Shown here: positions 1 to 64,000 of the stretch, piece after piece
How positions within the stretch are numbered: the first letter of the stretch is position 1
Layout of the letters: every line of letters starts with the position of its first letter
NCBI GenBank assembly: GCA_001804815.1
Contig: MHBI01000101.1
Coordinates: 44,791 to 108,790, forward strand
Reading direction: 5' to 3'
Length of the DNA: 64,000 bases
Source of the DNA: Lentisphaerae bacterium GWF2_50_93
Lineage (GTDB): Bacteria; Verrucomicrobiota; Lentisphaeria; Victivallales; GWF2-50-93
Position numbers and translations under genes: made by a program
Notes under the pieces: model-generated
What the model was told of the DNA's origin: nothing
The model's database searches: none
Seen by the model: the letters and a program-made list of their open reading frames with translations, nothing else

Positions 1-1203
1 ATATACGATTGCAAATCAAAAGGTGCCTGCCTATCTCTGGCAATCGCGGCCTTCATACTGCTGCCAATATTATTCCCTAAATCCAAATATATGTTTTTCA
101 GGTTCATCCTGTATGGATTCGCCGTCCTGATCATCCTCATCCTTTTCAAAAATGAATACTTTATCAGGCTTTTATTCCAGGACGTCCGGTTTTCCTTATG
201 GAATGGCGTTATCCGCCTTATCATGGACAATCCTCTGCTCGGAGTAAGTTCCCCGGCTTTTGAAAGCTCATATGCATCTTACCGTCCAATAGGTTATTTC
301 ATCAAGGAAACCTTTGTAGCGATTAGGACGATCCATGCCCATAATGAATTTCTTTTTGTCATGGCCTGTTATGGCGTCTTTGGACTCATTGCCTGGCTGC
401 TCTTGTGGATTTATCCTGTCTTGAAGTTATTAATGTCATTCAAATCTCTGGATCTTCAGACACAGCTCTGCGTCTTTTCCCTGTTGTTCATGATCATACA
501 TTCCCAGGTGGACATGGTTATCGCCGCATGGCCAAACATCTTCATATCAGGAATATTGCTCGGTTGCTTATGGAGGAAGTGCTGGCCGCTGCCTGCTGAA
601 GACACGGAAATCAGGTGGAGCATATTTAACAGCATGCTGATGCTTCCTTCAGCTTTAATAATACTGTTTGTTTTCATTTCAACCTCATTCTCCAACCTCA
701 TGGAAACTTATTATCTGAGAAATGCAAAAATATCTTTCCATTTCCTTAAGAATCCCTCGGATACGTTGAACTTCTACAGCAAGTCATGTGAATATGAAAT
801 CAATTCCCCCTCCCTCCTAAGTTCAGGATTGCTCGCCTTGAAGGTTTTCAAAGATCCTTATATGTCGCTTTATCTCTTCGATAAGATCAGCGAGTCGCCT
901 TTAAACCAGGTAGCCCATAGCAACAGGTTTATCGCCGAAAGCCTTATGAGCTTCAACAGGAAGAACGAGGCTCTCGCATATATCAGGAAAGATACCGCAA
1001 ATTATCCAATTTCCGTTGTTTCCCTTTCCATACAGCTGTCACTGGAAGAACAGCTCGGGCTGAAAAATGACGCGGAAGCAACATCTGGAAAACTATTGTC
1101 AGCTCTTAACCATATGGGACTCGATACAAGCCATCTCCCCGCAATATTGAAAAATCCCTATTATGAATGGAAGTTTGTTGAATTAAGAAACATGGGTAAA
1201 TAG
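1..1203 (+). CDS. O-antigen ligase (Wzy_C)-like polytopic membrane protein with a soluble TPR-like C-terminal half; 5' end runs off the window
   Basis: Frame 1 is open from nt 1 into the listed ORF 91..1203. The motif 'RTIHAHNEFLFVMACYGVFGLIAWLL' resembles the HxHN loop/helix of O-antigen ligase family proteins. Several hydrophobic helices are present. Confidence 0.55.
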   Translation: MYDCKSKGACLSLAIAAFILLPILFPKSKYMFFRFILYGFAVLIILILFKNEYFIRLLFQDVRFSLWNGVIRLIMDNPLLGVSSPAFESSYASYRPIGYFIKETFVAIRTIHAHNEFLFVMACYGVFGLIAWLLLWIYPVLKLLMSFKSLDLQTQLCVFSLLFMIIHSQVDMVIAAWPNIFISGILLGCLWRKCWPLPAEDTEIRWSIFNSMLMLPSALIILFVFISTSFSNLMETYYLRNAKISFHFLKNPSDTLNFYSKSCEYEINSPSLLSSGLLALKVFKDPYMSLYLFDKISESPLNQVAHSNRFIAESLMSFNRKNEALAYIRKDTANYPISVVSLSIQLSLEEQLGLKNDAEATSGKLLSALNHMGLDTSHLPAILKNPYYEWKFVELRNMGK

Positions 1204-1207
1204 CAAA

Positions 1208-3073
1208 ATGCAGGAACTTGTCCATTTCAACACCGGCATTCCCAGCGCTCTATACGCTGTTCTAATCTTCTTTGCCACCGCATTCCTAATCGGCTCACGG
1301 CTCCATCTCGACAACCTACGATCTCCTGGCAGGAACTTGCTAAAGATGATCATTGGGATTGATGTATTGTCAGTAACGGCATATATCTTTGGATATTGCG
1401 GACTCCTCTCAAAAACATCCCTGCTTGCATTCTTCTCATGCGCCACGCTCATCTTAGCAATTCTTTTCTACCGTAAAACCCATTCAAATCCTAAAACATT
1501 GAGATTCCTCCATTTGAAACACTTTCTGCCTCTTCTGATTCCTTTTTCCATTCTTCCTCTAGTCATCGGAAGAGCATTGTGTATCCCGTCAGGCTGGGAC
1601 GAACTCACATATCAGCTTGAAGTTCCTGCAAGATGGATCCAGTCAGGAAACCTGGCATTTTTCCATGATAATCCATATTCCGCGTTCCCCACCGCCGCTT
1701 CAGCAAGCTTTTATATCCTTATGATGACCGGCGGACTGCTGGCTCCAAGGATTTTTATTGTCACATTATGGGCTATAAGTATTGTCGCCATGTATTTAAT
1801 GCTCAGGCCGGGATTCTCCAAATGGCATGCATCTCTGCTTACTTTTGGATTCGGAACTTCTTTCACAGTCCTCATGGCCGCAACATCAGCATATGTTGAA
1901 CTTTTCATCCTTATCCAAGCTGCAGGAATGCTGCTTCTATTGAGAAGCCATCTCAGGAACTCCTTCTCCCTATATATAATGGCTCTTACAGGATTCATGG
2001 CTGGAATTGCTGGAGGCGTGAAACTTACAGGCCTGATCATTGGAGCAGGATTTCTCCTTTATGTCATTTCCACTAAAAAGAGGTTGATCAAGATAAACTC
2101 CTCCGCGCTGCTCGTATATTTGTCAGTGTTTATTATTACTGCATTGATTTTCTATGCACGTCCTTTTTTAATGACCGGCAATCCTGCATATCCCTATTTC
2201 GCCGGATTGTTCAGCGGAAATGAGGCAGTAATTGAGATGAGCAGATATCATCATCTCATCGGAAGCGTTAAATACGGCATACAGGGAATCGCCGCATTCT
2301 TCACGGATCCCATCCTCCTGGCAATTTCAGGAGATGCTTTCGACGGCGGTTTCGGATTGCAGTTCCTCGTAATCCTTATGGCGAGTGCATTTTCAATAAT
2401 AATTGCATATGAATCCAGGAACAGCAGAATTGCCGGGCTTACGATCACCGCACTGGCATTCTACATTTTCTGGTTCTTGACATCCCAGCAGTCAAGATTC
2501 ATCATTCCCGCGGTATTCATACTGTTCATAGTTTCAAAATTCTCGTTCCGCAGGTTTCCATCCAAGATCGCAGAGTTATTGATCATTCTAATCCTCTTAC
2601 TTTCGATTTTCTCAATCCCTCGAAATATCTTAAAGGATTGCTATCTGTCATGGAAAACTGCCCTTGGCATGATAAATCCACAGGATTATCTATACTCCGC
2701 AACCGGTCCAGGATATTTAAAGGCCGTATTTGTCGTTAACAAGAAACTTCCAGAAGATGCAAAGCTGATGATGTTATTTGAGAACAGGGGACTTTACATG
2801 AACAGGAAACATTTGACAGGGACCCCTTTCTTCCAGGAAGAATTCTTCACCCCCCCTGAAAAGCTTCCTGCACCATCCCGGATAATGGAAATCCTGCATG
2901 AGAATAAAATCACCCATCTTCTGGTCGGGCTATCGGAAAATGATCCTGACAGGCTCCCTGAATACCTCGAAAGGACTGCGAATTTCGCAAATATGATTGG
3001 AGAACTAGCGGATTCTGGATGTCTTAAGAAGATTTGGGAGGATGAAGGTTTCGCAATCTACGAAGTTAAATGA
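1208..3073 (+). CDS. Polytopic membrane protein, GT-C fold (ArnT/PMT, GT39/83-like) glycosyltransferase candidate
   Basis: 621 aa with more than 10 predicted TM helices followed by a soluble C-terminal domain. The first-loop motif 'SGWDELTYQ' resembles the DE motif of GT-C enzymes. The gene lies 4 nt after the O-antigen-ligase-like gene. Confidence 0.45.
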   Translation: MQELVHFNTGIPSALYAVLIFFATAFLIGSRLHLDNLRSPGRNLLKMIIGIDVLSVTAYIFGYCGLLSKTSLLAFFSCATLILAILFYRKTHSNPKTLRFLHLKHFLPLLIPFSILPLVIGRALCIPSGWDELTYQLEVPARWIQSGNLAFFHDNPYSAFPTAASASFYILMMTGGLLAPRIFIVTLWAISIVAMYLMLRPGFSKWHASLLTFGFGTSFTVLMAATSAYVELFILIQAAGMLLLLRSHLRNSFSLYIMALTGFMAGIAGGVKLTGLIIGAGFLLYVISTKKRLIKINSSALLVYLSVFIITALIFYARPFLMTGNPAYPYFAGLFSGNEAVIEMSRYHHLIGSVKYGIQGIAAFFTDPILLAISGDAFDGGFGLQFLVILMASAFSIIIAYESRNSRIAGLTITALAFYIFWFLTSQQSRFIIPAVFILFIVSKFSFRRFPSKIAELLIILILLLSIFSIPRNILKDCYLSWKTALGMINPQDYLYSATGPGYLKAVFVVNKKLPEDAKLMMLFENRGLYMNRKHLTGTPFFQEEFFTPPEKLPAPSRIMEILHENKITHLLVGLSENDPDRLPEYLERTANFANMIGELADSGCLKKIWEDEGFAIYEVK

Positions 3074-3078
3074 AAAAC

Positions 3079-4527
3079 TTACATCTGGTCAAGCTTCTCC
3101 TTCAGAAGCTTGTTGACAATCTGGGGATTGGCCTTGCCTTTGCTCAGCTTCATGACCTGGCCTACGAAGAACTGGATCACCGTGGTCTTTCCTTCCTTGT
3201 ACTGCTTGACCTGTGCCGGGTTCTGTTCTATCGACAAGACCACAAATTTATCAATGGCTGAATCATCGCTGATCTGCAGGAGTCCCTTCTCAGCGACTAT
3301 CTGCTTCGGAGTCTTCCCTCCTGAGAAAAGTTCGGAGAACACCTCTTTTGCCGACTTGCCGGTGATCGTTCCAGCACTGACGAGTTCTACAAGCTCGACA
3401 AGATGGCCGACTGGAACAGGATTCTTTTCAAACGGGATATTCCTGTCATTGAGCTCCCTGAGAAGTTCAGTTATGATCCAGTTTGCCAGCATTTTGGGGG
3501 ATTTCGCCTGTTTCGCACCTTCATCGAAATAATCTGAAAGAGTCTTGTCCTGGGTGAGAACCTGCGCATCGTATTCAGTCAGTCCCAAAGTTGCAACGAA
3601 TCTTGCACGCTTCTGCTCGGGAAGTTCAGGAAGAGTATTCTTAATTTTACCAATTTCTGAATCGGTGAAAGTCATCGGCAGAAGATCAGGTTCCGGAAAA
3701 TACCTGTAGTCATGCGCGTTTTCCTTGCTCCGGAGAAGATAGGTTTCACCGCGTTCATCGGTCCATCCACGTGTCTCCTGCATCAACCGGCCACCATTGT
3801 CCAGGATTTCCGCCTGCCTTACGATCTCATGTTCAATCGAACGGTGGGCAGAACGGAAGCTGTTGAGATTCTTTATCTCTATCTTTGTTCCAAACTCCTT
3901 GGCTCCGGCAAGCTTGAGGGATATGTTCACATCGCAGCGCATCTGCCCTTTTTCCATGTCGCAGTCGCTTATGTCCGCATACTGCATGATCTGCTTAAGC
4001 GCAGTAAGGTAGGCGTATGCCTCATCGGCAGAACACATGTCAGGTTCGCTTACAATCTCCATCAGAGGGACACCTGCCCTGTTGTAGTCAATACCGCTGT
4101 ATCCCGAAAAATGGTTCAGCTTGCCAACGTCCTCCTCAAGATGGATCCTTGTGATTCCAATGACCTTGTCCGGAAGATCATTCCCCGAAAAACCTTTCCC
4201 GAATATGTGTACGCCACCCCTGCCGCACAGAGGCAGATCATACTGGGTGATCTGGTAGTTCTTCGGCATGTCAGGATAAAAATAGCTCTTTCGGTCGAAC
4301 TTGCTGAATTTCGCGATCTCGCAGCCGCACATCAGCCCAGCCATTACAGTCTTCATGACTGCTTCACGGTTTGGATAAGGCATCACGCCGGGAAATCCCA
4401 TGCAGACAGGACATACCATCGTGTTCGGCTCCTGCCCGAACTTGTTCGGACATGAACAGAACATCTTGCTGTTCGTCCTTGCCTGGACATGCACTTCAAG
4501 ACCTATGACTATATCGTATTTTGACAT
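3079..4527 (-). CDS. gatB: Asp/Glu-tRNA amidotransferase subunit B
   Basis: 482 aa. The N-terminus 'YDIVIGLEVHVQ...TNSKMFCSCPN' is typical of GatB. A 2-nt gap separates it from gatA. Confidence 0.95.
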   Translation of the reverse strand: MSKYDIVIGLEVHVQARTNSKMFCSCPNKFGQEPNTMVCPVCMGFPGVMPYPNREAVMKTVMAGLMCGCEIAKFSKFDRKSYFYPDMPKNYQITQYDLPLCGRGGVHIFGKGFSGNDLPDKVIGITRIHLEEDVGKLNHFSGYSGIDYNRAGVPLMEIVSEPDMCSADEAYAYLTALKQIMQYADISDCDMEKGQMRCDVNISLKLAGAKEFGTKIEIKNLNSFRSAHRSIEHEIVRQAEILDNGGRLMQETRGWTDERGETYLLRSKENAHDYRYFPEPDLLPMTFTDSEIGKIKNTLPELPEQKRARFVATLGLTEYDAQVLTQDKTLSDYFDEGAKQAKSPKMLANWIITELLRELNDRNIPFEKNPVPVGHLVELVELVSAGTITGKSAKEVFSELFSGGKTPKQIVAEKGLLQISDDSAIDKFVVLSIEQNPAQVKQYKEGKTTVIQFFVGQVMKLSKGKANPQIVNKLLKEKLDQM

Positions 4528-4529
4528 AT

Positions 4530-5999
4530 TTAAATTCCGGGAATGAATTCCTTGATTGCCCTGTTCTTCTCAAAAATATGCGAAATCCGCAGAAGCTGCT
4601 TCTCTCCCATGTCCGGTCCGAGCAGCTGGATCCCTACAGGAAGTCCATTTTCATGTATATCAGCGGGAACGCTTATGCCGCAGATGCCTGCGAGATTCGT
4701 CGAAATCGTGAAAATATCGGCGAGATACATCTGGAGCGGATCAGATTTTTCGCCGAACTTGAATGCCGTCGTAGGAGAAACCGGGGTCAGGATCACATCG
4801 CATTTCCTGTACGCATCCTGGAAATCCCTCCTGATCAGAGTCCTGACCTTCTGTCCCTTTGTATAGTATGCATCATAATAACCGCTGCTGAGCACGAATG
4901 TCCCAAGGATTATCCTGCGCTTGACCTCGTCCCCGAATCCAGCTCCGCGGGTCTCAAGATATGTCTCCAGCAGATCGTCAGCCTTCATGCGGTTGCCATA
5001 GCGGATGCCGTCGAATCTTGCGAGATTCGCACTCGCTTCAGCCGTGGCAATCACATAATATGTTGCAACCGCATATTTTGAATGCGGCAGCGAGACCTGG
5101 ACCATCTCGGCGCCAAGATCCTTGAAGACCTGTATCGACTTCTCCATGGATTTACGAACGCCTGCATCAAGCCCCTCAATTTCAAAACATTCCTTGGGCA
5201 GCCCTATCCTGATCCCCTTGAGATCCTTGAGCCCTCCCAGGTCCTCTGAAAATATCTCGTTCGTATCCGGAAGCGAAGTCGCATCCCTGGAGTCCCTTCC
5301 GCACATGACATCTGTAAGAATTGCGGCGTCTTCAACATCACGGGTTATCGGACCGATCTGATCAAGGGAGGATGCAAATGCAATAAGACCGTAGCGGGAT
5401 ATCCTTCCATAGGTGGGTTTGAATCCGACAACACCACAAAAAGATGCAGGCTGGCGGATGGATCCACCTGTGTCGGACCCAAGGGCCGCTGTAACCTCAG
5501 CCGCAGACACGGACGCCGCGGAGCCACCGCTGGAACCACCAGGAACGCAATTGATGTTCCATGGATTGGCGGTCTTCTGATATGCGCTGTTCTCGCATGA
5601 TGACCCCATCGCGAATTCGTCCATGTTCGTCCTTCCAAAAAGGACAAAACCATTTGCCTTGAGCTTCCTTATAACTGTCGCATCATAGGGAGAAACAACC
5701 TTCTGCAGGATCTTTGAAGCACAGGTGCATGTCTGCCCCTTGACGGTAATATTGTCCTTGACAGCAAGAGGTATTCCATCAAACTGACCTAGCTTCCTGT
5801 TTTCAGCTCTTCTATCGTCTGATGCTTTCGCCTGAGATAAAACATCCTCTTCGTCTAGCTTAAGGAACGCCTTTACCTTCGGCTCCAGTTTTTTTGCACG
5901 TTCAATGTAGGCCTTGCACAATTCCGTCGAAGAGATCTTTTTCTCTTCAAGAAGTCTTGCGGCCTCGTGGATTGTAAAATTTTCAATTTTTATTGACAT
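4530..5999 (-). CDS. gatA: Asp/Glu-tRNA amidotransferase subunit A
   Basis: 489 aa with the amidase signature 'GGSSGGSAASV' and the N-terminal pattern 'ELCKAYIERAKKLEPKVKAF'. Confidence 0.95.
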   Translation of the reverse strand: MSIKIENFTIHEAARLLEEKKISSTELCKAYIERAKKLEPKVKAFLKLDEEDVLSQAKASDDRRAENRKLGQFDGIPLAVKDNITVKGQTCTCASKILQKVVSPYDATVIRKLKANGFVLFGRTNMDEFAMGSSCENSAYQKTANPWNINCVPGGSSGGSAASVSAAEVTAALGSDTGGSIRQPASFCGVVGFKPTYGRISRYGLIAFASSLDQIGPITRDVEDAAILTDVMCGRDSRDATSLPDTNEIFSEDLGGLKDLKGIRIGLPKECFEIEGLDAGVRKSMEKSIQVFKDLGAEMVQVSLPHSKYAVATYYVIATAEASANLARFDGIRYGNRMKADDLLETYLETRGAGFGDEVKRRIILGTFVLSSGYYDAYYTKGQKVRTLIRRDFQDAYRKCDVILTPVSPTTAFKFGEKSDPLQMYLADIFTISTNLAGICGISVPADIHENGLPVGIQLLGPDMGEKQLLRISHIFEKNRAIKEFIPGI

Positions 6000-6044
6000 C
6001 GGTATCTTTGTTTTCTACTTTCTAAATTCCACTTCCTAATTTCC

Positions 6045-6122
6045 CCCAACTTCAGAACTTCATCTACTTTGCGCCTCTGTGCCTTCTCCCAACTTTAGAA
6101 CTTCCGCACTCTAGAACTTCCT
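6045..6122 (-). repeat. Word repeats inside the 121-nt gatC-gatA spacer
   Basis: CCCAACTT(C/T)AGAACTTC at 6045 and 6088, and CTAGAACTTCC at 6111. The 19-mer at 6066-6084 is shared with 57442-57460, and the 15-mer at 6090-6104 with 46934-46948. Confidence 0.85.
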
Positions 6123-6432
6123 AATTCTCCTCCTCCCCCGGTATCACAGCAGGAACCTTTATGAGTTCCCCTCCGACAGTCTCTGGAGCGTTTGAAAGCA
6201 TCTCTTCACGCTGGAAAGGGGGTTCAGAGACATCGTCACGCAGCACATTCGTCATCTGGACGGCATGGGCAGTAGGTTCAATGTTGGAGACATCAAGCTC
6301 TGAAAGCGTGTCGACATAATTGAGAATCGTCTCCATTTCCTTCTGGAGGCGTTCCTCTTTTTCACTGTCAAGCTCAAGCCTGGCAAGCGCAGCGACGTAT
6401 TTTACGTCAATTATTCTCTTTTCCATAAGCAA
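6121..6432 (-). CDS. gatC: Asp/Glu-tRNA amidotransferase subunit C
   Basis: 103 aa with the GatC pattern 'VKYVAALARLELDSEKEERL...NYVDTLSELDVSN'. It lies upstream of gatA. The true start may be the Met two codons in. Confidence 0.85.
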   Translation of the reverse strand: MLMEKRIIDVKYVAALARLELDSEKEERLQKEMETILNYVDTLSELDVSNIEPTAHAVQMTNVLRDDVSEPPFQREEMLSNAPETVGGELIKVPAVIPGEEEN

Positions 6433-6441
6433 ACTTATCTT

Positions 6442-8103
6442 TTAGCTGCGCTCAAGGGCAAGCGTCTTCGTGGTCTGGTCGCAGACTTCGGAAGGTCCGA
6501 AATACTGGATCGGACCGGGATAGAGATATTCGGTTTCTACCGCCCATTCATCCCGGTTTTCAGCGAAAGTCTCGAACGGCTTGTCGTGGAGATCCACCAA
6601 TGACTTCTGTATGACAGGCTTTTCCTTGCCGTGCCTTCTCTCCATGTTCATCATCATCGTGATTGGAATTCCACCGCTCAACCACTGGTCGGATGGCTTT
6701 GTGAGATTTCTGACAGCCGCCATGTATCCCGTGCTTCCGCATCCGACAAGGGCCGCTGCCGTCGCGCCAAGGCTGTAGCAGTAATCAGCGTCAAAATTGG
6801 ACGGAGCCGCGCACCTGCCTTCATAACCAAGGAAATGCGTCTGCGCCTTGAATCTCACGTCCTTAACCTCGGACTTGCCCTGTGATTTCATGAGGCTCAT
6901 GCGGCTTTCGATCATCTGGATGAGCAGTTTTTCAGTTTCGATCATGGATACCTGCACGTTTCCATGCGGATCCCTGTCCTTTATGAGCTGTATCTGTATC
7001 TGCAGCGGCATTGAGACATAGACTGAGGCGGACTCATTGGAGAGCTTGCCCTTGATGAAGCTGGTCTTGTCTTCATCTGTCTTGAGGAAGTTGAGGGCCG
7101 ATTCATCCTTGGTCATTATTTCATTCAGCTCGTTGATGAGCTTCTTAATTTCCGGAATGAATTCGATCAGGCCTTCAGGAATGAGGACCACGCCGAAGTT
7201 CCTGCCTTTTTTGGCGCGCTTGCAGATAACCTTGACCATGTCGTCGACAATATCCGCAAGGGTCTGCTTCTTCTTTGCGACTTCCTCAGATATGATTGCG
7301 ATGTTCGGACGCGTCTGAAGCGCGCATTCAAGCGTGATGTGCGATGCAGAACGGCCCATGAGCCTTATGAAATGCCAGTATTTCCTCGCGGAATCGGCAT
7401 CCCGGCTGATGTTGCCGATAAGTTCGCTGTAGACCTTGCATGCAGTGTCGAATCCGAAAGAAGTCTCTATGAATAAGTTCTTAAGGTCTCCATCAATCGT
7501 CTTCGGACATCCAATCACCTGTATCGGAGTCCTCTTCATGCAATAATGCTCGGCAAGAAGACATGCATTGGTGTTTGAGTCATCTCCTCCTATCACGATA
7601 AGCGCGCTGATTCCGAGTTTCTTGCAGTTTTTCGCCGACTTCTCGAATTGCTCGGCAGTCTCAAGCTTCGTACGTCCGGAACCAATAATGTCAAATCCTC
7701 CGGTGTTCCTGTAGCTGCTAAGAAGTTCAGCCGTTATTTCAATGTACTTGTTCTCGACAAGACCGCTGGGTCCGCCAATGAAACCATACAGCTTGCACTT
7801 TTCATTGATTGATTTCAGACCGTCAAAAATCCCGGCTATGACATTGTGTCCGCCCGGGGCCTGTCCGCCCGAAAGAATTACTCCGACGTTGATAGGCTTT
7901 GCAGCTTTTTTCTGCGAACCTACGGAAAACTCAAGTATGGGTTTGCCGTAATTCACTGGAAAAAGTTTTTGAATGCTTTCCTGGTCGGATATCGATTCCG
8001 TCGGATCGCTTTTTGCAACTGTCACAAGAGCTCCGTTGGCAAATGCCGGAGGAAGCTTCGGCTCGTACGAGGCCCTGACTTTCTGAAGCACTGAAATTTC
8101 CAT
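6442..8103 (-). CDS. pfp: Diphosphate--fructose-6-phosphate 1-phosphotransferase (long-type PPi-PFK)
   Basis: 553 aa with the motifs 'GGDDSNTNA', 'PKTIDGDL' and '[11 protein letters not shown]'. It ends 9 nt upstream of the gatC start. Confidence 0.9.
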
Positions 8104-8211
8104 AACCCTTCTCCTGTTATTTCATAATATATTTTATTAACCAAAGGGAAAAATAATGTACTCCCAGAACTATTGACTGGCAAGCAGAAGAGATGCTTGT
8201 TTTTTAAGAAA

Positions 8212-8244
8212 TAAAAAAGCGCCGTCCGGAAAGCCGGACGGCGC
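8212..8244 (-). terminator. Rho-independent terminator of asd
   Basis: An 11-bp GC-rich stem (GCGCCGTCCGG / CCGGACGGCGC, loop AAAG) is followed on the minus strand by TTTTTT. Confidence 0.8.
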
Positions 8245-8268
8245 CATTACCTACTGACATTCAGACAG

Positions 8269-9282
8269 TTATAGGACTTCTGCAATCTGAACGGCATTCA
8301 ATGCGGCACCTTTCAGAATCTGATCACCGCTGATGAAGATGTCCAGACCGCGCTTGTCATCCCTTGAAATGTCCTGACGGATCCTTCCTACAAGAACGTC
8401 ATACATCCCTGAAGCCTCGATTGGCATCGGATAGATCTTGTTCTTCGGATCATCGCGGAGCTGGATGCCAGGAGCCTTTGAAAGTATCTGCCTGGCCTCT
8501 TCAGGAGTTATGTCCTTTTCGAATTCAAGATTAAGCGCCTCAGAATGGGCGCGCATGACCGGTACACGGACGCATGTGCAGGAAACCTTGAGGTTCGGAT
8601 GATGCATGATCTTCCGTCCTTCATAGGTCATCTTCATTTCCTCCTTGGTGTATCCATTGTCGAGGAAAACGTCGATGTGCGGGAAAAGGTTGAATGCGAT
8701 CCTCTGGGGAAGCGCAGCTATGGAAAGATTTTTTTCGCCGGCAAGCACCTGCCGCGACTGCTCCTCAAGCTCTGTCATCGCCTTGGCGCCAGCTCCGCTG
8801 GCGGCCTGGTATGTGGCCGCGACAAGCCTCTTGAGGTTCCTGGCCTTATGCAGGGGATATACGGCAACAACCATGATTATGGTCGAGCAGTTTGGATTCG
8901 CAATGATGCCCTTGTGCTTCTTAACATCTTCAGGATTCACTTCAGGAACTACCAGAGGAACATCGTCATCCATCCTGAACGCGCTTGAATTGTCGATCAT
9001 GACAGCTCCGGCATCCACTGCGGATTTCGCGAACTCCTTTGACCTGGAGGCGCCTGCGCTGAAAAGCGCTATGTCTATGCCCTTGAACGAGTCGTGCTTG
9101 AGCTCCTGGACAGTAATATCTTCGCCCTTGAACATCAATTTCTTGCCAACAGACCTTTCAGAAGCGAGAAGACGAAGGCTTTTCACAGGAAAATTCCTCT
9201 TCTCCAGCGTAAGCATCATGTCAATTCCAACGGCCCCGGTGGCACCGGCTATCGCTATATTATATCCCTTGCTCATTTTCAC
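8269..9282 (-). CDS. asd: Aspartate-semialdehyde dehydrogenase
   Basis: 337 aa with the Rossmann motif 'IAIAGATGAVG' and the active-site region 'IANPNCSTI'. Confidence 0.9.
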   Translation of the reverse strand: MKMSKGYNIAIAGATGAVGIDMMLTLEKRNFPVKSLRLLASERSVGKKLMFKGEDITVQELKHDSFKGIDIALFSAGASRSKEFAKSAVDAGAVMIDNSSAFRMDDDVPLVVPEVNPEDVKKHKGIIANPNCSTIIMVVAVYPLHKARNLKRLVAATYQAASGAGAKAMTELEEQSRQVLAGEKNLSIAALPQRIAFNLFPHIDVFLDNGYTKEEMKMTYEGRKIMHHPNLKVSCTCVRVPVMRAHSEALNLEFEKDITPEEARQILSKAPGIQLRDDPKNKIYPMPIEASGMYDVLVGRIRQDISRDDKRGLDIFISGDQILKGAALNAVQIAEVL

Positions 9283-9419
9283 TCCTAAGTTTTTTTGCGC
9301 CGCTTACGTTATACGAACTAAAAAAAGATTCAAGGTTCCCCTCCCAAGAAGTTGCATATTATGGCTAACATATTAATTTTGTCGCAGTTGCAGCACAGAA
9401 CGTAAAAGAGGGTGTCATA

Positions 9420-10325
9420 TTGAAAATACTAATTACTGGAGCGAGTGGACTGCTAGGAACTGAAATCTCCTTTCATGCAGGACAATTGATGTCAGGTTCC
9501 AGGGAATCGAGTTTGCGAATTTCACAGACTACACGAGTTTCCAGCCGGGGAAATAGCGGCTTTCTTGCAGCCGACATAACCTCCGAGAACGGCATCTTGA
9601 AACTATGCAGTTCCGACTGGGACACGATAATCCATTCAGCCGCATGGCGCAGCCCGGACCAGTGCGAGAAAGACAAATCTGCAGCGTATCGGCTAAATGT
9701 CTGGGCGACAGAACAGCTTGCCTCGGAAGCCAGGAAACGCAATGCCCAGATGCTATATATCTCAACGGACTATGTCTTCTCCGGTACAAACCCTCCGTAC
9801 AGGGAGGATGACACTCCGAGCCCGGTCAACTATTACGGCGAAACAAAACTCATGGCGGAAAAAGCAGTCCTCAGCCTCTGCAGGAATGCAACAATACTGC
9901 GCATCCCCCTGCTCTATGGATTGGCCGCAGGGCTTCAGAAATCCGATCTCCTCTATGGAACTCTGAAGGCTCTCGATTCTGACAAGCCCTGGCCGATGGA
10001 AGACTCAATTGTCCGTTATCCTACATATACTGGAGATGTCGCCAATGCCGTATTCTTCCTGCTGGAGAAAAACGCCTCCGGAATTTTCCATTTCAGCGGG
10101 CAGAACAAGACAACCCGCTACAAGATCACTGCGGCATTCGCAGAAATCTTCGGCAAAAGCATGAAGAATATCGTGCACCTCGCGAAAGCTCCGGAAACTG
10201 AAGCGCGCCGTCCGCACGACTCCCATCTCAGCATGGATAAACTCCTTTCCCTCGGCTTCCCGGTTCCAATGCCATTCGAGGAAAGGATAAAATCATTGAA
10301 GGGCGAAATATTAAAGGAATTGTGA
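9420..10325 (+). CDS. RmlD-substrate-binding-domain SDR (dTDP-4-dehydrorhamnose reductase-like)
   Basis: TTG start. Motifs are 'MKILITGASGLLG', 'YISTDYVFSG' and 'YGETKLMAE' (YxxxK). Confidence 0.6.
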   Translation: MKILITGASGLLGTEISFHAGQLMSGSRESSLRISQTTRVSSRGNSGFLAADITSENGILKLCSSDWDTIIHSAAWRSPDQCEKDKSAAYRLNVWATEQLASEARKRNAQMLYISTDYVFSGTNPPYREDDTPSPVNYYGETKLMAEKAVLSLCRNATILRIPLLYGLAAGLQKSDLLYGTLKALDSDKPWPMEDSIVRYPTYTGDVANAVFFLLEKNASGIFHFSGQNKTTRYKITAAFAEIFGKSMKNIVHLAKAPETEARRPHDSHLSMDKLLSLGFPVPMPFEERIKSLKGEILKEL

Positions 10326-10330
10326 AAGAA

Positions 10331-10552
10331 TCACTTCCTGCCCTTTAACGCTGAAGTTTTTAATTCATCCAGTGTAATCCTTTCCTGTCTCAGATTGCAC
10401 CACTTTCCAACGAATCTGCCATCTTCACCGTTGTCCGATGTCCAATCAGTCAACTTCCCATTTTCTTCAAATACATAAACAGCAGAACCCGATGGGAAAG
10501 CCAGCCAACTGTCAAACGGAGCAACTGCCAGGAAATATTTCTTTTCTTTCAA
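10331..10552 (-). CDS. Small hypothetical protein (73 aa), doubtful
   Basis: ORF only, with a TTG start, no recognisable RBS and no recognisable motif. Confidence 0.25.
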   Translation of the reverse strand: MKEKKYFLAVAPFDSWLAFPSGSAVYVFEENGKLTDWTSDNGEDGRFVGKWCNLRQERITLDELKTSALKGRK

Positions 10553-10610
10553 TTTTCATACTATTTTAAATCATTCCAGTTTCTGCATTAGCCTTCGCAG
10601 AGGGTGTTAT

Positions 10611-10636
10611 ATTGTAGCCCCATGCGTAAGCGTGGG
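10611..10636 (+). repeat. GUAA-tetraloop hairpin, probable distant member of the GTAG-hairpin repeat family
   Basis: TTGTAG followed by CCCCATGC-GTAA-GCGTGGGG, which gives 8 pairs including one U.G. Confidence 0.4.
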
Positions 10637-10662
10637 GATGATAAACGATCAAATAATATTTC

Positions 10663-10690
10663 CAGCCCCCTGCGGGGCTTTTATCTTTCT
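10663..10690 (+). terminator. Orphan intrinsic terminator on the plus strand
   Basis: Stem AGCCCC-CTGC-GGGGCT followed by TTTTATCTTTCTT. No plus-strand CDS ends nearby. Confidence 0.5.
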
Positions 10691-10825
10691 TATTTGCAAT
10701 TTTTCCCAAGGCTGAGGCCTTGGACTGCAATATACCACCTCAGGCGGAGGCTCAAGCTTGAATGGAAAATACTTAATTTTAATACCCTATAAGAAGCGAC
10801 AGACAAACATTTATACCTTAATAAT

Positions 10826-10854
10826 TTGACTTATTCCCCTCTCCTGCCTATTTT
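10826..10854 (+). promoter_or_regulatory. Candidate sigma70-type promoter of fhs
   Basis: TTGACT, a 17-nt spacer, then TATTTT. The RBS GAGGAA (10871) and the ATG (10880) lie downstream. Confidence 0.35.
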
Positions 10855-10879
10855 TCATAATTAACAAAGCGAGGAACCA

Positions 10880-12526
10880 ATGAGCAAGCATGCAAATCTC
10901 AAGGACATAGTGGCTGTCGCCAAATCCGCAGGAATATCCGAAAAACATCTTTCCAAATACGGGGACTACAAGGCAAAGATATCCCTGGAATTTGTCGAGG
11001 AACTGAAAAATGAGAAGGATGGGAAACTCATCCTGGTCTCCGCCATCACCCCTACTCCTGCAGGTGAAGGAAAAACCACCACTTCGATCGGGCTTCATGA
11101 CGGACTCAGGAAATCCGGGCACAAATCCATTCTAGCCCTGCGCGAACCTTCCCTCGGGCCTGTTTTCGGAATGAAGGGCGGAGCCACCGGAGGCGGAAAA
11201 GCACAGATCGCCCCCATGGAGGACATCAACCTCCATTTCACCGGAGACATCCCGGCCGTCGAACGGGCGCACAACCTCATCGCCGCCGCCGTAGACAATG
11301 AAATCCACTGGGGGAAGATCAAGATCGATTCGCGCACTATCCACTGGAAACGTGTGATGGACATGAATGAACGCGCTCTCCGCGACATCGTCATCAGCCT
11401 CGGTGGAACTAAGAACGGATATCCCCGCGAAACAGGTTTCGACATCACTGCCGCCAGCGAGATCATGGCAATCCTGTGCCTCTCGGAAAACTACACCGAG
11501 CTTAAGAACCGCATCGAGAATATCCTCATCGGACTCGATCAGGACAAGAATCCGATCTTCGCGAGGGATCTCAATGTCGCAGGGGCCGCCACTGCGCTGC
11601 TGAAGGATGCGCTCAAGCCCAACATTGTCCAGACGCTGGAGAACAATCCAGTCCTCATCCATGGCGGACCATTTGCGAACATCGCACAGGGGGCAAATTC
11701 CATAATAGCCACAAGGCTCGCAATGAAACTCGGGGACTATGCAATAACCGAGGCGGGATTCGCTTTCGAGCTTGGCGCTGAAAAATTCTTCGACATCGTC
11801 GCAAGAAAGGCCGGCTTCACTGTAAGCGCAGTCGTACTTGTCGCCACCGCCAGAGCCTTGAAATACCATGGAGGCGCAGAACTGAAGAAGCTCAACGAGG
11901 AGAACATCGACGCACTGATAAAGGGTTTCTCCAACCTTGAAAAACATTACGAGAACATCCTCCATTTCGGAACCAAAGCCGTTGTTGCCATAAACAAGTT
12001 CACAGGTGATACTGAAAAGGAAATTGAAACACTCTCGTGCCTTCTAAAGGACAGGGGAATTCCTTTCTCATATTCAGAAGCCTGGGAAAAAGGCGGAGCC
12101 GGGACAATCGACCTCGCTGAAAAAGTTGTTTCTGTCACATCAGGAACTCCCAAATCCCATCCCCTTTATCAGCTGGATGCTTCAATTGAAGATAAAATAT
12201 CGACCATCGCAGGCAAGCTCTACGGTGCAAAGAAGGTCGATTATCATCCCAAGGCGCTCAAGGACATTGAACTCATCAAAAAGCTCGGACTGGAAAAACT
12301 TCCCGTCTGCATCGCAAAGACACAGAACTCGCTTTCGGACAACCCGAAGCTTCTTGGCAGACCAAAGGATTTCCTTGTGACTGTCAGGGAAATAGAGATC
12401 GCGTCCGGGGCTGGATTCCTGGTGCCGATCACCGGCGACATCATGCGCATGCCCGGCCTTCCCTCAAATCCGGCATACAAGAAAATCGATATAGACGGCA
12501 AAGGAAACATCACAGGTATGTTCTGA
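10880..12526 (+). CDS. fhs: Formate--tetrahydrofolate ligase
   Basis: 548 aa with the P-loop 'PTPAGEGKTTTS'. Family-typical sequence runs throughout. Confidence 0.95.
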   Translation: MSKHANLKDIVAVAKSAGISEKHLSKYGDYKAKISLEFVEELKNEKDGKLILVSAITPTPAGEGKTTTSIGLHDGLRKSGHKSILALREPSLGPVFGMKGGATGGGKAQIAPMEDINLHFTGDIPAVERAHNLIAAAVDNEIHWGKIKIDSRTIHWKRVMDMNERALRDIVISLGGTKNGYPRETGFDITAASEIMAILCLSENYTELKNRIENILIGLDQDKNPIFARDLNVAGAATALLKDALKPNIVQTLENNPVLIHGGPFANIAQGANSIIATRLAMKLGDYAITEAGFAFELGAEKFFDIVARKAGFTVSAVVLVATARALKYHGGAELKKLNEENIDALIKGFSNLEKHYENILHFGTKAVVAINKFTGDTEKEIETLSCLLKDRGIPFSYSEAWEKGGAGTIDLAEKVVSVTSGTPKSHPLYQLDASIEDKISTIAGKLYGAKKVDYHPKALKDIELIKKLGLEKLPVCIAKTQNSLSDNPKLLGRPKDFLVTVREIEIASGAGFLVPITGDIMRMPGLPSNPAYKKIDIDGKGNITGMF

Positions 12527-12527
12527 T

Positions 12528-12549
12528 AAATTTCCCAGACGGGAAATTT
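12528..12549 (+). terminator. Weak hairpin terminator after fhs
   Basis: Stem AAATTTCCC-AGAC-GGGAAATTT followed by a short T/A tract. Confidence 0.4.
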
Positions 12550-12585
12550 ATACCAAAAAGTGAATCAATTTCCTTATCCCTTGTA

Positions 12586-12616
12586 TTGTTAGTTGTTAAG
12601 TCCGTAAGGGCTGTTC
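12586..12616 (+). repeat. GTAG-hairpin repeat, copy A
   Basis: TGTTAGTTGTTA, then AGTCC-GTAA-GGGCT (one U.G pair), then GTTC. Confidence 0.5.
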
Positions 12617-12653
12617 TGCATAAGGAGCGCTGGCGTCTCGCCGGCAATTATCA

Positions 12654-12992
12654 ATGGACAACACTTCAAATTTCCAATGCCTCCGCTGCGGCGACTGCTG
12701 CAGATGGCACGGCTATGTGCGAATTTCGCAGGAGGAGGCCGATCAGATCGCGGCGTGTCTCGGGATGGATGTCCTTGAATTCATTGACAAGATGACAATA
12801 GTCACCGCCGACCGCAGAAGTCTTTCCCTTAATGAAAATTCCGACGGCACATGCATATTCTTCTCCGACAATCCCCCACGCTGCGAGATATACGATGTAA
12901 GACCCGCCCAATGCCGCGACTTCCCGGTCAAATGGAAATCCGAATCGGAGGAATTCCAGTGCAGGACGCAGAAAAAGAAACAGCTGAAGTAA
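12654..12992 (+). CDS. YkgJ-family (UPF0153) Cys-cluster protein
   Basis: 112 aa with the 'CLRCGDCC' CxxCxxCC motif and a second Cys pair near the C-terminus. Confidence 0.7.
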   Translation: MDNTSNFQCLRCGDCCRWHGYVRISQEEADQIAACLGMDVLEFIDKMTIVTADRRSLSLNENSDGTCIFFSDNPPRCEIYDVRPAQCRDFPVKWKSESEEFQCRTQKKKQLK

Positions 12993-15158
12993 TCATGGCA
13001 ATGTCACCAATACGGTTTCCAGTGGCGATAGCTCTTTACCCTCATGACCGGGGAGCTTATTGCCTGCGACAATTCTGCTGGAGAAGTTCACTGCCAGCAT
13101 GTAAGTCTTTCCATCAGCGCCTTTTATCCTGATGGCTTTTAGTTCTTCATTGTCTGTCATCAGCGGTTCCGCCTCGATGGTATCCTTCCCAATACAAACC
13201 GCAAACGCTTGGTCGAACAGGATCGTATTCGCCGGATAATCCTTCTGTACAGTGATGCATGGATGGCATATTTCGTCGCAGTACAACTCTCCACCGGAAC
13301 GTCCGACAGATGGGACACTTGTACTGAAGATTTCAATCTGGCGGCGGCCTGGACGATAAAGCGACAGCATGTCAATTCCATAGATTCCTGATATATGAAC
13401 ATGGTTGTCAATGCTTATGTCGCGTCCGTCAATATCAACGGTTTCCTGCTGCCTGCTCATACCCTCAACTGGTATTATTTTCCCGTTGAACGCGTAGCTT
13501 CGGGTAAATCCGTTGAAGATGTCGTTCGGAACATTGTAAAACAATCCCTTGATTTTTTTCAGCATGATCCGGCTGACTGTCCTTGCACGCTGAAAAACTA
13601 CCATTGTCGCATCGTCGGGAAGCGCAAATACCGCAAGATCCTCCTTGGCCGTCACCTCGTCAGCCTGCCCTTCCGCCACTTGAGAATCCGATCTCCAGTC
13701 CAGCCGTCCGGCAGTTCTGAAACCACCGGAAAATTTCACATCCTTATGCTCGTTGACAACGGCATGGTTGAATACACCGGTACCAGTGATTTCTCCAGCC
13801 ATATTCCAACGCCATTCCGCCAGATTGGAAACAGCCGCAGGCAGACACATTCCTGAGGGGCGCTGTGCCGCCATCCATACCCATGATGCAGCACGTCGGG
13901 GACCTTTTTCCATCAATGCTCCATGAAATATGTCCTGCCAGCCCCCAACCGAAGGAGAGGAATATGATGCGGGTTTTGTCGCTACGCTGGAATTGATGTA
14001 TTTCCGCCTCCAGTAAGCTCCCATTGACAGAGTTGCCGCACGGTCACCTTCCAACCGGTAGTAGTACACACGTGACGCCTCTTTAAGCTCGCAGAGCCGG
14101 TTGCCGAGGAACGAACCGTCAGGATTGCCGCCTTGTTCCTTGTCTACCTGTTTTAACCAGCCTTCTTCCAGATCCGCTGTATTCTCGCCATACCTATCTT
14201 TCATGAGTAAAAACACCGGAATCATGTAATCCTGACAGTAACAGTATCGGACTCGCGTATCGCCCCCGATCCTCCAAAGCCGACCGTCGTCAAAGGTGCA
14301 CAGCTTTATCAGACGCCACAATTCCGGCACATGATGATAGAGTGCCTCAGGGGCATCAACTCCTCTGCTCCTGCAGCTGAAATGCAGCATGGCGATATTT
14401 GACAGGCAGATTACCATATATCCGAAATTCAGGTAGCCGTGATGATTCAATCCATAATTCTCAGTGAAATTCGCGCCGACATGCCACTCCCTCAGCGTTT
14501 TTCCTGCAATCAATTGCATGTCGTCCGCATCGGCAGGAATGGATATCCCGTTGAGGACAAGGAGATTCGCTTTCTCCAGATACAGATCCCTATCTGGAGC
14601 ATCTGGGTACATCATGGCGGTCCTAAACAGCAAACAGCCGTTCCAGATGTTGCTTTCCGGCTTATTCCTACCTGTTTTAGCATCTATGCCGGCGACTACC
14701 GTATTGTTCTTCAATTGCCAGCCGCTTTCGGCCAGCAGTACTTTCCGAAGCGCCAGCCTGTCGCCCGGCTTTAAATATTCATCCATCGCTTCAATGCCGT
14801 GCATCATCCGTTCAATGCAAAGAGCGGAGATCCAGCTCAACCCCCAAGAGCACCCATTTGTAGTCTTTTCAGTTTCCACAGAACAGTGCGTACCAAGGGT
14901 AAATCGCAGCAATCGCAACGCATAATCCCGTAGCTGATCTCGCGACATCCCCGTTTCAGATTCATTCAGATCCGGATCACCTGCCAATACGGCCAGTGCG
15001 CCAAACGCGGCGGTATTTGTCTGCAGCGACCAATGTCCATTATACCCAAGACCATAGCAGGCTATATCATCATGTCCGGGAGGGAAATACAGCGCACCAG
15101 ACAGGGATCTCGCCCACTTCTGCAACATCTTGAGATAAATCACATTCAATGGCTCCAC
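12993..15158 (-). CDS. Cytoplasmic 721-aa protein, possibly an (alpha/alpha)-toroid plus beta-sandwich polysaccharide lyase/hydrolase-like (heparinase II/III-like) enzyme
   Basis: Long ORF with a GTG start and no signal peptide. It lies divergent from an AraC gene and near GH4. The family call rests only on general composition and 'NHHGYLNFGY'-type Asn/His/Tyr motifs. Confidence 0.4.
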   Translation of the reverse strand: MEPLNVIYLKMLQKWARSLSGALYFPPGHDDIACYGLGYNGHWSLQTNTAAFGALAVLAGDPDLNESETGMSRDQLRDYALRLLRFTLGTHCSVETEKTTNGCSWGLSWISALCIERMMHGIEAMDEYLKPGDRLALRKVLLAESGWQLKNNTVVAGIDAKTGRNKPESNIWNGCLLFRTAMMYPDAPDRDLYLEKANLLVLNGISIPADADDMQLIAGKTLREWHVGANFTENYGLNHHGYLNFGYMVICLSNIAMLHFSCRSRGVDAPEALYHHVPELWRLIKLCTFDDGRLWRIGGDTRVRYCYCQDYMIPVFLLMKDRYGENTADLEEGWLKQVDKEQGGNPDGSFLGNRLCELKEASRVYYYRLEGDRAATLSMGAYWRRKYINSSVATKPASYSSPSVGGWQDIFHGALMEKGPRRAASWVWMAAQRPSGMCLPAAVSNLAEWRWNMAGEITGTGVFNHAVVNEHKDVKFSGGFRTAGRLDWRSDSQVAEGQADEVTAKEDLAVFALPDDATMVVFQRARTVSRIMLKKIKGLFYNVPNDIFNGFTRSYAFNGKIIPVEGMSRQQETVDIDGRDISIDNHVHISGIYGIDMLSLYRPGRRQIEIFSTSVPSVGRSGGELYCDEICHPCITVQKDYPANTILFDQAFAVCIGKDTIEAEPLMTDNEELKAIRIKGADGKTYMLAVNFSSRIVAGNKLPGHEGKELSPLETVLVTLP

Positions 15159-15283
15159 GTTTTCCTCCCATGATATGTTGTTGCAACACCATCCTACTCA
15201 ACAAAAGCATCAATATAAACAAATATAGTCTATCTTTTCATCATCCAGTTTGAAATGGAATATTATCCGATTTAATTGTCAAT

Positions 15284-16147
15284 ATGTCTCAAATAATGGA
15301 TTATCAGCCCATGAAGCTGAATGCAGCAATACTTGAAGAATCGATTGCCGCGGTGGAAAGACACCTTGGAATAAGAATTACCGTCGTTGACAACCAAGGA
15401 TCCTTTCATACGCCAGCGGGAAATGTCCTGTTTCCTCCGGATCGGCAGTCGCACCGGAAGAACCAGGTATGCAATCTTGGGTTCAACAATCAATGCATTG
15501 AACATTGCCGACATGCGATGAAGGAGAAATGCACAGGTATTACAGATGGGTTTGCCGAGGACTGCTGGAAAGGCGTTACCGAGATTGTAATCCCGATCCG
15601 CAGGGGAGAAGAACAACTGCTCGGGATGTTCTATGCCGGGTCATGGAGGCGCAAAGGTTCTGTTCCGCCAAAAGGATTGCCCCGCTCCTTCATACCGGCG
15701 TTCTACGAGCTTCCGATATGGAATGAATGCAATGGGAAACGGTTGAAAACACTGCTCGAACTGTTGGTCGACGGGATTGTGCGGCGTCTTGATGGGCTGG
15801 AATATTCCACAACATCGAATTCAACTCGCGGCTACAGGATCAGTACTTTTGTCCGGCGGCATCTAAGCGAACCCCTGGGAATTGATGAGCTTTCAGCCCA
15901 CCTCGGCCTTTCACGATCCAGCACCAGCCGCCTGCTACAGGAAAATTTCCACTGCGGGTTAATTAAACTACTGCATGAAGAACGGATCCGAAGAGCGCAG
16001 ACACTATTGATTGGAACTACCGAAACTGTTGCCAACATTGCAGCCAAGGTCGGATTTCGGGACAAATACCATTTCAGCAAGGTCTTTCGCAAGATATCGG
16101 GAATGCCGCCCGGACTTTTCCGCCGTCAAACGTTTTCCATCAAATAG
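15284..16147 (+). CDS. AraC-family regulator with a Cys-rich PocR-like N-terminal sensor domain
   Basis: C-terminal double HTH ('IDELSAHLGLSRSSTSRLL...VANIAAKVGFRDKYHFSKVFRK'). The N-terminal half carries a conserved Cys pattern. Confidence 0.8.
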   Translation: MSQIMDYQPMKLNAAILEESIAAVERHLGIRITVVDNQGSFHTPAGNVLFPPDRQSHRKNQVCNLGFNNQCIEHCRHAMKEKCTGITDGFAEDCWKGVTEIVIPIRRGEEQLLGMFYAGSWRRKGSVPPKGLPRSFIPAFYELPIWNECNGKRLKTLLELLVDGIVRRLDGLEYSTTSNSTRGYRISTFVRRHLSEPLGIDELSAHLGLSRSSTSRLLQENFHCGLIKLLHEERIRRAQTLLIGTTETVANIAAKVGFRDKYHFSKVFRKISGMPPGLFRRQTFSIK

Positions 16148-16181
16148 AATAAATCCGGATCCCGCAGGTCTCCCGATTTTT

Positions 16182-17048
16182 TCAATACATTCCTGAATTC
16201 CTGAATTTCGCCGGAGAAACCCCGTAGGCTCTCCTGAAAGCCTTGCAGAAGTAGCTCGTATCTTTGAATCCGCATATTGATGAAACTTCCTTGATCGGCA
16301 GTTTTCCGGCCTGCAGAAATTTCACCGCCCTGTTCAACCGCAGCTCCCTTATGAATGCGCCCGGAGATATCCCGCGTTTCTCCGTAAACAACCTTGTGAA
16401 ATGGTAGCGGCTGTATCCAGATATTTTCGCAAGCTCTCCGACATCAGGATCCGCTTCAGGATTATTCGCGCAGTATTCGTTTATCTTCCGCATGAATTCA
16501 GGAACCTCCCCATTTTCCGAGTTCTCAGGCATGAGATCATCGCCTAGCGACATGGCAAGCTGATACGCAAGGGATGATGACAGGTATGGAGTTCTTATCT
16601 GCCCTGAAAAAGCCGCTTTAAATATGTTTGCCGCAGTATTTAATGTCCTGCCTGTTTCTCCAAACTCATTCACCGGCCCGATCCTCTTCTCTATTTCACA
16701 GCATATCCTCAGGACTTCCCTGCCATGGAAACATATGTATATGAATTCCCACCCGCAGGAATCCTTCGGAAAATAATAACGGTGGTCGTGCGGCATATGA
16801 AGCAGCATCCCCCTGCCCGGCAAAAGCTCAAAGGTCTTTCCTTCGTACTCAAGTCTTCCAAGTCCCGAAACAGTATACTGCCAGAGAATGAAATCCGCCC
16901 TGCCCCGTTTCAGGCCGTGCCAGCTGTAGTCCGTAGAATTTTTCCTCGAATGTCCGCAGCTTGTCAGCATCGAATGCAGAGGAACAGTCCTCGCCGGAAA
17001 CACGAGGCTCTTCTCCTTGTATCCGAGCTTTTTTATTACATTTAGCAT
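16182..17048 (-). CDS. AraC-family regulator (cupin N-terminal domain plus HTH)
   Basis: 'VGELAKISGYSRYHFTRLFTEKRGISPGAFIRELRLNRA...FKDTSYFCKAFRRAYGVSP'. Confidence 0.85.
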   Translation of the reverse strand: MLNVIKKLGYKEKSLVFPARTVPLHSMLTSCGHSRKNSTDYSWHGLKRGRADFILWQYTVSGLGRLEYEGKTFELLPGRGMLLHMPHDHRYYFPKDSCGWEFIYICFHGREVLRICCEIEKRIGPVNEFGETGRTLNTAANIFKAAFSGQIRTPYLSSSLAYQLAMSLGDDLMPENSENGEVPEFMRKINEYCANNPEADPDVGELAKISGYSRYHFTRLFTEKRGISPGAFIRELRLNRAVKFLQAGKLPIKEVSSICGFKDTSYFCKAFRRAYGVSPAKFRNSGMY

Positions 17049-17073
17049 AAAATTACCATTTATAGCAAGTTTT

Positions 17074-17126
17074 TAATATTTACAATACAAATATAATATT
17101 TATTTTAAAGCACATAATTAATATTT
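17074..17126. promoter_or_regulatory. Three TAATATTT direct repeats in the AraC/GH4 divergent promoter region
   Basis: TAATATTT occurs at 17074, 17094 and 17119 (spacings 20 and 25 nt) in a very AT-rich 99-nt spacer. Confidence 0.3.
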
Positions 17127-17147
17127 TTTACTGAAAGGAAAATATAT

Positions 17148-18635
17148 ATGTCGTTCAAAATTGCATTCATCGGTGCCGGAAGCCTGGGTTTCACAAGGAA
17201 GCTCCTTTCCGACGTCCTGACCGTCCCGGAATTCAAGGACATCAAAATCGGCTTTACCGACATCAACGCGAAAAACCTAGAGATGGTGGCGAAATTGTGC
17301 CAGCGCGACATCAACGCCAACAGGCTCAAGATAAAAATCGAGGCAAGCACCGACAGGCGCAAGATACTGAAGGATGCCAACTATGTAATCAATGTCGTCA
17401 GGATCGGTGGACTTGAAGCATTTGCCACGGACGTAGACATCCCCCTCAAATACGGCATCGACCAGTGCGTTGGAGACACTCTCTGCGCGGGCGGCATCAT
17501 GTACGGGCAGCGCGGAATCGCCGCCGTCCTCGGTTTCTGCAAGGACATCCGTGAAGTCTGCGCCCCAGACTGCCTACTCCTCAACTATGCAAATCCCAAC
17601 GCCATGATCACCTGGGCCGCAAATAAGTATGGCAAAGTCAGGACACTTGGCCTCTGCCACGGCGTCCAGGGCGGACACGGAATGATTGCTCAGGTCATCG
17701 AACTTCTGGTGAACAAGGACAAGGGCGTTAAAAAAGATTCCAAGGGATACGAGAAGGTCTCTGTCAAGGACGTTGACATCATCTGTGCCGGAATAAACCA
17801 CCAGACATGGTACACGAGGATCCGCTACAAGGGGCAGGATTGGACAGGAAGGATGCTTGAAGGTTTTGAACAGCATCCTGAATTCAGCAAGACCGAGAAG
17901 GTCAGAATCGACATGATCAAACGCTTTGGATACTTCAGCACCGAATCGAACGGGCACCTGTCAGAATATGTCGCATGGTATCGCAAGCGCGAAAATGAAA
18001 TCAAAGACTGGATCGACATGTCATCCTGGATCAACGGCGAAACCGGCGGATATCTCAGGGTATGCACCGAAGGAAGGAACTGGTTCGAAACCGATTTTCC
18101 GAAGTGGATGAAGGAGCCGGCAATGAAATACGTCGAAGATAAGCGCAGCCATGAACATGGTTCTTTCATTATAGAAGGTCTGGAAACAGGCAGAGTCTAC
18201 CGCGGACATTTCAACATCGTCAACAATGGATGCATCACTAATCTTCCCGACGACGCCATTGTCGAAGTCCCATGCTACGTCGATGGCAATGGCATCAGCA
18301 TTCCGCAGGTCGGCGACCTTCCGCTAGGATGCGCGGCCGTCTGCAGCGCCAGCATATCCGTGCAGAGGCTTTCAGTTGAAGCGGCCGTCAGCGGCAATGA
18401 CACTCTTCTCAGGCAGGCGATGATGCTGGATCCGCTCGTGGGGGCGGTCTGCAATCCTCCCGAAATCTGGCAGATGACCGATGAAATGCTTGTCGCCGGA
18501 GCGAAATTGCTTCCGCAGTATAAGGATGCGATAAATGAAGCGAAGAAACGCCTGTCAAGGGGAAATCTGATTCCTACAAGGCAGGGATACAAGGGGGCGG
18601 CCAGGCTGGAAGTGAAAGCACCTGAGAAGAAATAG
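17148..18635 (+). CDS. Glycoside hydrolase family 4 (NAD+/Mn2+-dependent alpha-galactosidase/alpha-glucosidase type)
   Basis: 495 aa with the motifs 'IAFIGAGS', 'NYANPN', 'LGLCHG' and 'AGINHQTW'. Confidence 0.85.
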   Translation: MSFKIAFIGAGSLGFTRKLLSDVLTVPEFKDIKIGFTDINAKNLEMVAKLCQRDINANRLKIKIEASTDRRKILKDANYVINVVRIGGLEAFATDVDIPLKYGIDQCVGDTLCAGGIMYGQRGIAAVLGFCKDIREVCAPDCLLLNYANPNAMITWAANKYGKVRTLGLCHGVQGGHGMIAQVIELLVNKDKGVKKDSKGYEKVSVKDVDIICAGINHQTWYTRIRYKGQDWTGRMLEGFEQHPEFSKTEKVRIDMIKRFGYFSTESNGHLSEYVAWYRKRENEIKDWIDMSSWINGETGGYLRVCTEGRNWFETDFPKWMKEPAMKYVEDKRSHEHGSFIIEGLETGRVYRGHFNIVNNGCITNLPDDAIVEVPCYVDGNGISIPQVGDLPLGCAAVCSASISVQRLSVEAAVSGNDTLLRQAMMLDPLVGAVCNPPEIWQMTDEMLVAGAKLLPQYKDAINEAKKRLSRGNLIPTRQGYKGAARLEVKAPEKK

Positions 18636-18712
18636 GATTCCAAAAGCAGGGATGGCCTTTCCGTGTCCGAAGCAGCTATGCCGGACACAGGAAGGGCGTA
18701 CCTGCTATAAAG

Positions 18713-18748
18713 AAAACGCGCCATGTGTTTTTGCACGTGGCGCGTTTA
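18713..18748. terminator. Bidirectional intrinsic terminator (GH4 on plus, small CxxC gene on minus)
   Basis: Stem CGCGCCATGTG / CACGTGGCGCG (one G.T pair), flanked by an A-run on the left and a T-run on the right. Confidence 0.75.
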
Positions 18749-18772
18749 AATTTAACTGAATGGATATTCAGA

Positions 18773-19012
18773 TTATTTTGCTGCTGCAGGAGCGGCCTTC
18801 TTGGCAGCTTCGTCAGCGGCCTTCTGGCATGCGGGGCAGAGCTTCTTGACGGCGTCTTTAGCAGCGCCTTCGTTGAGCTTTACGCATTCTGTGCAAGCTT
18901 TCATTCCGCATTTTGCTTCGGCCTTGGCATCGCACTTAGGCGCTGCCTCCTCGGCATAGACTCCCATTGACATTGCGACTGCGACGACTGTGGCGATCAT
19001 CATTTTCTTCAT
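18773..19012 (-). CDS. Small secreted Lys/Ala-rich protein with CxxC motifs (79 aa), paralog 1
   Basis: RBS GGAGAG precedes the ATG at 19012. The signal peptide is 'MKKMMIATVVAVAMSMGVYA', and six Cys include 'CTEC' and 'CPAC'. The longer ORF listed in the track (to 19099) lacks an RBS. Confidence 0.6.
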   Translation of the reverse strand: MKKMMIATVVAVAMSMGVYAEEAAPKCDAKAEAKCGMKACTECVKLNEGAAKDAVKKLCPACQKAADEAAKKAAPAAAK

Positions 19013-19084
19013 TTGCTCTCTCCATGTTAGTTTTTCATTTGGCGGTCTAAGATACATGGAATTTACATTTTTACAATCAATAAC

Positions 19085-19121
19085 AAAAAAACGCGCCATG
19101 TGTTTTGCACGTGGCGCGTTT
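19085..19121 (-). terminator. Rho-independent terminator of small CxxC gene 2
   Basis: Same stem as at 18717-18744, followed on the minus strand by TTTTTTT. Confidence 0.8.
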
Positions 19122-19148
19122 AAAATTCAAACTGAATAAATATTCAGA

Positions 19149-19385
19149 TTATTTCTTTGCTGCAGGAGCGGCCTTCTTGGCAGCTTCGTCAGCGGCCTTC
19201 TGGCATGCAGGGCAGAGCTTCTTGACGGCGTCTTTAGCAGCGCCTTCATTGAGCTTTGCGCAGTCAGCGCAGACTTTTGCTTCAACTTTTGCATCTGCTT
19301 TTGCAGGAGCCTTAGCTTCCTCGGCAGCATAGACGCCCATTGACATTGCGACTGCGACAAGTGCGACGATCATTACTTTCTTCAT
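19149..19385 (-). CDS. Small secreted Lys/Ala-rich protein with CxxC motifs (78 aa), paralog 2
   Basis: RBS AGGAGAG. The signal peptide is 'MKKVMIVALVAVAMSMGVYA', with 'CADC' and 'CPAC' motifs. The C-terminal 'KLNEGAAKDAVKKLCPACQKAADEAAKKAAPAA' is identical to paralog 1. Confidence 0.65.
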   Translation of the reverse strand: MKKVMIVALVAVAMSMGVYAAEEAKAPAKADAKVEAKVCADCAKLNEGAAKDAVKKLCPACQKAADEAAKKAAPAAKK

Positions 19386-19525
19386 TTCTTCTCTCCTCTT
19401 GTTTTATGCCTTGATGGCATTGTTTATTTATGCAGCCATCAAAGATACATAAAAAAAGCTTTTTTTCAACATAACCGTTTTTAATTATGTGTAAGTTCAT
19501 TATATTTAACCAGTTTTAATTTGTA

Positions 19526-20845
19526 TTGGACTCAAAAACAATGGATATTGATAGATATAGGAACTTCCATTTTATCGGATGCGGCGGTGCCGGAATGGTA
19601 GGTCTCGCCCTCATAATGCACGAAAAAGGATTCAGGGTTTCCGGCTCAGACCTGAAGGCCAGCCTCAACACAGGCGTCCTGCAGGAAAAGGGAATCCGTG
19701 TTTCCATCGGACACAGCCCGTCAAATCTTCCCGAAGATAAAAATACATTCATTGTCCGTTCATCTGCCATCTCGGAAAGCAACCCCGAATTCGCCGCCGC
19801 AATTCCACGCGGCCTCCCGCATCTCCGCAGAGGGGAATTCCTCGCCGAGATCGCAAAGTCATATGAACTTGTCATATCCGTCGCCGGCTGCCACGGCAAG
19901 ACAAGCGTCACCGGACTCATTGCCCATATCCTCAGGAAGTGCGGGGAAAAACCCGGATTCATGGTTGGAGGGAAAGTCACCGGATGGAAATATTCAGGCG
20001 GCGCCGGCGATGGAAGGATATTCGTCACTGAATCCGATGAAAGCGACGGCACCCAGATACATCTCAGCAGCAACATCGCGGTCGTAAACAATGTCGAGGA
20101 CGATCACAGCTGGAGCGTCGGAGGTGAACAGATCCTGTACGACAATTTTGCGAAATTCGCGGAAAACTCCAAAAAACTCATCTATGCCCCGAGTCCGCTT
20201 GCCGACAAGATCTTCGCCTTCCATAAGAATAAAAACTCTCTCGACTTAAAAGGACTTTCTGCGAAGTTCGCAGACATGAAAGAATGGGGCGGATTCCAGA
20301 AAATCAACGCCGCAGTCGCAGTAGAGGCCGTTGCGGAAGCTGGAATCGACAGGCAGGAAGCAGGGAAACATGCCAGGACATTCCCGGGCATTGAAAGAAG
20401 GATGTCTGAAAGATATCAGAAGGATGATTTTCACCTCATAGAAGACTATGCCCACCATCCGACGGAAGTTGCCGCGTCAATCGCCGCGCTTCGTGAAAGG
20501 TTTCCCGGACATTTCCTCCGAGTAGTATTCCAGCCGCACCGTTACGCGCGCCTCGAGAAATATATAGATCAGCTGGCCTGCGAACTTCGCAAGGCCGACG
20601 AGGTGATAGTCGTCCCCGTATTCGCCGCCTGGAGCGAGAAAGGCAAAGTCTCATCCGAGGATCTCGTCCGCAAAATCGGAAAGACCGCTAAATCCGCAGA
20701 TTCTGACTGGAAGCCCCTCGCAAAGTCGCTTCTTGAAACAAAACGCGAAAAGGAAATCTTGGCCATAATCGGCGCAGGCGACATTGATGAAATCATAACT
20801 ATATTGGCAAAAATATTTAATTCGGAGAATGGCAATGCTGGATAA
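19526..20845 (+). CDS. murC: UDP-N-acetylmuramate--L-alanine ligase-like Mur ligase
   Basis: 439 aa with the motifs 'FHFIGCGGAGM', 'AGCHGKTS', 'DYAHHPTE' and 'FQPHRYAR'. It is not in a dcw context within this window, so Mpl-type function cannot be excluded. Confidence 0.75.
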   Translation: MDSKTMDIDRYRNFHFIGCGGAGMVGLALIMHEKGFRVSGSDLKASLNTGVLQEKGIRVSIGHSPSNLPEDKNTFIVRSSAISESNPEFAAAIPRGLPHLRRGEFLAEIAKSYELVISVAGCHGKTSVTGLIAHILRKCGEKPGFMVGGKVTGWKYSGGAGDGRIFVTESDESDGTQIHLSSNIAVVNNVEDDHSWSVGGEQILYDNFAKFAENSKKLIYAPSPLADKIFAFHKNKNSLDLKGLSAKFADMKEWGGFQKINAAVAVEAVAEAGIDRQEAGKHARTFPGIERRMSERYQKDDFHLIEDYAHHPTEVAASIAALRERFPGHFLRVVFQPHRYARLEKYIDQLACELRKADEVIVVPVFAAWSEKGKVSSEDLVRKIGKTAKSADSDWKPLAKSLLETKREKEILAIIGAGDIDEIITILAKIFNSENGNAG

Positions 20846-22346
20846 TGTCGCCTTTGACAATGAGAAATATATCAGTGAACAGACATCGGAGATCCTGGAA
20901 CGCGTCAAGATGTTCAACAACAAGCTTTATCTGGAGTTCGGAGGCAAGCTTCTCTTCGACTACCATGCATCGAGGGTATTGCCGGGATACGATCCGAACG
21001 TCAAGATGAGACTGCTCCAGCAGCTAAAGGATTCCGCCGACATCATCCTGTGCATTTTCGCCGGAGACATTGAAAGGAGGAAGATCAGGGCCGACTTCGG
21101 AATCACCTATGACAGCGACGCCCTCAAGATCATCGACGACCTGCGCGAATGGGGCATAGAAGTTACAGCCGTGGTCATAACTCGCTTCGACAACCAGCCA
21201 TCTGCCGTACTTTTCAAAAACAAGCTGGAACGCCGTAACATCAAGGTCTACACCCATTACGCCATTAAAGGATATCCGGCCGACATCGACATAATTGTCA
21301 GCAAGGACGGCTATGGCAAGAACCCGTACATCGAGACTACGAAGCCATTGGTGGTAGTAACAGGTCCCGGCCCGGGAAGCGGAAAACTTTCGACCTGCCT
21401 CTCCCAGCTTTACCACGAACACAAGCAAGGCAAGAATGCAGGCTATGCGAAGTTCGAGACATTTCCGATATGGAACCTTCCTCTGAAACATCCCGTCAAC
21501 ATCGCATACGAAGCTGCAACCGCGGATCTGCGCGATGTGAACATGATCGATCCTTTCCATCTCGAGGCATACGGCAAAACGACCGTCAACTACAACCGCG
21601 ACATCGAGATTTTCCCTGTCATAAGCAGGGTGCTTGAGGCGATAACCGAATCAAAGGTGTACAGATCCCCCACCGACATGGGCGTAAACAAGGTCGGGTT
21701 CGCAATAACCGACGACAAGGGCGCATGCTATGCGGCGAAGCAGGAGACGATCCGCCGTTTCTTCAGGTACAGGTGCGAATACGCGATGGGTGTTGCCGAC
21801 ATCGAGACAGTGAACCGCGCACAGGTCATCATGAGGGAGTTAAACATAGGCGAATCCGACAGGAAAGTCGTTGAACCTGCGCGAAAAGCTGCAGAGGAAC
21901 GGCGTGCCGGCAAAGGCAGTGAAGGCATTTTCTGCGGAGCCGCACTGGAGCTAAAAAGCAGTGAAATCATAACCGGAAAGAACTCCCCGCAGTTCCATGC
22001 ATCGTCCAGCCTCGTGCTTAACGCCATAAAGACTCTCGCCGGACTTCCCGACAGAATACATCTGCTTTCACCGCAGATCATCGACTCGATACATAATTTG
22101 AAGAAGAACATTCTCGGTGCAAAGAACCCGAGCCTGGATCTCGAGGAAACCCTGACCGCCCTATGCATCTGCGCAATAACCAATCCGACGGCCCAGGAAG
22201 CCATGGAAAAGCTCAAGGAGCTCCACGGTTGCGAGATGCACATGACGCATCTGCCGGCGACCGGCGACGAAGGCGGACTCAGGCGTCTCGGCGTCAACCT
22301 CACGACGGATCCGAATTTCGCCTCTAAGAACCTGTTCATCAAATAA
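20829..22346 (+). CDS. DUF1846 (UPF0371) family protein
   Basis: 505 aa. 'FDNEKYISEQ...LYLEFGGKLLFDYHASRVLPGYDPN' is the N-terminal hallmark of this family. The gene overlaps the murC-like gene by 17 nt. Confidence 0.8.
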   Translation: MAMLDNVAFDNEKYISEQTSEILERVKMFNNKLYLEFGGKLLFDYHASRVLPGYDPNVKMRLLQQLKDSADIILCIFAGDIERRKIRADFGITYDSDALKIIDDLREWGIEVTAVVITRFDNQPSAVLFKNKLERRNIKVYTHYAIKGYPADIDIIVSKDGYGKNPYIETTKPLVVVTGPGPGSGKLSTCLSQLYHEHKQGKNAGYAKFETFPIWNLPLKHPVNIAYEAATADLRDVNMIDPFHLEAYGKTTVNYNRDIEIFPVISRVLEAITESKVYRSPTDMGVNKVGFAITDDKGACYAAKQETIRRFFRYRCEYAMGVADIETVNRAQVIMRELNIGESDRKVVEPARKAAEERRAGKGSEGIFCGAALELKSSEIITGKNSPQFHASSSLVLNAIKTLAGLPDRIHLLSPQIIDSIHNLKKNILGAKNPSLDLEETLTALCICAITNPTAQEAMEKLKELHGCEMHMTHLPATGDEGGLRRLGVNLTTDPNFASKNLFIK

Positions 22347-22447
22347 AGGCGCCATCTAAATTTTCTTCACGAAAATGCTATATGTTTTGACTTTTGCGAA
22401 TCAATCGTTATTGTTAGGGTTTTACAACCCCTAACGAATAAGAAACC

Positions 22448-24046
22448 ATGACAAAACATATATTTGTGACCGGAGGAGTTGTCTCCTCTCTCGGCAAAGG
22501 AATTACGGCGGCCTCAATAGCGGTTCTCCTGAAAAGACGCGGATACCGCATCAAGATGCAGAAACTGGATCCCTACCTTAATGTTGATCCAGGTACGATG
22601 TCCCCCTTCCAGCACGGCGAAGTCTACGTTACGGACGATGGCGCCGAGACCGACCTTGACCTCGGGCACTACGAGCGTTTCGCGGAAATCACCTGCTCCA
22701 GGCAGAGCAACTACACCACGGGAAGCATATACAGCGCCGTCATCTCCCGCGAACGCGAAGGCGGCTACCTAGGAAAGACAGTTCAGGTCATTCCACATAT
22801 AACCGACGAGATAAAGAAAGCCATTTCAAAGCTTGACGGCGACGATGTCGACATAGCGATAACCGAGATAGGCGGTACGGTCGGCGACATCGAATCTCTT
22901 CCATTCCTCGAGGCGATCCGGCAATACCGCCACAAGATCGGGCGGGAGAACGGCCTGTTCATACACCTTACCCTTGTTCCTTATATAAAGGCGGCAGGTG
23001 AGATGAAGACGAAGCCTTCCCAGCAGTCCGTAGGGATCCTCCAGGAAATAGGTATTGTTCCCGACATTCTGGTCTGCCGTTGCGAGCGCCCTCTTTCCGA
23101 AGACCACAAGGAGAAGCTATCCCTATTCTGCAATGTCAAGAAGGAGCTCGTGATCGAAGAACAGGATGTCAAGCATTCCATCTATGAGGTGCCGATCGAG
23201 CTTGCCAAACAGGACATAGACAAATACATACTCGAACTTTTCAATCTCCATGTGAACGACCTGAAGATGGACGACTGGATAAAGATGGTCGACACCGTGG
23301 TCAACCCAAAATCCGGAAGCGTTGAAATCGCCGTGGTCGGAAAATACACCAGCCTGAGGGATTCCTACAAGAGCATCTACGAGGCCATCATCCATGGAGG
23401 CATAGCCAACGACGTAAAAGTCCATATCCGCATGCTCGAATCAGAGGACATCGAAAAACATTCCGCCGAAAAATATCTGTCCGGCGTCGACGGCATCCTC
23501 ATACCAGGCGGATTCGGCGACAGGGGCATTGAAGGGAAAATACAGACCGCTAAATACGCAAGGGAGAACAGGATTCCATTTTTCGGAATATGCCTCGGCA
23601 TGCAGTGCGCCGTAATTGAATTTGGCCGGAACGTGCTCAAATACAAGAACGCCAACAGCTCCGAATTCAATCCGAAGACAAAATATCCTGTGATCGATCT
23701 CATGGCGGAACAGAAGAAGGTCACCGCCAAAGGCGGCACGATGAGGCTCGGACAGTATCCATGCTTAATAAAGTCAAAGACAAAGGCCGCCGCGGCATAC
23801 GGTTCATTGAAAATCAACGAACGCCACCGCCACCGCTACGAGTTCAATCCAGCATACAAGAAGTCTTACGAGAAGAAGGGCATGGTCTTTGCAGGCATCA
23901 ATCCGAGCACCAAGCTTACAGAGATAATTGAGCTTACGGACCACCCGTGGTTCGTGGCCTGCCAGTTCCATCCGGAATTCAAATCCACGCCCCTTTCGGC
24001 ACATCCACTATTCAGGGATTTCATTAAGGCGGCGGCAAAGAAGTAG
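22448..24046 (+). CDS. pyrG: CTP synthase
   Basis: 532 aa with '[16 protein letters not shown]' and the GATase motif 'GICLGMQ'. Confidence 0.97.
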
Positions 24047-24088
24047 GGCGAACTTTCCAGCCCGTTCATTTTTCCAGAAGCTGGAAAA

Positions 24089-24502
24089 TTATATTCCGAA
24101 AGGATTGATAGCCCTGATTCCGGAATACATCTGTCCTGTATTCAAGTCTTCAGTCATTATAGAATCGCAACTGGCCATTTCGGCAGTGGCTATTATCCCC
24201 GCATCCCAGAAATTTATCTGATATAATTTCTGAAGCTCGACGCTTCTTTTGACTATATCTGCGGTAACGCTGACGGTTTCGAGATTCCCAAGAAGGGTTA
24301 TCTGCCTCATTATTACAGAGTGATCCTGTCCGAGCTTTTTAATTGCCACATGTGCATATTCCTGTAGAACCTGGGTGGAAATAACTCCATTCCCGTCCAA
24401 CATCAGTTTCTTTATCAAAGCAAGTGATAGGGACTGTTTCTTTCTGTCCCTGGAATCGTTCGCATAGATGATGATGTTTGTGTCAATGAAGATTTTTTTC
24501 AT
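24089..24502 (-). CDS. vapC: PIN-domain toxin (VapC-type)
   Basis: 137 aa. 'IFIDTNIIIY' carries the first acidic residue, followed by 'LQEY', 'FWDAGI' and 'MTED'. It lies 3 nt downstream of a small antitoxin ORF. Confidence 0.85.
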   Translation of the reverse strand: MKKIFIDTNIIIYANDSRDRKKQSLSLALIKKLMLDGNGVISTQVLQEYAHVAIKKLGQDHSVIMRQITLLGNLETVSVTADIVKRSVELQKLYQINFWDAGIIATAEMASCDSIMTEDLNTGQMYSGIRAINPFGI

Positions 24503-24505
24503 GGA

Positions 24506-24733
24506 TTATCTCTCGTGGATTTCATCCCTGTCGAACTTATATCCCGAAGGAGATCTTCCAGCTTTGGTTGAGGCAAGGCTTTCAAATTCGTCTGCAGTGC
24601 TTGAAGAGCTTGCGCTTCCGGTGATTTTTGATAAATAACTTCTCACAAGAGAGTTTAGTGTCGTATTGTTTTTCCTGGCGTATCTCCTGCTCTTTACAAT
24701 AAGCCCCTTATCTGCTGAAAGTGTGATATTCAT
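24506..24733 (-). CDS. RHH/DUF6364-like antitoxin (75 aa)
   Basis: RBS AGGAGG precedes the ATG at 24733. 'MNITLSADKGLIVKSRRYARKNNTTLNSLVRSYL' fits an RHH-type antitoxin. The 154-aa ORF in the track is an unsupported 5' extension. Confidence 0.7.
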   Translation of the reverse strand: MNITLSADKGLIVKSRRYARKNNTTLNSLVRSYLSKITGSASSSSTADEFESLASTKAGRSPSGYKFDRDEIHER

Positions 24734-25012
24734 ACCGTACCTCCTGTTGTCTATTATGTGTTGTATGTGTACAAATATATCACCTTGAATAATACAGACA
24801 AGGATTTCGGAAAAGAAATTAGAATATACATCGTAATCTTCCAAGGACTGACAAAGCACCTTCAGCTCGCGAAGCGTATACCTGCACTCTTTCTCCATTC
24901 CAGCACGTAATTTCTTGTCTTTGAGCAAATTAACGAAATGAGGTATATATTGAACTATGAAAAATACCATCCTTTGAAGAAATCATGATTTAAAAAATTT
25001 GGACAAATTTTT

Positions 25013-25972
25013 ATGCCGAACAAACAGCTTGACAGCTTCCTGAGCTATCTCCGGAACGAACGCCAGGCCTCGGAACATACTGCGGAAAGCTACAGAATGG
25101 ACATCGAGCAGTTCGCAAGGATGGTATTGAAGAAGGACATCCGAGAGAATCCCGAGTCCGTGAACTGGAACGATGTCAGCGTATTCAGCGCCAGGCTCTT
25201 CATCATGGAACTCCAGAAGAATGAGATCACCAAGACTTCCACGCTCAGGAAGATTTCATCGCTGAGATCATTCTTCAGGTTCATGGTGCGCGAGGAGTTC
25301 GTGAAGCAGAATCCATTCTCCGGACTTACTTCGCCAAAAAAGGAAAAACGTCTTCCGAAATACATGTCGGTGGATGAAGTCGGAAATCTCCTTGACGCAC
25401 CTGCAAAATTCTGGCAGACGGCAAAGGAAAACAAGACTTCAAAGGACGATGATTCCGCGAACTTCGCATCCGCCAGGGACTCCGCCATCCTTGAAGTCAT
25501 CTACAGCGGAGGACTCCGTATCAGCGAGGCGCTGGGAATCAACATAGGCGACATCGACATCATCAACGATATCGTAAAAGTAAAAGGAAAAGGCAAGAAG
25601 GAACGTATTGCAGCACTGGGAAAACCCGCCTCTTTGGCACTTTCAAGATATTTCAAGATCCGCGAAATCCGCAACTCCAGCAGCAGCCAGTCATCGCCTG
25701 TCTTTGTGAACAAGGACGGCTCAAGAATATCCTCCCGTTCATTCCAGAGGAATTTCAAGCAGTACCTGATCACCGCAGGCCTGCCAGCCGACATGACCCC
25801 GCACAAGCTGCGCCACTCTTTTGCAACACACATGCTGAACGCCGGTGCGGACATGCGGAGCGTGCAGGAACTCCTCGGACATGCGAACCTGAGCACGACA
25901 CAGATCTATACACATGTCACCGCAGAACGCCTCAAAGTCGAATATTCCAAGGCCCATCCACGGGCGAAATAG
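25013..25972 (+). CDS. Tyrosine recombinase, XerC/XerD family
   Basis: 319 aa. The N-terminal SAM-like domain has 'FLSYLRNERQASEHTAESY'. The catalytic region has 'HKLRHSFATHML' and 'LGHANLSTTQIYTHV'. Confidence 0.85.
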   Translation: MPNKQLDSFLSYLRNERQASEHTAESYRMDIEQFARMVLKKDIRENPESVNWNDVSVFSARLFIMELQKNEITKTSTLRKISSLRSFFRFMVREEFVKQNPFSGLTSPKKEKRLPKYMSVDEVGNLLDAPAKFWQTAKENKTSKDDDSANFASARDSAILEVIYSGGLRISEALGINIGDIDIINDIVKVKGKGKKERIAALGKPASLALSRYFKIREIRNSSSSQSSPVFVNKDGSRISSRSFQRNFKQYLITAGLPADMTPHKLRHSFATHMLNAGADMRSVQELLGHANLSTTQIYTHVTAERLKVEYSKAHPRAK

Positions 25973-26082
25973 ATTGTGCGTGTGAATCCAGTCACCCTAC
26001 ACTATCAACTATTGGTTTTGAGGGATAATATGTCGGAAAGGGATGTCCGCGATCCAAACATTTTTGAAGAATCAAGCAGGAT

Positions 26083-27465
26083 CTATTTCAGCTCCGGCAG
26101 GTAGTCGGCCTGCAGCCTGAGCATGAGATCCAGGCATTTCTCCGCCTGCGACGGCGAGTCTACCACCGGATCAAGGAGGAGCGCCTGCAGCAGGAGCCTC
26201 TTCGATTTTTCGGCATATGCCTGCACCAGCAGCTTCTGAATCGCATTCTGCCGCCTGATCATCGCGGCAAATCCTTCCGGCAGTTCACCGATGGTCTCCG
26301 GATGCGCGCCGTCCTTGTCGAAGACGGCAGGCACTTCGACGCAGGCGTCCTTTGCGAGGTTCGCAATGTATCCTCCGGTATTGAGGACGTTCACCGCGTT
26401 CCTCCACTTCTTCCTGTCGAGAACCATGTCGCCTATCGCCGGGACCGCAAGCTCGCCGGACGGGCAGACAAACTTGTCGTCGAGCTTCCTTTTGCCGGTG
26501 ACATAGTCGTCGACGTAATGGCAGTGCTCGCTCTTCAGGAAGCTTTCCACATCGAATCCGTGCGGGCTGCCCCAGGAAGCATAGACATCTTCCGCGACTA
26601 TCGGCCTGTTCCAGCCGAAAACCTTCCTGTTCTCGACGCCGAAAAGCCAGCGCGGCTCGACAAGCTCATGCGCATAACCAATGTATTCGCCCTCGTGGTC
26701 GGCCGAAACTATTCCGACGACCCCGAACTTCTCGAACAGGTGTTTTGACACATCGTTCCCGAGGAGTTCCGGCTTCTCAGCCAGCCTCTTCTCGAATTCC
26801 TTCCTGAGATCTTTTCCGGTCTTCCTGTCGGAAATCCTATAGTAGGTGAAGAAATGGTTCATGCCTGCGGAACGTATGTCCAGCTCCTCGGATTTCCTGC
26901 CAAGGACCTGGCACACCTTGTGGATGAGCCCATAGAACCCATGGCACATTCCTACTGCGCGCACCTTGGTCAGCTTCAGGATGGCGGTCAGTATCCTGGC
27001 CTCGGGATTCGTGAAGTTGATAAGAGTGGCATCGGGGCAGATCCTCTCGATGTCCCTGCATATCGGGATTATGATGTTGTAGTTCCTGAGAGCATGGAAA
27101 AGCGCACCCGGCCCGCCGTTCTCACCGAACACGTGCTTCATGCCGAAACTGAACGGGATCCTGAAATCCTGCTCCCACAGCTCCATCCTCTTCACAGCCA
27201 CCGACGTTATCACGAAATCCGCGCCCTTGAGCGCAATCTTCCTGTCAGTCTCAGCGGAGAACTTCACTTTTGACTTCTTGAATTCCGCAACCCTCCGGGC
27301 ATAGTTGTACATCACCTTGAGGCGCTTCTCATCAATATCCACGAGCACCACATGCAGTCCGGCCGCGGAGACAAGCTCCTTCTCCAGCACGATATCGTTC
27401 ACAACCCTCCGGGCGAAATCCCTGCTTCCGGCACCTATCAGCACAATCTTGATATCATTCTTCAT
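26083..27465 (-). CDS. Glycoside hydrolase family 4-like NAD+/Mn2+ enzyme (second paralog)
   Basis: 460 aa with the motifs 'IVLIGAGS', 'NFTNPE', 'VGMCHG' and 'AGMNHF'. Confidence 0.75.
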   Translation of the reverse strand: MKNDIKIVLIGAGSRDFARRVVNDIVLEKELVSAAGLHVVLVDIDEKRLKVMYNYARRVAEFKKSKVKFSAETDRKIALKGADFVITSVAVKRMELWEQDFRIPFSFGMKHVFGENGGPGALFHALRNYNIIIPICRDIERICPDATLINFTNPEARILTAILKLTKVRAVGMCHGFYGLIHKVCQVLGRKSEELDIRSAGMNHFFTYYRISDRKTGKDLRKEFEKRLAEKPELLGNDVSKHLFEKFGVVGIVSADHEGEYIGYAHELVEPRWLFGVENRKVFGWNRPIVAEDVYASWGSPHGFDVESFLKSEHCHYVDDYVTGKRKLDDKFVCPSGELAVPAIGDMVLDRKKWRNAVNVLNTGGYIANLAKDACVEVPAVFDKDGAHPETIGELPEGFAAMIRRQNAIQKLLVQAYAEKSKRLLLQALLLDPVVDSPSQAEKCLDLMLRLQADYLPELK

Positions 27466-27491
27466 GGCAGTTCCTCCATATCTTAAAATAT

Positions 27492-28919
27492 TTATTTACC
27501 AAGCTCAGTTTTCGCCGTTCCAACAATCCGCGCAAGTTCCTCCTCAAGGTCGCGCGGGAGCGGCTGCGGCTCATGTGACGCGAGCAGCTTTTCCTTGCGG
27601 ACTTCACATTCCGATTCGAGATCGCCGGCGCCCTTCGCCTTCCATGCTTCATAGAAGTTCCTGTCGAGCATTTCCGGAAACCAGAGCTCGTTTCTGAAAT
27701 GCTCAGCCGTATGCATCTTGTCGATGAACGTACCTTTGGGTCCGGCTTCAGCCATCACATCGAACCCGAAGGCCTCATCCGAAAAATCCATCTTCCTGTT
27801 GACGCTTTCCACATATGATATTATTTCGTCCTGCAGGACAAGCATGTCGAGGGAGGAAGCCTGGTCGACACCGCAGATCCCCATGTGCCCGAAGATGTCA
27901 GCTCCTGCGGATGCACCAAGTGCGAGAGTGACTCCGCTCTCGAGCCCAGCCTGGGCGTCGGGCCGCTTTGAATCCGTGAGCCCTACATTTATATATACAG
28001 GCAGGCCGTAATGCCTGCCCATCTGCGTCATCGCCACTCCGAAGATCGCCTGTTCCGGGCCACCGAATATAAGCTGTGTCGTGGACATGTCGAACGCATG
28101 GCATATTCCACCGTAGCATACGGGCATACCCTCTTTGACCAGCTGGGTGATGCATATTCCCGCCAGTATCTCGGCGTTCTCCTGCGCCATCGTTCCTGCG
28201 AGAGTCGCAGGCGCGGAAAGGCCTGTCTGCGCCATCGGCCCGACCGGCACCGGCATGTTCAGCTTCGATGTCTCGTACAGCAGATCGATCCCGTTGAACG
28301 GAAACGACAGGGGGCTGATCGGCTCAAGGAAAGGATAGCAGAGCGGTTTTTCAATTGCCTCCTTGACGCCTCCCCTCACAGCTACGACAATCTCGTTCAG
28401 ATATTTCGCCGAAGCCCTGTCATGGAACCAGAATGTCACAGGCTTCGCCGTGTTCCTCAGCATTTCCGCGAATACCGCAACGCACCGCCATTCAACAGGA
28501 AGTTCGTGCGGATCGGACATCGCGCCAGGTATCCCGATGTGTGGCAGCGCGTCAGCAAGCCGTACCGCCTTTGCTACATCCGGAAGCGTGGCATATCTGC
28601 GATCCTCGCAGGGTTTTTCGATCCACAGCGCCTCGCCTGCGGAGGAATTGTAGTTCCTGCCGCCATAACCGAACGATGCTGTGATGGAAGCATCACGTCC
28701 ATATAGCACATATTTCTTTCCAGCCGTGCCCAGGCATCTGCGCACAAGCTCCTCCGGTATGAAGACCTGCTTCGTGTTGAAATCCACCTTCGCGCCGGAA
28801 TCCATGAACCTTCCGAGCATCTCGTCGTGCGGAACATGCACGCCTATCTCCGACAGTATCCTCATCGAGACTTCGTGGATTTTCCTGATCTGTATAATGT
28901 CCAACGCCTGGCTTATCAT
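27492..28919 (-). CDS. MttB-superfamily (trimethylamine methyltransferase-like) protein, non-pyrrolysine
   Basis: 475 aa, uninterrupted. 'IRKIHEVSMRILSEIGVHV', 'EPISPLSF', 'SAPATLAGTMAQENAEILAG' and 'GGPEQAIF...DSKRPDAQAGLES' match the MttB-family pattern. Confidence 0.8.
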   Translation of the reverse strand: MISQALDIIQIRKIHEVSMRILSEIGVHVPHDEMLGRFMDSGAKVDFNTKQVFIPEELVRRCLGTAGKKYVLYGRDASITASFGYGGRNYNSSAGEALWIEKPCEDRRYATLPDVAKAVRLADALPHIGIPGAMSDPHELPVEWRCVAVFAEMLRNTAKPVTFWFHDRASAKYLNEIVVAVRGGVKEAIEKPLCYPFLEPISPLSFPFNGIDLLYETSKLNMPVPVGPMAQTGLSAPATLAGTMAQENAEILAGICITQLVKEGMPVCYGGICHAFDMSTTQLIFGGPEQAIFGVAMTQMGRHYGLPVYINVGLTDSKRPDAQAGLESGVTLALGASAGADIFGHMGICGVDQASSLDMLVLQDEIISYVESVNRKMDFSDEAFGFDVMAEAGPKGTFIDKMHTAEHFRNELWFPEMLDRNFYEAWKAKGAGDLESECEVRKEKLLASHEPQPLPRDLEEELARIVGTAKTELGK

Positions 28920-28931
28920 GTTGACCTCATT

Positions 28932-29990
28932 TCATAGCTTATAGTTCATTGCCGTCTCGCGCATCGCCAGGAAATTCCCCAGCGGCACGATGTCCGACAC
29001 TTCAGTACTCGATCCGACAAGTATCCTGCCTTCAGTATCCTCGATCGCCCTGGTCACCGCGTCGGCGACCTGCTGCGGCGTGCCTTCCGGAAGAAGGTGC
29101 GTGACATCTATTCCTCCGGCAAAAAAGAGCCTGGGATATCTCCTGTGGAGATCCTTCAAATCCATTCCGGCATTGACATCGATCGGGTTCAGGATGTCAG
29201 CGCCCGACCTGACAATGCTGTCCACTATTGGATTTATATTGCCGTCCGAATGGTACATGACCAGTTTTCCCCTGGCGTGCACTGCGTCCGAAAGCCGCTT
29301 CACCCTCGGGAAGAATTCCCTGTCCAGCCATTCCGGACTGAACATCGGACCGCTGTTGAAGGCGATGTCCTCGCCGATGAATACCGCGCTGCACGGATCA
29401 TCCTCCGGCAGAAGTTCGACCCATCTGCAGGCCTTCTCGGTGAAGAGTTCGAGCTGCTCGATTATCACGTCCTCGCAGTCGGCAAGATAATAGCTGAACG
29501 ACTCGAGCCCGACCTCGTCATACAGGCACATCAGCCCCGGAGTAGGTATCGAGAGCACATAATAGTAGTCCGGCCCGAATATCTTTTGTTTGTCCATCTG
29601 CATACTGTACCAGGAATCACCGGCGGTGCTTTTCATTTCCGAAAGCTCCCGGCGTGCCACCGCCATCTCCTTCCTCTTGACTGAAGCATATTCTTCCGAA
29701 GAGGAAAATGCGCGGTGCTCCGTCCAGGTGGTCCATCGCTGGTAGCTGACCCTCCTGCCTTCGGGTGTCACCTCATCCCTGGGCCTCTGCGGCGCAAAGC
29801 ATGCGAACCTGGTCGAATCGGTCGCCTCCGCCACGGCGCGCGCTGCGGCATCGTCATCGCCTTCAGGCACAGGTCTGCCGCCGTTGAAATGGCCGAGGAC
29901 CGCGTCGTTCGGAATTATATCGTACAGAGGCATCCTGTCCGGTTTCAATCCGGCCAGGAGCTTCCTGACTCTTTCATATGAACCTTTCAT
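28932..29990 (-). CDS. Uroporphyrinogen-decarboxylase (URO-D)/MtaA-like family protein
   Basis: 352 aa. 'FIGEDIAFNSGPMFSPEW...VMYHSDGNINPIVDSIVRSGADILNPID...GGIDVTHLLPEGTPQQV' fits the URO-D TIM-barrel family. Confidence 0.7.
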   Translation of the reverse strand: MKGSYERVRKLLAGLKPDRMPLYDIIPNDAVLGHFNGGRPVPEGDDDAAARAVAEATDSTRFACFAPQRPRDEVTPEGRRVSYQRWTTWTEHRAFSSSEEYASVKRKEMAVARRELSEMKSTAGDSWYSMQMDKQKIFGPDYYYVLSIPTPGLMCLYDEVGLESFSYYLADCEDVIIEQLELFTEKACRWVELLPEDDPCSAVFIGEDIAFNSGPMFSPEWLDREFFPRVKRLSDAVHARGKLVMYHSDGNINPIVDSIVRSGADILNPIDVNAGMDLKDLHRRYPRLFFAGGIDVTHLLPEGTPQQVADAVTRAIEDTEGRILVGSSTEVSDIVPLGNFLAMRETAMNYKL

Positions 29991-30016
29991 GATCGTTTCC
30001 TCCTTTCAACAAATCT

Positions 30017-30799
30017 TCACTGTTCGAGCCAAAGGTAATGGCCCCTGTCACCTACGTCGGCCCTCCAGTTGTTCTGGAAAGTCCTGCAGCTGCCATCTGC
30101 AAACACCACATTGTATTTCGCCTGGTAGCCTTTCCCGTGGGAAGGGCCCCATAACCGTTTCTCCCAGGCGCTACCCGCATAAAACAGGCTTGCATTCGAG
30201 TTCCAAAGCCCGTCCCACCAGTATCCCACCTTCGACGGCGGATAGAACGCATACATCGGATCATTGATGGCCCACACGGGATCCGGCGGCATCTTCGTTC
30301 CAAGCTGGGTCACCTTTCCTCCTGAAAGGAATTCCCCGTAATGCGGATGGGGCGGCGGACCGTTGGCGACAAGGTCGTCAGGACCGAATCCCGAAGTTAT
30401 GCCAGCCCTGGCGGCGGCGCTGTCCTGAAGATTGTCGGCGTCCGCACAGTTCTCTGCAGGGCAGTAGAACTTCCAGCAGTAGAGATCCTGCTGTGCAGGG
30501 GTCATCCCCTGAAGGCTGGGCATGATATAGTCGGCGATGGTGTGGAACTGCCAGGCTATGTCGCCCCAGGTACCGCCGTAGTAGTTGATCGGGAAATAAT
30601 CGTTGTAGTCGCCGATATACATGATCGTGGCAAGCCCCATCTGCTTCCTGTCGCTCATGCAGGCCGCCAGCTTCGCCATGTCCTTCGCGCTCTTAAGCGC
30701 AGGCAGGAGCATCGCCGCGAGGATTGCGATGATCGCAATTACGACCAGCAGTTCGATCAATGTGAATTTGTTCCTGTTCATCTTACCACTTCCCATCAT
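30017..30799 (-). CDS. Prepilin-type N-terminal cleavage/methylation domain protein with a DUF1559 / H-X9-DG-like C-terminus
   Basis: '[25 protein letters not shown]' is a type IV pilin-like leader. The C-terminal '[12 protein letters not shown]' is family-typical. Its start overlaps the upstream stop (ATGA); the actual start may be the Met at 30781. Confidence 0.85.
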
Positions 30800-33700
30800 T
30801 TTTTGTCCGGAAGGAGCAGTCCGAGAACGGCCATGGTCTGGGCCTGGTTCACGGAACCGCCTTCGTCCATGACTATCGCAAAATGGTTGTCGACAAAAGT
30901 ATAGAGGGATGCAAAATCCTCCCTTATCTTCGGGTATGCGGATTCCTGTATCCTGTAGCCATCACCCGCCTGTACCGGCCCTTCGACCTGCTGTCCGTCT
31001 GCAACTTCTCCGGAAGTCCCGTAGCGGCTGTTGTGGAGCGGGGCGCGCACAGTCCTTTCACCGGCGCCGACTATATAGCTGCGGCAAAGCGGATTCGCCC
31101 CGAAGGTATTGTCGCAGGTCCTGACCATCCAGTAGAAATATTTCCTGTCACCGGTCATCTTGTATGCCTGGATCACGGGATTGAGGCCGTTCTCATAAGC
31201 GCCGGTGCCCCAGTTGATCGGAGCCCACGGATGCCTGATGAATGCATATGCCATGGTCGAACAGAACTGGATGAACAGGTCCGCCTTCTTGATGATCGCC
31301 TTCCTTATCGTCTCCTGGATCCTGGCGTCGCCCAGACCCGCTGGGCATGACACATATGCCCATGCGGCATCCTGCATGTCATACTGTCCATATACTTCGA
31401 TGTCCGCATCCGGCTTCCTGCTCCAAACGCAGAAGTCGAGGAAATCCTTATTGTATTTCCTGTCGCCTGTCGTGTGAAGCAGCTGCGCGGCGGCATAAGC
31501 CCTGTGCGGGGCGACATGGTATCCATAGAATCTTGCATCGGAGGTCTTCAACGGGTTCGCCACCGCCCATTCATAAGCCTTCACGGCCTTTGCAAGGAAG
31601 CTTTCCGCTTCAGCAGCCTTCCCGTTCGCCTTCCAGATGCGCGACGCCTGGGCCATCAAGCCTGCGAATATCAGGGAGCCTTCCGCGTCCTTCGCGTATG
31701 CGTAGTCGCCGACCCGGTCAAGTTCTGCCGTCTCTATGAAATTCGGATCTCCGTGCGACTCGGTGCCGTTGCGGACGCCTCCGTCCTTGTCCTGGAGATC
31801 AATCCAGATGCGCAGGGCCCAGAACGCCTCGTCGAGGATGTCCGGAAGCCCGTTGCCTTTTTCAGGGATGTTCAGCTGGCCGTCGAAAAATTTCTGCGGC
31901 GCCATCTCGTATATGTTCATGAGCTTCTGCGCAACCTCGTAATGGGCGCGCGGATTGTAGTCGCCAGCGTCATGGTGGCCGCCATATGCCTGTATCACGA
32001 CCGGCCGTTCCGTAGGATGCGGCATCGCAAGAGTCCTGATCTCGGCAGGTGCCAGTATGCGCGAATAGATCCTGAAGTCCTCAAGGAAAGCCCCTCCGGC
32101 CTCGTCACCTTCCAGGCATCCGACCTGCAGGACACCGGAAATCGTCGCGTCGAGTTCGCCGACGGTCTCAGAGCCCACTTGGACGCCATTGTCATAGAGA
32201 GACATGCATCTCGGGCTCTTTCCCACAGGTTCAAGTACCGCCACGATATGGTGCCATGTGTTGTCTCCGGGACGCCCCATCCTCACGGCGGGCAGGCTCG
32301 CGCCTCCTTTACCGGCCTGGAGCATCGGGACCCCCCACGACGCACCGAGGAAGAACCTGCTGTTCGGAACTTCGCCGAGGCTGAAGAATCCGCTGAATTT
32401 CTGCTTGTCCAGCTTTTTGAACCAGAATGCAACTGAAATTCCGTTTGCCGCGCTGATGCTGATATTCCCTTTCGCACCGTTCTTCACGCCGTCAAACGTG
32501 GGTCCGTAGCTCCTGCCCGCAGGAAACGCCTTTGGATCACTGTCTGAAAACCGTGCCTTCTCCACATTCGACATGAGATCCAATCCATGTCCCGACGAAT
32601 CCTTGAAGTCCCCATCGAACAGATAGCGCGCCACCAGCGCAGGATCCTTCACAAGCGCATCATAAGCAGGATCAGCCGAAGTTCCCGCCTTCTCGTATAC
32701 GATCTTTTCCAGCAGTCCTGGCAGCTCATGCTTCTCATTCCTTACCTGCGTGGTCAGTACCAGTCCGTTCTTGTGGCATGCGATCCTGCGCCAGTTCGAG
32801 AATGGCGGCTTCAGCTCTATGCCGCAGCGCTGCGCGAACACGCCGTACGACTGGACCTCAAACGCCTTCACATATGCATCATCGCCGATTGTAAACGGAA
32901 CGCTCCTCCCCACTCCAGGCACGGATATCACATAACGTCCGGGCGTCTTAAAAGCTGTGAAATCAAGCACGTATACGTTCTCGCCGGAATGGTCGACCGC
33001 GTAGACACCCTCGTCCAATTTTCCGGACATGTGAACCAGCTTAGCTTCGCCGCTGAAGACGGACGCGCCGCCTTTTTCAGGGACAACGTTGAACGACGGC
33101 GCCTTGTCGAAAGCGAGCGCCGGCCCCATCTCCGGAACGTTTTCCGCCTTCTTCGCGGCCGCCGCCGGCTTCGCTGCGGTTTCGGGCTCCTCGCCCTGCG
33201 ATTTCACGCTCTTGAGATTGTCCCAGAAATCCTTTTCACCTGACGCGCCGTCCCCTGCCCCGGCAGCGCCTGCCTTCAACTCAGGAAATGATCCCATCCA
33301 TCTTCCGAGATAGGCGATCTTGACCGGTGAATCAGCCAGGTATCCGATCTGGTTCACCTTGATCGAATCGCTGAAAGTCTTCGCATCGCCGAAAGTAATC
33401 TTTGCGGAATTCGCAGCGCTGGTCACCGACTTACCGACTTCCACGGAGATCGTGTCTCCGTCCTTGAACTTCTCTGAAAGCTGCAGGAAGACCTCGTGCA
33501 TCTGTATAGCCGTGAACGGCCAGCCTGCCGGAAGATATGTGTCCAGTTTGGAGAGCCTTCCGAGGTTCACGATCTTTACAGGCTTTCCATTGATGGAGAC
33601 CTTGTAGCTTTCCGGAACCGACGCGGCTTTGGCGGAAAAATCCGGGCCGAACTCGAGCTTAATCACGCCGTTGCCGGAAGGCATCAGCTGGCGGAGGCCG

Positions 33701-34209
33701 AGGACTGCGAGATCCACGGAGTTGTCGGGCGCAGGAGATGCTACCCCGGTCTTGTAGGTGAAGCTCTGGGCCGTGTGCGCGCCGGTAACCATTTCACCTC
33801 CGACTCCCTGGGCGACGACCGAATATTTCGAATTCTCCTTCATCGGGAAAGGAAGCTGGAGAGACACGATGGTCCTTTCGAATTTCGGGAAAGTCACCCC
33901 TTCAACCGCCTCGCAGTCGAGTTCCTTCTTCACCTCGGCCTTCACGGGCTTGACGAACTTGTCATACGAATAGTTCGGATCATCCTCGCTGATTATGCGG
34001 TATGCCATGGGATTGGCGCAGGAATTCGTGATGCTCATGCCGATCCCGATCTCGATCCTGTCAGAAGCAAGCGGCCTGGCATATCTCACTCCGAAGGAAG
34101 TCCTGACAGCGACACGGTTGTCGGCAAGCTGCCTGAAATCATCGACGCCCGCGCCATATGCGGCATCAAGCATGGAAATCATCATCATTACGGCAAACAG
34201 TCTTTTCAT
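30796..34209 (-). CDS. Secreted GH9-like protein with an Ig-like (CelD_N) module and a LamG/ConA-like insertion
   Basis: RBS GGAGG precedes the ATG at 34209. The signal peptide is '[19 protein letters not shown]'. Other motifs are '[19 protein letters not shown]', the '[11 protein letters not shown]' DAGD motif, '[22 protein letters not shown]', and '[19 protein letters not shown]' in the inserted segment. Confidence 0.65.
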
Positions 34210-34346
34210 TGGAACCTCCAACCATTTTTGATTTGCTTTGTTCTTTTGATGTATATTTTAGGCAATTATTATCTGTTATGCAAGCAATCTCCATTGGACA
34301 AAACACGGATAGTTTTGTATATTTCCGCAAAACAAAGGATATCAGG

Positions 34347-35231
34347 ATGAGAAAGAGGAAGCAGGACATAGTGTACCAGAAGCTGGCGTACAGGCTTTCT
34401 GAGGGGAATCCGTTCCGCATAATGGAGGACGTCTACAGCGATGGGGCAGACAAGGCTGCGTTCCACGACATGCATTTCGAAAACGAGATCGGCATAATGT
34501 TGAGCGGGAAGGCAAGAAGGTATTACTCTGAAGGACAGTACGACTGCGTAACCGGAGACGCCTGGACCTGCGGTATGTGGGAACCGCACGGGATCAGGAT
34601 ACTCGAGGAACCGTGCAGGATCATCATCATCGTGGTATGGCCGCCGTTCCTGGCAAACATGCATTTCCCCGAAGCTCCATCTGTCTCGATGCTCTCGGCT
34701 TTCACGCAGGAACAGAAGGTGTTCCATTTCAAGGATCCTGTAAGCAGGAAGAGCCTGATCGGCCTGTCAAATTCGCTCCTTGCCATTGCGTCAGACATGT
34801 CTCCGCACGCAACAGTAAGAAAAAGACTTCTGCTATCGGAGCTGATACTGCGCCTTATAGAGTCCGGCAGGGCAAGCCACCGCCATGCAAAGAGTCCAAG
34901 ACCATGCAAGCATTATTCCCTGATATCGCCCGCAATGGATCTTGTTTTCAAATCCAAGGCGCAGATAACCAACGTGGAGGCGGCCCGCCACTGCTCGATG
35001 GGCGAAGACCAGTTCGCCAGGACATTCGACGGCGTCATGGGAATAAGCTTTTCAGAATTCGCAAGAAGGCACAGGGTGAACGGTGCGGCCAACGCGCTGG
35101 CAAGCACGGATCTTCCGATAAAGGAGATCGCGAACGAATGGGGCTTCACCGACCAGAGCCACATGCACAGGCTCTTCCAGAAATACTACTCATGCCCGCC
35201 GAACGAATACAGGAAGAAGAGAAGCGGATAA
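34347..35231 (+). CDS. AraC-family regulator (cupin plus HTH), divergent from the GH9 operon
   Basis: 'IKEIANEWGFTDQSHMHRLFQKYYSCPPNEYRKK'. The start is placed at ATG 34347 (alternative 34278), because the listed 34158 start overlaps the GH9 gene start. Confidence 0.8.
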   Translation: MRKRKQDIVYQKLAYRLSEGNPFRIMEDVYSDGADKAAFHDMHFENEIGIMLSGKARRYYSEGQYDCVTGDAWTCGMWEPHGIRILEEPCRIIIIVVWPPFLANMHFPEAPSVSMLSAFTQEQKVFHFKDPVSRKSLIGLSNSLLAIASDMSPHATVRKRLLLSELILRLIESGRASHRHAKSPRPCKHYSLISPAMDLVFKSKAQITNVEAARHCSMGEDQFARTFDGVMGISFSEFARRHRVNGAANALASTDLPIKEIANEWGFTDQSHMHRLFQKYYSCPPNEYRKKRSG

Positions 35232-35342
35232 TATCAGGCTTCGGGTGTCTGCACTTCCTTCGGAGCGAACTTGCCGAAGAATCTCGGATTGGCCTTCACC
35301 GAGCAGCATGGATAGCGCAAGGAGTTTTCATGCCATCTGCGG

Positions 35343-36850
35343 CTAAAGCACCGGCGGCAGGTTGATCCATGTACGTCCATCGCGCGCAATCAATGCATCG
35401 GCATCATCGGGCCCCCATGAATCAGGGGAGTAGTTAGGGAAATCCTGGGGTATCCTATTTTCCCATGTCTCCAGGATAGGCATGATTATCTTCCAGGCGG
35501 CATCCACCTGATCGCCGCGCATAAACAACGTGGCATCGCCTTCCATGACGTCGAGCAGCAAAGTCTCGTATGCTTCGGGCGCATGCTCTCCGGCAACGGC
35601 ATCATTGTAGAAAGTCATATCAACCGGATCCAGTGTCATTTTCTGTCCCGGACGTTTTGCCTGGAAACGGATCCTGATGTCCATGTTTGGCTGAATGCTG
35701 ATGGTAAGCCTGTTCGCCCTCCAAGTTTCCGCGGCCTCGGACGGAAACGCATAATGCGGCGCAGGCTTGAATTGAATGGTGATATGCGTTGCTTTCTGAT
35801 TCAGGTACTTTCCCGTACGCACATAAAACGGAACCCCCTGCCAACGCCAGTTATCAATATGGAATTTGGCGGCGGCAAAGGTTTCTGTATTCGAAAGCGG
35901 ATCTACACCGTCCTCTTCCCGGTAGCCCAGGACATTTTCACCCTTTTTCCATCCGCCTGAATATTGTCCGCGGACCGCATAATCATGTACCTGTTCCTTG
36001 GTTATCCTGCGAATTGAATTAAGGACATCCACTTTTTTATTTCTGATTTCATTTGGGTCAAACGGGATTGGAGGTTCCATGGCAATCATGCAGATTATCT
36101 GCAGGATATGGTTTTGGACCATGTCCCTCAATGCACCTGCATTCTCAAAATAATCCCCTCTTCCTTCAAGTCCGACACTTTCGGCAGCGGTGATTTGTAC
36201 ATGATCAATGTAGTTACGGTTCCAAAGAGGTTCAAAAAGTGCATTGGCAAAGCGGAAAGCCAGTATGTTCTGGACAGTTTCCTTTCCCAGATAATGATCA
36301 ATCCTGAAAATCTGGTCTTCGGAAAACATCGCTGTCAACAGGGCATTTAACTCATGAGCGCTTTGCAGATCATGTCCGAAGGGCTTTTCAACGACAATCC
36401 TGCTCCTTCTTTTATCCGAACAAACCTCCAATGATCCTAAATTCACTGCAATTGATGGAAACAGCTGAGGTGCTACGGCCAGATAGAATATCACATTGGG
36501 CTTTACGCCCCATTCAGCTTCTTTTGCTACTATCATATCAGTTATCCAGCGATAGGCTTCAGAATCATCGGCATCCATTTGATGATAGGAAACATGCCCG
36601 CTGTATTCTTTCCAGTGTCCGTTCTGCTTGCCTTTGTGACGCGAAAACTTGGTAACGCCATCCAATAAGTGATTGAAATAATCTTCATCGGAAAAAGGAC
36701 TTCTGCCAATACCGGCAATTGCAAATTTCTCCGGCATCCAGTTGTCCAGGAACAAATTGTAGAGGGCTGGCGTGAGTTTCCTGTAATTCAATCCCCGCTG
36801 CCTCCAAATATAAACAGTATGGAGGCAGGCGGACGTTTATTGATCTTCAT
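35343..36850 (-). pseudogene. zwf: Glucose-6-phosphate dehydrogenase interrupted by a 1-nt frameshift after codon 20 (a real lesion or a homopolymer sequencing error)
   Basis: The main ORF (35343-36791) has 'EKPFGHD' and 'RIDHYLGKE' but begins at '[13 protein letters not shown]'. The missing NADP motif '[20 protein letters not shown]' is encoded at 36850-36791 in another frame, with its own RBS, and ends in TGA. Confidence 0.8.
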
Positions 36851-37519
36851 AAAAAATCTCCGTTTTGTTGCTGACACAGTTCCGCGTGAAAGGTTGCAGG
36901 CATATCAATATTCTGATAGAGTGTCCTACAAAAAATCACGCAGTGGTTGTATCCATTTTCCTAGTCATATAAATCCCTACTAAGTTGATAAGGTAGCAAC
37001 ATCCATGCCATCTTGAAATATAAGGCCGGCATGTCCTTTTTCGTGCAGCAAATTACAGACAAACTCAGTTAGGCTTGCCTATGCATGGCGCCCCTAATGG
37101 CATAGAGGAAATCACAGCCCGAAAAGCCGGGTTCCCTGGATCAGGTAAATACTGCAAGATTGTCGTACACGGAAGATTTATCCGTAAAATAAGCCGAGAC
37201 TCTATTCCTGGACAGCCTCGCATAATAGTAGACGAGAAGTCAACGCAGTGTCCAGCCGTATTGTCAGTCCCTGCTGAAGAAGGACAAAGCCATCCACTGT
37301 AGAAACCATTCCTTCCGGCTCGAATGTTATTCTACAGCACCTGGACGGATCCAACCCGCGGAAGCGCAGAACATAAGTATCGCGGTCGACAGACACATAT
37401 TCGAGAGCGCACCAGCCCGAAGCGTCGGCTGAAATAAAACGGAAGGGATTTGCCGCATCAGAGACGGATATCAAGTCTGGAAGAGCCCGAAGGGGAACAT
37501 TGAAACAAAGACTCTTAAC

Positions 37520-37795
37520 ATGTATTCCCTTGTATGTACCGATACTTTCCTGAGAACGGCAAAGAAGTTCTTCAAGAAACATCCTGAGCTCAAACCTGTA
37601 TTTGAGGATGTTGCAAGATAACTTCAGGAAAACCCTCAGAACCCATCTCTTCGCTTCCACCACCTGAAAGGTATCCACAAAGGCAGATCTTCAGTGAGCC
37701 TTACCTATTCATACCGAATCGTCGTGACGATAGAACTCACCGAAAAGGAAATCTTCCTCCTCGGCATTGGCAGCCACGACGAAGTCCATAAATAA
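37520..37795 (+). pseudogene. RelE/ParE-superfamily toxin with an in-frame TAA at codon 34
   Basis: The translation is 'MYSLVCTDTFLRTAKKFFKKHPELKPVFEDVAR*LQENPQNPSLRFHHLKGIHKGRSSVSLTYSYRIVVTIELTEKEIFLLGIGSHDEVHK'. The stop is at 37619-37621. Confidence 0.55.
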
Positions 37796-37815
37796 ATTTT
37801 GCACTGCAAAATTTA

Positions 37816-39165
37816 TCAGATCTCCCTGTTCAGGAAATCCACACTTTCCAGCTTGAGCCTTATCGCATTTGCGAATTTCGCAGCATCGGAGCCGTCCACC
37901 ACGCGGTGGTCGGCGCTTACCGTCACCTTCATCATGTCGCGGATCACGATCTGTCCGTCCTTCACCACTGGTGTCGGTGTCGCCGATGAGACTGCGAGGA
38001 TCGCAGATTCCCCGGGATTTATGATGGCCGCGAAGTTCTCGACGTTCAGCATGCCCATGTTGGAAATCGTAAACGTTCCGCCCTTCATCTCCTCTGGCTG
38101 GAGCTTTCCGGTCCTGGCCTTCTCTGCGAACTCCGCAACCTCGGACTGGATCTCGTCAAGCGCCTTCCTGTCAGTATTCCTGAGGACAGGAACGACAAGC
38201 CCGGTCTCGAGACTTACCGCCACTCCAATATTCACCTTGGACTTGTATTTCGCTGTGATTCCGTCGCTCTCGGCGTTCAACATCGGAAATTCCCTGAGGG
38301 CAAGCGCGACCGCCTTGATTATGAATACATTCACGCTCAGGCTGATCCCCTGCTCCTTCAGGATCTTCCGCTTTCTCGATACTTCGGTCATATCGATCGC
38401 GACCGTAACATAGAAATGCGGTATGCGCTGTTTGGACTCGGTGAGACGACGCGCAATGATCTTCCTCATGTTCGAGAATTCGCGAGGCTTCTCGGAAACC
38501 GCCGATTTGACATCGGCAAGTGTGACCCGTCCGCTGTCTCCGCTTCCTTCTATCGCGAGGAGTTCAAGATTCTCCTTCTTCGCCAGGTTGAATGCGGTCG
38601 GAGTTATCAGTTTCTTTTTGTAGCCGGAGCTTTCGAGATAATTCCTAACGTCCGCCTCCGTGACGCGTCCAACATCACCGCCAGTACCTGAAACCTTGTT
38701 CAAGTCGATCAGATAGTCCTCGGCGAATTTCCTCGCCCTGGGTGACGGTTTTGCCTTGAACGCAGGAGCGGATGGCGCAGAATACACCTGCTGAATCTGC
38801 TGAGTTGCCGGCGCCTCTGCGGATTTCGCAGCAGCAGCAGATGGAGCAGCTTTTGCTTCAACCGGTTTCTTTGCCTCTGCCTTCTTCTCAGGCGCCTTCG
38901 GCATTTCAATCTTCGGAATTTCCTCTCCAGGATTCCCGAGAACAGCGCATGTCGCCATTACAGGAACTTCCTTGCCGGCGGGAATAATTATCTTGAGAAG
39001 CGTCCCTTCGAACTGCGACTCGACTTCAAGTACGGCCTTGTCGGTCTCGACCTCGAAAAGGATGTCCCCCTTCTTGATCTTGTCGCCTTCCTTGACGCGC
39101 CATTTTTCTATCTTGACAGTCTCTTCGGACTGACCAAGTTTCGGTATCGGAACAAGAGTTGACAT
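37816..39165 (-). CDS. Dihydrolipoamide acyltransferase (E2) of a 2-oxoacid dehydrogenase complex
   Basis: RBS GGAGG precedes the ATG at 39165. The lipoyl domain has 'EVETDKAVLEVES', the E3-binding domain has 'PRARKFAEDYLIDLNKVSGTG', and the catalytic motif is 'DHRVVDG'. Confidence 0.9.
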   Translation of the reverse strand: MSTLVPIPKLGQSEETVKIEKWRVKEGDKIKKGDILFEVETDKAVLEVESQFEGTLLKIIIPAGKEVPVMATCAVLGNPGEEIPKIEMPKAPEKKAEAKKPVEAKAAPSAAAAKSAEAPATQQIQQVYSAPSAPAFKAKPSPRARKFAEDYLIDLNKVSGTGGDVGRVTEADVRNYLESSGYKKKLITPTAFNLAKKENLELLAIEGSGDSGRVTLADVKSAVSEKPREFSNMRKIIARRLTESKQRIPHFYVTVAIDMTEVSRKRKILKEQGISLSVNVFIIKAVALALREFPMLNAESDGITAKYKSKVNIGVAVSLETGLVVPVLRNTDRKALDEIQSEVAEFAEKARTGKLQPEEMKGGTFTISNMGMLNVENFAAIINPGESAILAVSSATPTPVVKDGQIVIRDMMKVTVSADHRVVDGSDAAKFANAIRLKLESVDFLNREI

Positions 39166-39185
39166 AAAAAACCTCCAGTTTTTAA

Positions 39186-39241
39186 ATTCGAAATCCGAAT
39201 ATCGAAATCCGAAACAATCGGAATCAAATTCGAAATCCAAA
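39186..39241. repeat. Array of 14-nt-period TCGAAATCCGAA words (left flank of the four-helix-bundle gene)
   Basis: TCGAAATCCGAA occurs at 39188 and 39202, a degenerate copy at about 39216, and TCGAAATCCAA at 39230. Confidence 0.85.
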
Positions 39242-39302
39242 ATGAATACAAACAATATTAATTTTCTGATTTCCTATAAATTGAGCCAAATATATTTGTC
39301 AG

Positions 39303-39620
39303 TTATATTCCTTCCTGTAAAAGCCTCTGTCTCTCCTTTTCCAAGGAAGAGTCATCTTCTGCGGAAATTAATTTCAGCCAAAACACACTCTCCTTGGCTT
39401 CTTTCCTGCAAATCTTTATCCTCATGATAAAGTCTTTCTTGCTCAAAGCTTCATTTGCTTCAATATAATTTGCACCAACGGATCCTGAAGCTCTAACAAG
39501 TTGTTTTGAATCTTCTATATTCGGAATATCCTTCTTAAGCTTCCTAACAAATACTCTGACATCACGAGCAAATTCAAATGTCCTCTCTTCTAAATCATAT
39601 TTTTTGCTATTTTCAGGCAT
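39303..39620 (-). CDS. Four-helix-bundle protein (TIGR02436 / '23S rRNA intervening-sequence protein' family)
   Basis: 105 aa. 'LEERTFEFARDVRVFVRKL...QLVRASGSVGANYIEANEALSKKDFIMRIKICRKEAKESVFWL' is the hallmark of this family. Confidence 0.85.
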   Translation of the reverse strand: MPENSKKYDLEERTFEFARDVRVFVRKLKKDIPNIEDSKQLVRASGSVGANYIEANEALSKKDFIMRIKICRKEAKESVFWLKLISAEDDSSLEKERQRLLQEGI

Positions 39621-39667
39621 TTTTATTGTATTTGTTTACCTATTATTGATACTCAATTCGTGATTGT

Positions 39668-39692
39668 TTCGAATTTCGACATTCGAATTTCG
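39668..39692. repeat. Inverted counterpart array (right flank of the four-helix-bundle gene)
   Basis: TTCGAATTTCG occurs at 39668 and 39682 (14-nt period). The reverse complement GTCGAAATTCGAAT matches the left unit TTCGAAATCCGAAT at 12 of 14 nt. Confidence 0.8.
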
Positions 39693-39695
39693 TGC

Positions 39696-41999
39696 TTATT
39701 TCAAGCTCCTTGCTGCCGCAATCATGTCTTCGACGGACGGCAGGAATGCCTTCTCGAGCGAATACGCCTGCGGGGCTATTCCGTTCTTCGCGCCGACTTT
39801 CACGACAGGAGCATCAAGGTGGTCGAAGCAGTTTGCGGTAACCTGCGCGACGATCTCACCGGTAAAGCTTCCAATGTCGACACACTGGCTTATCGCCACA
39901 CAGCGTCCGGTCTTCCTTACGGATTCAAAGACAGTCTGCCAGTCGAATGGAACAAGCGTCCTGGGATCAATGATTTCTACACTGATGCCTTCTTCCTCAA
40001 GCTTGCTGGCTGCCTTGATCGCATCGACCACTGCCGGCCCCCAGACAACGAACGTCACGTCCTTGCCTTCCTTTACGATCTTCGCCTGCCCGAACGGAAT
40101 GAAATATTCCTCTTCCGGCACAACATCCTTGTTTCCATATAGGAGCTGGCCTTCTACGAACACTACGGGGTTGTCGTCGCGGATCGCAGTCTTGATGAGC
40201 CCCTTCGCATCATATGCGTTTGAAGGGTAGGCTACATATGTGCCGGGGATGTGGCAGAACATCGATTCAAGCGACTGCGAGTGCTGTCCGCCGTATCCCT
40301 TGCCACCGCCTACACTGCAGCGGATGACCATCGGGACTTTCACGTTGCCACCGGTCATGTAATGCCATTTGGCGGCCTGGTTGGAGATCTGGTCGGAAGC
40401 CATGAGCGCAAAATCCATGTACATCAGTTCGACGACCGGACGATATCCAGTCATCGCCATTCCAACACCGGTTCCGCATATGCATGCCTCTGAAATAGGA
40501 GTGTTGAATACGCGGCCTCGGCCGAAATATTCAAGGAACCCCTTGCTGAGCTTGAACGCACCGCCGTAGTCGGCAACATCCTCGCCGTACACGACGACAC
40601 GCGCATCACGCTCCATTTCCTCAAGGATTCCTTCCTTGATGGCGTCGCGGTAGTTGACCCTGCCCTCGGCATCACGCTTCACTGACGGACGTGCGCCCTT
40701 CTTATCCAGCTTCTGATAAACTGAAGGGACTTTTTCGCATGTGGTGTCAGCATACATATATTTGATGACGTCCTTCGGATCAGGATCGGCGGAATCAACA
40801 GCCTGGCGCGCGGCCTTTGCATTCCTGTCGCTGACCTTCTTCTCGAGACCGGCGAGGACATCTTCCTTGAATACGCCTTCATCCAACAGGCGTTTCCTGA
40901 ATGCCGTCACCGGATCAACCTTCTTCCATCTTTCCTCCTCGTCCTTCGTCCTGTACTCATTGCGCGGATCGGAAAGTGAATGTCCATAGTAGCGGTATGT
41001 ATCGAACTCAAGAAGGACAGGACCTTTCCCCTCGGCTATGATCTTCTTTGCCCTGGCGATAGCTTCGCGGACTGCCATGACATCCATGCCGTTCACGACT
41101 TCGGCGTGCATGTTGTCGTTGTCAAAACCGGCGGCCCTTCTTGCAAGACAGTCGACTCCGGTGACTTCACCGTCAGCGCGGCCAGTCATGCCGAAATGGT
41201 TGTTGATGATGCAGTATATGATAGGAAGTCCGAAATTTATGCTTGAGAGCTTCTTGTTCGTGAACTGGTCCTGAGCGGCCCAGTTGAGGGATTCGAGGAC
41301 GACGCCGTTGGCGTATGCCCCATCACCTGCGAAACAGCAGACGACCTTGCCCTTTTTATCCTTGTCGATGTCTATGCGCGAGGTCATCGCAGCTCCGGTC
41401 GCGATTGGAACTCCGCCGCCGACGATTGCGTTTGCGCCGAGATGTCCAACCCTGAAGTCGAAGATGTGCATGCCGCCGCCCCTGCCCTTGCCATAACCTG
41501 CTTCCTTGCCGAAAAGTTCTGCGATCGTGCGGAACACATGATCCTGCATCACGGCTTCAAGGAGAGCCTCGCCTGCGAGATTCGCAAATTCCGGACAGCG
41601 TTCCCTGAGTTCCTTTTCGCTCATCTTGCGGATCGCGAAATATCCCTTTGAGATCGAGTCGCCATGCCCGCGGTGCGTCGAGGTGATGTAGTCGGATATG
41701 TTAAGTATCGAACATGCTCCGGCGCAGGTGGCCTCCTGTCCGATCGAAAGATGCGTCGGACCGCGGTACTCGTAGTCCTTGATGCATTCATATGCGCCGG
41801 TGCGCAGCTTGAGGATCATTTCCTCGAACTCGCGGACGACCAGCATGCATTCGTAAAGCTCAAGAATGTCCTCTTTCCTGACGGCGCCATCCTTCAGGTC
41901 ATCCTTGATCATCCTGTTATACGCATAGCCTTCGATAGGCTGGAGCTTGTACGTGCGTTTTTTGAAATCCGGACCCAGATCGCTGTAATAGTTGCCCAT
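39696..41999 (-). CDS. 2-oxoacid dehydrogenase E1 component, fused alpha and beta subunits (TPP-dependent)
   Basis: 767 aa. The N-terminal half is E1-alpha-like ('GPTHLSIGQEA', 'FAGDGAYANG'). The C-terminal half is transketolase-like E1-beta ('FNTPISEACICGTGVGMA'). Confidence 0.9.
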   Translation of the reverse strand: MGNYYSDLGPDFKKRTYKLQPIEGYAYNRMIKDDLKDGAVRKEDILELYECMLVVREFEEMILKLRTGAYECIKDYEYRGPTHLSIGQEATCAGACSILNISDYITSTHRGHGDSISKGYFAIRKMSEKELRERCPEFANLAGEALLEAVMQDHVFRTIAELFGKEAGYGKGRGGGMHIFDFRVGHLGANAIVGGGVPIATGAAMTSRIDIDKDKKGKVVCCFAGDGAYANGVVLESLNWAAQDQFTNKKLSSINFGLPIIYCIINNHFGMTGRADGEVTGVDCLARRAAGFDNDNMHAEVVNGMDVMAVREAIARAKKIIAEGKGPVLLEFDTYRYYGHSLSDPRNEYRTKDEEERWKKVDPVTAFRKRLLDEGVFKEDVLAGLEKKVSDRNAKAARQAVDSADPDPKDVIKYMYADTTCEKVPSVYQKLDKKGARPSVKRDAEGRVNYRDAIKEGILEEMERDARVVVYGEDVADYGGAFKLSKGFLEYFGRGRVFNTPISEACICGTGVGMAMTGYRPVVELMYMDFALMASDQISNQAAKWHYMTGGNVKVPMVIRCSVGGGKGYGGQHSQSLESMFCHIPGTYVAYPSNAYDAKGLIKTAIRDDNPVVFVEGQLLYGNKDVVPEEEYFIPFGQAKIVKEGKDVTFVVWGPAVVDAIKAASKLEEEGISVEIIDPRTLVPFDWQTVFESVRKTGRCVAISQCVDIGSFTGEIVAQVTANCFDHLDAPVVKVGAKNGIAPQAYSLEKAFLPSVEDMIAAARSLK

Positions 42000-42170
42000 T
42001 TTCTTCTTTCTCCTTTAATGTGGCCGAGATACCATGCGGCAATTCCGCGATGAACCCCATGCCAAACCTTTATTTAATTTTATTGATTATATCAGCACAT
42101 GCCTTGCGGCATTAAGTACCAACAAAACTCACACAACTAAAGTTGTGAACTCCTACATTCCCCATTCTTA

Positions 42171-42201
42171 CTGTTCGTAGTCAAGCTCGCAAGAGCTGTT
42201 C
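42171..42201 (+). repeat. GTAG-hairpin repeat, copy B
   Basis: CTGTTCGTAGTCA, then AGCTC-GCAA-GAGCT, then GTTC. Confidence 0.6.
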
Positions 42202-42217
42202 TTCTTCTCAGTTTCAT

Positions 42218-42994
42218 TCAAACGAGCAAATCAATACCATTCTTCCTCAGATCCCTGGCAATAGCTGAAGGAACGCCAGAATCAGTGATCACCACATCTA
42301 TATCTGACAGAGCACCGCTGACGGCAAAGGATTTCTTGCCCAATTTGGAGCTGTCGGCCAGCAGAATTGCCTTGCCTGCCCTCTTCAGGATCAGCTCCTT
42401 TGTGAAAGCCTCGTCAGCGTCAGTAGTTGAGATACCGTCTTCAATTGTAAACCCAATGGTTCCGAGAAAGGCCTTGTCGACATGCAATGTTTCAATGATC
42501 TTCGAGGTGAGCGGACCGACAAGGGTCCTGCTGAGCGGACGGAATTTCCCGCCGACGATTATCAGGTCGTGTCCGCTTTCCATGAGTTCTGCGGCTGCCA
42601 TGAGCGAGTTGGTGACAACTGTCAGGCCTTTCTTTGCGCCAAGCATTTTTGCCAGTGCCAGAACCGTGCTTCCGCCGTCGAGAAAGATTGTGTCCTTGTC
42701 GTTTATGAGGTCAAGTGCGAGTTTCGCAATCCGCTCCTTCTCTTCCGGCTTTATGGATTCCTTTTCCTTGAAGACCGGCTCGTGTTCAGAGAATTTCACC
42801 CTGACCGCCCCACCATGCACCCTCTTGACCTTGCCCTGCTCCTCAAGCGAGAGCAGGTCGCGCCTGACAGTAGCTTCAGAAACACCCAGCGTCAGACTCA
42901 GTTCCGTAATGGTCTTAGCTTCCTCACCAAGCCTGGCTAGGATTATCTCTTCTCTTTCGGGCGTCAAAAGTTTTCTTTTTGAATCCATAATCAC
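42218..42994 (-). CDS. DeoR/GlpR-family transcriptional regulator
   Basis: 258 aa with the HTH 'ITELSLTLGVSEATVRRDLLSLEEQG' and a DeoR-C sugar-phosphate-binding-like domain. Confidence 0.9.
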   Translation of the reverse strand: MIMDSKRKLLTPEREEIILARLGEEAKTITELSLTLGVSEATVRRDLLSLEEQGKVKRVHGGAVRVKFSEHEPVFKEKESIKPEEKERIAKLALDLINDKDTIFLDGGSTVLALAKMLGAKKGLTVVTNSLMAAAELMESGHDLIIVGGKFRPLSRTLVGPLTSKIIETLHVDKAFLGTIGFTIEDGISTTDADEAFTKELILKRAGKAILLADSSKLGKKSFAVSGALSDIDVVITDSGVPSAIARDLRKNGIDLLV

Positions 42995-43020
42995 GGAACA
43001 ATGTCCAGATTTTATTTATT

Positions 43021-43059
43021 TTGCAATATTATGACATGTTATGCAATTATTTGCAATAT
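43021..43059. promoter_or_regulatory. Direct repeats TTGCAATAT (twice, 30 nt apart) plus ATGCAATTA upstream of the DeoR gene; candidate operator
   Basis: TTGCAATAT at 43021 and 43051, and ATGCAATTA at 43041. Confidence 0.3.
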
Positions 43060-43084
43060 CTATTTTTCAAAAAGTGAAACTTTC

Positions 43085-43113
43085 TTGAAAAGAAAATATT
43101 ATGAGCATATAAT
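43085..43113 (+). promoter_or_regulatory. Sigma70-type promoter of the phd-vapC pair, with a palindrome over the -35 element
   Basis: TTGAAA (43085), a 17-nt spacer, then TATAAT (43108). The palindrome TTTCTT-GAA-AAGAAA at 43081-43095 overlaps the -35 element. Confidence 0.55.
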
Positions 43114-43141
43114 ATGTACACAATAATAAAAGAGGTGAATC

Positions 43142-43378
43142 TTGAAGCAGCTGAGCGTAAGAGAGGCAAGAGCACAGTTCTGTACGCTGATCGATGCGGT
43201 TTCGCATGGCGAAACTGTTGTCATCACACGGCATGGCAGGAAAATTGCCGATCTACTGCCTTTTCACAAAGCCAAAAAGAAACTTCCCTCAATGAAGAAA
43301 TTCCGAGAGAGCATTAAAATTAATGGAGAGCCATTGAGCAGAACTGTAATGAAACAACGCGACGAGGAGAGGTTCTGA
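43142..43378 (+). CDS. Phd/YefM-family antitoxin
   Basis: 78 aa with a TTG start after the RBS AAAGAGG. 'LSVREARAQFCTLIDAVSHGETVVITRHGRKIADLLPF'. Confidence 0.8.
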   Translation: MKQLSVREARAQFCTLIDAVSHGETVVITRHGRKIADLLPFHKAKKKLPSMKKFRESIKINGEPLSRTVMKQRDEERF

Positions 43379-43380
43379 GC

Positions 43381-43800
43381 ATGTTTTACGCGGATACCTC
43401 AATAGTTGTCGCCTATTATTGCGCTGAAGAGAAAAGTTCTGAGGTTGAAAAGCTCATCGTTGGTTCTGAAGATATCGCGATAAGCATGCTTGCAGAAGTT
43501 GAATTCTATTCCGCACTGTCACGCAAGGTCAGGGAGAGGACTGTCACGGCAAAAGACGCCCGTAGAATATCCTCGCAGTTTGAACTTCATTTGAATGGGG
43601 ATTATTTCACCATCCTGCAGCTTGAATCATCTCATTATGCCATTGCAAGAAACTGGATTTCAAATTTTGACAACAGCCTTAGGCCCCTTGATGCTCTACA
43701 TCTCGCAATCGCATTCTCCAATAACATTCCAATCGCCACATCCGACAAGACTCTTGCGAAATCCGCGGACATGCTGGGTGTCGGCTCAATTCCCATATGA
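43381..43800 (+). CDS. vapC: PIN-domain toxin (VapC-type)
   Basis: 139 aa with 'MFYADTSIVVAYY', 'AEVEFYSAL', 'LDALHLAIA' and 'IATSDKTL'. It starts 2 nt after the antitoxin stop. Confidence 0.85.
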   Translation: MFYADTSIVVAYYCAEEKSSEVEKLIVGSEDIAISMLAEVEFYSALSRKVRERTVTAKDARRISSQFELHLNGDYFTILQLESSHYAIARNWISNFDNSLRPLDALHLAIAFSNNIPIATSDKTLAKSADMLGVGSIPI

Positions 43801-43918
43801 TATCGAGCAGGAGGGGAGACATAACTCCCCGTCCTCTCACGCCACCGGGACATACGGATCCGTATCCGGCGGTTCCTTAAATTGTTCTCTTTAGTCTTTG
43901 GTCCAGCAAGGACACCAA

Positions 43919-44626
43919 TTAGAATTTGATGTTGAAGATTATTGTGAACGGAAGAGGACTGTCCTCTATGATATTGAAAAGTCCTAACTGGCAGCCGTTC
44001 TTCTTGCTGTAGTTCACTACGCCAATCTGGGCGCCCTTGAGCTCATCATTGGCAAAATTTACTGCACTTACCTGGGCCCCGATGACCATCCCGGAAACGT
44101 TTACAGCACTTATCTGGCCACCAACGACCTTTTCAGAAACGTTTACGGCGCTTATCTGGAATCCGGCCATGCTCTTTGCGATATTCGCAACTCCGAGTCC
44201 ACAACCTAGCAGGTCGTCGGCGAGATTGAACATACCGCTCAACTGGAGGCCGTGTACCGTCTTTGCGATCGTCGGACCAACACAGGCGGTCTGGACACCA
44301 AGTATTTCCTGGCCGATGGAAGGGCCGACCAATGTCGCCTGGACGCCTTTGACGTAATCTGTGCCACTGTAAAAAAGCGAAGGCTCAACACCGCCCACCC
44401 GGCCATATCCATCCACCATGGGAAATCCCAGCTTCAACCCGCAGACATTGGAGTTTTTTGTGCTCTCGGGAACTCCCGGAAAGAAACCAATCTGGAAGAA
44501 CGTCCATTGATCAAGCGGCTTTTTCTCCGGCTGCGCCGCAGGCGCGGCCGCTTTGACCTGCCCTTGTGCGGAAACCAGAACGGCGCCGCAGAAGAAAACA
44601 GCAATCACCAACATCAGTTTTTTCAT
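43919..44626 (-). CDS. Secreted repeat protein with tandem G-x-Q-[ILV]-[SG]-x-V-N units
   Basis: RBS GGAGG precedes the ATG at 44626, and a signal peptide is present. The repeats include 'GFQISAVNVSEKVVGGQISAVNVSGMVIGAQVSAVNFANDELKGAQIGVVNY'. The 556-aa ORF in the track is an antisense 5' extension. Confidence 0.6.
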   Translation of the reverse strand: MKKLMLVIAVFFCGAVLVSAQGQVKAAAPAAQPEKKPLDQWTFFQIGFFPGVPESTKNSNVCGLKLGFPMVDGYGRVGGVEPSLFYSGTDYVKGVQATLVGPSIGQEILGVQTACVGPTIAKTVHGLQLSGMFNLADDLLGCGLGVANIAKSMAGFQISAVNVSEKVVGGQISAVNVSGMVIGAQVSAVNFANDELKGAQIGVVNYSKKNGCQLGLFNIIEDSPLPFTIIFNIKF

Positions 44627-44781
44627 ATTACAGGCCTCCCCTTTCCTTCGTTGTTTCAATGATGGGAATCTGCCATGAATTCCACTTTTTTCAAGTCGTA
44701 AACCAAAGATGGAATGCATGCGTCCAAATGATTTCCAACGCTGCCATGCGTGCATGATTCCCATCAGCCGGACTTGACAAA

Positions 44782-44798
44782 GTATTATTTTGTAATAC
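44782..44798. promoter_or_regulatory. Palindrome GTATTA-N5-TAATAC next to TTGACA (44774), upstream of the RHH gene; candidate operator
   Basis: Perfect 6-5-6 inverted repeat lying 31 nt upstream of the ATG at 44829. Confidence 0.35.
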
Positions 44799-44828
44799 CG
44801 TAATAAAAAAAACGAGGAGATTCTTTTC

Positions 44829-45137
44829 ATGGCGAAGAAAGACGTAGTAATGACGTTCAAGGTGGACGGCCCCCTCCTCGAAGCGCTCAACAGCGTGCCC
44901 AACCGCTCTGAATTCATCAGGTCGGCGATACTTTCAGCGCTGAACAACATCTGCCCCCTGTGCGGAGGGACCGGGATATTCACCCCCGACCAGCGGAAGC
45001 ACTGGGATTCATTCAACAAGAGCCATGCCATCGAACAGTGCCACGACTGCCATGCGACACATATCGTATGCAAGGGTGACAGGAAGACAAACAACCATCC
45101 TAAAAGCCAAAGGACAGGGAGTGTTTCAGGAAAATGA
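44829..45137 (+). CDS. Ribbon-helix-helix (CopG/NikR-like) protein with a C-terminal Cys/His cluster
   Basis: 102 aa. 'VVMTFKVDGPLLEALNSVPNRSEFIRSAILSAL' fits an RHH fold, followed by 'CPLCGGTG...CHDCHATHIVC'. A 4-nt ATGA overlap links it to the downstream substrate-binding-protein gene. Confidence 0.65.
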   Translation: MAKKDVVMTFKVDGPLLEALNSVPNRSEFIRSAILSALNNICPLCGGTGIFTPDQRKHWDSFNKSHAIEQCHDCHATHIVCKGDRKTNNHPKSQRTGSVSGK

Positions 45138-46051
45138 GCGGAGAAAATTGCAAAAGAAATCAGGTGTCTGGTGTCAGGTGCCAGAATGTACCCGGACTGA
45201 AAATATTCTTCTTGAGCCTGAGCCTGATCTTTTCCGGTTCCGTGTCCGGACAGGATCAGAAGACCAGGATAGTGACATCTTTCTATCCAATGTATATCGC
45301 CGTCCTGAATATTACGGAAAACATCGACGGCATCAGCGCAACGAACATGACCCGTCAGGTCAGCGGATGCCTGCACGACTACCAGCTCACCCCCGATGAT
45401 TTGAAGACCCTTTCCGGGACCGACATATTCGTCGTAAACGGCGCAGGCATGGAATCGTTCCTTGAGAAGGTGATCAAGTCGAAACCGGATCTGAAGATCG
45501 TATACGCCAGCGAGGGGATCGATCTGATCAAGACCGGGAATGAAGCCAATCCCCATGTCTGGGTGAGTGTCAGCCTCCATATAAGACAAGTGAAGAACAT
45601 TGCCGAGGGGCTTTCAAAGTACGATCCGAAGCACGCCGGGGGCTATAGGAGGAACGCTGATGCCTATGTTGGGAAACTCGAGCAGATGAGGGAGAAGATA
45701 TCCGCCTCGCTCAAGGATATGAAGAAGAGCGGCATCATAACCTTCCACGAAGCGTTCCCGTATTTCGCGAAGGAATTCGGTTTGAACATAGCCGCCGTAG
45801 TCGAACGCGAGCCGGGATCGGATCCTGACGCCCGGGAGATGGCACGTACCATCGACCTTATAAGGGAAACGAACGTGAAAGTGATTTTCATCGAACCTCA
45901 ATATTCGGCAAAAAGCGCGGAAACCATCGCCCGCGAGACGGGGGCCAGGCTTTATGTTCTGGATCCGGTTGTGACAGGACCGCTTTCGGCTGACGCCTAT
46001 TTGAAGATAATGGAGAAGAACCTTGAAACACTCAAGGAAGCGTTGAAATGA
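45134..46051 (+). CDS. Metal (Zn/Mn) ABC transporter substrate-binding protein, ZnuA/TroA family
   Basis: 305 aa with 'IVTSFYPMY', 'CLHDYQLTP', 'NPHVWVS' and 'ITFHEAFPYFAKEFGL'. Confidence 0.85.
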   Translation: MSGENCKRNQVSGVRCQNVPGLKIFFLSLSLIFSGSVSGQDQKTRIVTSFYPMYIAVLNITENIDGISATNMTRQVSGCLHDYQLTPDDLKTLSGTDIFVVNGAGMESFLEKVIKSKPDLKIVYASEGIDLIKTGNEANPHVWVSVSLHIRQVKNIAEGLSKYDPKHAGGYRRNADAYVGKLEQMREKISASLKDMKKSGIITFHEAFPYFAKEFGLNIAAVVEREPGSDPDAREMARTIDLIRETNVKVIFIEPQYSAKSAETIARETGARLYVLDPVVTGPLSADAYLKIMEKNLETLKEALK

Positions 46052-46944
46052 ATATGCCGTCTGAAAACAGCAGTCCGGGCGTCATCCATCCTCCGTGTGG
46101 GGGGTGCTGCACGCGTCTTGACGGTTTCGGTGTTTCAATAGGGGGAAGCACGATACTGAAGGACATCAACCTGCACGTCCACTGCGGGGAGCTCACCGCG
46201 ATCATCGGGCCCAACGGCGCAGGAAAGACCACCCTGCTCAGGGCGATGATTGGGGAGATCCCGCACAGGGGGGAACTCCATTTCGTACATTCGGACGGCT
46301 CCTCCTTTGGAAAGCCGAGAATTGGCTATGTTCCGCAGAAACTTGACATCGACAAGACGGCGCCTGTCAGCGTCCTTGATCTTTTCTTCTCCCTGAGTTC
46401 GCGGTATCCCCTATGGTTCGGACACATCTACGGGGCAAAGAAGAACGCCTTGAAGATGCTCAAGATGGTTGAAGCCGAGGAATACGCCAGCATGAAGATC
46501 TCCCAGCTTTCATGCGGACAGTTCCAGAGGGTGATGCTCGCCATGGCGCTGAGCCCCATCCCCGACCTGCTGCTCCTCGATGAACCGATCGCAGGAGTGG
46601 ACAAGGCCGGAATCGAAGTCTTCTACAGGATCGCATCCCGCATCAGGAGGGAGTACGACCTCTCGATCTTCCTGATTTCCCACGACATCGCGGAAGTTGC
46701 GAAGTTCGCAGACAGGATGATACTCCTGAACAGGACAATCCTCTGCGACGGCGCTCCTGAAAAAGTAATGGCTTCGCCTGAATTGAAACAGATATTCGGG
46801 TTTGATTATTCACCGCCCGCAAAAACACCTGAAAAGGAACTGCGGCTGATTGGAAGGCATGACTGTCCGACCTGCGGGAACTGCAGCGGAAAGAAAGCTG
46901 AGGACAGCAAACAGATGACGGAAGACTGGGGGGGGAAGTTCTAA
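46048..46944 (+). CDS. Metal ABC transporter ATPase (ZnuC-like) with a Cys-containing C-terminal tail
   Basis: Walker A 'GPNGAGKTT', signature 'LSCGQFQR' and Walker B 'LLLLDEP'. The extra roughly 45-aa tail carries 'HDCPTCGNC'. Confidence 0.9.
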   Translation: MNMPSENSSPGVIHPPCGGCCTRLDGFGVSIGGSTILKDINLHVHCGELTAIIGPNGAGKTTLLRAMIGEIPHRGELHFVHSDGSSFGKPRIGYVPQKLDIDKTAPVSVLDLFFSLSSRYPLWFGHIYGAKKNALKMLKMVEAEEYASMKISQLSCGQFQRVMLAMALSPIPDLLLLDEPIAGVDKAGIEVFYRIASRIRREYDLSIFLISHDIAEVAKFADRMILLNRTILCDGAPEKVMASPELKQIFGFDYSPPAKTPEKELRLIGRHDCPTCGNCSGKKAEDSKQMTEDWGGKF

Positions 46945-46959
46945 AGTTCTAAAGTTCTA
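46931..46959 (+). repeat. (AAGTTCTA)x3 tandem words preceded by a G-run, at the znuC stop
   Basis: 8-nt units at 46936, 46944 and 46952. GGAAGTTCTAAAGTT is identical to the reverse complement of 6090-6104. Confidence 0.85.
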
Positions 46960-47138
46960 CTGATCTAAATGTTTGTTAAGCCATTATTGGCTGTGCGTTT
47001 TTCTATAGGGAACCACGCAACAATCCTGATATTGATTTCAACGCTGAAAGCGTATACTGATAAAGCCTATGGGTTCAACCATAGGTACTATAAAAGAGAT
47101 TGTTCCGTCCTGAAGGGACGAAGCAAGAAAGGACATAT

Positions 47139-47966
47139 ATGGATTCAATATTCAACTTATCTTTCGAATGGATCCAGTATGATTTCATGCGGAACGCCCT
47201 GACTGCCATAATCCTGGTGTCGCCACTCTTCGCCCTTCTCGGATGCATGGTCATCAACAACCAGATGACGTTCTTCTCGGAAGCCCTTGGCCATGCCGCC
47301 CTCACCGGCATAGCGATTGGCGCCGTCGCCGGGCTTGCCGATCCCACTTGGCCGATGATCATATTTGCAACGTTCCTCACAGGAATCATAACGCTCCTCC
47401 GCAAATACAGCGCGGCATCAACCGACACGATAGTCGGACTTGTCATGGCTTTCAGCGTAGCGCTTGGAATAGTGATCCTCTCAAAATACGGAGGGATAAA
47501 CAAATATTCCAAATTCCTCGTCGGCGACATTCTCACTATAACAACCGGAGAGACCATAAGGCTTGCAATAACCCTCGGCGTCGTCCTCCTCCTCTGGATA
47601 TTGTATTTCAACAAGCTGTTCCTGGTAAGCCTGAACCGTTCCCTGGCACAGAGCCGCGGCATAAACGTCTGGCTTGTGGAATTCATATTTTCGCTTACGG
47701 TCGCGCTGGTGGTGACGGTCAGCATCCAGTGGATAGGGCTTCTTGTGATAAATTCCATGCTCATCCTGCCTGCCGCCGCCGCCAGGAACATTGCCAGGAA
47801 CATTTCAAGCTATACCCTGATCGCCGTCGGAATCAGCCTCGTGTCCGGAATTTCAGGCCTTATAAGTTCATATTACTGCGGGACTGCGACAGGCGCCACG
47901 ATCGTGCTGATCTCGATGGGCTTCTTCATACTGTCGCTGATCTGGAGGATTAGGAAGGGGAGATAG
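47139..47966 (+). CDS. Metal ABC transporter permease (ZnuB / ABC-3 family)
   Basis: Polytopic membrane protein. 'FMRNALTAIILVSPLFALLGCMVINNQMTFFSEALGHAAL' is typical of ABC-3 permeases. The start is placed at ATG 47139. Confidence 0.9.
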   Translation: MDSIFNLSFEWIQYDFMRNALTAIILVSPLFALLGCMVINNQMTFFSEALGHAALTGIAIGAVAGLADPTWPMIIFATFLTGIITLLRKYSAASTDTIVGLVMAFSVALGIVILSKYGGINKYSKFLVGDILTITTGETIRLAITLGVVLLLWILYFNKLFLVSLNRSLAQSRGINVWLVEFIFSLTVALVVTVSIQWIGLLVINSMLILPAAAARNIARNISSYTLIAVGISLVSGISGLISSYYCGTATGATIVLISMGFFILSLIWRIRKGR

Positions 47967-47986
47967 GGAGAACACGATTTTCGATA

Positions 47987-48059
47987 TTTGATGCTGGATG
48001 CCTGATGCTGGATTTGAGGGGATTTTATAAAATCCAAATGCCAGATTCCAGTATCAATC
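47987..48059. repeat. Imperfect long hairpin built from TGATGCTGGAT direct repeats (14-nt period) around a perfect 16-nt palindrome
   Basis: TGATGCTGGAT at 47989 and 48003; GGATTTTATAAAATCC at 48020-48035; 8 further pairs outside it. It lies between convergent genes. Confidence 0.7.
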
Positions 48060-48086
48060 TACAAGTATCGAATTCCGATTCGGAAA

Positions 48087-49223
48087 TCAGCTCTTCACAA
48101 GGGCGGGATAATATTCCGCATAGAAGCCATGGATGATCTTTTCGAGATTGTCCGTGTTCATTATCCATTCGGCCGAAGGGTGTCCCATGACCTCGCTGAT
48201 GTTCTTGACGTCGAAAGTTATCTGCGAAGAGAAATACGGAAGGAAGTCGGATAGGAATTTCTGCACGACCCTCTCGTCCTGGTTCGGATTGTCGACTTCG
48301 GCTTCAACAGTCACCCCGGTTATTCCAAGCGCCCTGCCTACGGCGATTTCAATCATCCTGGTGGAGACCGGGCTGTCGCCTGTTATATGGTAGGTCTTGT
48401 TTCTGACGGACTTGTTAAGGAATATTTCAACGATGCATTTCTGTACATAATCGACTGGGACGAAATAGATCTTGTCGGACGGTGGCGCCTTGAGCCTGAG
48501 TTTGAGGGAGACTTTTTCCACCGGGTTGATCTTCATTTTAGAACAGCGGTGCTTCTTGAGCTTGGCCATGAATTCAAGAACCCTGTAGAACGCCAGAGGC
48601 TTCCTGATCTTTCCGTCACGGACCCTGCCAACGACAATTGAAGGCCTATATATGGTAAACGGGATGTCGGAAGCCCTGACAAGCTGTTCCGCCATGAATT
48701 TGCTTTTCTCATACGAGTTGTTGAAATCCCCGGCCACAAGGCCGTCCTCGATAGCCCTGCCCTTGTATTTGCCGGCTACATAGGCGGTGCTGACATAATG
48801 GAAAGCCTTGATATTGAGCTTGTGCGCCAGATCAAGCATTTTCCTGGTGCCTTCATAATTTGTCTTGAGGGTCCTGCCTTCGGGATCCTTGCCGAAATTA
48901 ACGTCGGCGGCACAATGGAAGAAGATATCTACGTCCTTGAGTTTCCTGAGCAGCTCCGCCCCGTCCACGGATGAGATGTCACCGTCAATCACAAGTATGC
49001 GCTTCAATATCGACTCAGCAAGGTCTGACCTGCCGTCGAACTCGCACTGGTCCAGGATTATCTGCTTGACCCTTTTTTTGGCGGACAATATATCTGTACC
49101 CCTTGCAAGGGCGATAATCTCCAGCTTCTCCTTACGTTCGAGAAGCATAGCTGAAAACGCACTTCCAATAAGACCTGTTATTCCTGTAACAAAAACTTTA
49201 GACACCAAATTCCTCCAGATCAC
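48087..49223 (-). CDS. SDR-family NAD(P)-binding protein, thioester/fatty-acyl reductase-like (NAD_binding_4 type)
   Basis: 378 aa with 'VFVTGITGLIGS', 'FHCAADVNF', 'VSTAYV' and 'YEKSK'. Confidence 0.7.
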   Translation of the reverse strand: MIWRNLVSKVFVTGITGLIGSAFSAMLLERKEKLEIIALARGTDILSAKKRVKQIILDQCEFDGRSDLAESILKRILVIDGDISSVDGAELLRKLKDVDIFFHCAADVNFGKDPEGRTLKTNYEGTRKMLDLAHKLNIKAFHYVSTAYVAGKYKGRAIEDGLVAGDFNNSYEKSKFMAEQLVRASDIPFTIYRPSIVVGRVRDGKIRKPLAFYRVLEFMAKLKKHRCSKMKINPVEKVSLKLRLKAPPSDKIYFVPVDYVQKCIVEIFLNKSVRNKTYHITGDSPVSTRMIEIAVGRALGITGVTVEAEVDNPNQDERVVQKFLSDFLPYFSSQITFDVKNISEVMGHPSAEWIMNTDNLEKIIHGFYAEYYPALVKS

Positions 49224-49366
49224 AAACGACTTGTTATTAATGACTCAGATTTTCATAAGGATTATAAAACATGAAAGATTGGAATTTATCACGCCTTTCA
49301 AATAAAAATACTTCTAAAACACAATTTTTCCTATTATATAGCGTTTTTTTGTCGTTACAGCCTCAA

Positions 49367-50431
49367 TCAGGTAATCCAAGCACCCCCTAAAAGCATGTCT
49401 TTTTCATAAAAAACTACGGCCTGACCGGCTGTAACCGCCCGCAGCGGTGTGTCAAAACATACTTTGACCCCTCCGTCAACCGCGGGGCTGACCAATGCAG
49501 GCACCGGCCTGCTCCTGTAGCGGATCTGGGCCAGGCATCTGAATTCCCTGCCTGCGAAATCCGCAACCTGCCAGTTCACATCCTTCGCCATGAGAGTGTT
49601 ACACATAAGAGCCTCTTCATCCATTGAGACAAAGACATCCCCGCTTTCGGGGTCAATCTTGATGACATATGCCGGGGCGCCGAGGGCGATTCCAAGCCCT
49701 TTCCGCTGTCCAATAGTGAAAAGGTGGATTCCATCATGCTCTCCAAGGATTTTTCCGTTCATATCCTTCAAATGGCCTTTTTTGCTTTCGCCCTTGAACA
49801 ACTTTTGGAGGGTTTGGGCAAAAGTCTCGTCCTTGTACCCGAAACAGGCGTCCTGGCTTTCAGTCTTCTCGGCGTTCGGCAGGCCGAAATTGCGGGCCAT
49901 TTCTCGGACTTCGCTTTTTTTGAAGGGACCGAGAGGCATGAAGGATCTTCCAATTTGCTCGGGAGTAAGTCCGAAAAGGAAGTATGTCTGGTCTTTTCCA
50001 GCATCAACCCCGCGACGGAGAGTATCACCTTCTATTACAGCGTAATGCCCGGTTATTATCCCCTCGGCTCCGATTTTCAGGGCATAATCGATGAGTGTCC
50101 CGAACTTGAGGTATCTGTTGCATAAGGCGCATGGGTTAGGAGTTCTTCCGCAGGCATATTCCTGCCATGCCTTCCTGAGAATCTTCTCCTCGAATTCCTG
50201 CTGGACATTCAGGAAATAATGGGGGATGCCAAGCTTGTCGGCGGCACCGCGCGCATGCATGTCGTCCTCGATCCCGCAGCAGGACTTACGCTTGTCCGGC
50301 ATGTTCTCGCATGAACGCATCTTGAGCGTGACACCGACAAGTTCCACGCCCTTTTCGCGGTACATTGCAGCTGCGACGCTGGAATCGACTCCACCGCTGA
50401 TGGCCACGACAAGTTTTTTCGGAAATCCCAT
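49367..50431 (-). CDS. mnmA: tRNA 2-thiouridine(34) synthase
   Basis: RBS GGAG precedes the ATG at 50431. The PP-loop is 'VVAISGGVDSSVAA', with 'CCGIEDD' also present. Confidence 0.92.
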   Translation of the reverse strand: MGFPKKLVVAISGGVDSSVAAAMYREKGVELVGVTLKMRSCENMPDKRKSCCGIEDDMHARGAADKLGIPHYFLNVQQEFEEKILRKAWQEYACGRTPNPCALCNRYLKFGTLIDYALKIGAEGIITGHYAVIEGDTLRRGVDAGKDQTYFLFGLTPEQIGRSFMPLGPFKKSEVREMARNFGLPNAEKTESQDACFGYKDETFAQTLQKLFKGESKKGHLKDMNGKILGEHDGIHLFTIGQRKGLGIALGAPAYVIKIDPESGDVFVSMDEEALMCNTLMAKDVNWQVADFAGREFRCLAQIRYRSRPVPALVSPAVDGGVKVCFDTPLRAVTAGQAVVFYEKDMLLGGAWIT

Positions 50432-50615
50432 ATTTTTCTCCTGCGGATATTTTTGTCCTTGCGGACAAAAATATATCATGAACCAAGCTTTTCCAGAAAA
50501 ACGTCAATCATTTATGTCTGCCATTTCCATTTGATGCAATATGCCAATTCTTGACATGATGATTCAGGGAAAGCACATGGCTTTGAAATTCCCTGCCAAT
50601 AATGTATTATAATAG

Positions 50616-50882
50616 ATGAAAACGACATTAGAAATGCCTGGAAAAACCACTTCGGCAATTGAAGTCACGCACATAGACAGCCATGGATTTTGGCTTTTTG
50701 TGCAAGGAAAGGAATATTTCCTGTCGGGACAAGGGATAAAGCTTGATGATGCGAAGTCACATGCAGAGAAAGCCCTTGTTCAAGATCCTGAAAATGGTCA
50801 TATTTTAGATACATTGGGGAAATCTTCAATTTATTCAAAAACGATGCTGTCCTCTCAGACCATACAGCCGAAACCTATTTGA
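50616..50882 (+). pseudogene. Chimeric ORF: a DUF2442-like N-terminal fragment joined to a TPR-like fragment
   Basis: 'AIEVTHIDSHGFWLFVQGKEYFLS' looks DUF2442-like, and 'AEKALVQDPENGHILDTLG' looks TPR-like. Neither domain is complete. Confidence 0.3.
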
Positions 50883-50907
50883 AGCTTGGAGAAAAAAGAC
50901 ACTAAAT

Positions 50908-50958
50908 AAGTATGGCGGGTTTTAACCCGCCAATTGTCGGGATTAATCCCGACATACT
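50908..50958. repeat. Three-way-junction palindromic module, copy 1
   Basis: AAGTATG, hairpin GGCGGGTT/AACCCGCC, AATT, hairpin GTCGGGAT/ATCCCGAC, then ATACT. Confidence 0.6.
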
Positions 50959-51059
50959 AAATGCCGCTCAATGCTCACTTGGCCTGACATCAAACTACCG
51001 ACAACCAAAGCATCACCCCCGAATATTACAGCGTTTATACTGGCTAATTCTTCTTCATG

Positions 51060-51101
51060 ATATATATTTTCGGACTTTCATGAAAGTCTGAAAATATATG
51101 T
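51060..51101 (+). promoter_or_regulatory. 42-nt near-perfect palindrome covering the ribE start codon
   Basis: Of 21 mirrored positions, 19 are Watson-Crick and 2 are G.T. The centre is CA|TG at 51080/51081. The ATG at 51098-51100 lies in the 3' arm. Confidence 0.5.
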
Positions 51102-51751
51102 TCACAGGAATAGTACAGACAGTTGCGAAGATCGCAGACAGGAAGCTTGCCGGCAAGGCGGGAAAGCTTGTCATTGAACTCGATTCCCCCCTCAGGAACC
51201 CAGTCAGGGGCGAGAGCATCGCCGTCAATGGCGCATGTCTCACGCTGGAGGAGAGTTCAGGAAACAGCATCGTCTTCCATGTGCTTGAAGAAACTTTGAA
51301 GAAGACCAACCTTGGGTCACTTCCTAAAAAATCAAAGGTTAACATTGAAAGAGCCCTTTCAGTCGGCGATTCCCTTGGTGGGCACATGGTATCCGGCCAC
51401 ATTGACACCACCTGCCCCGTCAAAAGTCTCAGGAAAAAAGGCGGCGACTGGGTGCTGTCTATTGAATTCCCCGAGGAACTGGCACCATACTTCGTTGAAA
51501 AGGGCAGCGTTGCGATTGATGGAGTGTCCCTGACCGTGGTTGAGGCCGGCAAGGACTATTTTTCAGTGCATCTCATACCGACAACCATGGGAATGACATC
51601 GCTGCCTGAGAGAAAACCCGGAGACCTTGTGAACATTGAAACCGACATTATCGGGAAATACATACTGAGATACCTGAAAGCTTCCGGCGGTTCAAAGAAG
51701 AATTCAAAACTGGACATGGATTCACTCAGGGAGTCCGGCTGGCAGCTCTAA
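51098..51751 (+). CDS. ribE: Riboflavin synthase (alpha chain)
   Basis: 217 aa. 'MFTGIVQ' N-terminus and the duplicated barrel motifs 'GESIAVNGACLT' and 'GSVAIDGVSLT'. Confidence 0.92.
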   Translation: MFTGIVQTVAKIADRKLAGKAGKLVIELDSPLRNPVRGESIAVNGACLTLEESSGNSIVFHVLEETLKKTNLGSLPKKSKVNIERALSVGDSLGGHMVSGHIDTTCPVKSLRKKGGDWVLSIEFPEELAPYFVEKGSVAIDGVSLTVVEAGKDYFSVHLIPTTMGMTSLPERKPGDLVNIETDIIGKYILRYLKASGGSKKNSKLDMDSLRESGWQL

Positions 51752-51779
51752 AAACCAACCACCGGAAAAACTATAGGGT

Positions 51780-51944
51780 GATTGGATTGTTGGATAATTG
51801 GATGAATGGGTTTGAATTCAACGGGATACAAAACATGCGAGAAGACATGGAAACATCTGAAAAATTATTTCATGGATTTCACATCGGTTTTTATTATTCC
51901 CATGCCCTTCATACCCAACCATCCAGCAATCCATTAATCCAATC
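51780..51944. mobile_element. MITE-like 165-bp element with 37-nt imperfect terminal inverted repeats made of 8-nt TTGGAT words
   Basis: The left arm (51780-51816) and the reverse complement of the right arm (51908-51944) match at 29 of 37 positions. The left arm reads GATTGGAT TGTTGGAT AATTGGAT GAATGGGT. Confidence 0.5.
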
Positions 51945-51965
51945 ATCCATGGGCTGGAAGTAAGC

Positions 51966-52772
51966 ATGAAAAACAAGAGACTGGTCAACAAGCTTGGAAT
52001 CAGCTATGTCTACGGTCCGGAGGACTGGGAGGCGACGCTGGAGCACATCAATCCCAAGGTTTTCTCCTGCGCGGAAATACCCGGTGAATTCCTTGACGTG
52101 AAGAATATTTCAGATGAATTCAAGTCCGCCGGACTTGATATAATCAACGTCAAGGAACCCCTGCCCCTCCCTGTGGCCAGGAGCATATACGGGCAGGACA
52201 GGAAGATCGTCGACAAGATTAAAAAACAGCTCGGGCTCCTGCTTAAAATAATATCCGGCTTCCCGTGCAGCAACGTTTCGATCGACTTTGGCATCGACCT
52301 TGCTGTAACGAACCAGGAAAAAAAGAACTCACTGATTGGATTCATCAAGGAAATGACGCCTGCATTACATAAGGAAGGCATCTGCCTGTGCATACCGTCG
52401 AGGATCCCGATGCCTCCTCCGGCGACATCGGAGGATTATTTCACGTTCCTGAAGGAGACGATGTACGGCGGAATACGTTTTTCGGCTGACATCTACCCCC
52501 ACGAAATCCAGAAGTCCGCAAACTTAGCGGATCTGCTCAGGTGGTATAGGTTCGACATGAACATCGTGCGCTTCATATATGAGCCTGAGGCCGGAAACCT
52601 CCTGGTTGAAAAGATAATCGCGAACTGGTTCGAGGTGTTCGAAAAAATATCATACCGCGGTCCGGTCATATTCTGTCCGAAGATTTCCACATCCGCCCAT
52701 TTTATCAGGGAATGCAGCCGGCTTGCCGAACTGGTAAGGACTTTCAATTCTGGAAGAGCGACGGAAAAATAA
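51966..52772 (+). CDS. Hypothetical protein (268 aa), possibly TIM-barrel (xylose-isomerase-like fold)
   Basis: ORF with plausible coding composition and no firm motif. Confidence 0.35.
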   Translation: MKNKRLVNKLGISYVYGPEDWEATLEHINPKVFSCAEIPGEFLDVKNISDEFKSAGLDIINVKEPLPLPVARSIYGQDRKIVDKIKKQLGLLLKIISGFPCSNVSIDFGIDLAVTNQEKKNSLIGFIKEMTPALHKEGICLCIPSRIPMPPPATSEDYFTFLKETMYGGIRFSADIYPHEIQKSANLADLLRWYRFDMNIVRFIYEPEAGNLLVEKIIANWFEVFEKISYRGPVIFCPKISTSAHFIRECSRLAELVRTFNSGRATEK

Positions 52773-52775
52773 CAT

Positions 52776-53465
52776 ATGCGCAAACTCATAGCAATATCCG
52801 TGATCATCCTCCAGGGGGCACTGCTTGGCGCCCAGATAAAAATCACCGACAAGGGGCAGGTATTGTCGAAGTTCCTTGATGGTCTCCAGGTTGACAGGAA
52901 GTGGCTTTCCTCGGGTCAGCAGATTGATTGGCAGACAGGGGAACTGAGTACAAAGAAGGATGACCCTGCCAACATGGTCCCATCCACTGATCCCAAGAAT
53001 AAAAAACCGCAGCCGGCACCGGCGGTCGACAAGAAGATCAATACCCACTGCAGCTCGTTTGTAGCTGCGGCCTGCGCAAGACTCGGCATCTACATACTCT
53101 GTCCTCCTGAACACTCAACCGTCCTCCTTTCAAACGCCCAGTACGACTGGCTGCTGGACAAGGGTCCGGAAAAGGACTGGAACCAGGTTCTTCTTCCGAC
53201 CGAGGCGCAGGAACTTGCAAACCAGGGGAACCTTGTGGTGGCGGTATGGAGGAATCCGGACTTCCAGAAACCGGGGCACATAGTGATCATCAGACCTTGC
53301 ACGAAAAACGAGTCCCAGATAGCCACCGAAGGGCCGGACATTATTCAGGCTGGCACCAGGAACTACAACAGCACGACCCTCAAGGAAGGTTTCAAGAACC
53401 ACAAGGGCGCCTTCGACAGTTCGGAAATACTCTTCTTCTCCCATGAAATACCTGCGAAGAAGTAG
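52776..53465 (+). CDS. Secreted protein with a papain-fold-like Cys/His pair (NlpC/P60- or CHAP-like hydrolase candidate)
   Basis: Signal peptide 'MRKLIAISVIILQGALLGA', 'NTHCSSFVAAACARLG' (Cys) and 'KPGHIVIIRP' (His). Confidence 0.35.
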   Translation: MRKLIAISVIILQGALLGAQIKITDKGQVLSKFLDGLQVDRKWLSSGQQIDWQTGELSTKKDDPANMVPSTDPKNKKPQPAPAVDKKINTHCSSFVAAACARLGIYILCPPEHSTVLLSNAQYDWLLDKGPEKDWNQVLLPTEAQELANQGNLVVAVWRNPDFQKPGHIVIIRPCTKNESQIATEGPDIIQAGTRNYNSTTLKEGFKNHKGAFDSSEILFFSHEIPAKK

Positions 53466-53531
53466 TTCACCAGCAGAAATCTCTTCCATGCTGTCCCAGG
53501 AATCCAGAATGGTACAGGCTAAAGCCCGTAC

Positions 53532-54911
53532 CTACTTCAGATGAGTGAACTTGGTGCTTCCGATCGGGAATACATTGAAACCGATTTTGAAAAGCTCCTT
53601 GTGGTCGAGAAGGTTCCTGCCATCGAATATGAAGGCGGGTTTCTCCATTGACGCATAGATCTTCCTGTAGTCGAGTTTCCTGAACTCGCTCCATTCAGTA
53701 AGGATGAGGACGGCGTGGGAGTTCCTTGCGCACTTGTAGGGGTCGTTCACAAACTCGAACTTGCCCTTGTCATCCGCAAGATCCCTCTTCGCATTATCCA
53801 GGGCCTCGGGATCGCAGATCGCAAGCTCGGCCTTTTCATCAAGAAGCATCCTGCTGACATAGATGGCGGGGGATTCGCGGGTGTCACCGGTGTCGGCCTT
53901 GAATGCAAAACCGAACACTGCAATCTTCTTGCCGGCCACCGTATTGAACATGTTCTTCACTATGTTCTTGACAAATCTTCTTTCCTGGAAATCATTTATC
54001 TTGACGACTTCCTCCCAGTAGGCGGCGACCTCAGGCAGGCCGTAATATTCACAGAGATACACGAGGTTCAGGATGTCCTTTTTGAAGCAGGAACCTCCGA
54101 ACCCGACACTGGCCTTGAGGAACTTAGGGCCTATACGGCTGTCCATTCCAACGGCTTTCGCCACTTCATTGATATTGGCATCTGTCTTCTCGCAAAGCGC
54201 GGAAATACTGTTTATTGAAGAGATCCTCTGTGCGAGCATGGCGTTGGCGACGAGCTTGGATAGTTCGCTGCTCCAGACGTTGGTGGAGAGAATCCTCTCC
54301 CTCGGAACCCAGTGGGCGTAGATTTCCACAATTCTTTCAACGGCTTTTCTGCCGCTGGCCGTCTCCATCCCGCCGATGAGGACCCTGTCAGGATTCTGCA
54401 TGTCGTCGATCGCCGTGCCTTCGGCCATGAATTCAGGATTGGAAATGACGTCGAAGTCAAGTCCTTTAGTATTGGAATGGAGGATCCTGTGCATCGCCTC
54501 GGCGGCACGTAGCGGCAGGGTGCTTTTCTCAATGACGATCTTGTTGTCCTCCGCATGCTCAACTATGGCCCGGGCCGTTTTCTCCCAGTACTGGAGGTCT
54601 GCTGCCTTGCCGGCGCCTTCGCCGAAAGTCTTGGTCGGCGTGTTCACGCTTACAAAAATAATACCGGCATCCTTGATGCCCTTTGCAATGTCCGTCGTGA
54701 AAAAAAGCCTTTTCCCCCGGACATTCCTGACGAGTTCAGAAAGTCCCGGCTCATATATCGGGAGCTTGTCGGAATTCCAGGCATTTATCCTCTTCTCGTC
54801 TATGTCCGCCACGGTGACCTTGTAGTCAGGACATTTTGAAGCAATGACAGCCATGGTCGGTCCGCCGACATATCCGGCACCTATGCAGAGAATATTTTTG
54901 TCTTTTTTCAT
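53532..54911 (-). CDS. ugd: UDP-glucose 6-dehydrogenase
   Basis: 459 aa with '[13 protein letters not shown]' and the catalytic-Cys motif '[10 protein letters not shown]'. Confidence 0.92.
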
Positions 54912-55083
54912 AAACAGCCTTTTTCTGATTTATGGGGAAATTCAACGGCCTATAATCTATATCCTATTTCAAACAAAACCAGCACGTCATAAATGGAAGC
55001 TTTAAAATATGGTAAATAGCATGTAGACTGTGGTGACAAATCGATGGAGTACCGCTATATTCCAGAACAACACAGGAGTTTAA

Positions 55084-56775
55084 ATGAATTATACGGTTAA
55101 ATTTCTGACTTTCCTGATTTTGATCAGCCTCCCCCTGGCTTCAATGTCTGCGGACAGGAGGAAAGGCGAGGACAAGCCATACGTCACGAAGATCGGCCTT
55201 GAAGAGACCATAAATTCCGAGGGCATAAAGGTAAAGCTCTTCAAGGATGCCGTCGCGAAACCCCTGCCTGCCATCGAAAACAAGAAGATCCAGAACGGCA
55301 AAGGCGAGAAGTTCGACGTGTATAATCCCGCCGAACTGTGGCTCCACGACCAGTACGTGGGCAGCTGGGGCAGCAACCAGGACATGATTTCCATTATCAA
55401 GATGACTCTCCCTCCTCCGACCGGCGTACGCTCCGTCTTCCAGGGCCTTGTATTAAAGGATGATTATGGCAAATGGAAAAATGAGGCAAAACCTGACTGG
55501 AACGACACCCTTGTGGCAGAATGGATCAAGCAGATCGGAAACGGAAAGTTGAAGGATGCCAAAGGCGAGGCCATACAGAAAGATATACAGAAAAAAAACA
55601 AGATCTCCCGTTATTATACAGGAGACGCCACTGAGGACGCCACCAGACGGATCTACACGGCCGTATGTTCCGACAGGCCGAATGACAGGTACGTCATAAT
55701 CTATGAGCTCGGCCGCAATGCCGACATTGAAAAGGGCTCCAAGGTCATACTGCAGTCCCTGCAGTCACTTACATTCTTCCCGCCAAAGAAGACTGATGAC
55801 AAGGACAAGCAGATGACAACCACCAAGACGGTGAAGAAGAAGGATTATTCAGACGAATACATCCAGAGCAAGGAGAAGGTGATCCAGAACATCAGGAACC
55901 TGAAGGACTGGTGGTATCTGGAAACTGAGAGTTTCATCATCGTGTCAAACCTGAAGAACAAGAAGACTATCAACGACCTCCAGCTGAACCTTGAGAAGAG
56001 CCGGAGCGCATTCGTGAAGTTCTACCCATTGAAAGCTCCGCTCAAGGCGGTAAGCGTCTGCAAGGTCTTTGAATCAAGGGATGAATATATTTCCTACATC
56101 CCCTCTGAAATGAAATGGTCTGCCGGAATATGGATGGCCGACAAGAAGGAGCTTGCGATCTCGCCGATGAACTGGGGGAGCCAGTCCGACAACCGCAAGA
56201 TCATGATCGACATAGCTTTTCATGAAGGTTTCCACCAGTACATCTTCTACGCGGCCAATGAAAATCATTCGGCGGCATGGTTCAACGAAGGGAACGCCTG
56301 CTTTTTCGAGGGGATCGACTTCAAGTCCGGCAACAAGGTGAAGATAGACCTTACGAACCGCGCCGAACAGATGAAAAAGCTTGCAGGAGGCAATTTCAAC
56401 ATCGAGAACTTCATCCATCTCGGATACCAGCAGTTTTACGGCAACAAGGAAACAAGTTATTCCCTTGCATGGGGCCTTATTTTCTTCCTCCAGAAAGGGG
56501 CGCCTGTCATGAAGGAGAAAAACAACTACGCTGAAATCCCGGCAAAATACTATGACGCGCTCATTGAATTGAAAGATGAGGACAAGGCGACCGACAAGGC
56601 CTGGGAAGGCGTCGACTTCAAGAAATTCTCCAGGAATTTCGAAGAGTTCTGGAAAAGCGACACCATGATAAAACGCGCTGAAATGTATGATCCCCTTGAG
56701 GCCAGGGAAAAGAACGCTCCGAAGAGCACTCCCGCTGCTCCGGCAAATCCGGCGACCGTTCCTGCCGTCAAATAG
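55084..56775 (+). CDS. Secreted DUF1570-like putative zinc metallopeptidase
   Basis: Signal peptide. 'IAFHEGFHQY' is an HExxH motif, followed by 'WFNEGNACFFEG', as in DUF1570/peptidase-MA-like proteins. Confidence 0.5.
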   Translation: MNYTVKFLTFLILISLPLASMSADRRKGEDKPYVTKIGLEETINSEGIKVKLFKDAVAKPLPAIENKKIQNGKGEKFDVYNPAELWLHDQYVGSWGSNQDMISIIKMTLPPPTGVRSVFQGLVLKDDYGKWKNEAKPDWNDTLVAEWIKQIGNGKLKDAKGEAIQKDIQKKNKISRYYTGDATEDATRRIYTAVCSDRPNDRYVIIYELGRNADIEKGSKVILQSLQSLTFFPPKKTDDKDKQMTTTKTVKKKDYSDEYIQSKEKVIQNIRNLKDWWYLETESFIIVSNLKNKKTINDLQLNLEKSRSAFVKFYPLKAPLKAVSVCKVFESRDEYISYIPSEMKWSAGIWMADKKELAISPMNWGSQSDNRKIMIDIAFHEGFHQYIFYAANENHSAAWFNEGNACFFEGIDFKSGNKVKIDLTNRAEQMKKLAGGNFNIENFIHLGYQQFYGNKETSYSLAWGLIFFLQKGAPVMKEKNNYAEIPAKYYDALIELKDEDKATDKAWEGVDFKKFSRNFEEFWKSDTMIKRAEMYDPLEAREKNAPKSTPAAPANPATVPAVK

Positions 56776-56925
56776 GTAAGCGTTAAGCTTGGCATATCGG
56801 CCTCTTTTAAGGCATTCAAGTATGGCTCTTTCGCCGAAAGAGCCTCGAGCCACTTTCGGCGAAAGTGGCATACTTTAACAAAATATGTCCAATTGCCTAC
56901 GGACAAAAGGCAGCTTAACGCTTAC
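56776..56925. mobile_element. MITE-like 150-bp element with perfect 14-bp TIRs and an internal three-way-junction module (copy 2)
   Basis: GTAAGCGTTAAGCT (56776-56789) pairs with AGCTTAACGCTTAC (56912-56925). The internal module at 56818-56875 reads AAGTATG, GGCTCTTTCG/CGAAAGAGCC, TCGA, GCCACTTTCG/CGAAAGTGGC, ATACTT. Confidence 0.55.
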
Positions 56926-57005
56926 TCGAATAGGCTGTTTTGCTAATATAAAGTAAACTTTTTGAGGAATCCTCTAATAAACTGGCAATCCATTCGTCAT
57001 TCATT

Positions 57006-57419
57006 ATGAAGACAGAAAAGGGCAACAACAGCGGCAATAGCGGAAAAGGGACGGGCTCCGGGCTGGAACCGATGGCAGAAATAATTGAAATCATCAAGGA
57101 ACACGAGGCCCCACTGCCCGGGCATGCGGGAAGGCCAACCCGCGACAATGAGACCGCAGATGATATTGCGGATTTCGCAGGATCCGGTCGGCCTGACAGG
57201 ACGTTCGAAAAGGAAGAAGCCATGATGCTGGTGCGTAAAAAGATAATGGAGCTTGAACCGCGCGGCCGCGAGATCGTGATACTCAAGCTCGAACATGGCA
57301 GGAGCTATAAGGAGATCGCGGAGATCATGGGCATCAGCGTCACAAACGTAGGTCTAATTTTGCATACGGCCATGAAGAAGCTTGTAAAGGAATTCAACTC
57401 AGAGGCGAAAGGGAGGTAA
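57006..57419 (+). CDS. Sigma-70 region-4-only protein (ECF-like sigma4 HTH with a disordered Gly/Ser-rich N-terminus)
   Basis: 137 aa. 'IMELEPRGREIVILKLEHGRSYKEIAEIMGISVTNVGLILHTAMKKL' looks like sigma region 4. No region-2 sequence is visible in this ORF or upstream. Confidence 0.6.
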   Translation: MKTEKGNNSGNSGKGTGSGLEPMAEIIEIIKEHEAPLPGHAGRPTRDNETADDIADFAGSGRPDRTFEKEEAMMLVRKKIMELEPRGREIVILKLEHGRSYKEIAEIMGISVTNVGLILHTAMKKLVKEFNSEAKGR

Positions 57420-57425
57420 CCGCGG

Positions 57426-57460
57426 AGGCACAGAGTTGCAAAGGCACAGAGGCACAAAGT
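57426..57460 (+). repeat. GGCACAGAG words, including a 19-mer shared with the gatC-gatA spacer
   Basis: AGGCACAGAGGCACAAAGT (57442-57460) matches the reverse complement of 6066-6084 (AGGCACAGAGGCGCAAAGT) at 18 of 19 nt. Confidence 0.8.
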
Positions 57461-57582
57461 TTTTGAATCATCCTATTTTGCGATTCGCCTCTTTCGTGGT
57501 TTAAATCATGTTTAAAGTAAAAAGAAATAGTTTACTCAAAACAGCCCTCACGGGCTTAACTACAAACAAATTTAATTCGTAT

Positions 57583-57613
57583 CTGTTCGTAGTTAATGCC
57601 GTAAGGCATGTTC
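57583..57613 (+). repeat. GTAG-hairpin repeat, copy C
   Basis: CTGTTCGTAGTTA, then ATGCC-GTAA-GGCAT, then GTTC. Confidence 0.6.
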
Positions 57614-57701
57614 AAATTGCCTTAGATGCTTTGTGCTGGAGTTTATCCCGATTCTACGATAGACATCGGGACGCCTCTGCGTCTTTGTGCCAGGATTTAC
57701 T

Positions 57702-60700
57702 ATGAACTGCATAAAATACTCAAAGATGATGACGGACTTTCTGGCCGGGGAACTTTCCGACCAGGATAAGGCGGCACTTGACGCCCACCTCGCCTCCTGC
57801 GAAAACTGCCGGAAGGAGTTCGAACAGCTCAAGGAGGTCTGGAGTCTGACCGAGTCCGCGCTGAAGGCAGATTTTTTTGATGATACTCTGAAATCTGACC
57901 GTCATCAGAATATTGTCAGCAGCGCCAGCCAACCCCGACCGCTAGAATCATCAAAAAAATCTGACACCATCAAATTCAGATTCCTTGAAATTGCTGCTTC
58001 AATTGCCATATGCGTGATACTCGGTTCAATCCTGATAGGGGTATATTCCGTAGCAAACAGGAAAATGGGATCTTCAAACCGAGACTTTGCCCTCTATTGC
58101 AAAGATCTTGCTCAAAATGTTGAACAGAAAGCCGCTGGTGCTGTAAGCACTCTTAGCAGCGGCACCGAAGCTTCTGAAGCACAAGCTGACGTCAGAACAA
58201 AATCTGAGGACCTGCTAAGAGAGCTTGATGAAAGCGGACCTGGCCAACGAGTGACAAGATCCGGGCCTGCCCAGCCTCAGTCTGCTCCTGCTGCTGCACC
58301 AGCGGGAGAATCCAAACATGGTCATGAGAGCATGTCTTTTTCCAACATAGTTATGAAAGGCAGCAGCTGGCCAGAATTTCCCAGTTTATTCTCATCCAAA
58401 GAAGAAGCAGCAGCGGCTCCGGCTAAAAAATCGAAGCCGTCCGAGCGGGTAGTCGCACAGTCTGCTCCTACCTCCGGGCCTGCAGATTTCTTTAAACCCG
58501 GCAACGAAGTGCTCCTCTACGACAAGGCAGCCGACTCTGACAAAGACGAAGTTTCCCGCATTGATGAAGTTCAGAAGGCACCGGCAGCGAAGGCATACGG
58601 CTACAGATCCGCCAAAAAAGCCGTGCCTGCAGCAACTACCCCAAGCGTACCGGAACCAGCAAAACCCGCGGCAGTGGCATTGGGTGAACGCTCCAAGGAT
58701 GTCTCTGCCGGCTTTGTCAATGGCCATGCTTCGGGATATACAGGAGCCGCTTCAAGCGACAAGAAGGAAATTGAAAAGCTCAAGAAAGAAGTCTCTGGTT
58801 TGCAAAAGGAATATAAAAGGGCGATGGGATTGGAGGAAGGCGAAGCACCTGCAAAAACTGGAGCTTCCAAGGCTTTTGCACTAGAAAGAACAAGCGGGAA
58901 TAAAAGTTCCGAGGCAGGAGAAGAACTTGCTGTGATGCGGCAGGAAATAGCGCCTTCTGAAGTGAAAATCGAGCAGGCGGATACGACAATAGAAGTTGAA
59001 GGTCCGGCGGAGAATGCTAAATCCCAGAGCGTCAACATAGGCTCGACCACGTCCGACGTTTCAGTCGGGGTTCCAGCCTCACCCAGCGTGCCGATGTCAA
59101 ACGTCCTTGCGGTAGCCCCTTCAAATTCACCTCTTGTCCTTCCCGGTGCAATGGAAGGAAGATCCAGGGGCGGAAAAGCGGTAGCCATTAAGAAACATGG
59201 CGGGTCCGCATCCGTAGAAGCTGGAGAGAAAAAAGCGGATGATGGGTTACTGTCGATTGAGGACAAGCCGGCCAAGAAGTTAAAAGAATCTATTCCTTTG
59301 GATTCCATGGAGACAAGATTGTATCCAGTCAAAAAGGAAGTCCTCCGCGAGATCGGCGGCAGCAACGAAGAACTTATAAATTATTTCAGGGGCAAGGGAA
59401 TAGCGTTCGGCGAATACTGCAAACTTAATTATGATTCTGAACTTGGAAGGCTGACGATATGCAATGTGCCGGACGAACAGAGAAAAATGGAAGGGATAAT
59501 AAAAGGGCTTGAATATGCCTACGAAAAATCCAAGGAGTTCAAGAATGGAATTCCGTTCAGCGCTACGAGGCAGAAGCCGTTCTCTACATTCTCGATCGAC
59601 GTGGATACAGCCTCATACACGATGGCGAGGAAACAGCTGAGGGATGGCATCAAGCCGGATCCGTTCTCCGTCAGGCCCGAGGAATTCATAAACTATTTCG
59701 ACTATCACTACCGTTCACCTTCAAACTCGACTTTTGCAGTGCATCTCGAAATGGCACCGTCAGTATTCCGTCCTGAAGACCTTACGCTGCGGGTGGGCGT
59801 CAAGGCGCGCGACATCGGTCCCGACGGAAGCCGCGCATCCGTGTTCACCATCCTGATCGACGCAAGCGGTTCCATGTCGCGTGAAAGCAGGATGGACCTG
59901 GTCAAGAAAACCCTCCCTCTCCTCTTCGATCAGATGAAGCCGGATGACAAGATAGCAATACTGGCCTGTACGCACCGCGTCTTCAACCTTGCCGGCTACA
60001 TGCCTGCAAGCGAGAAGAAGACCATATCCAGGCTTGTCGAGGGAATAATGCCGGCGGGAGTCGCGGACATTGAAAACGGACTAGTCACGGCCTATGATCT
60101 CGCTCTTAAGAACTACGAGCCCGGAGCATACAACCGCGTCATCCTCATTACCGACGGCATATCGAACATCGGCTCCAAATCCGCCGAGAAAATCCTGTCG
60201 AAGGTGTCAGCATCCAGGAACATGGGTGTTACAAACACCATAGTGGCGCTCGGTGGCGAGGGTGACGACAAGTTCCTCGAAACAGTCGCGAACAAGGGCG
60301 ATGGCAGCTACGTATTCATCGACAATGAGGATTCCGCAAGGGAAGTCTTCGTGAACGAGTTCGCCGGCCGTTTCCGCGAAATCGCACGGGATGTCAAGAT
60401 ACAGGTCGAGTTCAATCCGCAGATCGTGAACCAGTACCGCCAGATAGGCTACCAGAACCGCCAGCTCAGCAAGGCTGATTTCAGGAACGACAAGGTCGAC
60501 GCAGGAGAAGTCGGGGCCGGACAGTCCGTCACCGCGCTCTACGAACTCAAGCTCGGCAAGAAGCTCCCGCAGGGAGAGGCCACAATAGAAAACCCGATGG
60601 CGGAATCCGTCTGCATCGTGCGTCTCCGCTACCGCAGGACGGATACGATGGACATAGAGGAGAAGGAGTTCATGCTGCCATTATATGAGGTAAAGACCAG

Positions 60701-60896
60701 CTTCGCGAAAGCTTCCTGCGGGTTCAGGCTGGCGGCGTCCGTTGCGGAATTCGCGGAATTCCTGCGGTTCCCCGACGTCCCTGGAATCGCGAATCCTTAC
60801 AATGTCATGAGGCAGATACAGGGAGTGCTCGGTGAAGACTACAAGAACGACGGGAAGGTTTCCGAGCTGTATTCACTGATAAAAAATGTAAAATAA
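57702..60896 (+). CDS. Anti-sigma factor (zf-HC2) fused through a TM helix and a long low-complexity linker to a YfbK-like vWA module
   Basis: 'DAHLASCENC' is H-x3-C-x2-C. The TM helix is 'IAASIAICVILGSILIGVY'. 'PFSTFSIDVDTASY' resembles a vWA N-terminal domain, 'ILIDASGSMS' is a MIDAS motif, and the C-terminus is DUF3520-like. The start is at 57702 or 57687. Confidence 0.8.
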   Translation: MNCIKYSKMMTDFLAGELSDQDKAALDAHLASCENCRKEFEQLKEVWSLTESALKADFFDDTLKSDRHQNIVSSASQPRPLESSKKSDTIKFRFLEIAASIAICVILGSILIGVYSVANRKMGSSNRDFALYCKDLAQNVEQKAAGAVSTLSSGTEASEAQADVRTKSEDLLRELDESGPGQRVTRSGPAQPQSAPAAAPAGESKHGHESMSFSNIVMKGSSWPEFPSLFSSKEEAAAAPAKKSKPSERVVAQSAPTSGPADFFKPGNEVLLYDKAADSDKDEVSRIDEVQKAPAAKAYGYRSAKKAVPAATTPSVPEPAKPAAVALGERSKDVSAGFVNGHASGYTGAASSDKKEIEKLKKEVSGLQKEYKRAMGLEEGEAPAKTGASKAFALERTSGNKSSEAGEELAVMRQEIAPSEVKIEQADTTIEVEGPAENAKSQSVNIGSTTSDVSVGVPASPSVPMSNVLAVAPSNSPLVLPGAMEGRSRGGKAVAIKKHGGSASVEAGEKKADDGLLSIEDKPAKKLKESIPLDSMETRLYPVKKEVLREIGGSNEELINYFRGKGIAFGEYCKLNYDSELGRLTICNVPDEQRKMEGIIKGLEYAYEKSKEFKNGIPFSATRQKPFSTFSIDVDTASYTMARKQLRDGIKPDPFSVRPEEFINYFDYHYRSPSNSTFAVHLEMAPSVFRPEDLTLRVGVKARDIGPDGSRASVFTILIDASGSMSRESRMDLVKKTLPLLFDQMKPDDKIAILACTHRVFNLAGYMPASEKKTISRLVEGIMPAGVADIENGLVTAYDLALKNYEPGAYNRVILITDGISNIGSKSAEKILSKVSASRNMGVTNTIVALGGEGDDKFLETVANKGDGSYVFIDNEDSAREVFVNEFAGRFREIARDVKIQVEFNPQIVNQYRQIGYQNRQLSKADFRNDKVDAGEVGAGQSVTALYELKLGKKLPQGEATIENPMAESVCIVRLRYRRTDTMDIEEKEFMLPLYEVKTSFAKASCGFRLAASVAEFAEFLRFPDVPGIANPYNVMRQIQGVLGEDYKNDGKVSELYSLIKNVK

Positions 60897-60960
60897 ATTT
60901 TCTTGCGGACGCAAGAAAATTTTATAATAAAACTAAATATAAACATTTCTGGAGGATACC

Positions 60961-63900
60961 ATGAAAGGATTTTTTGCCGTAGTCGGAAGTCTAGTTCTAT
61001 TTTTAAGTTGTCATCTCATCAATGCAGAGGAGCCGCCGCAGGACAAGAACAACTTCACCATCGACAATCTCAAGCTGGAAGGAGAAATCACAGACGACGA
61101 CAATATAACTTTCATGCTGACCTTCTCGGCTGAAACCACCAGTGCCGGCTCCATTGTCATGGCACAGGGCAAGATAACCGAATTGTCATCCGAAGTCAGC
61201 GTCAAAGGCAGCGGATTCCTCTGGCTTGGCGGCGGCGAATTCAAGACAGTCTTCAAGGACGGCGCGTATGTCCTGGAATGCCTGGAACCGGGAAAGTGCG
61301 AAGTGAAGTTCTCTTTTGCCGCGAAGGTCGAGGACGCACCTTCCATAATGCCTCTCAACAATGCCAAAACGCAGATAATGCCTCCTGCTGAAATCAAGAA
61401 AGGCATAAAGACATGCAGTTTCGCGCTTGCCCCTGCGATCGCGCGTTCAATCCAGATCAGGAGTCCCAGGAAGGACATGGATCTGGCAATCAACGGCGGG
61501 CTCAATCTTGAAAAGAAGGATGTCCCGGGCGCAGATGCCGCAATATTCACGGCAGTCCTGCCTCCCGAAGGGGATCTCCGCATGAACTGGCGCAGCCAGG
61601 TGGAGAAGATAAGCGCAACCCTGGTTACAAGCGTACAGGCCACGACCGTCGCCGAAGTCTTTCCCGGCACGGTCAAACTCAATTCCCTGTTCATGTATTC
61701 AGTGATACAGGGCAGGCTCTCCAGCCCGGAGATCAGGATCAGCCAGGGATTGAACATCCTCAGCGTTTCAGGCGAAAACATCCAGGACTGGAAGATAAGC
61801 GAGGACAAGGAAAACGGGAACATGCTTGTCGTCACGCTCAGCAAGTACTACGAGGATTCATATGCCGTCTCGGTGGAATCCGAGAAGATACTGCCTGACT
61901 TCCCCAGCAAGTTCTCCCTTCCTTCAGTCGTTCCATTGAAGGCGCTGCGGCTCGACGGTTACCTCGCATTCGGCACAAACGGCGCCATCAAGCTGATCGT
62001 CGACAAGACAAGCGGGCTCAACCAGATCGACAACAGCTCGTTCCCGGCCGTGGACAACAGGAGGAGATCAAAGGAACTTCCCAGGAAAAGCCTTTTCACC
62101 TACAAGTTCTCAGGCGAGAAATACTCCCTTGACACGAGCGCCGACAACATCATGCCGAATTATACTGTGGACCTGAACTACGTGCTGACATTCAAGGACG
62201 AGGATCTCCTGCTCAGGGCAAACTGCAGCCTCGATATCAAGGACGCCCCTCTGCGCGAACTGTTGATAAGGTATTCGAATGACGTCACAGTGAACCGCGT
62301 CGAAGGAAGAAGCACGCTGTCGGACGACTATGAGACCTTTGAGAAGGACGGAAAGAAATGGCTCAAGATTCCCTTCGCCCCTGACACGACAGGCAAAACA
62401 GATGTATTCATAAACTTCGAGAAGAGCATGAAGAACCTGCAGTCGACCCAGATACCTGCAATCTTCATCGAAAGCGCAAAGAGCGTGAGAGGGCACATCC
62501 TGCTTGCGGCAAACCGCGGGCTGTCGCTAATCGTCGAAGACAGGGATCTGAAGAACCTGCGCAAGTATCCCACGGGCTCCGCCCCGCTGCGCGAACCCGG
62601 ACTCCAGCACAACCTGAGATTCAAGGATCAGGACTGGGAGGGGAAGGTGACCGTCGTCCACGAGCAGGTCAACATGGTCTCCGAAGTCTTCCACATCGGC
62701 TCCGTCGGAGAAGGGACAATCTACGGAAGCTCGATATTCACCTATCATGTGTCCGGCGCGCCGATGGACAAGATCCAGCTCAAGATAAATCCCTCCGTGA
62801 AGAATCTCGAGTTCACCGGCGGGAATATAATTGACTGGAAACTTCTTGAGGACAACCTGGAATCGCAGACCTGGCAGGTCAATTTCAAGGAGAAGATCTT
62901 CGGCGACTACACTCTTCTCGCGACCTACGAGACTCCTCTCATCGGAGCGGAGACAAAATACCGGATGGGCGACCTGAGCACCGTCGGAGCAGGCGCCGAA
63001 ACAGGTTTCATCGCACTCACCAGCGCCAGGAACCTGAAGGTGTCGGCTGGCAAGATATCCGAGGCCGTCATTGAAATAGAATCGTCAGAACTCCCCGATG
63101 AATACAAGGTCTTCCTGCAGAACCCCATCCTCAAGGCATACAGGTTCACGCTCACGCCTCACTGGATAGACATGAACATATCGGGCTACGCATCCCAGCA
63201 GATGATCAGCATAGCCGTGGACCACGCGAAATTCACGACAAGGATTGACCGCAACGGCCAGGCTGTCACAACCGCCGAATACCGGATAAAGAATTCATCC
63301 CTCCAGTTCCTCTCGATGGAGCTCCCGGCAAAATCAGAACTGTGGACCGTAAAAGTCAACGGCGAGAAAAAACGCATATCATCTTCCGCCGGCAAATATC
63401 TGGTTCCGCTGCCGAGGAACAAGAACACCGACGATCCCATCTCCGTTGAAATAACCTACGCGGAAAAGAACGGGGAACTCGGAAAATCGGCGGAGCTGAA
63501 GCTTTCAGCGCCCGTACTCAGCCTTGAGACCATGTTCTCGCGATGGACGGTCGAAGTGCCGGAAAACTACAACCTGACCGAATATGGCGGCAACATGATG
63601 CCGATGCGGAATCCGCAGCGGATCGGGCTTGGAGGAATTCTCGCCAGGTTCTCGGTCTGGCTGAACCGTCTCATGAATCCCTTGATAGTCGTCCCATGGC
63701 TCGCCTTGACGCTGATCGGCGCCGCACTTGTCTGGAGCTGGACAAAAGGCTCCCTCAAGATCCTGGTCACAACTGTCTCCGTACTGGTCATAGGAATCAT
63801 ATTGATCGCCAGCCTCGGCTTCCTTGAACGGAAGATGCACAGGGCGGTTCCTGAATTCCTGCCGGAGCCAGTGAACTCCTGCGAATTCACCAGATTGTTC

Positions 63901-64000
63901 AGCCTTCCGCAGGATACTCCGAAAATAGAGATCTACATGTCCGACATGAAAGCATCTTCCTTCCTGAAAGCAGGGTTTGCATTTGTCATGGCGGCATTCG
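60961..64000 (+). CDS. Large secreted/membrane-anchored protein of unknown function, 3' end beyond the window
   Basis: Frame 1 is open from the ATG at 60961 to nt 64000; I checked it codon by codon. It is absent from the ORF track because it has no stop. The signal peptide is 'MKGFFAVVGSLVLFLSCHLINA', and TM helices start near 63600. Confidence 0.7.
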   Translation, partial: MKGFFAVVGSLVLFLSCHLINAEEPPQDKNNFTIDNLKLEGEITDDDNITFMLTFSAETTSAGSIVMAQGKITELSSEVSVKGSGFLWLGGGEFKTVFKDGAYVLECLEPGKCEVKFSFAAKVEDAPSIMPLNNAKTQIMPPAEIKKGIKTCSFALAPAIARSIQIRSPRKDMDLAINGGLNLEKKDVPGADAAIFTAVLPPEGDLRMNWRSQVEKISATLVTSVQATTVAEVFPGTVKLNSLFMYSVIQGRLSSPEIRISQGLNILSVSGENIQDWKISEDKENGNMLVVTLSKYYEDSYAVSVESEKILPDFPSKFSLPSVVPLKALRLDGYLAFGTNGAIKLIVDKTSGLNQIDNSSFPAVDNRRRSKELPRKSLFTYKFSGEKYSLDTSADNIMPNYTVDLNYVLTFKDEDLLLRANCSLDIKDAPLRELLIRYSNDVTVNRVEGRSTLSDDYETFEKDGKKWLKIPFAPDTTGKTDVFINFEKSMKNLQSTQIPAIFIESAKSVRGHILLAANRGLSLIVEDRDLKNLRKYPTGSAPLREPGLQHNLRFKDQDWEGKVTVVHEQVNMVSEVFHIGSVGEGTIYGSSIFTYHVSGAPMDKIQLKINPSVKNLEFTGGNIIDWKLLEDNLESQTWQVNFKEKIFGDYTLLATYETPLIGAETKYRMGDLSTVGAGAETGFIALTSARNLKVSAGKISEAVIEIESSELPDEYKVFLQNPILKAYRFTLTPHWIDMNISGYASQQMISIAVDHAKFTTRIDRNGQAVTTAEYRIKNSSLQFLSMELPAKSELWTVKVNGEKKRISSSAGKYLVPLPRNKNTDDPISVEITYAEKNGELGKSAELKLSAPVLSLETMFSRWTVEVPENYNLTEYGGNMMPMRNPQRIGLGGILARFSVWLNRLMNPLIVVPWLALTLIGAALVWSWTKGSLKILVTTVSVLVIGIILIASLGFLERKMHRAVPEFLPEPVNSCEFTRLFSLPQDTPKIEIYMSDMKASSFLKAGFAFVMAAF

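Follow-up and report, generated by a model that had tools for sequence, protein, structure and literature searches.

The window, by which we mean the whole 64,000-nt stretch of DNA that was analyzed, carries on its minus strand the genes pfk (6442-8103), gatC, gatA and gatB, each confirmed by Pfam. Its source, an uncultured Lentisphaeria (Victivallales) bacterium (GCA_003516325.1), belongs to the same species as Lentisphaerae bacterium GWF2_50_93. The initial annotation singled out the 121 nt that separate gatC from gatA (6000-6120), compared with the 2 nt between gatA and gatB, and both gaps are present as it described. The three gat genes are arranged as follows.

6121-6426, minus strand: gatC (Pfam GatC), whose stop codon TAG (6121-6123) abuts the repeat array
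4530-5999, minus strand: gatA (Pfam Amidase)
3079-4527, minus strand: gatB (Pfam GatB_N/GatB_Yqey)

The gatC-gatA spacer proves to be a tandem-repeat tract with a period of 8 nt. Its mRNA strand is purine-rich and C-poor (A46 G40 T24 C11), and the lag-8 autocorrelation, measured as identity at lag 8, reaches 0.43 (p=0.0004 vs shuffles). Head-to-tail iteration of short units lies above chance, with TRF arrays at 6013-6044 and 6091-6119 in the spacer and at 46936-46959 and 57425-57459 elsewhere in the window. The parts of the spacer, listed after the whole tract in the direction of transcription, are these.

6000-6120, minus strand: the gatC-gatA spacer, a period-8 tandem-repeat tract (lag-8 autocorrelation, TRF arrays)
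6089-6120, minus strand: two 16-nt units, GAAGTTCTAGAGTGCG and GAAGTTCTAAAGTTGG, which abut the gatC stop codon and contain the 15-mer at 6091-6105
6065-6088, minus strand: module GAGAAGGCACAGAGGCGCAAAGTA, which bears the 19-mer (6066-6084); found in alleles L004 and L180, missing from L179
6046-6061, minus strand: third GAAGTTCT unit, GAAGTTCTGAAGTTGG (repeat words, lag-8 period)
6013-6044, minus strand: 14-nt repeat pair TTAGGAAGTGGAAT / TTAGAAAGTAGAAA (TRF period 14)
6000-6012, minus strand: A-rich gatA leader ACAAAGATACCG, followed by ATG; conserved, without a canonical Shine-Dalgarno (SD) sequence

Read along the mRNA strand, the first part of the spacer consists of the units GAAGTTCT AGAGTGCG GAAGTTCT AAAGTTGG GAGAAGGC ACAGAGGC GCAAAGTA GAT GAAGTTCT GAAGTTGG; the 14-nt pair, the leader and the ATG complete it. 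The units obey a common grammar, RRAG-K-NNN (e.g., GAAGTTCT, AGAGTGCG, AAAGTTGG and ACAGAGGC), in which three variable bases come after a RAG core (AAG or GAG) and a single G or T. Since period 8 runs across the spacer, the two word families recognized in the initial annotation are phases of one 8-nt grammar. The words themselves are found: CCCAACTT(C/T)AGAACTTC at 6045-6061 and 6088-6104, and CTAGAACTTCC at 6111-6121. The 15-mer GGAAGTTCTAAAGTT is indeed shared with 46934-46948 on the plus strand, but its position in the spacer, given earlier as 6090-6104, needs correction, the exact copy being at 6091-6105 on the minus strand. Five matches to this word occur in the window at up to two mismatches, vs 0.07 expected. 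The 19-mer AGGCACAGAGGCGCAAAGT (6066-6084, minus strand) is identical to 57442-57460 (plus strand) at 18 of 19 positions, as had been reported, and has a third copy at 57426-57444 with three mismatches, where the chance expectation is 0.00. Both expectations come from dinucleotide-preserving shuffles. Within the window, every copy of the 15-mer and the 19-mer lies in the sense strand of its flanking genes, in agreement with the earlier claim. At the other two loci these genes encode an ABC ATPase and an ABC-3 permease (znuC/znuB-like), and an ECF sigma factor and a zf-HC2 anti-sigma factor (both pairs by Pfam).

At the znu locus, a single array overlaps the end of the ATPase gene.

46934-46959, plus strand: znuC-end array GG(AAGTTCTA)x3 (TRF), which encodes the last two codons of the ABC ATPase and its TAA stop codon (46942-46944)

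The znuC-znuB spacer measures 155 nt in the window vs 106, 40 and 38 nt in relatives. In this clade the DNA encoding the ZnuC C-terminal tails is rich in purines and has, by inspection, a period of 7 nt; the tails themselves are wholly different from one relative to the next. In the genome with the L004 gat allele, GGAAGT-GAATTTAGAAAGTA occurs in the znu spacer and matches the 3' part of the source gat spacer (the 14-nt pair) at 20/21 positions. The similarity between loci therefore exceeds the two words first noticed.

The sigma/anti-sigma spacer is more elaborate.

57420-57697, plus strand: composite element of ~280 nt, in which inverted octamer arrays flank hairpins at 57540-57563 and 57583-57613
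57424-57459, plus strand: left terminal array, purine strand, carrying the 19-mer relatives at 57426-57444 and 57442-57460 (the latter ending one base beyond the array)
57628-57636 and 57672-57691: right arm, an inverted pyrimidine array split by a nested hairpin at 57646-57671

The octamer grammar of the gat spacer appears in the sigma spacer as AGAGTTGC AAAGGCAC AGAGGCAC AAAGTTTT and at the znuC end as (AAGTTCTA)x3. The RNA fold predicted for the composite element (-90 kcal/mol, z=-5.5) pairs the terminal arrays. The element is also found at the orthologous site in the Victivallis MAG L181, while L182 has 20 nt instead. Like the znu spacer, the sigma spacer is expanded compared with relatives, and its two hairpins are conserved. 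For the anti-sigma gene, ATG 57702 is a more probable start than GTG 57687. Inspection ruled out a sigma-54 promoter reading of GGCAC-N4-TTGCA in this spacer: the two elements are one base too close together, and TTGC is missing from other copies.

Comparison of gatC-gatA junctions among relatives, which the initial annotation had proposed, places the spacer in one clade and shows it to be missing from three relatives. In L006/L007, L008/L009 and L010, whose GatA proteins are 89%, 86% and 76% identical, respectively, gatC and gatA overlap at TGATG (...GAGGAGTCCTGATGTC...). Four genomes or populations bear a spacer, with lengths of 91, 121, 129 and 282 nt.

Source allele: 121 nt, the reference
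L004 allele: 282 nt, with a doubled super-unit of ~64-72 nt and a nested, hairpin-bearing insertion of ~120 nt
L180 allele: 129 nt, with a single 19-mer module
L179 allele: 91 nt, without the 19-mer module

All four alleles begin with the same 16 nt, GAAGTTCTAGAGTGCG, and all four are alike at the 3' end (AGGAAGTRGAA...AAAGATACNG-ATG); their interiors vary by repeat units. Over the first 260 residues of GatA, L004 and L180 show 100% identity, and yet their spacers differ by 153 nt in length. The matrix of GatA identities fits a single gain in the ancestor of the spacer-bearing clade, and the last residue of gatC is N here and S in the relatives without a spacer. The gat spacer is the same in three assemblies, and allelic versions occur in four others; it is no assembly artifact. 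The insertion is specific to this lineage and split a gatC stop/gatA start that used to overlap; the tract changes rapidly in length and is tolerated within an essential operon.

The gat spacer folds no better than shuffled sequences on either strand (z -0.41 and +0.68), and Rfam 15 yields no match, either for the whole window at the gathering score or for 5850-6300 at E<=1. These results count against the earlier suggestion of an mRNA processing or stability module. Neither a sigma-70 promoter-like (-35/-10) nor an intrinsic-terminator-like site is present within 6000-6120, nor is there an inverted partner array inside it. The spacer free of such sites, together with the conserved pfk-gatCAB order, suggests that the tract is transcribed with its neighbors. 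A second suggestion, that spacers of this kind are scars or landing sites of cassettes, is not borne out: no target duplication is definable, attC-like features are lacking and no neighbor gene recurs. As to an integron attC in particular, neither an inverted repeat nor structure occurs in the gat spacer, and no neighbor is integrase-like. All three frames are closed by TAG, TAA and TGA, and a MIRU-like bridging ORF is ruled out by these stop codons. SD-like motifs accompany only about one third of the genes in the window, and A-rich, SD-independent gene leaders are common in the source genome.

The 19-mer word was also sought in other genomes, in the form AAGGCRCAGAGGCRCAAAG and with one genome per species. 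It is present in at least 119 stretches across many phyla vs ~17 expected from a uniform-composition estimate. The source species is not among the matches listed; those that are include Victivallis, Flavobacterium isolates, Cytophagales, Scytonema, Prochloron, Chloroploca and other Chloroflexi, as well as Acidobacteria, Thermodesulfobacteriota, Nitrospiraceae, Firmicutes, Opitutales, Phycisphaerae and others. Phage contigs contain the word in 27 stretches (38 matches) vs 0, 4 and 8 for tandem controls of the same composition. The control with eight matches is the reversed word; as GAAACACGGAGACACGG is itself part of the vocabulary, this control is not independent, and two more permuted controls were added. 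Recurrence within the window, the 20/21 gat-znu match and the presence in many genomes uphold the earlier view that the words form a real dispersed family. Searches of the literature for the literal array words returned nothing relevant.

Arrays in these genomes are mostly two to four units long and have sharp borders, with conserved central units and a locus-specific outer unit. Inverted arrays lie 14-384 nt downstream of 36 of the 126 listed matches and upstream of none, according to a strict regular-expression count that misses degenerate reverse-order pairs such as those seen by eye in L125 and L135. The outermost bases of paired arrays are complementary between the arms but are not the same at different loci. 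When the 766 ORFs of 119 loci were compared all-against-all by BLASTP, generic families alone were recovered, and no protein family, be it a transposase or a RAYT, recurs near the arrays. In a set of about 160 loci, no transposase was detected beside the arrays or between them; the 3.8-kb interval between two matches in L145 and L157 is ordinary phage sequence. The carrier loci are also rich in other 7-9-nt arrays, built from dozens of unrelated and very diverse units, and TRF periods over 1.06 Mb of these loci peak at 8 (200 arrays), 7 (120) and 9 (40). In some phage contigs, arrays lie in frame inside a gene, where they encode a hydrophilic linker, GTKAQRHK.

The orientation of copies elsewhere, a count that had likewise been proposed, shows the same sense bias as the window. 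Gene calls behind these counts are crude longest-ORF calls. Among the matches listed, raw numbers for the 19-mer word within 60 nt past a stop codon are 37 sense v 8 antisense, which is inflated because paired elements have a polarity of their own. With unpaired copies only, the bias persists within 60 nt of a stop codon (22 sense v 5 antisense, p=0.0015) and in codirectional spacers (21 v 7, p=0.013). Approximately 80% of unpaired copies are in sense orientation, and arrays often stand just past stop codons. The same bias holds for arrays with a T-free sense strand, whose split is 54 v 24 for codirectional spacers and, close to stop codons, 57 v 14. The by-catch arrays of unrelated units display a weak purine bias (49 v 31) and no G>C bias (38 v 33), and the latter count led us to reject Rho avoidance (sense G>C) as a general rule.

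Our preferred reading, held with moderate conviction, is that the gat spacer is an inserted short-unit repeat array of a dispersed modular family, within the class of prokaryotic simple sequence repeats that have 5-11-nt units, and most likely a tolerated passenger. Its history would have begun with insertion into the TGATG overlap of gatC and gatA, followed by gain and loss of 8-, 14-, 16- and ~64-nt units and by nested insertions; the unit-sized indels suggest slipped-strand events or unequal exchange as the mechanism. The spacer would be transcribed within the pfk-gatCAB operon as an unstructured RNA, poor in C and U, with stops in all frames. Because of these stops, gatA would be uncoupled translationally from gatC, and it would initiate on its own A-rich leader. 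Independent initiation is plausible in a genome where only about a third of genes have SD-like motifs. As a passenger rather than a dedicated regulatory device, the array may owe its sense bias to the orientation that is harmless in mRNA. Read in antisense, the array would be rich in pyrimidines and offer GUG and UUG starts, and U-free words would then lack stop codons.

The passenger reading has difficulties of its own. A model of pure slippage fails to account for the same 19-24-mers in many phyla, for arrays of mostly two to four units and for the polarity of paired arrays (36 v 0 by the strict count). In addition, the spacer has been kept across species-level divergence, its first 16 nt unchanged and its 3' end conserved, and this could reflect function. 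It is possible, though we put it forward tentatively, that CARAG-type octamer arrays (e.g., ACGCAAAGGCGCAGAGGCGCAAAG and GGCACAAAGGCACAGAGGCACAAAG) constitute an undescribed class of sequence-specific element. The features that would define such a class are its spread over more than a dozen phyla and phage contigs, its nearly fixed length of three to four units, its paired polarity, its preference for positions after stop codons and its invasion of tight or overlapping junctions. If the class is real, it implies a widely conserved trans-acting factor, be it a mobilizing enzyme or an RNA/DNA-binding reader of RAG at 8-nt spacing.

TRAP and HutP illustrate a triplet-array logic of RNA binding, and the arrays might be RNA-binding platforms of this kind, displaying RAG triplets every 8 nt, typically three to four times; we regard this as unlikely. 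The reader would be a multimeric RNA-binding protein or the ribosome/S1, and binding would tune translation of the downstream cistron or compete with the long hairpin in paired elements. A nearly fixed length of two to four units with sharp borders agrees with such a role, as do the sense bias just past stop codons and before start codons and the order within pairs, with the purine array first and its complement second. In the fold predicted for the sigma element, the arrays at its two ends pair with each other, the first 16 nt of the gat spacer are kept across diverged alleles, and there is a precedent in the S1/Csp/CsrA proposal for TAACTGA repeats (PMC4679880). Against this, no candidate protein was found and the arrays have no neighbor gene family in common, while the dozens of unrelated 7-9-nt units in the same genomes would each need a reader of their own. 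The number of units in the gat spacer varies freely, and allele L179 wholly lacks the 19-mer module. The inverted repeats, moreover, are symmetric, so their polarity is independent of the direction of transcription. Slightly less probable, in our judgment, is that the arrays form the ends of small non-autonomous mobile elements, as terminal inverted repeats made up of several units each; in that case the sigma spacer would hold an intact element, and the gat and znu tracts would be single or degenerate ends. A horizontally spread transposase encoded elsewhere would then account for the cross-phylum words. No transposase accompanies the arrays at the loci surveyed, though, and no target-site duplication is definable; the gat tract is without an inverted partner, and conservation is lowest in the outermost unit, whereas transposon tips should show the reverse. 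What mobility would explain well is the presence or absence of arrays at orthologous sites, the paired inverted arrays with variable 14-384-nt interiors and one consistent polarity, and the intact ~280-nt composite at the sigma locus and in L181. Nested insertions and the presence of the word in phage contigs fit too, as do the IS elements that lie at a fixed distance from analogous sites in Geobacter (PMC2700814).

The strand bias relative to genes is unexpected if a protein binds the duplex, and the gat spacer is missing in close relatives and varies freely in length; for these reasons we consider it very improbable that the arrays are DNA sites for a nucleoid-associated or global regulatory protein, similar to the IHF/HU proposal for Geobacter. 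We know of no 8-bp direct-repeat binder that is conserved across phyla. The resemblance to the Geobacter description is nevertheless considerable, encompassing three to four tandem octamers, weak outer units and opposite-strand pairs at variable distance. Chance matches between low-complexity, purine-rich spacers, which the initial annotation had named as a way in which its claim could fail, are scarcely credible as the source of the shared words. Composition in the tracts is skewed, and their tandem structure reduces the information that they carry, but the dinucleotide-preserving shuffles expect only 0.07 and 0.00 matches, the same-composition tandem controls give 0-8 vs 27 in phage contigs, two loci agree at 20 of 21 positions and homologous spacer alleles exist in other assemblies.

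Three aspects escaped the initial annotation: the 8-nt grammar, the recent hypervariable insertion at an overlapping junction and the spread over many phyla. The cross-phylum octamer vocabulary is a more interesting result than the gat spacer itself. Shared by phyla and phage contigs and subject to rules of length, polarity and position, it suggests a common factor; more broadly, arrays of short units (7-9 nt) recur in large environmental bacterial genomes. The gatCAB operon provides a natural experiment, in which an essential stoichiometric operon has had its overlap split and tolerates 91 to 282 nt, so that gatC-gatA coupling appears dispensable in this SD-poor lineage. As a practical matter, the gat spacer could be used as a VNTR-type strain-typing marker for uncultured Lentisphaeria.

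Several known systems resemble the gat spacer in part. Cyanobacterial STRR heptamers are related short tandem repeats. With these and with prokaryotic simple sequence repeats (SSRs) the arrays share a head-to-tail unit of 7-8 nt, a mostly intergenic location, variable length and no established function. They differ from both in their degenerate 8-nt grammar, in being short and mosaic, in words that recur across phyla and in the location of the gat copy inside an essential, formerly overlapping gene junction. Long prokaryotic SSRs have units of 5-11 nt, mostly heptamers, and are ascribed to slippage (Mrazek et al. 2007, as summarized in PMC4679880). They too occur in non-pathogens with large genomes, and slippage is invoked here as well; length polymorphism between close relatives, which marks SSRs and VNTRs, is evident in the gat spacer (91-282 nt).

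MIRU units, reportedly described by Supply et al. in 1997, are said to be 40-100 bp long and to contain small ORFs that overlap the neighboring stop and start codons and so keep translational coupling. Like them, the arrays are tandem repeats between operon genes, in one orientation and with strain-variable copy number; unlike them, they have an 8-nt unit, and all three frames of the gat spacer are closed. A further comparison is with REP/BIME sequences, REPINs and the small dispersed repeats of cyanobacteria (PMC3116915; Elhai et al. 2008, cited there). Such elements are likewise tiny, intergenic, often nested, sometimes arranged as inverted doublets and present or absent between relatives. 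REPs are palindromic and RAYT-linked, whereas the gat tract is non-palindromic with no RAYT seen, and its fold (z -0.41 and +0.68) sets it apart from REP, BIME and REPIN sequences. Within the sigma element, it is the GTAG-plus-hairpin modules that come closer to REPs. With respect to MITEs, the gat tract has neither terminal inverted repeats nor a target duplication, and the sigma element has inverted arrays whose outermost bases are locus-specific, with no definable target duplication.

Further parallels to the arrays come from two sets of short repeats. TAACTGA heptamers are common to Beggiatoaceae, Cyanobacteria and Bacteroidetes, with no evident mechanism of transfer (MacGregor 2015, PMC4679880). 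They resemble our arrays in being repeated (two to six times there), intergenic, forward relative to genes and spread over distant phyla, and canonical SD sequences are rare at their sites, as here. The period (7 v 8 nt) and the unit are different, and TAACTGA repeats sit just upstream of starts, whereas the arrays described here are mostly just past stops and often paired in inverted orientation; with the gat spacer itself they have only the forward orientation in common. In Geobacter metallireducens, three to five tandem repeats of 7-9 nt, the outer ones poorly conserved (Aklujkar et al. 2009, PMC2700814), usually form opposite-strand pairs at variable distance, with IS elements at a fixed distance (PMC2700814). 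Class 1-3 sites were read as IHF/HU global-regulator sites, in one genome (PMC2700814). The gat tract differs from these sites in being unpaired, longer and length-polymorphic. The paired Geobacter sites nevertheless have the same architecture as the paired arrays reported here, and the class 2 unit there, TCTCCGTS, complements the CACGGAGA-type words found beside the 19-mer word.

The gap between the sigma and anti-sigma genes holds a composite repeat element, and further arrays and a palindrome lie in other spacers of the window:

57420-57697, sigma/anti-sigma gap: composite element of ~280 nt (3717-4000 in the Victivallis MAG stretch L181)
51781-51803 and 51928-51950, flanked by two codirectional genes: ATTGGATA octamer arrays and an inverted copy ~125 nt downstream
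47985-48070, flanked by convergent genes: hairpin-forming GATGCTG heptamer array with an imperfect complement
39667-39692, minus strand, 75-nt spacer between codirectional genes: period-7 array identified by TRF
56815-56878, gap of 230 nt preceding the ECF sigma gene: near-perfect palindrome of 64 nt

The sigma/anti-sigma element has a predicted RNA fold of -90 kcal/mol (z -5.5). At the orthologous site, it is kept in L181 and missing in L182. Two hairpins are placed between inverted octamer arrays, and an extra hairpin is nested within the right arm. The anti-sigma gene, whose ~1064-aa product contains zf-HC2 and VWA domains, probably starts at ATG 57702 (MNCIKYSKMMTD...), which is conserved in L181 and L182. 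An in-frame GTG upstream, at 57687, falls within the repeat arm.

Elsewhere in the window, the ATTGGATA arrays and their inverted copy (51781-51950) form a long hairpin with a predicted energy of -70 kcal/mol, and the GATGCTG array is predicted to fold at -38 kcal/mol (folded segment 47967-48086). The TRF consensus of the period-7 array is TTTCGAA on the plus strand, and the mRNA strand reads as a CGAAATT-type repeat. The palindrome is composed of 32-nt arms that are 84% complementary, without a loop.

Repeat arrays are also found inside coding sequence:

46860-46944 (L130, 7915-7975; L131, 7625-7686): DNA encoding the ZnuC C-terminal tail
L142, 3540-3760 and 4560-4680, and L153, 4380-4440 (phage contigs): in-frame octamer arrays within a phage gene, the same as those studied here

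Purine-rich DNA that repeats every 7 nt (in L131, for instance, CAGAAGT CAGAGGA CAGACGG) codes for the last 20-30 residues of this clade's ZnuC, and the tails of close relatives are unrelated in sequence. Repeat arrays therefore seem to have been co-opted to serve as protein tails. The phage arrays encode a hydrophilic linker (..EEGTKAQRHKGTEEEGRE..) of variable length, flanked by conserved ..WLEE and RVFDQVPR.. sequences.

The octamer-repeat 19-mer of the gatC-gatA spacer is preceded by a conserved GTAACTACTCAGG(C/T)(A/T)CAAAGG in L031, L032, L067, L098, L104, L106 and L110, which suggests that this array forms the core of longer repeat families, each specific to a genome. These hosts are Firmicutes and Desulfobacterota MAGs.

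Another repeat is genic, and may be the 'E1-E2' feature mentioned in the initial annotation:

18754-19396: tandem duplication spanning two small minus-strand genes

Its period is ~375 nt, with 84-86% identity; both proteins begin with an MKKK..-type sequence.

Hairpins are dispersed as well:

12586-12616, 42171-42201 (minus strand) and 57583-57613, and in L060 ~3990-4020: GTTCGTAGTTAA-stem-GNRA-stem-TGTTC family
57540-57563: ACAGCCCnnnnGGGCTTAACTAC, a partner hairpin

The hairpin GTAAATATTCA...TGAATATTTAC, within the 282-nt gat spacer allele (L004, 860-900), recurs in a second Lentisphaeria contig (L131, 834-873; 35/40 matches) and is thus itself a small dispersed repeat. Stems of the GTTCGTAGTTAA family vary with compensatory changes (GCC/GGC, TCC/GGG, CTC/GAG), and, as in REP sequences, a GTAG motif adjoins the hairpin.

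Follow-up and report, generated by a model that had tools for sequence, protein, structure and literature searches.

A predicted AraC-controlled sugar-degradation operon of a Lentisphaerae bacterium joins a GH4 glycosidase with a putative corrinoid-dependent MttB-family methyltransferase

Why would genes for an MttB-family methyltransferase and a UroD-superfamily protein lie among genes for glycoside hydrolases, and from what substrate could methyl groups be taken there? The question is raised by a locus of Lentisphaerae bacterium GWF2_50_93, analysed here within a 64-kb stretch of DNA (the window). A first-pass annotation, made from the sequence alone, had placed five genes in one operon facing a divergent AraC gene (Table 1). 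Its ORF coordinates and junctions proved correct throughout, and the operon-like packing holds: there is a 4-nt ATGA overlap (30796-30799), the remaining gaps read from the sequence are 26, 12 and 26 nt, and the starts of URO-D, MttB, GH4 and GH9 each have a Shine-Dalgarno-like motif (GGAGG/GAGG) ahead of them, GGAGG being located 6 nt before the GH9 ATG (34209).

Table 1. Features of the operon and its divergent regulator (positions within the window)
Feature	Position	Strand	Length and remarks
GH4	26083-27465	-	460 aa; last operon gene; conserved partner of MttB
MttB	27492-28919	-	475 aa, uninterrupted; clade A; conserved core
UroD-superfamily protein (URO-D-like)	28932-29990	-	352 aa; accessory component
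Prepilin-type (pseudopilin) protein, DUF1559-like region	30017-30799	-	260 aa
GH9-like secreted multidomain protein	30796-34209	-	1137 aa
AraC-family regulator	34347-35231	+	294 aa; divergent from operon
Divergent intergenic region, presumed promoter/operator	34210-34346	.	137 bp

The family assignments made at first pass all hold in Pfam searches. The 475-aa protein scores to PF06253 (MTTB; 1e-81, residues 7-473) and, as had been claimed, is encoded without a pyrrolysine codon; the 352-aa protein scores to PF01208 (URO-D; 4.5e-8, 32.9 bits with the cutoff at 23.9, over the C-terminal half alone). GH4 matches PF02056 (7e-43) and PF11975 (5e-31), and the GH9-like protein matches PF00759 (GH9; 4.2e-24), PF02927 (CelD_N; 2.7e-12) and PF13385 (Laminin_G_3, LamG; 1.9e-11). 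The latter protein consists of a signal peptide, a CelD_N Ig-like domain, LamG and a GH9 (alpha/alpha)6 domain with HHDAGDY (the DAGD motif) at residue 745. The DUF1559 call was accepted at family level, although its Pfam score (18.5 bits), like that of N_methyl (20.9 bits), is just under the cutoff; NCBIfam TIGR02532 (prepilin cleavage domain) is over its cutoff and the N-terminus is GspG-like (1.4e-7). The regulator carries HTH_18 (1.6e-22) and HTH_AraC (7e-15; PF12833/PF00165) and a weakly cupin-like N-terminus (Cupin_2, 4.6e-4). Sigma-70-like matches on both strands of the intergenic region (34228-34323) are candidate promoters, and a direct repeat, TGTATATTT, at 34250 and 34316 is a candidate element. 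The five-gene sugar-degradation operon is taken as real, with AraC as its putative regulator.

MttB has more than 100 homologues at 64-72% identity over several phyla. It belongs to a tight clade (clade A; 60-72% identity) found in PVC bacteria, Armatimonadota, Poribacteria, Latescibacterota, Gemmatimonadota, Glassbacteria, Firestonebacteria and Asgard archaea. In the neighbourhood survey that had been proposed, these homologues were recurrently found beside genes of carbohydrate-active enzymes. A GH4 gene lies within 300 bp of clade-A MttB in 24 of 81 loci and within 3.5 kb in 32; if only the 62 loci are counted whose context extends for 1.5 kb or more on each side, the numbers are 19 and 27, respectively. 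As an internal control, 35 GH4 genes were counted in 475 kb of near flank versus none in 659 kb of far flank. The GH4 partners belong to at least four subfamilies (median identity 31%), GH4 may precede or follow MttB, in many cases with a 4-nt overlap (a 72%-identity relative, L090, has MttB followed by GH4 in this manner), and the pairing was found in more than 10 microbial phyla. In 13 other loci AraC orthologues (178-222 bits) are situated divergently upstream of GH4-MttB.

As this arrangement recurs in unrelated genomes, it is, on comparative grounds, far beyond chance, and the evolutionarily conserved unit is GH4 plus MttB with an orthologous AraC, not MttB/URO-D. The earlier idea that MttB is wired into glycoside catabolism is thus strongly backed by synteny across phyla. 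Two counts weigh against the explanation favoured below: over half of the 81 loci have no GH4 in the vicinity of clade-A MttB, and, in reverse, an MttB-family gene lies within 3.5 kb of GH4 of the window type in only 10 of 79 loci. The reverse test also showed that orthologues of the window GH4 in KSB3, Sphaerochaeta and one 6.5-Mb contig cluster with a second MttB clade (clade B), which is about 20% identical; GH4 orthologues sit with clade B in loci L091-L093. The KSB3, Sphaerochaeta and 6.5-Mb-contig clusters also carry a CUT1 sugar ABC transporter, a ROK kinase or NagC-like regulator, and a hexosamine-6-P deaminase.

The remainder of the operon varies. None of the other 81 loci has a GH9-like homologue next to the MttB clade, and only a few contain a pseudopilin homologue (L014, L042, L054, L055 and L077; in L042, L054 and L077 upstream of MttB). 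In other genomes the same core has GH2-, GH38-, GH42-, GH63/MGH, GH127-, GH39, PL-like, PcRGLX-like or sulfatase genes attached. The GH9-like protein is therefore, as far as gene context tells, a lineage-specific front-end enzyme. Such variability would also suit a recently acquired island whose five genes are adjacent by accident and form no functional unit, as would the GC content (53-60% over 26-34 kb, 38-53% in the flanks) and a PIN/DUF6364 toxin-antitoxin pair and tyrosine recombinase just downstream of the operon. However, the gene packing, the Shine-Dalgarno motifs, the recurrence of the AraC-GH4-MttB layout in many phyla and the near- versus far-flank GH4 counts make an accident highly improbable.

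What, then, could clade-A MttB demethylate? Over its full length it matches the MtgB structures 9YCE/2QNE (4.5e-60) and MttB 7XCL (3e-56). It keeps residues that are invariant in seven reference superfamily sequences (E250, E289, Q323, A324, P237, S356, T404 and W426) together with G95 and M229, equivalent to Gly110 and Met249 of the TMA enzyme MttB, the former of which contacts corrin (PMC9842639). In contrast, of the four residues with which MtgB binds betaine only H348 is retained, as H345, and the other three are replaced (Y97 by E96, F356 by D352, R312 by Y309); every characterised enzyme for acidic quaternary amines has R312 conserved (PMC13080624). These replacements indicate that the substrate is not an acidic betaine, and we regard clade-A MttB as a putative MT1 (substrate:corrinoid methyltransferase) whose substrate pocket is new. 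Since divergent members do not keep the clade-specific cysteines C268 and C273, there is no support for a zinc site that would activate an ether.

A free, non-acidic methylamine that has nothing to do with the glycan (choline, a TMA-like compound or a cationic osmolyte) might be demethylated instead, GH4 being merely co-regulated and both enzymes serving small-solute catabolism. All characterised members of the superfamily use N-methyl donors (PMC13080624, PMC8604678), Y309 corresponds to Tyr329 of the TMA enzyme, and the acidic residues E96 and D352 offer a possible cation site. Moreover, four GDPD genes in tandem and one for an acyl-CoA ligase lie near MttB in Asgard loci, a set compatible with the breakdown of glycerophosphocholine or lysolipids, and GH63/MGH-type osmolyte hydrolases adjoin MttB in L027, L037 and L055. 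We nevertheless find a free amine unlikely. The MttB-GH4 linkage is tight, often with overlapping frames, and holds for two MttB clades and four subfamilies of GH4; the transporters encoded next to MttB belong to sugar types (MFS_2/GPH, CUT1 ABC) rather than to the BCCT or ProU betaine/choline systems, and both aromatic cation-pi residues are gone from clade A.

An MT1 reaction calls for a corrinoid carrier, and the first-pass annotation had reported none in the window. This was borne out: a search of every ORF of 60 aa or more with an HMM built from three corrinoid proteins and the regular expression DxHxxG...SxL...GG, and Pfam scans of 36 window proteins, revealed no B12-binding domain in the 64 kb. 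A reductive activase and a pterin/homocysteine methyltransferase are absent from the window as well, and 78 of the 81 clade-A loci have neither of these nor a corrinoid protein within 10 kb, which counts against a corrinoid-dependent reaction. The earlier alternative, that the carrier is encoded elsewhere or the pair works differently, stands as regards its absence from the window, but the carrier is not simply missing, since it adjoins clade A in three Promethearchaeota (Asgard) loci, with the order MFS_2 sugar-type transporter, clade-A MttB, B12-binding protein, homocysteine S-methyltransferase and MttB paralogue. In a bacterial contig (L085), a 55-56%-identical relative of clade A is clustered with an orthologue of the URO-D-like protein, an HSC-type URO-D and a B12-binding protein.

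The 78 loci devoid of a nearby carrier would also be expected if the MttB-fold protein of sugar operons had lost corrinoid-dependent methyl transfer and catalysed another TIM-barrel reaction on the GH4 substrate or product; it might, e.g., convert a keto- or amino-sugar intermediate or take the place of NagA as an N-deacylase. Clade A is also present in lineages with aerobic members (Chthonomonas, Fimbriimonadaceae and Gemmatimonadales), which counts against a corrinoid demethylase, its pocket residues are now Asp, Glu, Tyr and His, and the clade-B/GH4 clusters encode a kinase and a deaminase without a NagA-type deacetylase. On the other hand, the superfamily-invariant residues and the corrin-contacting Gly are kept, the Asgard and L085 clusters do contain corrinoid proteins, and a corrinoid module encoded in trans has a precedent in MtgBCD of Ruegeria (PMC12478193). 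We therefore hold a different TIM-barrel reaction to be rather improbable.

The explanation that we favour, with roughly even chances of being right, is a catabolic operon controlled by AraC, in which GH4 and clade-A MttB form the core and a methylated, sugar-like GH4 product undergoes corrinoid-dependent demethylation, the carrier being encoded elsewhere. An extracellular glycan would be acted on or captured by the lineage-specific GH9-like enzyme and pseudopilin-type protein. GH4 enzymes act by NAD+/Mn2+ oxidation-elimination, and the window protein has the motifs GAGS, CHG and NH (residues 11, 174 and 203), invariant in 20 orthologues; it would cleave the small glycoside in the cytoplasm. 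Judging from family chemistry, the retained core and the Asgard and L085 contexts, MttB would then demethylate the sugar-like product, or the glycoside itself, and pass the methyl group to Co(I) of the carrier, and, by analogy with the Asgard loci, the methyl would move onward to homocysteine or tetrahydrofolate. The donor would be neutral or cationic; candidates for the specific substrate are O-methyl sugars and N-methyl (amino) sugars. To our knowledge, a methylated sugar has never been shown to be a substrate of the MttB superfamily, which counts against this explanation. We found no published description of a GH4-MttB system in the literature; if our reading is true, the pair may be the missing oxygen-free route for sugar demethylation, as anaerobic demethylation of sugars is an open question (PMC12316285).

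There remains the URO-D-like protein. The first-pass annotation saw a methyltransferase pair embedded in the operon; as part of the conserved unit this stands for MttB and fails for URO-D, orthologues of which accompany clade A in only 4 of 81 loci (directly beside it in L003, L016 and L031, nearby in L055). A dedicated MT1/MT2 pair, with MttB loading the corrinoid and an MtaA-type URO-D unloading it onto an acceptor, would agree with these four loci, with the 12-nt gap between the genes, with the orthologue in the corrinoid-bearing L085 cluster and with the predicted fold, as the AF2 model (pLDDT 93.8) has MtaA (4AY7; TM 0.67-0.70) as its best PDB match; the MtaA/CmuA profile TIGR01463 (2.6e-9) is far under its cutoff. 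However, orthologues also stand without any MttB nearby (L083, L087), in L085 it is the separate HSC-type URO-D that adjoins the corrinoid protein, and MT1-type O-demethylases are likewise members of the UroD superfamily (PMC10418091). Furthermore, the thiol-activating zinc ligands of MtaA/MtbA (H-x-C...C) are invariably replaced by His-Ser-Asp...Ser-Ser-Thr-Glu, with H247/S248/D249 and G326/S327/S328/E330 invariant in 20 orthologues; because of this the MtaA-type (MT2) role assigned earlier is not established, and we give the pair only a small chance. In the reading that we favour, with GH4 and MttB as core, the protein would be an optional accessory, a candidate for a second methyl-ether MT1 or for a step consuming methyl-corrinoid, and its site, of the His/Asp/Glu type, would point to oxygen or nitrogen, not a thiol, as the ligand.

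The six reading frames lie exactly where the first-pass annotation had put them, and the junctions it described were recovered as well: among the five minus-strand genes a 4-nt ATGA overlap is followed by gaps of 26, 12 and 26 nt. Ribosome-binding motifs (GGAGG/GAGG) precede the starts of the GH9, URO-D, MttB and GH4 genes. Its family calls were all borne out by Pfam and NCBIfam; for the DUF1559 pseudopilin it is the prepilin cleavage motif that holds, while the Pfam DUF1559 and N_methyl matches fall just under cutoff. The GH9-like protein combines GH9, CelD_N and LamG domains (Pfam), with PF00759 scoring 86.1 bits against a cutoff of 27.7 over residues 737-1086 and the catalytic-base motif DAGD at residue 747. 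The regulator is assigned to the AraC/XylS family by its C-terminal double HTH (HTH_18 80 bits, HTH_AraC 55 bits), its N-terminus giving a weak Cupin_2 match (20.3 bits, under cutoff). An Rfam scan of the whole window returned no cobalamin riboswitch and no other family, and promoter and terminator scans yielded nothing exceeding shuffled expectation that would fix the transcript ends. The divergent AraC/GH9 intergenic region contains, at 34250-34324, two copies, 66 nt apart, of the 9-nt direct repeat TGTATATTT, which could be regulator half-sites or merely -10-like elements.

Genes of the window operon and of the L085 cluster, a bacterial locus with a clade-A-like MttB and a B12-binding protein
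Locus	Feature	Position	Strand	Remark
Window	GH4	26083-27465	-	
Window	MttB family, 475 aa	27492-28919	-	uninterrupted ORF
Window	URO-D family	28932-29990	-	
Window	prepilin/DUF1559	30017-30799	-	
Window	GH9-like	30796-34209	-	
Window	AraC	34347-35231	+	
L085	AraC, MttB, Zn-ADH, GNAT, URO-D orthologue, RGL11-like, second MttB, ThuA	3357-16778		first part
L085	DUF4432, Dak1, HSC-type URO-D, B12-binding protein, GFO/IDH/MocA	3357-16778		rest

[quoted passage not shown] In agreement with the first-pass annotation, which had noted its uninterrupted frame, it is not a true, pyrrolysine-containing MttB. There is no in-frame TAG, Leu314 is aligned to Pyl334, and TIGR02369 gives 347 bits against a cutoff of 525. 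With MtgB of Desulfitobacterium hafniense (2QNE/9YCE; ~29% identity, TIM-barrel PF06253) and its characterised non-pyrrolysine kin (MtcB, MtpB, MtyB and MthB), it has in common the Leu at the pyrrolysine position, the superfamily-invariant residues and one pocket histidine (H348 in MtgB, H345 here).

Around this protein a tight group, clade A, can be delimited. An identical protein (100%) occurs in a Lentisphaeria MAG, and a Victivallis MAG (L003) encodes a 95%-identical MttB with the same URO-D gene directly before it. More than 100 database clusters lie at 64-72% identity, and 80 further genome loci at 60-68% plus the one at 95% were available for comparison. Carriers comprise PVC bacteria (Lentisphaerota/Victivallales, Kiritimatiellae, Verrucomicrobiota, Planctomycetota/Phycisphaerae), Armatimonadota, Poribacteria, Latescibacterota, Gemmatimonadota, Glassbacteria, Firestonebacteria, Terriglobia, Spirochaetia and, among the Asgard archaea, Promethearchaeota and Hermodarchaeota; some belong to lineages that include aerobes. 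For the comparison, ORFs were called in all loci and queried with the six window proteins, and neighbours within 6 kb were clustered.

GH4 is the dominant neighbour of clade-A MttB. It lies no further than 300 bp away in 24 of the 81 loci and no further than 3.5 kb away in 32, counts which rest on simple ORF calls in what are nearly all MAG contigs and which include non-independent loci of related MAGs. Where at least 1.5 kb of context was present on both sides, the figures are 19/62 and 27/62, respectively. The outer flanks of the same loci served as internal control: 35 GH4 genes fall in the 475 kb that are no more than 3.5 kb from an MttB gene, and none in the remaining 659 kb; set against this, an accidental adjacency of the genes seems extremely improbable. 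The partners fall into at least four GH4 subfamilies (median pairwise identity 31%), both gene orders occur, and stop and start codons often overlap (L009, L033, L090). That one arrangement was simply inherited by all is made less likely by the breadth of taxa and by the presence of four GH4 subfamilies. Orthologues of the window AraC (178-222 bits) were detected at 13 loci, mostly divergent and upstream of GH4-MttB, and those of the window URO-D protein at 4 of the 81, and no GH9-like homologue adjoins any other clade-A gene among these loci. Elsewhere the core is joined by other CAZymes (GH2-like, GH38, GH42-like, PcRGLX-like, GH63/MGH-like, GH127, GH39) and by sulfatases. From these neighbour counts we conclude that the conserved unit is the AraC gene with GH4 and MttB, and that the GH9-like, pseudopilin and URO-D genes are lineage-specific additions.

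The window GH4 itself, a 460-aa protein, is placed in this glycoside hydrolase family by its sequence, with both the N- and the C-terminal GH4 domain (PF02056 146.7 bits, PF11975 108.8 bits). The motifs GAGS11, C174-H175 and N203-H204 are present and invariant among its orthologues, and the two Pfam domains, GxGS and the Cys174/His204 motifs are common to MelA, AglA, BglT, GlvA and LplD. We take GxGS to be the NAD motif and Cys174/His204 the Mn ligands, in line with published GH4 structures. Its specificity could not be read from PDB and NCBIfam matches, which are scattered over 6-phospho-beta-glucosidases, alpha-galacturonidase, alpha-glucosidases and alpha-galactosidase; it stays under every NCBIfam equivalog cutoff, the best being the alpha-galactosidase subfamily (282 vs 486 bits).

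The association was also examined from the GH4 side. Orthologues of the window GH4 (50-71% identity) are widespread, and three on long contigs were inspected, one from Sphaerochaeta, one from candidate division KSB3 and one on a 6.5-Mb contig. In each case the cluster encodes an MttB-family protein, a CUT1 sugar ABC transporter and either a ROK kinase or a NagC-like regulator, usually together with a hexosamine-6-phosphate deaminase/isomerase. Their MttB proteins form a separate group, clade B (457-467 aa, ~20% identity to the window protein), so that MttB proteins of two very different clades have been recruited to the side of GH4 genes. Among 79 metagenome loci of the window GH4 subfamily, an MttB-family gene of clade B, clade-A-like or other type lies within 3.5 kb of GH4 in 10, and many of the others have an ABC transporter alone. 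Seen from GH4, MttB is thus an optional add-on, as would be expected if the extra step were needed for only some forms of the glycoside.

The clade-B clusters (L091 5564-8398; L092 5247-8374; L093; L109-L116) are of an amino-sugar type, with a NagB/AgaI-like deaminase, a GH4 of the window subfamily and sometimes a CehA/McbA-type PHP metallohydrolase; neither a NagA-type deacetylase nor a corrinoid protein was seen in them. The 'Glucosamine_iso' neighbour was considered as a 6-phosphogluconolactonase, given that zwf adjoins the operon, and this was rejected on NCBIfam scores (146 bits for nagB and 259 for AgaI vs 53 for pgl).

The first-pass annotation had read the MttB and URO-D proteins as a methyltransferase pair, with the URO-D protein of the MtaA type. 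Neither part of this reading is well supported, because URO-D orthologues, infrequent as they are at clade-A loci, also occur without a nearby MttB (L083, beside a GH20 gene; L087, in a wider neighbourhood of PHP, DUF1638 and sugar-ABC genes), and because the zinc ligands of MtaA are invariably replaced. The protein represents its own orthologous group (352 aa, 46-64% identity) of Kiritimatiellae, Verrucomicrobia, Phycisphaerae, Armatimonadota and Coatesbacteria. PF01208 recognises only its C-terminal half (32.9 bits vs cutoff 23.9), and a sequence search of solved structures gave merely a marginal match to MtaA (E 0.025). Its AlphaFold (AF2) model (pLDDT 93.8) retrieves MtaA (4AY7) as the best Foldseek hit (E 5e-13, TM 0.67-0.70), followed by uroporphyrinogen decarboxylases. 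The model thus indicates a UroD/MtaA TIM-barrel fold and membership of the UroD superfamily; the N-terminus is MtaA-like, and sequence identity is only 15-16%.

However, the His-x-Cys ... Cys ligands of MtaA correspond to His247-Ser-Asp249 and Ser327-Ser328-Thr-Glu330 (H-S-D...S-S-T-E), invariant in 20 orthologues, so that the zinc-thiolate site is gone. The protein also remains far under the NCBIfam cutoffs for MtaA and CmuA (TIGR01463 36.8 bits vs 235), and an MtaA/MtbA-type thiol methyltransferase is not supported. In other URO-D-family proteins encoded next to the MttB clade, an HSC motif is present. The UroD superfamily holds both methylcobamide:thiol transferases and O-demethylases of the MT1 type, i.e. 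substrate:corrinoid methyltransferases (PMC10418091); OdmB and VdmB, among the latter, are tied to the 352-aa protein by superfamily. It could therefore be a methyltransferase of either kind whose target is an oxygen or a nitrogen centre, or it could belong to neither. Despite the MtaA-like fold, a true MttB/URO-D couple of MT1 and MT2 (the enzyme unloading methyl-corrinoid onto an acceptor) appears unlikely beside the lost zinc ligands and the few shared loci; the URO-D protein is an accessory and not an obligate partner of MttB.

What clade-A MttB might act upon can be approached through its residues. Judged against seven sequences (MtgB, Pyl-MttB, the Sinorhizobium 4YYC protein and four paralogues), the superfamily-invariant residues E250, E289, Q323, A324, P237, G233, S356, T404 and W426 are retained in clades A and B. 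Gly110, Met249 and Tyr329 of the pyrrolysine MttB of Methanosarcina barkeri (7XCL/7XCN) are matched by G95, M229 and Y309, and the cis-peptide at Gly110 touches the corrin ring (PMC9842639). The window protein differs from that enzyme, apart from the missing TAG, in Gly/His at the Tyr364 position and in having no MttC gene alongside. In MtgB, glycine betaine is bound by Y97 and F356 (cation-pi) and by R312 and H348 (carboxylate), R312 being common to all characterised members, all of which act on acidic quaternary amines (PMC13080624). The clade-A equivalents of these four are E96 (an alignment uncertain by 1-2 residues; Gln in Asgard members), D352, Y309 and H345. With only the histidine kept, an MtgB-type acidic quaternary-amine enzyme was rejected, and the pocket does not appear to be built for an acidic betaine.

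A pocket of Asp, Glu, Tyr and His would be better matched to a ligand that is rich in hydroxyls and/or carries a protonated amine. Taken with GH4, the transporters of sugar type and the hexosamine deaminase of the clade-B clusters, it points to a methylated sugar-like substrate, an O-methyl sugar and an N-methyl amino sugar being alike compatible. A free, non-acidic amine unrelated to the glycan might also be accommodated, and Y309 corresponds to Tyr329 of the trimethylamine enzyme MttB; beside the glycosidase and sugar-transporter partners we consider this improbable. Among candidates for the putative sugar-like substrate, none of 4-O-methyl-glucuronate, methyl-inositol galactosides, aminoglycosides, GPI/GIPC head groups, arsenosugars and methylthioribose was favoured by the evidence. 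A clade-specific Cys/Cys/His zinc site for ether activation (C268, C273, H274) was also considered; divergent members have Val268 or Pro273, and no zinc site is therefore proposed for MttB.

That the 64-kb window encodes no B12-binding domain, as had been stated, was upheld by a corrinoid-protein HMM, a motif regex and Pfam scans of 36 window proteins, and 78 of the 81 clade-A loci have no corrinoid protein within 10 kb. The three others (L013, L017, L064), all from Promethearchaeota, encode, in this order, an MFS_2 transporter of the glycoside-pentoside-hexuronide type, a clade-A MttB, a B12-binding protein, a homocysteine S-methyltransferase (S-methyl_trans) and an MttB paralogue. Among bacteria, a corrinoid protein was seen at one locus only, L085; here an MttB that is 55-56% identical to that of the window, and agrees with it in the pocket residues, is encoded in one cluster with a B12-binding protein. 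The invariant residues, G95 and M229, the Promethearchaeota loci and L085 argue that clade-A MttB is probably still a corrinoid methyltransferase. Doubt is cast on this by the 78 loci and by the lineages including aerobes, and we leave a small chance that the MttB fold serves here in a role other than methyl transfer. An MT1 gene standing apart from its carrier is, on the other hand, explained by the Ruegeria pomeroyi MtgBCD system, whose MttB-family MT1 works on a shared corrinoid module that is encoded apart and also serves methionine synthesis (PMC12478193). The Asgard loci, with MttB beside a B12-binding protein and a homocysteine S-methyltransferase, resemble that system, but its substrate is glycine betaine and it has no glycosidase link.

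In further Asgard loci (L048, L053, L063, L065, L066, L075), genes that recur near the clade-A MttB encode a PIG-L-family deacetylase, an MFS_2 transporter, two kinds of ligase (an AMP-binding acyl-CoA ligase and a CoA ligase-like protein of the ADP-forming type) and 3-4 tandem GDPD phosphodiesterases. Such a set may reflect the degradation of a lysolipid or of a glycero- or inositol-phospho head group. In two Kiritimatiellae loci (L031 9400-14842, L040 3211-8505), MttB is followed on the opposite strand by genes for DUF1573, a serine-acetyltransferase-like protein, a MetX-MetW fusion and an HSC-type URO-D, a set possibly linked to methionine synthesis.

Based on these observations, we propose that the operon is expressed under AraC control, presumably as one transcript. 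An extracellular glycan would be handled by the GH9-like enzyme and the pseudopilin, and a small glycoside would then be cleaved by GH4 in the cytoplasm. Clade-A MttB would move a methyl group from the sugar-like product, or from the glycoside, to the Co(I) of a corrinoid protein whose gene lies elsewhere, and the methyl group would finally reach homocysteine or THF. For this mechanism as a whole we rate the chances as about even. The gene layout, the family assignments, the neighbour statistics, the residue exchanges and the corrinoid contexts of the Asgard loci and L085 are direct observations; that the genes are co-transcribed, which way and by what chemistry the methyl group moves, what class of substrate is used and what URO-D does are what we infer.

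Methylated sugars block ordinary sugar catabolism. The sole known sugar demethylation is that of O2-dependent P450 systems (PMC6292453, PMC10033563), and of demethylation in anaerobes a 2025 study on the gut locus for porphyran says that it 'has not been elucidated yet' (PMC12316285). The P450 demethylase for 6-O-methyl-D-galactose of marine Bacteroidota, which removes a methyl group from a sugar within a glycan-degradation locus, is a possible functional analogue (PMC6292453, PMC10033563). It belongs, however, to an unrelated protein family, depends on O2 and releases formaldehyde, whereas the proposed corrinoid transfer would need no oxygen. With its occurrence in more than 10 phyla of glycan degraders and its Asgard link to a corrinoid protein and a homocysteine methyltransferase, the GH4-MttB module is a concrete, testable candidate for an anaerobic route. 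More tentatively, and with the odds rather against it, clades A and B, unrelated but joined to the same GH4 subfamily, might be the missing O2-independent sugar demethylases, passing methyl via corrinoid to homocysteine/THF with GH4 as dedicated partner, in a module disseminated horizontally among Asgard archaea and bacteria that degrade glycans. If so, O-methyl hexoses or uronates, or N-methyl amino sugars, would be the sugars targeted, the reach of the MttB superfamily would widen from amines and betaines to carbohydrates, and polysaccharide degradation would be tied directly to C1 and methionine metabolism.

Whatever the substrate, a large MttB clade is defined here that is unlikely to take the acidic betaines of characterised members, and with it an unreported functional link between the GH4 and MttB families. 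In contrast to MtgB, its genomic partners are GH4 and sugar transporters instead of a corrinoid protein, an MT2 and a betaine transporter, and it sits in saccharolytic PVC, Armatimonadota and Asgard lineages. Full-text literature searches found no published link of MttB-family genes to GH4 or glycan loci and no report of MttB in these phyla; what is new is thus a clade of corrinoid-type methyltransferases with a new pocket and a new conserved GH4 partnership. Clade-A genes are now annotated 'trimethylamine methyltransferase', and metagenome surveys may count them as methylamine/betaine metabolism. The 'MttB-like' genes of Asgard archaea, presently interpreted as quaternary-amine enzymes (PMC11291895), may likewise belong to sugar-linked rather than amine-linked methyl metabolism.

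The GC content of the operon (26000-34000) is 53-60% vs 38-53% in its flanks, and directly downstream (24089-25972) lie genes for a PIN-domain toxin, a DUF6364 protein and a XerC-like tyrosine recombinase. This GC contrast and these neighbours suggest that the operon was acquired horizontally, consistent with the 60-72% MttB identity across phyla; neither a tRNA gene nor a flanking repeat was found at its edges.

Other genes of the window deserve mention. Four long ORFs (556-721 aa; 1208-3073, 12993-15158, 43919-45589, 55084-56775) had no Pfam match at E<=1e-5. A second AraC/GH4 module (15284-18635), without MttB, consists of an AraC gene (16182-17048, minus strand) divergent from a 495-aa GH4 (17148-18635, plus strand) and a further AraC gene (15284-16147, plus strand); this GH4 has only ~30% identity to each MttB-linked subfamily. 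Formate-tetrahydrofolate ligase (FTHFS, 2e-245; 10880-12526), a common housekeeping gene, would be in keeping with a THF-bound methyl group being oxidised or assimilated. At a distance of about 3-5 kb, the operon has as neighbours an E2 gene (37816-39255) and a gene for a 2-oxoacid dehydrogenase of the fused E1 type (767 aa, 39696-41999), and the fused-E1 architecture recurs upstream of GH4-MttB in L005, L014 and L089. These three loci also encode a QueG-like protein (DUF1730, 4Fe-4S and HEAT), located immediately after MttB in L005 and L089. As the QueG family comprises cobalamin/Fe-S enzymes, this protein could be an alternative corrinoid partner, or its position a coincidence.

Follow-up and report, generated by a model that had tools for sequence, protein, structure and literature searches.

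The 530-nt spacer between the E1 and E2 genes of a 2-oxoacid dehydrogenase operon is shown, by comparison with orthologous junctions, to be an insertion, and we consider with moderate confidence that it represents an intervening-sequence (IVS)-type mobile ORF cassette, dependent on host transcription, whose arms would form an RNase III-type stem. The original prediction had placed a 105-aa four-helix-bundle (4HB) gene in this spacer, on the strand of the host genes, and had read the whole as an IVS-like cassette in an mRNA operon; coordinates and profile matches agree with the former, and the finding of terminal inverted repeats together with an ORF of the PF05635 family bears out the latter. 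The features of the locus in the window (i.e. the whole 64-kb stretch of DNA analysed) are given below, starting from the upstream host gene.

39696-41999, minus strand: E1, fused alpha/beta subunit of a 2-oxoacid (pyruvate/acetoin-type) dehydrogenase, 767 aa, the upstream host gene (Pfam E1_dh, Transket_pyr and Transketolase_C; NCBIfam PDH E1 models)
39662-39698, minus strand: 5' terminal array (5' arm of the RNA), TAAGCA/CGAAATT/CGAATGT/CGAAATT/CGAAACA/ATC, with the core arm at 39662-39692
39621-39661, minus strand: A/T-rich leader of 41 nt, from the 5' arm to the ATG
39303-39620, minus strand: 4HB gene (PF05635/TIGR02436), 105 aa, cut short by an in-frame TAA
39258-39302, minus strand: C-terminal relic of the ORF, still in frame, with 14 codons (LTNIFGSIYRKSEN) followed by the ancestral stop (from read-through translation and alignment with the orthologous locus L004)
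39220-39257, minus strand: inner 3' spacer, which contains further, degenerate units of the array (39226-39243, and a weak one near 39216), from the repeat search
39183-39219, minus strand: 3' terminal array (3' arm of the RNA), GATTGTTT/CGGATTT/CGATATT/CGGATTT/CGAATTTA, with the core arm at 39189-39219
39172-39176, minus strand: GGAGG ribosome-binding site (RBS) of E2, read directly, just outside the stem and 6 nt upstream of the E2 ATG
37816-39165, minus strand: E2 dihydrolipoamide acyltransferase, 449 aa, the downstream host gene (Pfam Biotin_lipoyl, E3_binding and 2-oxoacid_dh)

Read in heptad register, the TAA stop codon of E1 (39696-39698) makes up the first three bases of the terminal unit of the cassette, which therefore extends over ~39183-39698 (~516 nt). 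The cassette has a GC content of 0.31-0.39, as compared to 0.52-0.59 in the flanks, and is the only one of this kind found within the window. Its leader (39621-39661) has no clear Shine-Dalgarno sequence and, with 41 nt, exceeds the distance of 0-6 nt from arm to ATG that characterizes the canonical members.

Terminal arrays and the truncated reading frame

The basic period of the arrays is 7 nt (CGAANNN, with four heptads in the 5' array) and the 14-nt period initially read from them does not stand, as it arises from the alternation of the heptads; the consensus array of the family is nTAAATY-CGAANNN-CGAANNN-CGAAATY-CGAAACAA. In the left flank, where four units of the word TCGAAATCCGAA had been listed, we recovered exact copies at 39188 and 39202 and one with a single mismatch at 39230, whereas the unit placed at about 39216 proved to be degenerate (about 8/12) and offset by 16 nt instead of 14. 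Both inverted copies listed for the right flank were found, with 1 mismatch at 39668 and 2 mismatches at 39682. The inverted-repeat search delimited two arms of 31 nt (39189-39219 and 39662-39692) with 90% Watson-Crick complementarity, which by direct reading amount to 31/31 pairs in the sense (minus-strand) RNA, 3 of them being G·U. The minimum free energy fold of 39160-39705 (minus strand) predicts that the arms pair, in agreement with what had been proposed, and that the 31-nt stem closes the whole cassette (z = -6.75, 0/100 shuffles as good). Flanking inverted repeats at the score level of the window were detected for 33 of 3266 ORFs, as compared to 0 in the reversed-sequence control. Furthermore, four cassettes of the E1/E2 site retain a closing stem of 29 pairs, and comparison of the window with L004 gives 87-94% conservation of the arms at a divergence that has saturated the synonymous sites (Ks 1.4). 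Duplex folding of long flanks (RNA.duplexfold) was discarded on account of its spurious extensions into coding sequence.

The ORF scores 43.8 bits against PF05635 (cut-off 33.8) and 58.9 bits against TIGR02436 (cut-off 24), the model by which its identity was to be judged. The original prediction was right as to the gene, but missed the nonsense mutation: an in-frame TAA at codon 106 truncates the ORF and removes the last 14 residues, which are kept by homologues. The four-helix domain of the window protein is incomplete (profile coverage 5-81 of 106 for PF05635 and 3-90 of 109 for TIGR02436), and the ancestral stop (39258-39260) is still in frame. The same 105-aa product was found in three independent assemblies; homologues have a length of 118-121 aa, the searches yielded thousands of homologues, and the full-length orthologue from L004 matches PDB 2rld (E = 9e-11). 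The nonsense codon at position 106 shows the onset of decay in the window copy. Across the family, substitution patterns (Ka/Ks 0.05-0.15 in 10 of the 11 scorable pairs, 0.29 in the remaining one) show an ORF that is, by this measure, functional and under purifying selection.

Insertion at the E1-E2 junction and the wider cassette family

Among 80 orthologous Victivallales E1 loci (80 species), 53 have a short E1-E2 gap (16-86 nt as computed, ~16-31 nt at junctions whose E2 start was determined by direct reading), 12 harbor an ORF-bearing cassette and several more contain remnants, so that the presence of the cassette varies, as does its cargo, and the earlier claim of an insertion holds. None of the findings named beforehand as counting against the IVS-like reading was obtained. 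Depending on the species, the site is occupied by a 4HB gene of subtype A, B, C or D, by a GxxExxY PD-(D/E)XK gene or by remnants, each type of cargo being accompanied by its own terminal motif array. Species pairs at Ks ~0.8 can differ in cargo; the window species and that of L004 (Ks ~0.8-0.9) have both kept the cassette, with conserved arms. Relatives also carry ORF-less or decayed derivatives (L021, 193 nt; L008, 131 nt).

The survey of homologues shows a widespread family of cassettes that lodge in sense orientation in the stop-codon/RBS spacers of housekeeping operons. Most of the ~66 distinct metagenomic homologues are flanked by CGAAAT-type arrays, with ~50 non-redundant ones reaching an inverted-repeat score of 30; the architecture is seen in ~50 close homologues from other phyla, in operons such as leuC/leuD, rplL and groEL/dnaJ (the host contexts include leuC/leuD, rplJL, groESL/dnaJ and E1/E2). 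The cassettes were co-oriented with both neighbors in 34 cases and opposed to them in 0, the stop codon of the host gene lies -4 to +6 nt from the arm in 19/28 cases, and the downstream start codon is at most ~22 nt from the end of the 3' arm in 21/38. Canonical members have their ATG 0-6 nt past the 5' array, without a Shine-Dalgarno sequence, and the search of the minus strand of the cassette for sites resembling promoters or terminators found none. The array motif follows the cargo clade (CGAAATY in 4HB-A, AAWCGGNG in 4HB-B, AGTGTCAA in 4HB-C and ACAGGAT in GxxExxY), and the cassettes of GxxExxY, a protein with a PD-(D/E)XK nuclease fold, carry their ACAGGAT arrays in unrelated operons. Distant 4HB genes of Anabaena and Planktothrix likewise have heptad arrays at their flanks (in Planktothrix of the CCCCAAT and GATTTAC types), and a distant cyanobacterial member is situated antisense between cas1 and cas2.

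Near-identical cassettes in different contexts were not encountered: pairs with different flanks reach at most ~88% DNA identity, and the pairs of high identity share their flanks. There is no consistent target-site duplication beyond the TAAAT/ATTTA termini, viral contigs yielded no close relatives of the 4HB or GxxExxY cargo, and no rRNA context was found for the type-A cassettes, 20 related loci being devoid of Rfam rRNA matches. A search of the accessible literature recovered no description of such operon cassettes.

Proposed mechanism and competing readings

In the reading that we favor, the cassette would be co-transcribed with E1 and E2 in a single mRNA, and we argue for its dependence on host transcription from the 34:0 co-orientation, the operon contexts and the lack of promoter-like or terminator-like sites of its own. 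Within this transcript the arrays would pair into a ~31-bp stem with the ORF looped out, which would most likely serve both for processing of the RNase III type and for the gating of translation; its processing would separate the E1 and E2 mRNAs, and the ORF, which starts just inside the stem, would be freed or gated by it. Stem formation in vivo, cleavage by RNase III, translational gating and the mode of cassette movement are inferred; for RNase III processing and the ensuing uncoupling of the E1 and E2 mRNAs, the rRNA IVS offer a precedent (PMC4990558).

Selection on the stem at the RNA level was evaluated in 34 canonical cassettes, in which pairing within cassettes (81.0%) was on a par with pairing between cassettes (80.7±0.6% in shuffles, 174/500 of them as high), a separate permutation of arm pairing yielded z = -2, and 23-28 of the 34 have an unpaired central triplet. 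Sense G·U pairs are in no significant excess over A·C mismatches (60:46, p = 0.2), and in the other cassette types the ratio runs in the opposite direction (5:13). The position-specific covariation of the arms shows no within-cassette excess either, the small signal observed (0.109 vs 0.090) being traceable to inherited CG-to-TA core variants. Since there is no within-cassette excess and G·U is not significantly favored, the complementarity is attributable to the conserved motif cores and not to demonstrable base-pair selection, and a role of the arrays in protein binding or as transposon ends stays a live rival. According to this rival, which we regard as unlikely though deserving of serious attention, the cassette is a DNA-level element, its heptad arrays are protein-binding (sub)terminal repeats like those of transposon ends, and the RNA hairpin is incidental; the arrays would be recognized by the very protein that the cassette encodes or by a trans-acting factor, a part of the proposal that we hold to be just as unlikely. 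The motif of each cargo clade is indeed constant, whatever the phylum or context, the motif cores are conserved without covariation between the arms at variable positions, the G·U strand asymmetry is absent, the ORF-less or decayed derivatives (L021, 193 nt; L008, 131 nt) resemble MITEs, and the fold of GxxExxY is that of a nuclease. A purely DNA-level transposon, however, would not be expected to show the 34:0 co-orientation or the placement flush with stop codons, and a spacing of 7-8 bp sets successive sites on different faces of B-DNA; moreover, neither a nearby transposase nor a target-site duplication was found, the window holds a single copy in 64 kb, and we know of no catalytic activity for the 4HB protein.

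The position of the canonical ATG (0-6 nt after the 5' array, Shine-Dalgarno absent), the host stop codon that overlaps or abuts the array, the heptad arrays beside distant 4HB genes in Anabaena and Planktothrix, and the heptanucleotide arrays of Beggiatoaceae and cyanobacteria that end ~1 nt before start codons (PMC4679880) would also suit a translational leader that functions without RNase III, in which the A/U-rich 5' array drives Shine-Dalgarno-independent translation of the cassette ORF. This we find improbable, and no less so its corollary that translation is coupled to ribosomes terminating at the host stop and that the inverted 3' copy is only an anti-leader or insulator, as the near-constant and conserved inverted copy is left unexplained, the ATG of the window cassette lies 41 nt from the array, and the rRNA-borne relatives have no preceding translated gene. 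It is far less probable still that the dehydrogenase operon has, in the 4HB protein or the hairpin, a regulator or accessory of its own (e.g. for setting the E1:E2 stoichiometry): retention with conserved arms in the window and L004 species (Ks ~0.8-0.9) would be in keeping with such a host-adaptive spacer, but the cassette is absent from 53 orthologous junctions, the E1/E2 site can hold the unrelated GxxExxY cargo or other 4HB subtypes, the same cassette type occurs in leu, ribosomal-protein and chaperonin operons, and the ORF is broken in the window genome. That the spacer is a chance A/T-rich stretch of low complexity with a spurious ORF has next to no probability. Matches to TCGAAATCCGAA with up to 2 mismatches are modestly enriched throughout the window (19 vs 11±3.3 expected), yet 6 of the 19 cluster in the 530-nt spacer; the idea is refuted by the 31-nt inverted repeat, which lies beyond every control (0/3266), the fold (z = -6.75), the scores above curated cut-offs, the thousands of homologues and the flanking arrays of the family.

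Relation to known elements and significance

The IVS of Coxiella measure 428-444 nt and have a 28-bp terminal stem, an ORF of the 23S rRNA IVS protein family (S23p) and a mid-stem RNase III cut (PMC4990558). The IVS-type cassette that we propose shares with the 23S rRNA IVS of Leptospira and Coxiella burnetii (PMC4990558) an ORF of the PF05635 family, a comparable size (428-444 nt there, ~516 nt here), terminal inverted repeats (a stem of ~28-31 bp around the ORF), and a sporadic, horizontally acquired distribution with ORF decay in some hosts. It differs in lying between protein-coding genes of an mRNA operon and not in helix 25 or 45, and in having arms made of tandem heptad arrays with the host stop codon built into the terminal unit; moreover, the 23S rRNA IVS are cut by RNase III, whereas the window cassette is known from its sequence and predicted stem. 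No Rfam rRNA match was obtained in the window, the flanks being the E1 and E2 coding genes; no Rfam model passed its gathering threshold, what appeared at E < 1 was noise, and no tRNA was found there.

Correia repeat-enclosed elements (CREE/NEMIS) of Neisseria form mRNA hairpins that are bound or cut by RNase III and alter the expression of neighboring genes (PMC2649163), and have in common with the window cassette the terminal inverted repeats, the transcribed intergenic insertion and the presence/absence polymorphism. CREE are 70-157 bp long, ORF-less and present in hundreds of copies per genome, as opposed to one copy in 64 kb, arms made of motif arrays and, in the family, an ORF under purifying selection. 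An identity as a MITE or Correia-like element (short, <300 bp, non-coding) was rejected in view of the ~516 nt and the ORF. Cyanobacterial STRR heptanucleotide tandem arrays (e.g. CCCCAAT) were reportedly described by Mazel et al. in 1990. For the TAACTGA arrays of Beggiatoaceae and the cyanobacterial heptanucleotide arrays, which are direct repeats ending ~1 nt before start codons, a post-transcriptional role has been proposed (PMC4679880). Like these, the arrays described here consist of intergenic 7-nt units that are oriented with the downstream gene and end just before its start codon; unlike them (direct repeats with no defined cargo or inverted partner), they form an inverted pair around a small ORF.

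The 4HB protein belongs to a homologous fold family with the accessory protein Avd (bAvd) of diversity-generating retroelements (DGR; PMC10053308), from which the window gene is set apart by the absence of an adjacent reverse transcriptase or TR/VR and by its E1/E2 neighbors. The bAvd model PF22296 does not match the window protein and gives sub-threshold matches with proteins of subtype-B cassettes. Free-standing homing-endonuclease genes in gene clusters of the phage T4 type are small, optional and variably present, and are expressed by read-through between conserved co-oriented genes. The cassette resembles them as an optional small gene wedged between co-oriented neighbors, and is unlike them in that the 4HB protein is no known nuclease, that close relatives are lacking in viral contigs, and that bracketing inverted arrays are no feature of such genes. 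An autonomous IS or transposon was rejected as well, the 4HB gene being the only ORF (no recognized transposase, no other Pfam family at the 0.001 threshold), and so was membership in anti-phage defense, there being no PADLOC match for three 4HB subtypes; GxxExxY shows only a weak Cas4-like similarity in PADLOC. CsrA sites contain GGA. The idea that the ACAGGAT arrays are such sites is not general, GGA being missing from the other array types. A link to the genome-wide palindrome GCGAAnTTCGC was likewise dismissed: this motif is lineage-specific (0.2-0.6 per kb in Victivallales vs 0.02 per kb in the other loci with cassettes), and thus unrelated to the distribution of the cassettes.

What is new here is the occurrence of IVS-type cassettes in mRNA operons, ORF-bearing IVS in 23S rRNA genes being already known. 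More speculatively, the latter might be only the first members to have been noticed of a large class of mini-cassettes, as yet undescribed, that lodge in transcripts, i.e. minimal self-recognizing mobile elements that target the stop-codon/RBS spacers of highly expressed operons; with the same reserve, this class could comprise at least two unrelated cargos (Avd-like 4HB and GxxExxY PD-(D/E)XK), each with its own 7-9-nt terminal motif array. As what is conserved in the arrays appears to be their motifs, base-pair selection being undetectable, the cargo protein may recognize its own ends, as DNA or as RNA. So far, IVS have been seen as an oddity of rRNA genes, and the same type of cassette is now found in pyruvate dehydrogenase (PDH), leucine, ribosomal-protein and chaperonin mRNA operons. 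There it obeys strict rules, being inserted in sense orientation, flush with the stop codon of the gene upstream, and with terminal arrays that depend on the cargo. Two very large uncharacterized families (PF05635 and PF13366/GxxExxY) thereby gain a genomic context and a link to heptanucleotide arrays whose role has been unexplained since about 1990; if true, the mini-cassette reading would give a function to the cyanobacterial STRR-type arrays. The occurrence of these cassettes in operons also raises the general question of how an element of 0.5 kb whose only protein has 120 aa inserts, persists and is expressed, and that of its effect on the processing of operon mRNA and on the stoichiometry of multi-subunit enzymes.

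The cassette between E1 and E2

The spacer between the 2-oxoacid dehydrogenase subunit genes E1 and E2 harbors a foreign insertion, placed between the stop codon of E1 and the ribosome binding site (RBS) of E2 and compositionally distinct from its surroundings (GC 0.31-0.39 vs 0.52-0.59 in the flanking genes). As originally predicted, the gap carries on the same strand a gene for a four-helix-bundle protein (4HB, '23S IVS protein'), which scored 43.8 bits against PF05635 (cut-off 33.8) and 58.9 bits against TIGR02436 (cut-off 24).

Features of the window cassette
39696-41999, minus: E1, fused alpha/beta, 767 aa
39696-39698, minus: TAA stop codon of E1, start of the first array unit
39303-39620, minus: 4HB ORF, 105 aa (PF05635 and TIGR02436), inside the 530-nt E1-E2 gap
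39258-39260, minus: ancestral stop of the 4HB ORF, in frame beyond its premature TAA
39172-39176, minus: GGAGG of E2, just past the last array unit
37816-39165, minus: E2, 449 aa

The ORF closes at an in-frame TAA, downstream of which 14 more codons (LTNIFGSIYRKSEN) and the ancestral stop are readable; these codons align with a 118-aa orthologue, and since three independent assemblies give the same 105-aa product, the premature stop is considered real. The window was assigned to a Lentisphaeria/Victivallales MAG (GCA_003516325.1). The flanking arrays had been described as having a 14-nt period: copies of TCGAAATCCGAA were indeed recovered on both flanks (exact at 39188 and 39202, one mismatch at 39230, inverted at 39668 and 39682), but the unit near 39216 is degenerate and the basic period, read on the RNA strand, is 7 nt. 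On this strand the 5' arm (as we call each of the paired arrays) reads TAAGCA-CGAAATT-CGAATGT-CGAAATT-CGAAACA, and the 3' arm is its complement. The longest inverted repeat of the spacer (39189-39219 with 39662-39692; 31 nt) is 90% complementary, and each of the 3 non-Watson-Crick positions, inspected base by base, turns out to be a G·U pair in the minus-strand RNA, which allows 31/31 arm positions to pair. In the predicted fold of 39160-39705(-) the arm stem encloses the entire cassette (-146.8 kcal/mol vs -109.4±5.5 for shuffles; z = -6.75), in agreement with the long stem proposed around the ORF. The window cassette showed nothing resembling a promoter or terminator of its own, and no second 4HB gene or array was found within the 64-kb window.

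Elsewhere in the window, the DeoR gene is preceded by oppositely oriented genes for a PhdYeFM-type antitoxin (43139-43378(+)) and a PIN-domain toxin (43381-43800(+)), and a 158-aa ORF with no Pfam match (37202-37678(-)) separates E2 from the glucose-6-phosphate dehydrogenase gene. Moreover, the quasi-palindromic 11-12-mer GCGRANNYCGC(A) is strongly over-represented window-wide (49 strand matches at ~30 sites vs 3.9±2.0 expected; e.g. 4580, 9030(-), 25662, 38829(-), 49554, 57178(-)), including six copies of the identical 12-mer GCGAAATCCGCA in unrelated coding regions. Related Victivallales loci are enriched in it too, at 0.2-0.6 per kb (up to 1.9 in L022; L-numbers designate the fetched comparison loci); other cassette-bearing metagenome loci, at 0.02 per kb, are not. 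It resembles highly iterated palindromes or uptake signals.

Occupancy and cargo of the junction among relatives

E1, used as a query against GTDB species genomes, detected 80 orthologous loci, of which 53 had a computed E1-E2 gap of 16-86 nt; the short junctions in which the E2 start was read directly (~16-31 nt) hold no more than stop codon, RBS and start codon. The insertion reading of the original prediction is borne out by these empty sites. In 12/80 loci a gap of ~0.5-0.9 kb holds one small sense-strand ORF, and A/T-rich remnants occupy the junction in L008 (131 nt), L020, L021, L044 and L061. Pfam sorts the junction ORFs into two kinds, PF05635 4HB (L012/14, L022, L027, L034, L047, L058) and PF13366 PD-(D/E)XK 'GxxExxY' (L010, L011, L013/15, L016); inverted tandem arrays bracket every junction cassette, and their motif tracks the cargo.

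Array motifs by cargo
4HB-A: CGAAATY heptads; the window's type
4HB-B: AAWCGGNG; L034, and the DeoR-E1 spacer of L004 (1119-1590), L008, L009 and L012
4HB-C: AGTGTCAA; L012/14
4HB-D: TTCAAT-type; L058
GxxExxY: ACAGGAT; L010, L011, L013/15, L016

The species nearest to the window (L008, Ks ~0.65) has a decayed GxxExxY remnant at the E1-E2 site, the 4HB-A cassette is common to the window and L004 (Ks ~0.8), and L012 and L013 (Ks ~0.8-0.96) carry cargo other than the window's. As such close species (Ks ~0.65-0.96) differ in content, occupancy and cargo turn over faster than synonymous sites saturate. The cassette is an insertion, and the E1-E2 spacer a hot spot for such events.

The subtype-B cassettes of the DeoR-E1 spacer constitute a second insertion, present in relatives and not in the window (where 42000-42217 is a cassette-free, unrelated 218-nt sequence), and hence a second site of the E1-E2 operon is polymorphic. 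Downstream of E2, L004 differs from the window in having GFO/IDH/MocA oxidoreductase and short-chain dehydrogenase genes. In the 887-nt gap of L022 (5466-6354) the 5' array and the first ~27 4HB codons are tandemly triplicated (~125-nt units) ahead of an intact gene. A decay series is discernible in L061 (2592-3386; frameshifted GxxExxY gene, long AATCCTGT arrays), L008 (4343-4475; first codons of the GxxExxY gene kept), L021 (3188-3382; 193-nt MITE-like array pair without an ORF), L020 and L044. Some of the cassette-free junctions of 66-86 nt (L035-L037, L040, L045) contain, in place of the minimal 16-31-nt spacer, a G+C-rich hairpin, perhaps a processing stem or attenuator that these lineages possess natively.

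Architecture of the family beyond the operon

Homologues of the 4HB protein number in the thousands, those 70-80% identical coming from Planctomycetes, Phycisphaerae, Aminicenantia and anammox MAGs. We retrieved 80 metagenomic loci with close homologues (~50 non-redundant cassettes with an inverted-repeat score of at least 30), and found them to share one fixed architecture and to obey a strict rule of sense orientation. Most distinct loci read TTAAAT-YCGAA-NNN-CGAA-NNN-CGAAAT-YCGAAACAAAT-(0-6 nt)-ATG; then comes an ORF of 121 aa with its stop, and the inverted array follows after ~27 nt. With genes called by a simple longest-ORF rule, the cassette was co-oriented with the upstream gene in 49/54 and with the downstream gene in 48/53 cases (both neighbours co-oriented, n=34; both opposed, n=0).

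Sense-strand insertions between called genes
leuA-leuC, 4HB, leuD-leuB
rplJ-rplL, 4HB, terminator-tRNA
groES-groEL, 4HB, dnaJ-grpE
CYTH, 4HB, DAGK

Relative to the arm's first column, the host stop codon ends between -4 and +6 nt in 19/28 cases (often overlapping the arm's TAAAT) and the downstream start lies at most ~22 nt from the 3' arm in 21/38; the window cassette fits both placements. Type-A arrays on either side of ordinary genes in L093 (342-725) and L138 (1098-1841) imply two cassettes in adjacent spacers of one operon, like the DeoR-E1-E2 layout of the window's relatives.

GxxExxY homologues (70-75% identical across Deltaproteobacteria, Dehalococcoidia and Planctomycetes) reside between two ABC-permease genes, ahead of pilin-like genes and in a transporter leader; GACAGGATAACAGGAT lies upstream and ATCCTGTTATCCTGTC downstream in L192 and L204, and L198 has a 5' array only. 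The motif of their 5' arrays (ACAGGAU in RNA; GACAGGATAACAGGAT; L010, L192, L204) resembles CsrA/RsmA GGA binding sites, and the L204 5' array opens with TTGACA, 17 nt before a TGATAT/TATAAA-like box. Among the viral contigs searched, neither cargo had close relatives.

Distant 4HB genes of cultured cyanobacteria are likewise flanked by heptad arrays, of the same type as classical STRR and including the CCCCAAT unit. They exactly fill the cas1-cas2 spacer of Anabaena cylindrica PCC 7122 pANACY.01 (L207, 1806-2567; AGTAAAA arrays) and the drmD-MmeI-like spacer of a DISARM locus on a Planktothrix agardhii plasmid (L208, 1711-2533; GATTTAC and CCCCAAT arrays). Since the Anabaena copy is antisense to both cas genes, the orientation rule may not be general to every 4HB subfamily.

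Pairing, putative processing and selection

The window cassette shares with ORF-containing 23S rRNA intervening sequences (IVS) the ORF family, the terminal stem and the sporadic distribution, and, as far as sequence tells, is likened to them in its mode of working; it is not classed as an rRNA IVS because of its different location. Correia elements (CREE), on which RNase III is known to act, similarly are inverted-repeat insertions within mRNAs (PMC2649163), but the window cassette differs by its ORF and low copy number. The DGR accessory protein Avd is a homologue of the 4HB protein (PMC10053308), yet the 4HB gene of the window lacks an adjacent reverse transcriptase. In Coxiella and Leptospira IVS, RNase III cuts in the middle of a 28-bp stem (PMC4990558). 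By analogy, the arms would pair in the polycistronic E1-E2 RNA into an RNase III-type processing site, whose cutting would split the E1 from the E2 mRNA, and the stem could free or gate the cassette ORF, the start of which sits just inside it.

The 29-pair closing stem is kept in 4 type-A E1-E2 cassettes (window included), with a few two-sided changes, and the window stem is unusually perfect for a family typified by a ~15-bp helix, a 3x3 internal loop and ~13 further pairs. In 34 anchored arm pairs the paired cells amount to 81.0%, vs 80.7±0.6% with 3' arms swapped between cassettes (174/500 shuffles at or above the observed value); the central triplet is unpaired in 23-28/34, as are the Y positions in roughly half; a separate permutation gave no excess of pairing (z = -2). 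The slightly raised covariation score (0.109 vs 0.090) is due to CGAAA-to-CTAAA variants inherited in both arms, and mismatches, counted on strand-symmetrically defined arms, showed no significant family-wide strand bias (sense-G·U 60 vs sense-A·C 46, p = 0.2). These neutral tests imply that complementarity is owed to motif cores conserved in inverted orientation, and on their account two alternatives to RNA processing are kept alive: the arrays may be protein-binding terminal repeats, which the cargo-specific motifs favour, or the 5' array may be a heptanucleotide translational leader, by analogy with the TAACTGA arrays of Beggiatoaceae (PMC4679880). A chance origin of the cassette and a host-adaptive role particular to the E1-E2 operon are effectively excluded.

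The full-text literature, of which our coverage was partial, deals with rRNA IVS, PF05635 as Avd-like and heptanucleotide arrays; we found in it no description of 4HB or GxxExxY cassettes in mRNA operons, and an earlier report may exist elsewhere.

Cassettes at orthologous positions are conserved equally to the flanking genes or more; the arms of L004 match those of the window at 87-94% identity, the synonymous sites of the ORF being saturated (Ks 1.4). The stop-codon-flush placement suggests, from sequence, that the cassette ORF is coupled to ribosomes terminating on the host gene. Furthermore, as 4HB-A Ka/Ks was 0.05-0.15 in 10/11 scorable pairs (0.29 in the other), the 4HB protein is produced and required somewhere, though the window copy is broken.
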